From assembly GCA_031285625.1 (NCBI GenBank), contig JAITVV010000005.1, positions 1-17,055 of the forward strand: a stretch of 17,055 nt of DNA, in the 5' to 3' direction. Source of the DNA: Prevotella sp. Lineage in GTDB: Bacteria > Bacteroidota > Bacteroidia > Bacteroidales > Dysgonomonadaceae. The position numbers were made by a program, and so were the translations under genes. Below, one piece after another: positions 1 through 17,055 of the stretch. Each line of letters starts with the position of its first letter. Position 1 is the stretch's first letter. The notes beneath the pieces were generated by a model that worked only from the letters and a program-made list of their open reading frames with translations, had not been told where the DNA came from and did no database searches.

Positions 1-290
1 GGATGGTGCAGATAATATATAATCATTTAATTATGATACACATACAAGATTATTGCAAGTATGTTATTGCTCGAAAAGAACTACATAAAGAGATGGATAA
101 CGATACAAATCACAGATGGGTTTTCGTTCGGAGTTCGAAGACTCTTCCTTGTTTTTATAAATACACTGCTGTCACTTGAATATCGTTATTTTCCTGTCAT
201 TTCTTTATCTTTTCACCCCGTTTTTTTATTACTTTGCATTGAGAAACGGTTTTGATTATCTCATACACCTTTATGAAATTATATAAAACT

Positions 291-2003
291 ATGGATAATA
301 CTCGGGAATTATTATGCTATTCTATTTTTATATTGCTCGTATTCTGCGTTGTTTCGTGCAAAAAGACAGGCAATGCGGATAGGGTATTGACGACAGTAGA
401 AAATATAGTGGAACAATATCCTGATTCAGCACTGATTCTTCTTGATTCGATTTCCAATTCCAATAATTTAAGCGATAAGGAAGAGAATCTTTATCGGCTG
501 TTGCAAATTCAGGCAAAAGATAAAACCTACAAAGACATAACTTCCGATACGGTAATTTTTCAGGTAAGGGATTATTATAAAGAGAAAAATGATGCGGAGT
601 ATTTGGCTTTGGCTTCATTTTATTGTGGGCGAGTGCTGCAATATCAGCAGAAGGATACGCTTGCAATAAATGAGTATTTGCAAGCAGGAATATATGCCGA
701 ACGCACAGAAGATAACATGCTCAAAGGGTTGATAGAAAGTTCTATGGGAGCAATTTTTTCAAGTGAACTCGTCGAGGCGGAAGCAATCAAGCATTTTATG
801 AAAGCCAGCCACTATTTTCATAGAGCCAAGCACACTAAAAACGAAATTATCACTTATAATCAGATAGGTAATGCGTATTTAAAAGGGTCGAAGAATGACA
901 GTGCCTTCTATTATTATAACAAAGGACTTGAATTGGCTAAGGCCACCAATGACAGTTTAGAGATAGCAGCTCTCACACACTGTCTTGGCATTGCATACAG
1001 AGAAACACGTCAGTTTGACTTGGCGGAAAAATATATCAGGGAAGCTTCGAGATACACTAACAACAATGATGATGAAATAAAACAATATTTAAACCTGTCA
1101 AAAACTTTCTATGCAAAGAACGTGCTGGATTCGGCAAAAATATATATCAACAAGTCGTTATCTCTTTTGTCGGACAACGAGAATGCTTTTGTTGCAGCCG
1201 AAATTCATCTAACGCTTTCTGAAATATTGGAAAAACAATCCGACTTTAATCAATCGTTGGATTATTACAAACAATATACTACTTACTTTAAGAAAATTCT
1301 CAGTGAAAACACAGGTAAAGAGATAGCCGATCTTAAGGCAAAATACAATAATGAACGACTGCAAAACGAAAATGGCAGATTAAAAGTCCGTTCACTGCGA
1401 ATTATCTTATTCTCATCGGTTGCATTACTCGTGGGTTGTTTAATAATTTTGGGGTTCTACTTGAAGTCAGTACAACAAAAACGGATTGTACTGAAAAAAG
1501 AAAATGATTTATTGGAAAAAGAAAATGAACTGTTAGAAGCCCGAACAAGAATATCTCAATTAGTAGAGATGGCCGAAAGCTATAATAATAAAGTCGATTC
1601 GGACAGGAATCTGTTGCTGCACCATTTTGATATTTTAAAAAGAGTATCCTTGTTGAAGCAATACTTAAGAGAGGATGATGAGCAATCACAGCGTTTAGTC
1701 AAGAAATTCAACGATATTGTTTACGGACAGGAATCGATGAATTGGGAGCTGCTTTATCAGGATATGAATAGTATACACAATGGATTGTTTGACCGTTTGA
1801 AAGAACAATGTCCCGAACTCGATGAAAACGAATTCCGCATATGTTGTATGGCGTATGCCGGCTTTACCTGTTCCGAAACAGGTATTATTATAGAATTAAG
1901 TACTCATACGGTAGAAATGAAACGCTCTTCCATTCGAAAAAAATTGAGAATAGAGCCAAAAGGTAGTTTGCGAACTTATCTTACATCCCTGTTTGGCTCA
2001 TAA
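291..2003 (+). CDS. Membrane-spanning TPR-repeat sensor/transcriptional regulator with C-terminal LuxR/GerE-like HTH
   Basis: Lipoprotein-like signal (..ILLVFCVVSC), multiple TPR-like helices (e.g. YNQIGNAYLKGSKNDSAFYYYNKGL), one TM segment (IILFSSVALLVGCLIILGFYL), coiled coil, then the C-terminal HTH (PELDENEFRICCMAYAGFTCSETGIIIELSTHTVEMKRSSIRKKL). The track starts at TTG 252; ATG 291 (taaaactATG) gives a normal-length signal peptide, and ATG 273 is an alternative. Confidence 0.85.
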   Translation: MDNTRELLCYSIFILLVFCVVSCKKTGNADRVLTTVENIVEQYPDSALILLDSISNSNNLSDKEENLYRLLQIQAKDKTYKDITSDTVIFQVRDYYKEKNDAEYLALASFYCGRVLQYQQKDTLAINEYLQAGIYAERTEDNMLKGLIESSMGAIFSSELVEAEAIKHFMKASHYFHRAKHTKNEIITYNQIGNAYLKGSKNDSAFYYYNKGLELAKATNDSLEIAALTHCLGIAYRETRQFDLAEKYIREASRYTNNNDDEIKQYLNLSKTFYAKNVLDSAKIYINKSLSLLSDNENAFVAAEIHLTLSEILEKQSDFNQSLDYYKQYTTYFKKILSENTGKEIADLKAKYNNERLQNENGRLKVRSLRIILFSSVALLVGCLIILGFYLKSVQQKRIVLKKENDLLEKENELLEARTRISQLVEMAESYNNKVDSDRNLLLHHFDILKRVSLLKQYLREDDEQSQRLVKKFNDIVYGQESMNWELLYQDMNSIHNGLFDRLKEQCPELDENEFRICCMAYAGFTCSETGIIIELSTHTVEMKRSSIRKKLRIEPKGSLRTYLTSLFGS

Positions 2004-2007
2004 AAAA

Positions 2008-2101
2008 CCATACCCCTACCATATCGGCTATTTTTCAATCACCTATTAATCACCGATCTATCTATTTTCACTCCCCCAAAAAGCCATATCCCTACCATAC
2101 C
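2008..2101 (+). repeat. Two copies of the direct repeat CCATAYCCCTACCATAYC; probable activator binding sites
   Basis: CCATACCCCTACCATATC at 2008-2025 and CCATATCCCTACCATACC at 2084-2101, 76 bp apart. Each copy has an internal CCATA period of 11 bp. The second copy abuts the predicted -33 element. Confidence 0.75.
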
Positions 2102-2104
2102 CTA

Positions 2105-2135
2105 TTGTGACATATAAGTGCTGTTTATAAATTTG
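2105..2135 (+). promoter_or_regulatory. Bacteroidota sigma-A type promoter
   Basis: TTG (2105-2107), 20-nt spacer, TAAATTTG (2128-2135), matching the -33 TTTG / -7 TAnnTTTG consensus. It lies 33 nt before the ATG at 2169. Confidence 0.75.
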
Positions 2136-2168
2136 CCACATCATAACATTATAAACTAACAAAGAGTC

Positions 2169-2531
2169 ATGAAGAAGGTCTTTTTTCTATTATTAATTTT
2201 ATTATCCGCTCATGGAAATATGCTTTATGCAGATGAAAGTAAGAATGTTGAATTGGAAGGAGATTTACTATCTAACGGAACACGCTCCCTTTCCTCTCTT
2301 ATTTCAGCGGTTAGCTATTCGGATTATATAAAAGTAAACTTCGCAATTCCTTTGGATGAAATTTCTATCCGGATCTATGATGAGAGGAATGATATTGTAT
2401 ATGAAGATATGGCGGATATTTCTATTCAAAGCAGTGTAATCAGTACAGTGTTATTTGAAACAGGAACATATAGGATCGAATTTACAAATTCACAAGGCCG
2501 ACATTTAGAAGGAAGCTTTGTGATTAAATGA
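2169..2531 (+). CDS. DUF3244-like secreted small beta-sandwich protein
   Basis: Signal peptide MKKVFFLLLILLSAHG, and the pattern ISIRIYDE..IVYE...GTYRIEFTNSQGRHLEGSFVI typical of Bacteroides DUF3244 proteins, which often neighbour TPR-HTH regulators. Confidence 0.75.
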   Translation: MKKVFFLLLILLSAHGNMLYADESKNVELEGDLLSNGTRSLSSLISAVSYSDYIKVNFAIPLDEISIRIYDERNDIVYEDMADISIQSSVISTVLFETGTYRIEFTNSQGRHLEGSFVIK

Positions 2532-2570
2532 AAAGAACGATCCATCAACACTAACCTTCATAATCAGTTA

Positions 2571-2852
2571 ATGAAAAAGGATTTTGTTGTTGAAAATGAT
2601 TCATGCCTATATATCATAGGAGGGAAACATGAAAGTTTTGTTTTTCAAGCAAATAATATAGTCAAAGTGTGTAATATTTCGATAGACGAATGCTCGATGC
2701 TAATATGTAACAACATAGATTTCATTCGAATAAATAAGCATGTGATTATAAATACAAAATTTTTCAGGCAACTGAATAAAGGAAGAGAAATAGTGATGAA
2801 AAACGGTACGATATTCAAAGTATCACGCCGTTGTGTTTCATTATTTAAATAA
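2571..2852 (+). CDS. Stand-alone LytTR DNA-binding domain protein
   Basis: FIRINKHVIIN and IVMKNGTIFKVSRR match the LytTR motifs F.R.H.S.IVN and L.NG..L.VSR. No receiver domain; 93 aa. Confidence 0.75.
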   Translation: MKKDFVVENDSCLYIIGGKHESFVFQANNIVKVCNISIDECSMLICNNIDFIRINKHVIINTKFFRQLNKGREIVMKNGTIFKVSRRCVSLFK

Positions 2853-2931
2853 TCGGGAAACGTATGTACATACAATAACGGTGATGAGTATCCACCATTA
2901 GCTACTCAACATAATTTTTAATTTTACGATA

Positions 2932-3096
2932 ATGAAAGAAGTAAAATCAATTGAATTTTTGAACGAGATTGACGGACTTGAAAATGTAAGTCTTGACGAA
3001 GTAAAAGGTGGTATATCCTTAGGGTCTTACGCTGGCGGTTGTCCTTCAAATGACCACCAAGTCGTTCAACGCTCGAACGCAATAGCAGTATGCTAA
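2932..3096 (+). CDS. RiPP precursor peptide with double-glycine leader (54 aa, missing from the ORF track)
   Basis: Hand translation: MKEVKSIEFLNEIDGLENVSLDEVKGG|ISLGSYAGGCPSNDHQVVQRSNAIAVC*. The acidic 27-aa leader ends LENVSLDEVKGG. The gene lies directly upstream of the rSAM/SPASM gene and in a cluster with a C39 PCAT. Confidence 0.85.
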   Translation: MKEVKSIEFLNEIDGLENVSLDEVKGGISLGSYAGGCPSNDHQVVQRSNAIAVC

Positions 3097-3112
3097 TGCT
3101 TTGGTAGTGTAA

Positions 3113-3139
3113 AAAGGAGGGTAATTATTATCCTCCTTT
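3113..3139 (+). terminator. Stem-loop between precursor and maturase (partial terminator or mRNA stabiliser)
   Basis: AAAGGAGGGTAA-tta-TTATCCTCCTTT: 12-bp stem with one G:U pair, 16 nt after the precursor stop, and only a short U tail. Confidence 0.7.
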
Positions 3140-3218
3140 CAACATCCAACAATGATGAACTATTAAACAACTATTCTCTGAAGATGTATTTTTTTAAGTT
3201 ATATCAAATGTAAAAAAC

Positions 3219-4538
3219 ATGGAAACTAAAATATATTGGTCACAATTTAATCACATGTTCAATTCTGAAAAATATGGGCATATTCTTTATAATGCAGAAA
3301 CAAATGCTTTTGCTAACATCTCAATTGATTTATACAATTTGTTATTTGCCATAAGTAAAGGTGTAAAAGAGATAGAAGAATTGGATAATGCTACGATTGA
3401 TAATTTACTTCAAAGAAAGATTCTGGTAAAAGATAAGAATGATTATTTATATAGACGTCGGTTAAGGTATTATTTCCAAGCATTTGATACATCAAATTTA
3501 GGATTGGCCGTAGCTCCTACAACTGCATGTAATTTTATATGCCCGTACTGTTATGAAGATAATAAAGTTAATAAATACATGACAGAGGAAATAGAAGATC
3601 TCCTGTTAAAGTTTATCAGTGGGCATAGAAGAACTAATATTCTAAATTTAACGTGGTATGGTGGCGAGCCATTAATGGGGTTTAAATCTATACAAAGAAT
3701 TTTGGACGGATTAAAGAGAATAGATCATATCAAATTGGGTCTTCATAATATGCCTACAAATGGTTATTTGCTAACAAAAGAAGTCAGTCTATTTTTTAAA
3801 GAAAATCCAATGAATAGCATACAAGTGACCATAGATGGTGCAAAAGAACATCATGACAACTTAAGAATGCTTCCCGGTAATTTACCAACTTTTGATAAGA
3901 TCGTTTCGAACTTAGATACATTCATGGACTATAATCCTGATACACCTGTATTTATTAGAATGAATCTTTTAAATGACAATATTGACTCATATGGTAAAAT
4001 ACATCAGGAATTATCTTCGCATTGGAAAGGACGAGATGTATTAATATATCCGGCTTTTGTGAAAGATTTTAGCGATAGCTGCAAATCAAACTGTAACCTT
4101 GTAAGCAGGGAAGAAAAAATAGAGTTTTTTAAGGAGCTAAAAGATAAATATAAAATTGATGTACAATTTAAGCCGCTTAATTCCAGTACCGGATTATGTG
4201 GAGCCACTCATGTGAATTACTATGTAATAGGCCCTGAAGGTGAAATGTACAAATGTTGGAATGATCTTGGAGTGAAAGAGAAAATAATAGGATATATTGA
4301 TGGAAGAGAAAAAAACTATGATGTCTTAACTCGATATTTGGCCGGCCCAACGATTATGGATGATAAAGAATGTCAAGATTGTTCCATTATGCCCATATGT
4401 ACAGGCGGATGCTTATGGGTTAGACATAAGAATCTTTATGAAAATAAAGAACTTGATTATATGTGTTGTACAAGGAAAGATAATCTTGATAAGATTATAG
4501 AACTTCAATATGAAGAAACACTAAAAGCGTCATTATAA
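3219..4538 (+). CDS. Radical SAM/SPASM-domain peptide maturase
   Basis: CxxxCxxC (TACNFICPYC), WYGGEPL, QVTIDG, and SPASM cysteines (CGAT..GEMYKCW..ECQDCSIMPICTGGC..CC). The roughly 85-aa N-terminal extension is consistent with an RRE/PqqD-like leader-binding domain. Confidence 0.93.
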   Translation: METKIYWSQFNHMFNSEKYGHILYNAETNAFANISIDLYNLLFAISKGVKEIEELDNATIDNLLQRKILVKDKNDYLYRRRLRYYFQAFDTSNLGLAVAPTTACNFICPYCYEDNKVNKYMTEEIEDLLLKFISGHRRTNILNLTWYGGEPLMGFKSIQRILDGLKRIDHIKLGLHNMPTNGYLLTKEVSLFFKENPMNSIQVTIDGAKEHHDNLRMLPGNLPTFDKIVSNLDTFMDYNPDTPVFIRMNLLNDNIDSYGKIHQELSSHWKGRDVLIYPAFVKDFSDSCKSNCNLVSREEKIEFFKELKDKYKIDVQFKPLNSSTGLCGATHVNYYVIGPEGEMYKCWNDLGVKEKIIGYIDGREKNYDVLTRYLAGPTIMDDKECQDCSIMPICTGGCLWVRHKNLYENKELDYMCCTRKDNLDKIIELQYEETLKASL

Positions 4539-4559
4539 GAACTATAAAAAATATAAAGG

Positions 4560-6917
4560 ATGAGATCTATACTGCTTTTTTTTGTCATACTCTTATTTTC
4601 AATTACTCCGATTTTTGCACAAATAACCATCAAAGGTAAAGTAACTAATGAAAAGGCATTACCTGTAGATTATTTTACGATTGAGATACTTAATCGTATA
4701 GATTCATCTTTTGTAATGGGGGGAGCATTTGTCGATGGAGAATTTCAAATTGATGATATAAAAAATGAAAAATATATTTTCAAGTTCTCCAGTTTGGGGT
4801 ATTACGACCTAATAAAAATAGATAATGCTCAAACGATAAACAACGGAAACTTTCAGTTGATTGAAAAATCTATATCTCTTGACGAAGTGGTAGTAGTGTC
4901 AAGATTGCCTAAAGTTATTAATAAGGCGGATAAATATGTAGTGGAAGTTGAAAATACCTCTATTAGTGATGCCGGTAATGCTATCAATGCACTTAGCAGG
5001 ACACCTTTTGTCATAGTGGACAGGATAAATAATGAAGTTACAATAGCAGGAAAAGGAACAACATTAATATTGGTAAATGGCAGACGGATAACAAATCAGC
5101 AGGAGCTGGAAATGCTTAATTCACAAGATATTAAAGAAGTTGAAGTTATTGAAAATCCATCAGCCAAATATGAAGCTGAAGGCCACAGTGTTATTAATAT
5201 CATCACAAAGAAAAAAAGTGAACATGGAGTAAATATAAATCTTCAAACTATCTATACGAGAGGCAGGCATAATAGTGGTAAAACATTAGCAGGTTTCACA
5301 TATGCAAAGGAAAGGTTTGTTTTTTATACTCAATATGGTTATAATGCAGATAATAGTGAAGGATTTAATTCTTCTGATGAGAAATATGAAAAAGATGGTC
5401 GTTCTTTCATTATGAAACAAAAGAATCTCGATAATTTATACGAAACACGATTGAATGAATATTCATTGGGAATTAATTACGACCTCACAAAAAATCAAAC
5501 TATTGGAGTGAAATATGACGGATATTATGGAAACATTTATTTCAACACCATAAATAAAATGGATGTAATCTTCAATGGTAACGAAATCCCGACAGAATTA
5601 TCTTACAAAAATGGCAAGAATAAAATTCAAAAAGATGGGATAAACTTAAATTACAATTTTAGCAACAATCTATTTGAAGCATCCTTAATAGGCGATTATA
5701 CAAAATCTAAAGGGAAATCCGGTTTTAATATTGATGAAACGGATAATGATAATAGTTATCACAATTTTAAATTGTATGATTGGCAGGCAGATTATGACTT
5801 GTATTCAGTCCAATTTGATAGCAGGATACCATTAGAAGCGATAGGAGCATCAATAGAAGGAGGAGGCAGATATTCTTATGTTAAGAGCAATAATAACAGT
5901 AATTTTTTTGATAAGGCAGGTAATAGCTGGATATTGAATGATGAATTTAGTAGTCAAGTAGATTTTAATGAAAGTATTTTGGGTACATATGCTTTATTGA
6001 GTGGAAAAATAAAAGATAGAACACAATATTCAATTGGTTTGCGATATGAATATTCAGAAAATAAGAACAAATGGGATGTTAATAATGACTCTATAAATAA
6101 AAATCATACCAGCAATTTTTTTCCGAGCTTACTTATAACACATAGGCTCAAAGATGATCTGTTACTGAGATTATCTTTCTCAAAGCGTATCTCCCGTCCT
6201 TCTTATGAAGTTTTAAATAATACGGTACAATATATTAATTCTTACTCCAATCAACAGGGTAATCCGTATCTTAAATCAGCAATCTATAACACAATTTCAT
6301 TTTCATCTCAAATAAAAAGGATCAACGCTTCTATTAATGCTTCATATATTCAAAACCCGAATGATTTATTGTATTTAAACGATCCAAACCAAATTGAAAG
6401 ATATACATGTATGCGAATAAATACGGAAAACAGGTGGTCGTTTGCCTTTAATCTGAGTTCTTCTTTCTCATATAAAAAATGGAGTATTCAACCCTTTTTT
6501 AGTCTGACATATATGAAAAGAGCAATTATAGAAGACGGCATAAAATATACAACAGATTATCCCGGTATTTATTTAAGCTTGAGAAACAGTTTAAATCTTT
6601 ATAAGAGCCTTGATATGGATTTTGACATGACATATAATAAGCCATCCCATAGCTTTAAAACATTTAACGACCAATATATTTTCAATCTATCTCTCCGACA
6701 AAAATTATTTAAGGATCAATTAACCATACAATTAACGGGTAATTATACACCGACTAAATGGGAACAAAAATTAGACTACAGCTATAAGTATATTGATTTT
6801 GTATGGGATGGAGATGATAGAAAACAGTTAATATTAAGTGTAAAATATAATTTTAATACAGCTAAAAAACAGTTCAAATCGAAGGCGTCCAATATGGAAG
6901 AGCTTAATAGAATGTAA
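4560..6917 (+). CDS. TonB-dependent-receptor-like outer membrane beta-barrel protein
   Basis: Signal peptide, carboxypeptidase-regulatory-like N-domain (ITIKGKV..), LDEVVV, plug motif (IKEVEVIENPSAKYEAEGHSVINIITKK), SKRISRPSY / GNPYLK, and a terminal strand LSVKYNF with a short tail. Confidence 0.88.
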   Translation: MRSILLFFVILLFSITPIFAQITIKGKVTNEKALPVDYFTIEILNRIDSSFVMGGAFVDGEFQIDDIKNEKYIFKFSSLGYYDLIKIDNAQTINNGNFQLIEKSISLDEVVVVSRLPKVINKADKYVVEVENTSISDAGNAINALSRTPFVIVDRINNEVTIAGKGTTLILVNGRRITNQQELEMLNSQDIKEVEVIENPSAKYEAEGHSVINIITKKKSEHGVNINLQTIYTRGRHNSGKTLAGFTYAKERFVFYTQYGYNADNSEGFNSSDEKYEKDGRSFIMKQKNLDNLYETRLNEYSLGINYDLTKNQTIGVKYDGYYGNIYFNTINKMDVIFNGNEIPTELSYKNGKNKIQKDGINLNYNFSNNLFEASLIGDYTKSKGKSGFNIDETDNDNSYHNFKLYDWQADYDLYSVQFDSRIPLEAIGASIEGGGRYSYVKSNNNSNFFDKAGNSWILNDEFSSQVDFNESILGTYALLSGKIKDRTQYSIGLRYEYSENKNKWDVNNDSINKNHTSNFFPSLLITHRLKDDLLLRLSFSKRISRPSYEVLNNTVQYINSYSNQQGNPYLKSAIYNTISFSSQIKRINASINASYIQNPNDLLYLNDPNQIERYTCMRINTENRWSFAFNLSSSFSYKKWSIQPFFSLTYMKRAIIEDGIKYTTDYPGIYLSLRNSLNLYKSLDMDFDMTYNKPSHSFKTFNDQYIFNLSLRQKLFKDQLTIQLTGNYTPTKWEQKLDYSYKYIDFVWDGDDRKQLILSVKYNFNTAKKQFKSKASNMEELNRM

Positions 6918-6927
6918 AAAACAACTC

Positions 6928-9126
6928 ATGAAATTCCCTTTTTACAAGCAGCTTGATGCAATGGATTGTGGGCCGTCATGCCTACGAATGATATCTTCGT
7001 ATTACGGAAAAAAATACTCGTTAAATATGTTCCGTGAACTCTGCTATCAAAGTAAAGATGGTGTTTCATTACAAAATATTAGTTATGCAGCAGAAAAAAT
7101 CGGATTTAAAACAATCGGTGGAAAATTCACTCTTGATATTTTAGTTAATAAAGCACCTCTGCCATGTATTATTTTTTGGGAGCAAAGACATTTTGTTATT
7201 GTATATGATATAAAAAAAAGAGGAAAGGATTATGTCTTCCTGATAGCAGATCCGGGAAAAGGAATAGTCAAATATTCATTAAAAGAATTTCTACCCCATT
7301 GGAGCAATAGTGACTCTATATTAGAAGCAAGAGGAATTGGACTCTTTTTAGAACCAACCGATGAGTTTAGAAATGAAAATAATGAGCAATACATTGAAAA
7401 GAGCACATTCGGATTTTTGACGGGATATTTTTTGAAATACAAAAAATATTTTGGGCAATTGATTTTAGGTCTAATTTTCGGGAGTCTTATTCTGCTAATA
7501 CTACCTTTTCTAACTCAATCAATTGTAGATACAGGTATATCTTCTAAAGATATAAGTTTTATCGTATTGATATTAATAGCCCAATTTACACTATTATTGA
7601 GCAGTACGTTTATTGATTTATTAAGAAGAAGAGTGCTTCTCCATATTAGCACCAGAATAAATATATCACTTATCTCTGATTTCTTTATTAAATTAATGAA
7701 ATTGCCCATGTCTTTCTTTGATACAAAACAAATTGGAGATTTGATTGAACGTGTTGATGATCATGATAGAGTACAGCGATTTCTTACGACCCAGAGCTTA
7801 GGCTTACTATTTTCCGTTTTTAATATCGCTATTTTCGGAATAGTTTTACTGATCTACAACTTGCATATCTTTTTGATATTCCTTATAGGAAGTGTCTTCT
7901 ATTGTATTTGGGTAATACTATTTTTAAACAAAAGAAGATTGCTGGATTATAGAAGATTTGAACAGCAAGGGATAAACAAAGGAAAGGTGTATCAATTGCT
8001 GAATGGCATGCAAGAAATTAAGCAACAAGGATGTGAACAACGGAAGAGATGGGAATGGGAAGAAACACAAGCGGATTTATTCAGTATTGACAACAAATTA
8101 CTATCCTTGCAACAAACACAAAGAGTCGGGTCTATTTTTATATCTGAATTTAGAAATATTCTAATAACATTTACTGCCGCAACTGCTGTAATAACAGGTG
8201 ATATGACACTCGGTATGATGCTTGCTGTTCAATATATCATTGGACAGTTGAATAGTCCGGTAGATCAGGTAATGAATTTTGTATATGATTATCAGGATAT
8301 CAGTATTAGTTTTGAAAGGATGCAAGAAATACATGAAAAAACAAACGAAGAATCTTGTAAAAATGAGATTGTATCCTTGCCTTTAGAAAAGTCGATAAAA
8401 ATAAACAACTTATCTTTTCAGTATGAAGGGCCGACCAGCCCTTTTGTCTTATCGGATATTAATTTAGAAATTCCGGAGGGTAAGGTTACTGCTATTGTAG
8501 GTGCAAGCGGAAGTGGAAAAACTACGCTCTTAAAGTTACTCTTGGGATATTACACACCGATTAAAGGTGATATTTTTATTGGAGATTTACCTCTTTCTCA
8601 ATTTAGTAAAAGATTTTGGCGTGTTCAATGTGGTGCAGTTCTCCAAGATGGATACATCTTTTCTGACACAATAGCAAGGAATATTGCCGTTTCAGACGAT
8701 ACACCGGAAAAAGAAAAACTAATGAAGGCGGTATCTGTGGCAAATATAAAAGAATTCATTCACAAACTCCCATTGTCATTCAATACAATAATAGGACAAG
8801 ATGGGCAGAACCTAAGTCAAGGTCAAAAGCAAAGAATTTTAATATCACGGGCCGTATACAAAGATTCTCCATTTTTATTTTTTGACGAAGCGACAAATTC
8901 TTTGGATGCTAATAATGAAAAAGTAATATTGGAAAATCTGTCTAAGTTTTATAAAGGAAAAACTGTTATAGTTGTCGCTCACCGACTAAGTACAGTTATG
9001 AATGCTGATAAAATAGTCGTTATAAACAATGGTAAAATAGTGGAAGTAGGTACTCATGAAGAATTGACAGCATTGCAGAAGGAATACTTTCATCTTGTCA
9101 AAAATCAGTTGGAGTTAGGTAATTAA
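6928..9126 (+). CDS. Peptidase-containing ABC transporter (C39 PCAT, double-glycine leader exporter)
   Basis: QLDAMDCGPSCL (catalytic Cys), WEQRHFV (His), IADP (Asp), TM domain, Walker A GASGSGKTT, signature LSQGQKQR, Walker B FLFFDEATNSLD, and AHRLST. Confidence 0.96.
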   Translation: MKFPFYKQLDAMDCGPSCLRMISSYYGKKYSLNMFRELCYQSKDGVSLQNISYAAEKIGFKTIGGKFTLDILVNKAPLPCIIFWEQRHFVIVYDIKKRGKDYVFLIADPGKGIVKYSLKEFLPHWSNSDSILEARGIGLFLEPTDEFRNENNEQYIEKSTFGFLTGYFLKYKKYFGQLILGLIFGSLILLILPFLTQSIVDTGISSKDISFIVLILIAQFTLLLSSTFIDLLRRRVLLHISTRINISLISDFFIKLMKLPMSFFDTKQIGDLIERVDDHDRVQRFLTTQSLGLLFSVFNIAIFGIVLLIYNLHIFLIFLIGSVFYCIWVILFLNKRRLLDYRRFEQQGINKGKVYQLLNGMQEIKQQGCEQRKRWEWEETQADLFSIDNKLLSLQQTQRVGSIFISEFRNILITFTAATAVITGDMTLGMMLAVQYIIGQLNSPVDQVMNFVYDYQDISISFERMQEIHEKTNEESCKNEIVSLPLEKSIKINNLSFQYEGPTSPFVLSDINLEIPEGKVTAIVGASGSGKTTLLKLLLGYYTPIKGDIFIGDLPLSQFSKRFWRVQCGAVLQDGYIFSDTIARNIAVSDDTPEKEKLMKAVSVANIKEFIHKLPLSFNTIIGQDGQNLSQGQKQRILISRAVYKDSPFLFFDEATNSLDANNEKVILENLSKFYKGKTVIVVAHRLSTVMNADKIVVINNGKIVEVGTHEELTALQKEYFHLVKNQLELGN

Positions 9127-9129
9127 GTT

Positions 9130-9807
9130 ATGAAAGCGGAAGAAATAGAATTGCAACTAAGAAGCGAAAAAGTTCGAAATATAGTTGGAGAGATTCCCTC
9201 AACCATAATGAGATATGGTTTATATATCATTATTATGTTTGTTTCTGTGATTTTCTTTTGTTTATCTATCATTCCAATTCGTGAACAGTATACAACTGAT
9301 ATAGTAATAAAATCAATACCTGAAAATGATATAATAACCTCCCCTATTGATGGACAAATTAATTATTCGATTGATGACAATCGTAATATAAACATAAATG
9401 AGGAAATAGGGCGGATTATCAACAATGATACAACATGTATAATTTATAGTAAAATATCCGGAATGGTAATTCGGAATCAGAAAAATAAAACGCATATAAC
9501 TCAAGATGATATTTTATACGAAATAAAACCGAACTATACTCAATACTTGTATGGCGAAATCTTGGTGCCAATTGATTTTATTAATAAGGACTATAATTCT
9601 TTTGATGTTGAGATTGTTACTCGTGAAGGTAATACAGTAAAAGGGGAAATAACACATATATATGAGATATTGGTAAACGAAGGAAGTGATCAATCGTATA
9701 AAGCGGACATATTAATTGACAGTAAGGCTTCTTTGCAAATAAATCTTATTTGTAAGGCTATCGTTACAATAAAGAGTGAGAGATTGATAAACAAAATATT
9801 CAGATGA
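9130..9807 (+). CDS. Short HlyD-like membrane fusion/adaptor protein
   Basis: N-terminal LRSEKVRNIVGEIP plus a TM helix, typical of Bacteroidota PCAT-associated HlyD proteins; lipoyl-like half motifs (ITSPIDGQI, IYSKISGMV). Starts 3 nt after the PCAT stop. Confidence 0.72.
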   Translation: MKAEEIELQLRSEKVRNIVGEIPSTIMRYGLYIIIMFVSVIFFCLSIIPIREQYTTDIVIKSIPENDIITSPIDGQINYSIDDNRNININEEIGRIINNDTTCIIYSKISGMVIRNQKNKTHITQDDILYEIKPNYTQYLYGEILVPIDFINKDYNSFDVEIVTREGNTVKGEITHIYEILVNEGSDQSYKADILIDSKASLQINLICKAIVTIKSERLINKIFR

Positions 9808-9851
9808 TGGCTTTTATATTTAGTAACCGTATGATTAAAAAAGGCATTAAC

Positions 9852-10415
9852 ATGAAGTATAATCTAAAGTATCCAACGTTGTTTCTTTTCTTATTTCTAT
9901 CTATAAGTAGCATCATGGCTCAAGTAGATTATATAGAAAAGAGAAACAATGTAGGCGATATTCCATTTAATCCGGACACAGATGATTCTTCGTTTGAACT
10001 GATAGACGAAAATAATATATTACCGTATAATATGGTATGTGGTTTTCTTATCGAAGGTGAAAAATATAGGGTTGTGGATTATTTTAATGAGAAATTCAAA
10101 TCTGATACCATTATAGGGGCTAACGGATATATAACGATACGATTTATTGTAAATTATAAAGGAAAAACAGATCGGTTTAGGGTTTATGAAATGGACAATG
10201 AATATAGACAAATTAAATTCCCCGAAAACATAACACAATCTCTTTTGGAGTTAACAAAAAAAATAGACCGATGGATTACCTCATTGGATTATAAATTAGA
10301 CCGTTACAATTGTATAGAGATAATGGATAATGGAAATAAAAAATATTTATATGATTACTATCAATATATCTTATTCAAAATCAAAGATGGACAAATTGAA
10401 ACGATTCTACCTTAA
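9852..10415 (+). CDS. Exported hypothetical protein with a TonB C-terminal-like segment
   Basis: Starting at ATG 9852 gives a clean signal peptide (MKYNLKYPTLFLFLFLSISSIMA|Q); the track starts at 9804. GYITIRFIVNYKGKTDRFRV resembles the TonB_C pattern G.V.V.F.V...G.V. Confidence 0.6.
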   Translation: MKYNLKYPTLFLFLFLSISSIMAQVDYIEKRNNVGDIPFNPDTDDSSFELIDENNILPYNMVCGFLIEGEKYRVVDYFNEKFKSDTIIGANGYITIRFIVNYKGKTDRFRVYEMDNEYRQIKFPENITQSLLELTKKIDRWITSLDYKLDRYNCIEIMDNGNKKYLYDYYQYILFKIKDGQIETILP

Positions 10416-11238
10416 ATCAATATTGTTGTGTACTTTTTTATTCTGGTTCGAAGGACAAACTTTCGGACAAACAAATTGCCAGGCTTTATTTGAGAAAGAT
10501 TCTCCGGAATATTGCGCATGTATGTTGATATATGGAGGTGATGCCATCAAAGGAAAGGCTCGCTATCAAGGTTCAAAAGAGTCACAGGCTTTATGTGATT
10601 CTGCTATAATGCTTTTTCCTTCGTTTGCGGATTCTTATTATATAAAAGCCATTCCATTTTTAAAAAGAGGCGAATTCGGTTTATGGAAAACAATTATTGA
10701 TAAGGCGGTAGAATATGATTCTCTATTATATTTGGGATATAGAGGAGGTGCACAATTTATGTTTTTAAGAAATTATGAAGGAGCAATAAAAGATATTGAA
10801 ACCTTAAAGTCCATATATAAATCGGATATAGGCGCCATCTATAATGGTGAATACCATTTGGAAATAATAAGGTCTTTATCTTATAAAGGGTTAGGAGATA
10901 CCATTCAAGCTATAAAAATTTTAGAGGATCATATAATTGAATATGAGGCAGGTCTTTATGGATATTATCATTTAGGAGTAATGTACTTTGAAGAAAATAG
11001 ATATTTAGATGCTATAAAAACATTCTTAAAGCAATCCGCATCTTACGATTTTGCAGATCTTAATTATTTCATTGGACTGTCTTATAAAAATATAGGAGAA
11101 GATGATAAATATAAAAAGGCGATTCAAAAGGCTTATGATTTATATCTGGAGGGTCGAATGCTTTGCGGTAATGGAAGTTTTATGGACTATCCGGATAAAG
11201 TTTATTTGAAGCAAATCAAGAAAGCTATGATTCAGTAG
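10387..11238 (+). CDS. Exported TPR-repeat protein with Cys-containing N-terminus
   Basis: Probable start ATG 10387 (track gives 10330), signal peptide ..ILLCTFLFWFEGQTFG|Q, TPR-like repeats (YYHLGVMYFEENRYLDAIKTF; NYFIGLSYKNIGE). Overlaps the upstream gene. Confidence 0.7.
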   Translation: MDKLKRFYLKSILLCTFLFWFEGQTFGQTNCQALFEKDSPEYCACMLIYGGDAIKGKARYQGSKESQALCDSAIMLFPSFADSYYIKAIPFLKRGEFGLWKTIIDKAVEYDSLLYLGYRGGAQFMFLRNYEGAIKDIETLKSIYKSDIGAIYNGEYHLEIIRSLSYKGLGDTIQAIKILEDHIIEYEAGLYGYYHLGVMYFEENRYLDAIKTFLKQSASYDFADLNYFIGLSYKNIGEDDKYKKAIQKAYDLYLEGRMLCGNGSFMDYPDKVYLKQIKKAMIQ

Positions 11239-11448
11239 TTAAGAACTTATTGAGTTACACAAACCTTGTAAGAAAAGAGTTTTTGATGAAATATTCTATG
11301 GATGAGGACGAAAGCTGTATCCCTTTTATGAAAACTTTACAGGTATTATAATAGGCTTTAGAATGACAGGATAAAAAGAGAAATGCCCCAATGTAGAGGA
11401 GTCACCTACCTCTCCCGTTCAATTCCAATTAAGAAACTTCAAAAAATA

Positions 11449-11486
11449 AGTTTTCGGCTATCAAGCTGAAAACTGTTTTCTTTTTT
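11449..11486 (+). terminator. Intrinsic terminator-like hairpin just upstream of rteC
   Basis: AGTTTTCGGCT-atca-AGCTGAAAACT (11 bp, one G:U pair) followed by GTTTTCTTTTTT. Confidence 0.55.
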
Positions 11487-11510
11487 ATAAACCAATTAAA
11501 ATTACATTTT

Positions 11511-12183
11511 ATGAAAAGGTTCATTTCAACGAAGTTTATCCATACATTACGGGAAGCTTCACAAAAAGGCATCGATGCAGATGTCGAAGTATTGGAAAAC
11601 AGATACGAGGAGTTCGTCCGACTCTTGTTCTCTCAGTGTACTATCCTATCCGACAGGGCGGCGTGCTATAACACATTAGTTTATACCCACGCCGAACTTG
11701 CAGGTTTGACAGTGGTATCGGGAAAAAAATGCAGCTTATCTTAGGAAAGCTCTCGAACTTATAGAGTCCGAATTAGAACTACTCAAATTAAAGATTCGAC
11801 ATCCGGAACAATTTACTGCGTCGTCCGCCTCTCTGCCTTTGCCCGAAAAATGTCCAAAACAAACAGAAAAAACCAAGGATTCGGATTTTCAGTTGGAATG
11901 GACGGATGATGTCATCAAGCTGCTGGAGCTGGCATTATCTGTTCACAGAGCACGGTCAATCAATCATGGCAAAATATCTATTACGGATGTCGTGAACTTC
12001 TTTTTCAAGCAGTTTGGCCTGAAGCCCGGTAATTTCTTTTCTACCTATGGTGTCATGCGCACCCGAGCCGGAAGCCGTACCAAATATTTAGATGAACTGA
12101 AAGCGGGATTGGAGGAGAAAATGGATGAGGATGACAGAAAAGAGGAGGTACAAAAGAACGATGTAAGGAAAGGACGCAGGTAA
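11511..12183 (+). CDS. rteC: RteC-family regulator of conjugative-transposon excision/transfer, split by a +1 frameshift at about 11720-11730 (recoded gene or pseudogene)
   Basis: The 3' ORF has the RteC-like pattern LEWT..LLEL..SINHG..I..FF..F..Y..MRTR..SRTKYLDEL...M. Its frame is open from 11710 and reads NAAYLRKALELIESELELLKLKIRHPEQF upstream of the track start. Removing one A from the A7 run joins both ORFs into 223 aa. Confidence 0.78.
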
Positions 12184-12200
12184 ATGAGGCTTTTCTAAAA

Positions 12201-12234
12201 GAGGGAGGAGATTCCGGTTGAGATCTCCTCTCTT
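12201..12234. terminator. Probable bidirectional terminator between convergent rteC and PIN genes
   Basis: GAGGAGAT (12205-12212) pairs with ATCTCCTC (12223-12230), extendable with G:U pairs; there is an A run before and T-rich sequence after. Confidence 0.55.
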
Positions 12235-12311
12235 TGCCTTTTATTTCTGTTGCAATAGATGTGCCGGTTATTGCAATATCATCTCCATGAGTTTGATTGA
12301 AAAAGGACAAC

Positions 12312-12818
12312 TTATTTCCACTTTTTTAAGCGAATGCCCATTTCTCTCACAAGTTCGGCATTATTTTGATAGACTATATTTGTTCGTATCAGAAATTCCA
12401 ATTTAGAAGCGGCGTCCAATGGTGACAGAGAATCACATTCTACTAATCTATCGAATATCCAAAGCATTCCATGATATTCGATAGAGCTTTTCTTAGCACA
12501 AGTCCTCACAGCCTTATCGCTACTTAAAACCATCGCACCTATTTTTTCAGCAAGGAATAATACTGTCTTGTCATTTTCGGATAATGCTTTGGGATAATTT
12601 TTCTCTTGCATTTTTATTCTATCCTCTGCCGGTAGATTATGAATGGTTAATTTCCCAACAGAGTGAAATGCGGATAAAATATCTTGCTGTTGAGGATATA
12701 ATTCATTAAAAACATCCAAAGAAGTGTGTATCTCCATATCCAAAGAAAATAGGAGATTGGTTAGTTTCAGGTTATGCAAGTCTATAAAAATGCACGCATC
12801 CGTAATAGCGATTCTCAT
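12312..12818 (-). CDS. PIN-like domain protein (putative ribonuclease toxin)
   Basis: N-terminal IAITDACIFIDL, VFNEL, LSENDK and LSSDK supply the PIN-type acidic residues. ATGA overlap with the upstream peptidase gene. Confidence 0.78.
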   Translation of the reverse strand: MRIAITDACIFIDLHNLKLTNLLFSLDMEIHTSLDVFNELYPQQQDILSAFHSVGKLTIHNLPAEDRIKMQEKNYPKALSENDKTVLFLAEKIGAMVLSSDKAVRTCAKKSSIEYHGMLWIFDRLVECDSLSPLDAASKLEFLIRTNIVYQNNAELVREMGIRLKKWK

Positions 12819-13882
12819 TGCACTGTAGTGATTTGTTTATGAAAATCTATCAGAGATTGGTTGTTTAATACGGCAGCCTTATTCATAGATATGAGTTCTT
12901 CTGCTAATGCCCTAAATAACAACTGGGTAAAGCGATTTGATTCTTCCAGCCCGGTGTATTGTACAGGTTCTATGATTTTCCAATCATTGTGCAGAATTAT
13001 ATATACTAATTGATTCAGATGAGTTTCTGAAATAATATTGAGATCTTTACACCTGTACATTAAAGCCTGAATTGAAATTCCATATTGCTTTTTCAACTCT
13101 CCCAATTCTTGGATAAACAGTTTTTTTCGGGCTATTCCCAATTCCTTTTGAATGGCCGCTTTAGGAATCAACATGGCTGCTGCAAACTGATTACAATATT
13201 TTTCTTTCATTTTATCGGAAAGTTCCCCTAACGGAAGTAGCAAATGGCCTAATTCGTGTAATACCGTAAACCGGATTCTGTCTGCTGATTTTAACTTATT
13301 CTCGTTTATTACAATAACGGGAATCGTTTGATTGAGCCAAGTTTGCATGCCGTCAAAACTGTCTTCCGAATGAACTAAAACAACTTTGATGTGATTATCT
13401 TCCAATAATTCAATCGTGTTGTAAATAGGGTCTAAACCCAAATTCCAAGAATTTCTAACTTGCAATGCGGCTTCTTCAATAGCTTCAATAGCTTCAATAG
13501 AGGAAATTACGGGGAATTCTTTCAGAGGGTTTTCAAAATTGGTTCCAATTCCCAGTATTTCTTCCAACTCCAGATAGCGGGACAATACATCCTTAGTGTG
13601 TTCGACGATCTTATTCTGTTCTTTTACGGGTAGTTTTGTCAGCTTTCTAAACTCCAAATTCCCTAACTCAACTTTTGTATCCCTGAAAAAGAAGTCGGGC
13701 TGCACATGAAGTGCCTTACTTAAATGGCTGATCATCTCACTGTCCGGGATGACCTCTCCTTTTTCATATTTATGTAGTGCTTGACGGGATATTTTGTTAC
13801 CGAGAGCATCCGCTAAATCTTGTAATGAGAATCCATTTAAGATACGGGCAGATTTAAACCGTTCCGAAAATAACATATTCAT
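12815..13882 (-). CDS. XRE-family HTH fused to an ImmA/IrrE-family Zn metallopeptidase (COG2856-like)
   Basis: ERFKSARILNGFSLQDLA..ISRQALHKYEKG (XRE HTH), RIRFTVLHELGH (HExxH), EKYCNQFAAAMLIP, and YGISIQALMYR. Confidence 0.92.
   Translation of the reverse strand: MNMLFSERFKSARILNGFSLQDLADALGNKISRQALHKYEKGEVIPDSEMISHLSKALHVQPDFFFRDTKVELGNLEFRKLTKLPVKEQNKIVEHTKDVLSRYLELEEILGIGTNFENPLKEFPVISSIEAIEAIEEAALQVRNSWNLGLDPIYNTIELLEDNHIKVVLVHSEDSFDGMQTWLNQTIPVIVINENKLKSADRIRFTVLHELGHLLLPLGELSDKMKEKYCNQFAAAMLIPKAAIQKELGIARKKLFIQELGELKKQYGISIQALMYRCKDLNIISETHLNQLVYIILHNDWKIIEPVQYTGLEESNRFTQLLFRALAEELISMNKAAVLNNQSLIDFHKQITTVQ
13474..13500. repeat. 9-bp tandem repeat x3 within the HTH-peptidase gene
   Basis: CTTCAATAG at 13474, 13483 and 13492; encodes IEAIEAIE on the minus strand. 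Confidence 0.85.
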
Positions 13883-13954
13883 GATAGTTCCTTCCTTTAT
13901 TCTTTATATTATTCAAGACAGTCTAATGTAATAACAACGATTGCCTGTATTTGG

Positions 13955-13989
13955 TTGACAAAGATATGAATTTATTTTAGATTTGTCAA
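13955..13989. promoter_or_regulatory. Overlapping divergent Bacteroidota promoters forming the palindrome TTGACAAA-N19-TTTGTCAA
   Basis: Plus strand: TTG 13955-57, N20, TAGATTTG 13978-85. Minus strand: TTG (complement of 13987-89), N20, TATCTTTG (complement of 13959-66). Confidence 0.75.
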
Positions 13990-14057
13990 TCTGTCATAGG
14001 ATTTTTTTTCTGTCAGAATACGGATATGACAAGACTGACAATGTGTCTTAAAAAGCA

Positions 14058-14104
14058 ATCTGGTTGACAATTTAATATATTGGTATATTATTTGTCAACC
14101 AGAT
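14058..14104. promoter_or_regulatory. Long palindrome, putative operator upstream of CBASS
   Basis: Perfect 13-bp arms ATCTGGTTGACAA / TTGTCAACCAGAT with an inner TAATATA-ttgg-TATATTA. TTGACA-N23-TGTCAA spacing is identical to the 13955-13989 copy. Confidence 0.75.
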
Positions 14105-14153
14105 ATATAAAGAATATCTTTATGAATTATAAAAATAAATCATTGATAATAAG

Positions 14154-15272
14154 ATGAGCGATACAAAAATAAGTCCGAAGAACCAAAATCTCCTATGGGC
14201 AATTTCTGGTGGAAGATGTGAATATGCAGGATGCAATAAAATTTTGCATACAGACATTCTGACCAACAAAAAGCGTAATAGTGCCTACATTGCCCATATC
14301 GTTGGTGATAAACCCACCGGGCCGAGAGGCGATGAAGAGCGATCGAAGTTATTGGCAAATGATATCAATAACTTAATGCTACTTTGCGATACACACCACA
14401 GAATGATAGATGACGAGATTATATATACAGAAACTTGCCTTCTTGAAATGAAGCGGCAGCATGAAGAACGTATCAGACGAATAACTGATATAGCACCTAA
14501 TATGTCCAGTGAAATAATCTTATATGGGGCGAATATAGGAATTAACAATGCTCCCTTGTCCTACCAGTCAGCTTGTGAAGCTTTGTTACATGATTATTAT
14601 CCGGCAAGCGACAGTGCCATAGAATTGAGATTGAAGAATGTGCCATTTACGGATGATACCGATACCTATTGGAAAATGGAAGAGGCTAATCTTTGTGAAC
14701 AATTTAAGCTACAGATAAAGCCTCGATTGATGCAAGGAAATACCGACCATTATTCTGTATTCGCACTTGCACCGCAACCGTTACTTGTAAAATTGGGAGT
14801 TTTGTTGAATGATTTGAATAACGTGAAAGTATATCAAAAACACAGGGAACCTTCCACATGGAAGTGGCAAACAACTTCTCCTGATATTGAATATATCCTT
14901 CGTGAGCCTGCTGATAAGACGAAAGTTCCTGTACTCGTATTTAGTTTGAGTGCGACAGTAACATACGATAGAATACAAAAAGCGTTGGGGGGTAATGCAA
15001 GTATATGGGAAATCACAATAAGCGGTACTCCCCATAACGATGTTTTAAAAACAGAAGTATTGTTGTCTGATTTTCGTTGTATCGTCAGAAATACTTTTGA
15101 CAAAATAAAATCTCATCATGGTTGTACGGAATTACATATTTTTCCGGCGATGCCTGTTTCTGCATCCGTTGAATTGGGTAGAGTCTGGATGCCCAAAGTT
15201 GATATGCCTATGGTAATATATGATGCGAACAAGGCAAAGAACGATTTTTACAAGACAATAACAATAAGATAA
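14154..15272 (+). CDS. cap5: CBASS effector, HNH endonuclease-SAVED (Cap5-like)
   Basis: GRCEYAGC..IAHIV..GPRG..NLMLLCDTHHRMID (Zn-binding HNH) and a C-terminal SAVED domain (FALAPQPLLVKLG, VYQKHR, LHIFPAMPVSASVELGR). Adjacent to the CD-NTase. Confidence 0.9.
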   Translation: MSDTKISPKNQNLLWAISGGRCEYAGCNKILHTDILTNKKRNSAYIAHIVGDKPTGPRGDEERSKLLANDINNLMLLCDTHHRMIDDEIIYTETCLLEMKRQHEERIRRITDIAPNMSSEIILYGANIGINNAPLSYQSACEALLHDYYPASDSAIELRLKNVPFTDDTDTYWKMEEANLCEQFKLQIKPRLMQGNTDHYSVFALAPQPLLVKLGVLLNDLNNVKVYQKHREPSTWKWQTTSPDIEYILREPADKTKVPVLVFSLSATVTYDRIQKALGGNASIWEITISGTPHNDVLKTEVLLSDFRCIVRNTFDKIKSHHGCTELHIFPAMPVSASVELGRVWMPKVDMPMVIYDANKAKNDFYKTITIR

Positions 15273-15278
15273 ATAGAT

Positions 15279-16505
15279 ATGCTAACGCAAGAAGAAAAAA
15301 AACAATTCAGTGAAATTTTAGAAACACTCGGCGAAACATTAGATATTACGGAATCCCAATATAAAGCCGCAGTTAGTAGTTATGGAGCTGTAGGCGAATG
15401 GCTGGCAAAACCCGAATCATCACTTGCTCCGTATAAACCTATTATTCGTCCACAAGGCTCATTCATGCTCGGAACAATGATTAAGCCTGTCTGTGAAGAA
15501 GATGATTTGGATATTGACTTAGTATGCGAATTGACTGGTAAGAATCCACAATGGACGCAATATCATCTCAAACAAGCCGTAGGAAATCGACTTAAGGCAA
15601 ACGAAACTTACAAAAACATGCTTGATAAGGAAGGTCGAAGGTGTTGGACATTAGAATATTCCGACAGTGCCAATTATCACATGGATATACTACCGAGCCT
15701 TGTTTGTAACGGATATGGTACTGTGCTTGAGAGAGCGTTTTCAGCTACAGCAATGGACAAAAACTATGAATCATTAGCAATACGTATTACCGATAATAAG
15801 CAAGACAACTATTATACGGACACAGTTGCCGAAAATTGGATGAAAAGCAATCCATTCGGTTATGGTAGGTGGTTTTTCAATGCGGCTGATGTTAGTACAC
15901 TACGCAGAACCATAATGTTATCGGATGCTGTAAATCCTGTTCCGAAGTATAATAAAGAGAAGTTGCCGCTTCAACGGGTAGTTCAAATTCTGAAACGACA
16001 TCGGGATATGATGTTTAATGGAGATGAACACAAACCTATTTCCATAATTATTACAACATTGGCTTCAAGAGCATACGGCAAAGAAACGTCCATTATTGAC
16101 GCATTAACGAATGTGGTTACCAATATGCGGAATGATATCGAAAGCCGTTATGATTCAAATACTGGCAGGATGGTTAAATGGATTCCAAATCCGGTGAATC
16201 CTGAAGAAAATTTCGCAGACAAATGGGTAGAACATCCTCAAAGGGAAAAGAATTTCTACAAATGGCTTGACCAAGTTGAATCTGATATACAAACCATTGT
16301 TCAGAAACGGGGGTTGCAATATATAGCTGACGCGATGAAAAAGCCTTTTGGAGATCAAGCTGTTACAAAAACCTTCTCCACTTTAGGTGAGAGGAGCCTT
16401 AATCTTCGGGAAAGTGGAACTCTAAAAATGGCAACAAGAACAGGTATCCTTAGTTCGGTTGGTTCTGTAACTGCTGCAGCACATAATTTTCATGGCAATG
16501 ATTAA
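15279..16505 (+). CDS. cGAS/DncV-like nucleotidyltransferase (CD-NTase, probably CdnG-like)
   Basis: PQGSFMLGTMIKP..DLDIDL, GRRCWTLEY, HMDILP, SNPFGYGRWF, QILKRHRD, PISIIITTL, NPVNPEENFADKW, and a C-terminal tail HNFHGND. Confidence 0.93.
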   Translation: MLTQEEKKQFSEILETLGETLDITESQYKAAVSSYGAVGEWLAKPESSLAPYKPIIRPQGSFMLGTMIKPVCEEDDLDIDLVCELTGKNPQWTQYHLKQAVGNRLKANETYKNMLDKEGRRCWTLEYSDSANYHMDILPSLVCNGYGTVLERAFSATAMDKNYESLAIRITDNKQDNYYTDTVAENWMKSNPFGYGRWFFNAADVSTLRRTIMLSDAVNPVPKYNKEKLPLQRVVQILKRHRDMMFNGDEHKPISIIITTLASRAYGKETSIIDALTNVVTNMRNDIESRYDSNTGRMVKWIPNPVNPEENFADKWVEHPQREKNFYKWLDQVESDIQTIVQKRGLQYIADAMKKPFGDQAVTKTFSTLGERSLNLRESGTLKMATRTGILSSVGSVTAAAHNFHGND

Positions 16506-16905
16506 AAGTAAAGAAATACCACTGATTATACAAGCAAGTAAATTGCAAGTATATTTTCCGGATTCGAAGTATTCTGTTAGACAGAACATTCTTGTATGGA
16601 AAGGCTATTTGCAGCCAACGTATTTAAGTCCAAAATATTTAATAAGAGTGGTTTATCAGCGTGAAAAACATCCTAACGTATATGTAATAGAGCCGAAACC
16701 TTTGACATTAGCCGAAGGAAAGTCAAAACTTGAACATGTATATGATACAGATAAACAACATCTTTGCATATACTATAAGAGGGCTAAAGAATGGAACGAA
16801 ACCAAGTTTATTGCGGATACCATTATTCCGTGGACAAGTGAATGGTTGCTTCATTATGAAATTTGGGTTACCACAGGTACTTGGCATGGTGGTGGAATAC
16901 ATTAA
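16492..16905 (+). CDS. Stand-alone prokaryotic E2-like protein of short type II CBASS
   Basis: WKGYLQPT..Y.IRVVY..P.VYV, LEHVY..HLCIY (catalytic Cys), TIIPWTSEWLLHYEIW..TGTWHGGGIH. Overlaps the CD-NTase stop; the start may be 16498. Confidence 0.85.
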   Translation: MAMIKSKEIPLIIQASKLQVYFPDSKYSVRQNILVWKGYLQPTYLSPKYLIRVVYQREKHPNVYVIEPKPLTLAEGKSKLEHVYDTDKQHLCIYYKRAKEWNETKFIADTIIPWTSEWLLHYEIWVTTGTWHGGGIH

Positions 16906-16954
16906 TGAAATAATTAAAACGATAGAAATATGAACAATGTCTTATTCCAAAATA

Positions 16955-16992
16955 GGTTGACAGATATTGATTCATAATAATTTATCTGTCAG
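16955..16992. promoter_or_regulatory. Third, diverged copy of the GGTTGACA...TGTCA inverted repeat
   Basis: TGACAGATA (16958-66) / TATCTGTCA (16983-91); TTGACA-N24-TGTCAG. Preceded by ACAATGTCTTA, resembling ACAATGTGTCTTA before the 14058 copy. Confidence 0.55.
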
Positions 16993-17055
16993 TAAGAAAA
17001 GTATTAAACCCAAGATAGGTTTACACCGGTTTTGGCAAAGGTATCTTTTTCTGCG

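Follow-up and report, generated by a model that had tools for sequence, protein, structure and literature searches.

SusR-like regulators of Bacteroides are inner-membrane proteins that combine a periplasmic sensor with a C-terminal cytoplasmic DNA-binding domain. A TonB-dependent transporter gene often adjoins the regulator, and the operators predicted for this group are direct repeats spaced by 67 or 77 bp; the available text of the study names five SusR paralogues, BT3442 not being one of them (PMC3878776). In B. thetaiotaomicron a TPR multi-domain protein (BT_3442) followed by a DUF3244-type Ig-like protein (BT_3441) heads a MACPF cluster (PMC2954219). The colicin V exporters (CvaB, CvaA, TolC) pair a GG-leader-cleaving C39 peptidase-ABC protein with an adjacent HlyD-family protein, and the accessible part of the same report sets out in silico nine Bacteroidales clusters of rSAM, PCAT, MFP, OMP and TPR genes with GG-motif precursors (PMC10352776). 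The OMP is read there as a TolC-like exit, while a TonB-dependent fold, DUF3244, LytTR and an operator are not described in that part. In Myxococcus xanthus, according to the available portion of the study, Oar is needed for secretion of PopC out of the periplasm (PMC6434023).

The locus compared here belongs to a termite-gut Bacteroidales bacterium known from a metagenome-assembled genome. The window, the stretch of DNA analysed, is the whole contig of 17,055 bp, so that sequence upstream of the regulator lies outside view. Gene calls and profile searches recovered all genes named in the original prediction, on the plus strand, in the same order and with the same motifs. We consider it rather probable that these genes together form a single regulated unit producing and exporting a small radical-SAM-modified peptide. 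A membrane-bound sensor-regulator from a large unstudied family apparently switches it on; operon, promoter and operator are all predicted from the DNA sequence. That no such Bacteroidota system had been characterised, as stated at the outset, holds for experiments, but in silico clusters and the idea of TPR proteins and pheromones were already present in the accessible text of PMC10352776.

The regulator (REG, 252..2003, plus strand, likely start ATG 273) is a predicted membrane one-component regulator consisting of a lipoprotein-type signal, a periplasmic TPR superhelix, one membrane helix, a coiled coil and a C-terminal LuxR/FixJ-type HTH. Pfam TPR families match REG, its AF2 model is all-helical (pLDDT 83.5), and a profile built from its last 140 aa matches the HTH domains of StyR, VraR, RhlR, FixJ, RcsB and GerE (best E 2.7e-6). 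There are exactly two hydrophobic segments. One is the signal, whose lipobox Cys is kept in the alignment of homologues, the other a helix spanning roughly residues 379-408 of a frame of 583 aa. Since a signal peptide with lipobox is followed by this single helix, the TPR domain is predicted to be periplasmic, and the sensor would be tethered by its N-terminal lipid and the helix. These predictions agree with the layout of periplasmic TPR, membrane helix and cytoplasmic HTH that had been claimed for the protein.

By layout and repeat spacing, REG appears to be built like SusR, its sensor lying in the periplasm and its C-terminal HTH in the cytoplasm. However, the window contains neither a SusC/SusD pair nor glycoside hydrolases, REG-type regulators have peptide clusters, toxins and MACPF proteins as cargo, and REG comes with a DUF3244 gene. 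A role as sugar-sensing controller of a polysaccharide utilisation locus was ruled out on these grounds, the cargo of the family being toxins, barrels and peptidases. The NCBIfam model BT3442_fam (NF053779) aligns with REG over almost its full length (positions 6-559 of 563), but the score of 149.7 bits stays below the curated cut-off of 940, so that REG is a distant relative and not an equivalog. BT_3442/BT_3441 share with our locus the order of a TPR protein and a DUF3244-type protein, whereas the cargo there comprises MACPF/pore-forming proteins and no modified peptide. A TPR superhelix, in principle coupled to a DNA-binding domain, is also a feature of the RRNPP proteins of Firmicutes (Rap, NprR, PlcR, PrgX, Rgg), and a fold search with the REG TPR model returned Rap and NprR chains at E ~2e-6, at ranks 25-39 amid generic TPR matches. 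RRNPP proteins are cytoplasmic, sense peptides imported by Opp and carry their HTH, where present, at the N-terminus. In contrast, REG is predicted to be membrane-bound with a periplasmic TPR domain and a C-terminal LuxR-type HTH; the lipobox signal peptide and single helix rule out a cytoplasmic RRNPP receptor.

The first gene of the operon (2169..2531, plus strand) encodes a small secreted beta-sandwich protein of the DUF3244 family (Pfam E 2.3e-10). A DUF3244 gene directly follows the regulator in 28 of 29 close-subfamily loci and in 12 of 20 in a wider set; the pair is present in 196 of the 401 genomes of the order, and BT3442-like regulators with a DUF3244 partner often occur in several copies per genome. 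The module is generic and is also found with unrelated, peptide-free cargo: it heads Rhs/SpvB-type giants in five loci and other families elsewhere, and the 108 ORFs tallied downstream of regulator homologues include toxins, barrels and peptidases. In the window's own genome a further pair (C34) stands alone with no cargo. Barrels of the window's subfamily follow REG homologues in four loci that have no exporter (L072, L077, L079, L092).

Several unrelated genomes also have the module ahead of radical-SAM peptide clusters. Of the rSAM loci that retain 2.5 kb or more of upstream sequence, only 3 of 11 in the order set and 9 of 18 in the metagenome set gave a match to the REG profile, many of the latter set being near-identical. 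Gene order in G112/L049 is identical to that of the window (REG-DUF3244-LytTR-precursor-rSAM-barrel-PCAT-MFP), variant arrangements occur in L085, L045/L090, L026 and L032, and the regulator family accompanies this kind of cluster also in L168 and the L148 group. The original prediction had named as a counter-finding that homologous regulators carry unrelated cargo and never this cluster; unrelated cargo was indeed seen, but the association with the cluster recurs in all these loci.

Downstream of REG, a repeat search identified the 16-nt direct repeat CCATAYCCCTACCATA on the plus strand, with a distal copy CCATACCCCTACCATA at 2008..2023, 5 nt past the REG stop codon, and a proximal copy CCATATCCCTACCATA at 2084..2099, which abuts the -33 region and ends 29 nt ahead of the -7 box. 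The copies are 76 bp apart and lie upstream of a sequence at 2105..2135 (plus strand) which we take, from the Bacteroidetes consensus, to be a promoter (TTG at 2105-2107; -7 box TAAATTTG at 2128-2135, 33 nt ahead of the DUF3244 start codon). No other site in the window matches the repeat at up to 3 mismatches, while shuffles averaged 0.21 matches and reached two in 4 of 200. Of the 15 homologous intergenic regions listed, counting the one in the window, 12 have a TAnnTTTG box 23-60 nt ahead of the DUF3244 start. With its A-rich 5' flank the proximal repeat reads AAAAGCCATAT and fits the subfamily consensus AAAAG-NN-ATAT.

The same geometry was found after homologous regulators. In a first locus set, 6 of 37 loci carried perfectly matching repeats, 9 nt or longer, at a spacing of 75-78 bp (shuffles: mean 0.33, maximum 3, observed count reached in 0 of 300). 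In an independent set, repeats occurred at 75-78 bp in 13 of 42 loci and at 65-68 bp in 8 of 42, each reached in 0 of 300 shuffles, with 0-3 loci in each remaining 4-bp spacing bin. The repeat sequence is locus-specific while the spacing of ~77 or ~65 bp recurs, and because the sequences vary from locus to locus they fit cognate operators. In the window the copies are 76 bp apart, and 21 of the 42 loci show ~65 or 77 bp; these spacings resemble the 67 or 77 bp predicted for SusR-like regulators in the available text of PMC3878776, and so the direct repeats claimed beside the promoter gain support from related loci as well. The two repeats are likely the REG operator; judging from this geometry and its conservation in the family, REG would bind both and activate the promoter at 2105-2135.

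Behind DUF3244, a stand-alone LytTR DNA-binding mini-protein of 93 aa with no receiver domain is encoded at 2571..2852 (plus strand; Pfam LytTR 24.8 bits, cut-off 22.6). Its homologues were found only in rSAM-peptide loci (L049, L085, L030, and two copies in L144). The precursor gene follows (2932..3096, plus strand). It encodes a leader of 27 aa that terminates in GG, then a core of 27 aa in which SYAGGCxx(N/Q)DHQ is conserved. This sequence is kept in four precursor orthologues that are 72-78% identical, in one of which the C-terminal Cys is replaced by Ser. A 32-nt non-coding block ahead of the precursor (2877..2908, plus strand) is a candidate operator or promoter element and holds the inverted repeat TGAGTA-N12-TACTCA (arms 2885-2890 and 2903-2908). 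It is identical at 31 of 32 nt to positions 9701-9732 of L144, whereas the adjoining LytTR protein is only 34% identical; a comparison of the block with Rfam gave no match. The block suggests a second control point at the precursor, and would most likely act as an extra control layer via the LytTR protein. After the precursor gene a stable hairpin with no U tract (3113..3139, plus strand) is a candidate attenuator or mRNA stabiliser (fold of 3090-3160: -21.9 kcal/mol, z -4.28, 0 of 200 shuffles as stable), which would lift precursor mRNA above enzyme mRNA.

Gaps between the operon genes range from -4 to 122 bp, with 39 bp between DUF3244 and LytTR and 79 bp between LytTR and precursor. Only one terminator-like site bears a good T tract, a hairpin of 11 pairs followed by GTTTTCTTTT at 11449..11484 (plus strand), which is the probable 3' end of the operon. 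From this spacing, DUF3244, LytTR, precursor, maturase, barrel, exporter and MFP may form one transcript that probably extends to 11449-11484. The claim of a single transcript from DUF3244 to HlyD is favoured by the tight gaps and the one good terminator, but the conserved block suggests separate control of the precursor. As had been stated, no TAnnTTTG lies between the promoter and the precursor, the next on the plus strand after 2128-2135 being at 8307; one-mismatch -7 boxes do exist at 2912 and 2919, just ahead of the precursor, and at 3187, ahead of the rSAM gene.

The closest orthologous cluster, L144 (rSAM 74% identical), is headed by two LytTR genes and has no co-directional regulator and DUF3244 gene; a distant REG homologue lies on the opposite strand, ~1.8 kb upstream of the first LytTR gene. 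The peptide genes can therefore run in an arrangement other than that of the window. Two secreted accessory proteins are encoded behind the other genes of the window operon (9804..11238, plus strand; gene calls, Pfam): ORF9, for which no family was found, and a 302-aa TPR protein. Next to the L144 cluster, but on the opposite strand, lie genes that match the two at 52-54% identity; no homologues were found in the other compared loci, and an Atlas search gave no lead.

The maturase gene (3219..4538, plus strand) encodes a radical SAM/SPASM protein (Pfam Radical_SAM 3.9e-13; NCBIfam SPASM domain 50.7 bits, cut-off 27), and in most loci a precursor gene lies directly upstream of the rSAM gene. 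The best named models were Clo7bot (206 bits, cut-off 600), TIGR04463, CefB and PapB (122 bits, cut-off 340, E 2.4e-35). Membership in PapB, Clo7bot, CefB or another named family was ruled out, every named model scoring below its cut-off, and for this reason the chemistry remains a guess. PapB, the maturase of the ranthipeptide freyrasin, follows a CX3D motif rule. A Cys with Asp three residues later, as CxxND, is kept in 5 of 5 precursor orthologues, although there is one motif here and not several; by analogy, the maturase may cross-link this conserved Cys.

A peptidase-containing ABC exporter (PCAT; 6928..9126, plus strand; Pfam Peptidase_C39 4e-30, ABC_membrane, ABC_tran) is 46-63% identical to the exporters of other clusters. 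Next to it lies the gene of a short HlyD-family membrane-fusion protein of 225 aa (MFP; 9130..9807, plus strand), which by itself matches Pfam only weakly (E 0.005) yet aligns with homologues that lie above the HlyD_3 threshold (both long forms and, of the short ones, that of L049). Aligned with the long forms of 434-442 aa, it lacks their coiled-coil hairpin of ~200 aa. Among 22 MFP-bearing loci, several of them near-duplicates, 18 have the short form, with a barrel in 16, and four the long form, with a barrel in one. A profile search found no TolC-type gene in the window. Together with the hairpin-less MFP this means that the window encodes no complete tripartite type I exporter of the ColV kind, and unlike the colicin V systems the operon includes a plugged TonB-dependent barrel. 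From what is known of these families, the C39 exporter would cut after GG and free the 27-aa peptide to the periplasm, helped by an MFP that could not dock to a TolC-type duct.

The barrel (4560..6917, plus strand) is an Oar-type TonB-dependent transporter with a CarboxypepD_reg-like N-terminal domain, a plug and a beta-barrel (OMP_b-brl_3 1e-51; Plug, TonB_dep_Rec_b-barrel, CarbopepD_reg_2). Its AF2 model (pLDDT 76.7) has ChuA, Cir, PirA, FepA and BtuB as top Foldseek matches (E ~1e-19, probability 1.00). LDEVVVV at residue 107 contains L-x-E-V-x-V, a candidate for the Bacteroidetes TonB box, and most of the 10 homologous barrels listed carry related motifs behind their N-terminal domain. The rSAM-barrel-PCAT(-MFP) core is retained in most loci long enough to display it. 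TonB-dependent transporters are usually importers, and import of the peptide had been claimed here. The tight linkage to the exporter and the hairpin-less MFP instead makes us lean to outward transport of the peptide over the outer membrane, to which we give about an even chance, while import appears possible and less probable. Oar offers a precedent in its order of N-terminal extension, plug and barrel and in a cargo that leaves the periplasm in a two-step route, as far as the available text of PMC6434023 goes, but that cargo is a protease and not a GG-leader peptide, and Oar has no linked ABC exporter or MFP.

With regard to the signal, we favour that REG senses a general competition or envelope cue and that the peptide serves in antagonism or competition, since in other loci this module drives Rhs toxins and MACPF proteins. 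The original prediction was autoinduction, in which the exported peptide would re-enter via the barrel, bind the REG TPR domain and induce its own operon. This would be peptide quorum sensing with a Sus-like logic, and the peptide might also be sensed directly in the periplasm. At 27 aa it is too large for porins, and to reach a sensor in the periplasm it would depend on an importer of this kind. The SusR-like layout of REG and its operator geometry point in this direction, SusR-like inducers entering the periplasm by an operon-encoded TonB-dependent transporter (available text of PMC3878776), as do the recurrence of the REG/DUF3244 module with such clusters across several lineages and the likeness of its TPR model to peptide-binding TPR proteins including Rap and NprR. 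The four exporter-less loci with REG and barrel fit import and periplasmic sensing, as in the Sus system, and could be pure receivers. However, that TPR resemblance is generic, the module also heads peptide-free cargo (the Rhs/SpvB-type giants, MACPF (PMC2954219), none in C34), the closest orthologue L144 has no co-directional sensor, and with a hairpin-less MFP and no TolC-type gene no alternative outward route over the outer membrane is encoded. Taken together, we regard autoinduction as unlikely.

The peculiarities of L144 could also mean that two units are joined, with REG running DUF3244 alone and the peptide genes using their own promoter at the conserved block under LytTR, a modular fusion with no joint sensing. 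The near-identity of that block beside diverged LytTR genes, the confinement of LytTR mini-proteins to rSAM-peptide cargo, the one-mismatch boxes at 2912 and 2919 and the stand-alone pair C34 would all agree with this, but the stretch from DUF3244 to the precursor holds no terminator-like site, its gaps are short, and a LytTR gene within the REG-driven stretch would lead us to expect at least a cascade. In L085 the LytTR-precursor gap of 24 bp leaves no room for a precursor promoter. Such a fusion is accordingly quite unlikely in our view. Methanobactins are exported and taken up again, and an export system together with a TonB-dependent transporter in a single operon, and C..NDH residues that could ligate metal, might suggest a similar metallophore cycle. 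This seems very improbable, since the cluster includes no inner-membrane importer, periplasmic binding protein or metal-responsive regulator, the scaffold carries very different cores, among them the Cys-free core of L085, and the other cargoes of the module are weapons. The available text of PMC10352776 brings up methanobactins in a different context only.

Whether the cue is general, as we favour, or the peptide itself bears on a larger field. Bacteroidales dominate gut communities, yet we know of no peptide signalling system, and of few regulators of antagonistic factors, that have been characterised in them. If autoinduction were true, Bacteroidota would have their first described peptide quorum-sensing system, the very large BT3442-like family would gain a function, and loci with REG and barrel but no biosynthetic genes would be eavesdropping receivers. 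The linkage of a barrel, a peptidase-ABC exporter and a hairpin-less MFP suggests either that small peptides have a new way out through the outer membrane or that a dedicated path takes them up again. Related loci in the cultured Bacteroides ihuae (L090) and in Dysgonomonas species make these questions open to experiment. The BT3442-like family, which about half of the order's sampled genomes carry and which heads toxins, pore-formers and modified peptides, gains an operator model of predicted locus-specific repeats spaced by ~65 or 77 bp with a core near AAAAG-NN-ATAT.

The window is the entire 17,055-bp contig of a 4.8-Mb genome that is 94% complete and comes from an uncultured bacterium. 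The sole sequencing run containing it is a DNA run labelled as a termite gut metagenome, which may be the source sample; RNA runs are absent from the listing. Ten genes follow one another on the + strand between 252 and 11238, with intergenic gaps of -4 to 165 bp. They encode REG, a 583-aa membrane regulator with TPRs (252/273-2003), a DUF3244 protein, a 93-aa protein consisting of LytTR only, a 54-aa precursor with a GG leader, a radical SAM/SPASM maturase, a 785-aa barrel matching CarbopepD_reg_2, Plug, TonB_dep_Rec and OMP_b-brl_3, an ABC exporter with a C39 peptidase, a 225-aa HlyD-like fusion protein and two secreted proteins with no role assigned. For ORF9, a secreted accessory protein within 9804-11238, an Atlas look-up returned unnamed clusters only. 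The genes, gene order and motifs that the original prediction had reported are real and beyond chance.

The G+C content of 252-11238 is 32.1%, compared to 37.0% for the genome, and the stretch is followed on its 3' side by an RteC fragment, an HTH/M78 pair and a CBASS pair. RteC is a regulator of conjugative transposons; the ORF at 11839-12183 (+) matches only the C-terminal part of its model (positions 127-219 of 219). On the - strand, 12312-13882 holds a gene with HTH_3 and Peptidase_M78 (ImmA/IrrE-like) domains together with a 168-aa partner. The CBASS-type defence pair (14154-16905, +) comprises a SAVED-domain protein (372 aa, E 1e-45) and a CD-NTase/SMODS protein (408 aa), besides an overlapping 137-aa ORF that has no family match. 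The lower G+C content and these neighbours suggest that the peptide operon lies within mobile DNA or a defence island.

REG has exactly two hydrophobic segments: an N-terminal signal, terminating at a lipobox Cys that nearly all homologues retain, and one helix spanning roughly residues 379-408. In its AF2 model (pLDDT 83.5) a TPR superhelix is followed by a single, very long helix and then by a small C-terminal domain, itself helical, whose profile matches HTH domains of the LuxR/FixJ/NarL type in the PDB (best E 2.7e-6). The proposed topology of periplasmic TPRs, one transmembrane helix and a cytoplasmic HTH thus has the support of prediction. Peptide-binding TPR proteins (Rap, NprR) are among the fold matches of the TPR domain, ranked inside a list of generic TPR matches. 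A complex prediction for the TPR domain (residues 31-372 of A6) with the mature DUF3244 protein scored 0.00.

Downstream of REG lie two copies of the 16-mer CCATAYCCCTACCATA (2008-2023 and 2084-2099), the only ones that the window contains, and the -7 box TAAATTTG follows at 2128-2135. Within 300 nt past the regulator stop codon, exact direct repeats of at least 9 nt spaced by 75-78 bp, a bin picked after the data had been seen, were found in 6 of 37 REG-type loci, a set from which three near-duplicate loci and three that were too short or had masked bases were left out. In 300 shuffles the mean was 0.33 and the maximum 3, so that none reached 6. An independent set of 42 loci from named genomes, after removal of six that duplicated earlier ones, showed such repeats at 75-78 bp in 13 and at 65-68 bp in 8 loci; no shuffle out of 300 reached either count, and the remaining 4-bp bins held 0-3 loci each. 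The repeat sequence is specific for each locus, with a core near AAAAG-NN-ATAT that reads AAAAGCCATAT in the window and AAAAGTCATAT at a REG paralogue on another contig (C34) of the same genome. A third exact 16-nt copy in this genome (contig C37, 97780-97795) was rejected as an operator and regarded as a coincidence, since it lies inside a 358-aa minus-strand ORF and has no partner copy nearby. A scan for sigma-70 promoters gave 57 sites against 64.9 expected; this consensus is uninformative for Bacteroidetes.

The operators predicted for SusR-like regulators are direct repeats with a centre-to-centre distance of 67 or 77 bp (Ravcheev et al., PMC3878776, in the portion available). Because the repeat spacing agrees with these predicted values, REG would work like a SusR-type regulator, a likeness of layout and of predicted operator spacing. 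BT3442, a member of a family to which REG is related, is absent from the SusR paralogue list in the available portion of the same paper.

Relatives of REG were detected in 196 of 401 sampled genomes of the order (E ≤ 1e-10, three candidates scored per genome). A search for related loci with the single REG sequence gave 72 pattern matches, none of them confirmed, and the search that succeeded used the 4-row regulator alignment A3 as query. The gene after the regulator encodes DUF3244 in 28 of the 29 close-subfamily loci with a small ORF at this place (drawn from 49 with a regulator ORF), and in 12 of 20 of a wider set of small ORFs directly downstream, for which six of 23 candidates were dropped. 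Por_Secre_tail, the T9SS C-terminal sorting domain, gives weak matches (E ≤ 0.01) in 5/20 (A1) and 16/29 (A4) DUF3244 proteins, and the DUF3244 fold may be related to this domain. Farther downstream the cargo is varied: 108 ORFs included RHS_repeat (5), SpvB (5), FG-GAP (5), Peptidase_S74 (6), barrel domains (2-5), T9SS-sorted proteins (4) and TcdB_toxin_midN (2). Proteins of about 2,000 aa lie a few genes past REG and DUF3244 in five loci (L099, L105, L109, L111, L133) from Draconibacterium, Maribellus, Parabacteroides and Prolixibacteraceae records. We attribute the RHS_repeat, SpvB, FG-GAP and TcdB_toxin_midN matches to these five giant ORFs, the Pfam tally itself naming no members. In B. 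thetaiotaomicron the BT_3442/BT_3441 pair stands at the head of a MACPF cluster (PMC2954219), and in the genome of the window the C34 paralogue (42% identical) and its DUF3244 gene stand alone. Three other loci (L114, L124, L127) carry three or four REG paralogues in tandem on one strand, with a DUF3244-sized ORF after the copy examined.

The maturase has a patchy distribution, with relatives in 16 of 401 genomes (E ≤ 1e-40) and none in 4 other genomes of the same family. The order maturase-barrel-exporter, with or without the fusion protein, is widely conserved. Among loci whose sequence extends far enough upstream, a REG-profile match precedes the cluster in 3 of 11 from the order set and in 9 of 18 from the metagenome set, several being near-identical. 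One group of these has REG divergent and DUF3244 first in the operon. Three metagenome contigs (L156, L165, L167) bear long arrays with several barrel genes beside the maturase-barrel-exporter core, and repeated short matches there, confined to the N-terminal ~180 residues of the exporter (its C39 peptidase region), may represent stand-alone peptidase genes or decayed cassettes. The complete gene order of the window was found again in one other genome (G112, locus L049), and a Prolixibacteraceae genome (L085) and Bacteroides ihuae (L045/L090) have variants with other radical SAM enzymes. In the cultured strain B. ihuae Marseille-P2824 (L090) the order is REG-DUF3244-precursor-rSAM-barrel-PCAT-MFP. 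In L085 a 124-aa ORF (12557-12931), whose N-terminus by eye resembles that of a Bacteroidetes DNA-binding protein of HU type, lies between DUF3244 and LytTR. The association of REG and DUF3244 with radical SAM peptide clusters recurs, but the same module also heads cargo free of peptide genes. Module and peptide clusters have thus been joined repeatedly, neither requiring the other.

With four LytTR mini-proteins as seeds, all of them from radical SAM peptide loci, an HMM search of 4,365 ORFs in 112 loci turned up no additional member. The closest orthologous cluster, L144, shares 74% identity in the maturase, 78% in the exporter, 78% in the precursor and 59% in the barrel. Two LytTR genes lie ahead of its precursor and a co-directional REG-DUF3244 pair is absent; the REG homologue that it does have is distant and encoded on the opposite strand. 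Between LytTR and precursor, a 32-nt block (2877-2908) including TGAGTA-N12-TACTCA is identical at 31 of 32 positions in window and L144, while the LytTR proteins share 34%. Boxes with one mismatch to the -7 consensus follow at 2912 and 2919. This pattern suggests dedicated control of the precursor, probably exerted by LytTR. A single transcript from DUF3244 to the fusion protein, as originally proposed, is weakened by the block and the near -7 boxes, though not refuted. In L085 the gap from LytTR to precursor is just 24 bp. A coding function for the block was rejected: in the window it continues the LytTR frame past the stop codon, but in L144 it is out of frame. Its first 20 nt (2877-2896) had, with at most two mismatches, five matches in the 401 order genomes outside the genome of the window, against one for the reversed control; these were taken as chance because, by our own estimate, about four to five are expected by chance. 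A search of Rfam over 1950-3300 gave a single chance-level snoRNA match (E 0.26).

The precursor core keeps SYAGGCxx(N/Q)DHQ in four orthologues, the C-terminal Cys not being invariant. In the PapB motif a Cys is followed by an Asp three residues on. The PapB model matches the maturase with E 2.4e-35, yet under its cut-off, and our guess is a single thioether ring in the mature peptide.

The AF2 model of the barrel (pLDDT 76.7) matched solved TonB-dependent transporters with probability 1.00; a sequence search against PDB chains gave no matches. Whereas PMC10352776, in its available text, reads the outer-membrane protein as TolC-type, the window barrel has the modelled fold of a TonB-dependent transporter and is thus predicted not to be a TolC-type duct. 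In which direction it would carry the peptide can be argued both ways. Import is the usual role of such transporters, has an analogy in the Sus system and fits four loci with REG and a barrel but without exporter; we consider it possible, if somewhat doubtful. We favour export, to which we give an even chance. The barrel gene starts 21 bp after the maturase gene and ends 10 bp before that of the exporter, the fusion protein is without the ~200-aa coiled-coil hairpin present in long forms, and the operon encodes no other outer-membrane route. A barrel accompanies 16 of 18 short-form and 1 of 4 long-form fusion proteins, in 22 loci that are non-independent kin with several near-duplicates. Moreover, Oar, which shares the CarboxypepD_reg, Plug and barrel layout with the window protein, is needed for secretion of PopC from the periplasm (PMC6434023, available text).

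The original prediction of an autoinducing circuit, in which the exported peptide re-enters and binds the TPR sensor, is partly supported. By analogy alone the peptide may be the ligand of the sensor, and this claim is weakened by the generic use of REG and DUF3244 with cargo free of peptide genes. Parts of the system have so far been listed in silico (PMC10352776, in the text available). It combines known kinds, namely a radical SAM RiPP cluster, a SusR-type regulator and an Oar-type transporter, and very probably a SusR-like sensor-regulator drives here an operon for a modified peptide and its traffic across the envelope.

Follow-up and report, generated by a model that had tools for sequence, protein, structure and literature searches.

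Bacteroidales dominate many gut communities and, to our knowledge, no peptide modified by a radical SAM (rSAM) enzyme has been characterized from them. The closest described systems are two gene clusters for which the respective texts report no known product, one from Parabacteroides distasonis, presented in section 9 of Clark, Bushin and Seyedsayamdost 2022 (PMC9389541), and BGC2 of Phocaeicola vulgatus, presented in section 3.2 of Fernandez-Cantos et al. 2023 (PMC10352776). In those sections both clusters are described as containing, like the DNA studied here, one or more regulators, a short precursor of the GG type, one rSAM enzyme, a TonB-dependent receptor or outer-membrane protein (OMP) and a peptidase-containing ABC transporter (PCAT); BGC2 additionally carries a membrane-fusion protein (MFP) and a TPR protein, as does our locus. 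This architecture is already flagged there as uncharacterized in Parabacteroides and Phocaeicola, and both papers list it as an open target. At the enzyme level, PapB is reported to join Cys to Asp or Glu in Cys-X3-Asp/Glu motifs and to tolerate Cys-Xn-Asp with n = 0-6 (PMC9413430), and the auxiliary cluster of PapB and Tte1186 is reported to bind the Cys or SeCys of the substrate (PMC10177961).

The locus compared here with these systems lies in a 17,055-nucleotide stretch of Prevotella sp. DNA, the whole of which is referred to as the window. An earlier note had described positions 2932-3096 of the plus strand as a 54-aa ORF with a 27-aa leader ending in GG and a 27-aa core, and translation reproduces this reading exactly. 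The leader (residues 1-27, 2932..3012) ends in Gly26-Gly27, and the core (residues 28-54, 3013..3096 including the stop codon) comprises, according to the translation and the family alignments, a conserved block at residues 30-43 and a variable tail at 44-54, with Cys at core positions 10 and 27, Tyr at core position 6, His at core position 15 and a GG at core positions 8-9, immediately N-terminal of Cys10. The AT-rich window contains 72 ORFs of at least 40 aa, so that a length of 54 aa is by itself no proof of a gene, and it is conservation that identifies this ORF as one. Four homologues at 72-78% identity were obtained in the first search, one of which (P0004) is annotated by NCBI as a hypothetical protein. 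In the related contigs L013 and L024 the frame is open over the same 54 codons, and the substitutions fall mostly in the third codon position (13/4/18 differences by codon position between the window and L013, and 15/9/24 between the window and L024). Nucleotide identity over the ORF is 130/165 with L013 and 117/165 with L024, and over the 150 nt upstream just 95/166 and 92/169, respectively, while an overlapping minus-strand ORF (2924-3082) is interrupted by stops in both contigs. A leader-pattern search identified the precursor as the sole small ORF of the GG-leader type in the whole window. Judged from these sequence comparisons, 2932-3096 is a true gene. A strong DNA match to the precursor was also observed in one termite gut metagenome run, which may be the window's own source and is not counted as independent; no RNA run was among the matches listed.

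Right after the precursor stop codon lies a stem-loop (3101..3149, plus strand; inner 12-bp stem at 3113-3139) with a folding energy of -20.8 kcal/mol and a z of -5.88, a stability that 0/200 shuffles equalled. A hairpin occupies the same place in L013 (z -3.48), L024 (z -3.70) and L014 (z -6.75, with a different sequence), and is therefore present in 4/4 loci. A promoter and terminator scan of the window gave nothing above shuffles, and the hairpin was not called by the consensus terminator scan because it has no T run; Rfam has no match within the window. The hairpin likely stabilizes the transcript or attenuates it between the precursor and enzyme genes.

The search for relatives of the precursor, which covered 15 billion proteins as well as genome contigs, yielded 19 complete distinct sequences, and the peptide family is very rare. 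Among the sampled genomes, 1/401, the window's own, carries the one-Cys Y-x-x-G-C-x4-H family, and a metagenome scan with a 5-sequence family alignment returned L024 only. The core block of the family reads [L/V]-x-[S/D]-Y-x-x-G-C-x3-[D/E/H]-H-[Q/M]. Y33, G36, C37 and H42 are invariant in alignments A2 (11/11) and A4 (18/18 complete rows), and the Tyr, Gly, Cys and His of the block are so across 19/19 complete members, which bears out the 'SYAxGC' motif suggested earlier, its Y-x-x-G-C part being common to all 19. The residue at position 41 varies between D, E and H: 13/19 members, including the window (C37...D41), present Asp or Glu at Cys+4 (Cys-X3-Asp/Glu), and the 6/19 with His there all have Asp at Cys-3 or Cys-5. 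The residue two after Tyr is Gly in 10/18 cores listed, and core net charge ranges from -5 to +1. The C-terminal Cys is found in just 4/19 members, which leaves the family with one essential Cys and makes a scheme of crosslinks from two Cys unlikely. A GG leader is present in all members, so that what had been taken for a GG-leader version of a family is the family itself. G26, G27 and L16 are invariant across all 19 rows of A4, and I7, F9, V19 and L21 vary hardly at all among the 11 sequences of A2. The conserved hydrophobic residues V24, L21, L16 and I13 stand at -4, -7, -12 and -15, positions of known significance in double-glycine leaders. The precursor thereby displays the features of a double-glycine-leader PCAT substrate (GG, hydrophobic pattern and a C39 PCAT nearby), and cleavage is predicted.

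In line with the original impression that the core belongs to no characterized family, the precursor is without a match in Pfam or NCBIfam, the NCBIfam leader and bacteriocin models giving none at E 0.1 or better. A literature search retrieved no description of the peptide family; it might be included in the precursor list of PMC10352776 or in that of PMC10288494, where 3,421 sacti/ranthipeptide clusters are predicted. Several candidates were rejected along the way. Two profile matches, a 197-aa tandem repeat (P0009) and an 890-aa leucine-rich-repeat-like protein (P0013), were judged spurious from their sequences, and a third of 4753 aa with 16 matching stretches (P0006) was set aside by analogy with these two only. 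The weak matches in genomes G318, G130 and G203 are other GG-leader peptides or chance hits rather than family members, and a 47-aa sequence (P0019) that shares the leader and has no core was taken as truncated or frameshifted and excluded from the motif counts.

Downstream of the hairpin, the gene at 3219..4538 (plus strand; Pfam Radical_SAM 3.9e-13) encodes an rSAM/SPASM peptide maturase with a predicted N-terminal RRE-like leader-binding domain. Its SPASM domain scores 50.7 bits with TIGR04085 against a cut-off of 27; the CX3CX2C motif (C104, C108 and C111) is invariant in 13/13 aligned sequences, and so are the SPASM-region cysteines 327, 346, 385, 388, 394, 398 and 416. In the AlphaFold2 model (pLDDT 86) residues 11-88 form three strands followed by three helices. 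CteB is both the best PDB sequence match (1.2e-16) and the best PDB fold match (5why/5wgg, E 7e-19, 19-21% identity), the fold alignment extending over 449 columns for a 439-residue model with the N-terminal domain included. The best NCBIfam models are Cys-peptide maturases throughout, with top E-values of 7e-61 for Clo7bot, 1.8e-57 for TIGR04463, 1.9e-50 for CefB, 2.4e-35 for PapB and 6.6e-26 for SCIFF. The enzyme nevertheless scores below every curated maturase cut-off (Clo7bot 206/600, TIGR04463 195/525, CefB 172/600, PapB 122/340, SCIFF ScfB 91/425 and CcpM 93/500 bits), and its chemistry is therefore not transferable by family membership. From sequence and model it has the features of sacti- and ranthipeptide maturases, namely CX3CX2C, the SPASM cysteines and the RRE-like domain, and the core of the adjacent precursor offers the conserved Cys of such systems. 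The fold list of the enzyme also holds SuiB, EpeE and anSME, and DynA and cyclophane maturases appear among its weak NCBIfam matches. A complex prediction from the rSAM and precursor alignments with three 4Fe-4S clusters and SAM gave a score of 0.30 (mark 0.32), which speaks neither for binding nor against it.

The proposed pairing of the precursor with this lone enzyme is supported by synteny, since in 4/4 loci with context (the window, L013, L014 and L024) the next gene downstream is an rSAM orthologue (65-84% identity), and by the absence from the cluster of any other modifying enzyme recognizable with Pfam or NCBIfam. These databases identified no second rSAM-like gene in the cluster that could act as a pseudo-rSAM partner. 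Relatives of the enzyme occur in 22/401 sampled Bacteroidales genomes (about 5%) and 21/236 genera, where they adjoin unrelated Cys-rich GG-leader peptides. A GG-leader peptide with core Cys stands beside the enzyme in 24/36 loci examined across the wider clade, and the pattern search for neighboring precursors found nothing in the other 12/36, several of which have short flanks. These unrelated cores contain 1 to 8 Cys and nearly all have at least 2, which makes a precursor family with one conserved Cys atypical within the clade.

Three plus-strand genes precede the precursor. The first (252..2003; Pfam TPR_12 3.8e-08) encodes a candidate regulator, a TPR protein whose C-terminal end resembles sigma-70 region 4/HTH and which matches the NCBIfam BT3442 family (1.2e-43; 149.7 bits, below the cut-off of 940) and sigma70-ECF (6e-05 over residues 451-566); L013 and L030 have a TPR protein of similar size at the corresponding position. 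The second (2169..2531; Pfam DUF3244 2.3e-10) encodes a DUF3244 protein with a hydrophobic N-terminus; a DUF3244 gene lies upstream in L013 too, and L003 and L030 have a 129-aa ORF that corresponds by position only. The third (2571..2852; Pfam LytTR 2.6e-05, 24.8 bits against a cut-off of 22.6) encodes a 93-aa stand-alone LytTR-type DNA-binding mini-protein, likewise a candidate regulator, whose counterparts directly upstream of the precursor measure 93 aa in L003 (alike by eye) and 72 aa in L024 (LytTR 5e-05).

Three further plus-strand genes follow the enzyme. A TonB-dependent-receptor-like outer-membrane beta-barrel is encoded at 4560..6917, with CarboxypepD_reg, Plug and barrel regions recognized by Pfam (OMP_b-brl_3 1.1e-51, TonB_dep_Rec_b-barrel 2.9e-08, Plug 1.3e-05). 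A TonB-receptor-like gene comes right after the rSAM also in L013, L024 and L029, and in L030 a 790-aa ORF occupies its place (by position only). The PCAT (6928..9126) combines a C39 peptidase, a permease and an ATPase (Pfam Peptidase_C39 4.1e-30, ABC_membrane 4e-26 and ABC_tran 6.7e-28; NCBIfam bacteriocin_ABC 4e-110), and DCGPSC and RHFVIV motifs are visible in its N-terminus. The last of the three (9130..9807) specifies a short HlyD-like membrane-fusion protein of 225 aa with a weak Pfam match (HlyD_3 0.0051), whose syntenic 255-aa homologue in L029 reaches HlyD_3 1.7e-07; an ORF in the range 244-255 aa comes after the PCAT in both L029 and L030, and the order rSAM-OMP-PCAT-HlyD-like is maintained in distant relatives. 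Two more same-strand ORFs at 9804..11238 encode 203 aa (no family) and 302 aa (TPR); these fall outside the conserved cassette, since no plus-strand ORF of at least 110 aa succeeds the HlyD-like gene in L029 or L030. Mobile-element genes were also observed nearby, as an RteC fragment in the window and as apparent mobilization genes, identified by eye, in L029.

In the reading preferred here, which we consider about evenly balanced between right and wrong, the ORF encodes a RiPP precursor that receives one small thioether ring from Cys37, is cleaved at Gly27 and is exported. The RRE-like N-terminal domain of the rSAM/SPASM enzyme would bind the 27-residue double-glycine leader, and cleavage of SAM would generate a 5'-deoxyadenosyl radical that abstracts a hydrogen near the single conserved Cys. 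An auxiliary Fe-S cluster would hold Cys37 by its sulfur, which could then bond to the carbon so activated and leave one small thioether ring within the S-Y-A-G-G-C-P-S-N-D-H-Q block. The C39 domain of the ABC transporter would cut after Gly27, and the 27-residue product would be exported with the help of the HlyD-like protein and probably of the TonB-receptor-like barrel. The acceptor would preferably be Asp41 (Cys-X3-Asp, PapB-like), then the invariant His42 (Cys+5) and then the invariant Tyr33 (Cys-4). A strict PapB-like Cys-Asp link is weakened by the 6/19 members with His41, and a Cys-Asp ring leaves the invariant Tyr and His unexplained. A further point against this reading is that the barrel has a plug and resembles, from its sequence, an importer more than a TolC-like exit duct. 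For the neutral-to-acidic product our slight preference is an antagonistic peptide of narrow spectrum; a signaling role comes close behind. Within this reading the reality of the gene, the family, the leader and the synteny are shown, as are the fold of the enzyme and its cluster-ligating cysteines, whereas action of the enzyme on this peptide, the thioether and its acceptor, the cut site, the export route and the role of the product are inferred.

The alternative that survives best accepts this biosynthesis and differs in the role of its product, which would not be an antagonist and would serve either as a signal between cells or as a peptide that binds metal through Cys/His/Tyr/Asp; we regard it as a tentative possibility. 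The barrel would in that case re-import or sense the product, with feedback on the upstream TPR-HTH and LytTR regulators. In agreement with such a role, a barrel with CarboxypepD_reg, Plug and TonB-receptor signatures adjoins the enzyme in L013, L024 and L029. Moreover, the two regulator-type genes are syntenic upstream, the net charge of the cores is at or below zero in 17/18, and no immunity gene was recognized in the cluster with Pfam or NCBIfam. Section 3.2 of PMC10352776 raises the idea that TPR proteins of such clusters sense pheromones. Against a signal, however, the same machinery is accompanied by very diverse cores across genomes, the clade is patchy and mobile-element genes lie close to the cluster. 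These three traits are usual in bacteriocin cassettes. Also against a signal, section 3.2 of PMC10352776, citing Coyne 2019, reports that Bacteroidetocins lack dedicated immunity; none of the points against a signal is decisive.

We consider it rather unlikely that the same precursor and enzyme form a pair whose chemistry is not a Cys thioether, whether a C-C, C-N or C-O crosslink of Tyr33 and/or His42, an epimerization or an undescribed Cys-His or Cys-Tyr side-chain link. Tyr33 and His42 equal Cys37 in their invariance (19/19), the enzyme falls under all curated thioether-maturase cut-offs, SPASM enzymes of similar fold (SuiB, EpeE and anSME) perform other chemistry, and the weak matches to DynA and cyclophane maturases point the same way. 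Nevertheless, whether by model, by sequence or by fold, the enzyme matches Cys-peptide or thioether maturases best, Cys is found in the core of every substrate detected beside the enzyme clade, and the cyclophane maturase models YhhB (58.9/445 bits) and AmcB (51.7/425 bits) remain far under their cut-offs. [quoted passage not shown] It is likewise unlikely that Tyr-x-x-Gly-Cys-x4-His marks an undescribed rSAM crosslink (Cys-His, Cys-Tyr or centered on His/Tyr), or else a metal-binding or signaling peptide re-imported via the TonB-receptor-like barrel.

An unmodified class II double-glycine bacteriocin or pheromone, processed by the PCAT while the rSAM serves another substrate, would need nothing beyond the leader and the PCAT for its export; yet this is very improbable, as the rSAM stands immediately downstream in all four loci with a CteB-like N-terminal RRE-like domain and the window offers no other GG-leader ORF as a candidate substrate. 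A chance or decaying reading frame without expression, conceivable for so short an ORF among so many in an AT-rich window, is hardly tenable against a frame, length and motif conserved in distinct contigs with third-position bias, an opposite-strand frame broken in relatives and flanks less conserved than the ORF.

If the thioether reading preferred here holds with an ordinary Cys-Asp or Cys-X bond, the outcome would be a routine new ranthipeptide or sactipeptide family, whereas an undescribed crosslink or a true re-import would mean new chemistry, or an export-plus-re-import logic, for a widespread unstudied cassette. Paired with just one enzyme and built on a conserved block of 14 residues with one conserved Cys, the precursor family constitutes a simple entry to the clade, and since relatives of the enzyme reside in about one in twenty of the sampled Bacteroidales genomes, the type of bond would be transferable to many clusters. 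The same system also bears on the role of a TonB-receptor-like protein in a peptide-export operon.

Among characterized enzymes, CteB crosslinks a Cys with the Thr at +5, and the SCIFF precursor carries six Cys and is not known to use GG/PCAT export. The window enzyme shares with CteB, the thermocellin maturase, the CX3CX2C motif and a SPASM domain with seven conserved Cys, but its identity is 19-21% and its SCIFF score far below the cut-off, and the precursor differs from SCIFF in its one conserved Cys and in presenting His rather than Thr at +5. The Cys-X3-Asp of the PapB/freyrasin system is also found in the window core (C-P-S-N-D), although freyrasin has six such motifs against one, and His replaces the acidic residue at +4 in part of the family. 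Clo7bot (TIGR04334), TIGR04463 and CefB (NF038107) are the highest-scoring models and match nearly full length, all of them far below their cut-offs. By NCBIfam name they are maturases of Cys-containing peptides and, with no Clo7bot paper retrieved in the literature search, they offer no established chemistry to draw on. Haft's GG-Bacteroidales system does not correspond to the locus, the TIGR04148 score being 49.4 bits against 300 and the peptide having no NCBIfam match. Class II bacteriocins and other C39 PCAT substrates have in common with the precursor the GG at -2/-1, the leader hydrophobics and a PCAT in the operon, but the core seen here is a conserved one that has an rSAM as its partner. 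The Parabacteroides distasonis precursor is a 61-mer and that of the window a 54-mer, the two clusters being compared through the textual description in PMC9389541. To a gene-cluster type that is known, and that has had no chemical study so far, the precursor described here is a rare addition.

The 54-residue peptide that the earlier note had quoted as an unannotated precursor is the exact translation of positions 2932-3096 (+) of the window. It consists of a 27-residue leader ending in Gly26-Gly27 and a 27-residue core. The core contains a single Tyr, a single His and two Cys (core positions 10 and 27), a second GG immediately preceding the first Cys. Since the window is AT-rich and contains 72 ORFs of at least 40 aa, little weight can be given to a short ORF by itself, and its conservation was therefore tested. 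Four homologues of 54-56 aa with 72-78% identity were returned when 5.8 billion protein clusters were searched by word index. In two related contigs, L013 and L024, the frame is open over the same 54 codons, with nucleotide identities to the window of 130/165 and 117/165 and with 13/4/18 and 15/9/24 differences at the first/second/third codon positions, respectively. Identity over the 150 nt located 5' of the ORF is just 95/166 and 92/169, and both contigs have stop codons within an overlapping minus-strand ORF (2924-3082). The G+C content of the precursor ORF is 40%, and that of the remaining cassette (3219-11238) is 30-33%.

Searching 1.84 billion representative proteins with a profile (E <=0.001) gave nine matches, six short peptides and three long repeat proteins. 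Two of the latter, P0009 and P0013, were regarded as spurious from their sequences, and the third, P0006, is probably spurious too. Further members were obtained by a second indexed search, using an 11-sequence alignment as query, and by cluster look-up, resulting in 19 complete distinct sequences once the truncated P0019 was excluded. All 19 carry a GG leader with invariant L16, G26 and G27, and with hydrophobic residues at -4, -7, -12 and -15 relative to the cut site, positions that matter to C39 peptidases. The core has invariant Tyr33, Gly36, Cys37 and His42 and either Gln or Met at residue 43, followed by a tail variable in both length and sequence. Ten members have Asp at position 41 (Cys+4), three have Glu and six have His, the last six carrying an Asp at Cys-3 or Cys-5 instead. 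The second, C-terminal Cys, which had been put forward as a feature of the peptide, is no family feature because only 4/19 members have it. Core net charge ranges from -5 to +1, neutral to acidic, and is <=0 in 17 of the 18 listed cores. No Pfam or NCBIfam model searched with the precursor matched it. Named sources include a Tannerellaceae MAG and a Prolixibacteraceae record. One member, included in the set, lies on L014, a 4439-base contig from a MAG labelled Chromatiaceae that encodes an rSAM 65% identical to that of the window; this label is likely due to mis-binning, since every other named relative belongs to Bacteroidia. The precursor family is rare: of the 401 genomes sampled from this order, a strong match came from a single one, that of the window itself, and three weak matches were other peptides, outside the family. 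A GG-leader peptide at L027 (1462-1641), a weak profile match (E 0.002), has a core containing K-Y-D-S-G-C-G-H-T-D that resembles the Y-x-x-G-C block of the window; within 3 kb it is followed by no rSAM, the next gene being a 392-aa ORF that does not look like one.

Family scans place the precursor within a series of plus-strand genes. Upstream lie a TPR protein with an HTH-like end (252-2003), a DUF3244 protein (2169-2531) and a stand-alone LytTR protein of 93 aa (2571-2852). Downstream are the rSAM/SPASM enzyme (3219-4538), a barrel protein that matches CarboxypepD_reg, Plug and TonB-receptor families (4560-6917), a C39 peptidase-containing ABC transporter (PCAT, 6928-9126) and a short HlyD-like protein (9130-9807), followed by two ORFs whose membership of the cassette is uncertain (9804-10415 and 10330-11238). 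In the four family loci with context (the window, L013, L014 and L024), an orthologous rSAM (65-84% identity) begins 60-125 nt 3' of the precursor. The barrel gene is also kept in L013 and L024, the former further retaining the PCAT, TPR and DUF3244 genes and the latter the LytTR mini-protein. A strong hairpin (3101-3149; -20.8 kcal/mol, z -5.9) follows the precursor stop by a few bases, and none of 200 shuffles folded equally well. It recurs at the same place in L013, L024 and L014 (z -3.5, -3.7 and -6.8), the L014 stem being unrelated in sequence. A hairpin between precursor and enzyme genes is a usual arrangement, and this one would serve as an attenuator or stabiliser.

The enzyme carries a CX3CX2C motif (C104, C108, C111) and seven more Cys, all invariant in 13/13 aligned relatives, and matches the SPASM model above its cut-off. 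Its top full-length NCBIfam models fall far short of their equivalog cut-offs (Clo7bot 206/600, TIGR04463 195/525, CefB 172/600, geopeptide 130/400, PapB 122/340), and it belongs to none of these maturase families. The nearest solved protein is the thioether-forming SCIFF maturase CteB, both by sequence (1.2e-16) and by fold (Foldseek E 7e-19 over 449 columns of an AF2 model with pLDDT 86), the N-terminal domain included. In this model, residues 11-88 form three strands and then three helices, as expected for an RRE-like leader-binding domain. The adjoining rSAM in 4/4 loci, this RRE-like domain and a leader-pattern search that recognised no second GG-leader ORF in the window together support the pairing of precursor and enzyme.

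Relatives of the enzyme (profile E <=1e-60) are patchy, occurring in 22 of the 401 Bacteroidales genomes and 21/236 genera. A GG-leader ORF with a core Cys adjoins the enzyme in 24/36 loci (11/16 and 13/20); the precursor pattern had no match in the other 12, several of which had <450 nt of upstream sequence. Cores at loci other than the family's four bear no relation to that of the window, and nearly all contain 2 to 8 Cys. Two distant relatives (L029 and L030) retain the order rSAM, barrel protein, PCAT and HlyD-like protein. Therefore, the clade locus is a cargo-swapping Bacteroidales cassette, of which the one-Cys cargo is an unusual, rare variant. Some clade loci bear two or three tandem precursors, as in L033 (544-996, reoriented; minus strand of the stored locus) and L031 (494-1075), where three have two-Cys cores with DD or DxD between the Cys. 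A second recurring type, with C-x-[KR]-G-Y-S and later C-x-C-G-Y, accompanies same-clade enzymes at L044 (145-351), L046 (932-1135, reoriented) and L006 (2832-2999, -), where it is downstream of the enzyme and convergent. In genome G017 (L029, 1-5400 and 14000-18001), a homologous cassette with a 47% identical enzyme has flanks that by eye look mobile-element-like, including a P-loop ParA-like protein.

A 114-aa ORF at 11839-12183 (+) matches only positions 127-219 of the 219 of RteC (Pfam 2.4e-21), a regulator of Bacteroides conjugative transposons, and looks like a remnant. This C-terminal fragment suggests that the cassette and the defence genes lie within or next to an integrated mobile element. 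The defence genes comprise a CBASS-type operon (14154-16905, +) with a CD-NTase cyclase (2.2e-138), an E2-like protein (2.6e-49) and an HNH-SAVED endonuclease effector (PADLOC Effector 3.5e-154; Pfam SAVED 1.1e-45). Divergent genes upstream (12312-13882, -) encode a fused HTH and M78 peptidase regulator (RmrA 4e-50, with capP and capH matches) and a 168-aa protein matching PDC-S70.

Because Cys37 is invariant, every clade substrate seen contains Cys and the nearest relatives of the enzyme are Cys-peptide or thioether maturases, we infer that the enzyme would form a thioether from this residue. His42 (Cys+5) and Tyr33 (Cys-4), both invariant, are candidate acceptors, and thioether maturases bridge both spacings. 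In PapB and Tte1186, the substrate Cys (as SeCys) has been shown to bind an auxiliary cluster ahead of C-S bond formation (PMC10177961). PapB is described as joining Cys to Asp/Glu in Cys-X3-Asp/Glu motifs while tolerating other spacings (PMC9413430). The core of the window contains Cys-X3-Asp, and Asp41 would fit this chemistry, although 6/19 members have His there. The C39 domain is predicted to cut after Gly27 and the peptide to be exported, as is standard for double-glycine leaders; the PCAT sequence displays Cys and His motifs that we take to be the catalytic residues, and the barrel protein may be an export duct or receptor. We lean slightly towards an antagonistic product, as the cassette swaps cargo, is patchy and lies near mobile-element genes. 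A signalling or metal-binding peptide is an alternative well alive: the cores are acidic, the barrel resembles a receptor, the regulators are syntenic and family scans recognised no immunity gene in the window.

The observation of a RiPP precursor for a lone rSAM/SPASM enzyme is thus confirmed and its first reading supported with corrections, the second Cys among them. The finding constitutes a good, simple experimental target, unsurprising in kind. No description of the one-Cys family was found in the literature searched. Clark, Bushin and Seyedsayamdost point out as uncharacterised a Parabacteroides distasonis cluster in which a 61-mer precursor and an rSAM enzyme are encoded together with a two-component regulator, a peptidase ABC transporter and a TonB-dependent receptor (PMC9389541). 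Fernandez-Cantos et al. describe Bacteroidales clusters in which GG-motif precursors accompany rSAM, PCAT, MFP, OMP and TPR genes; one of them, BGC2 of Phocaeicola vulgatus, is abundant in human faecal metagenomes (PMC10352776). No product is reported in either paper. The window resembles the P. distasonis cluster and BGC2 by gene-set description, and its precursor is a rare new family within a cluster type already known but uncharacterised.
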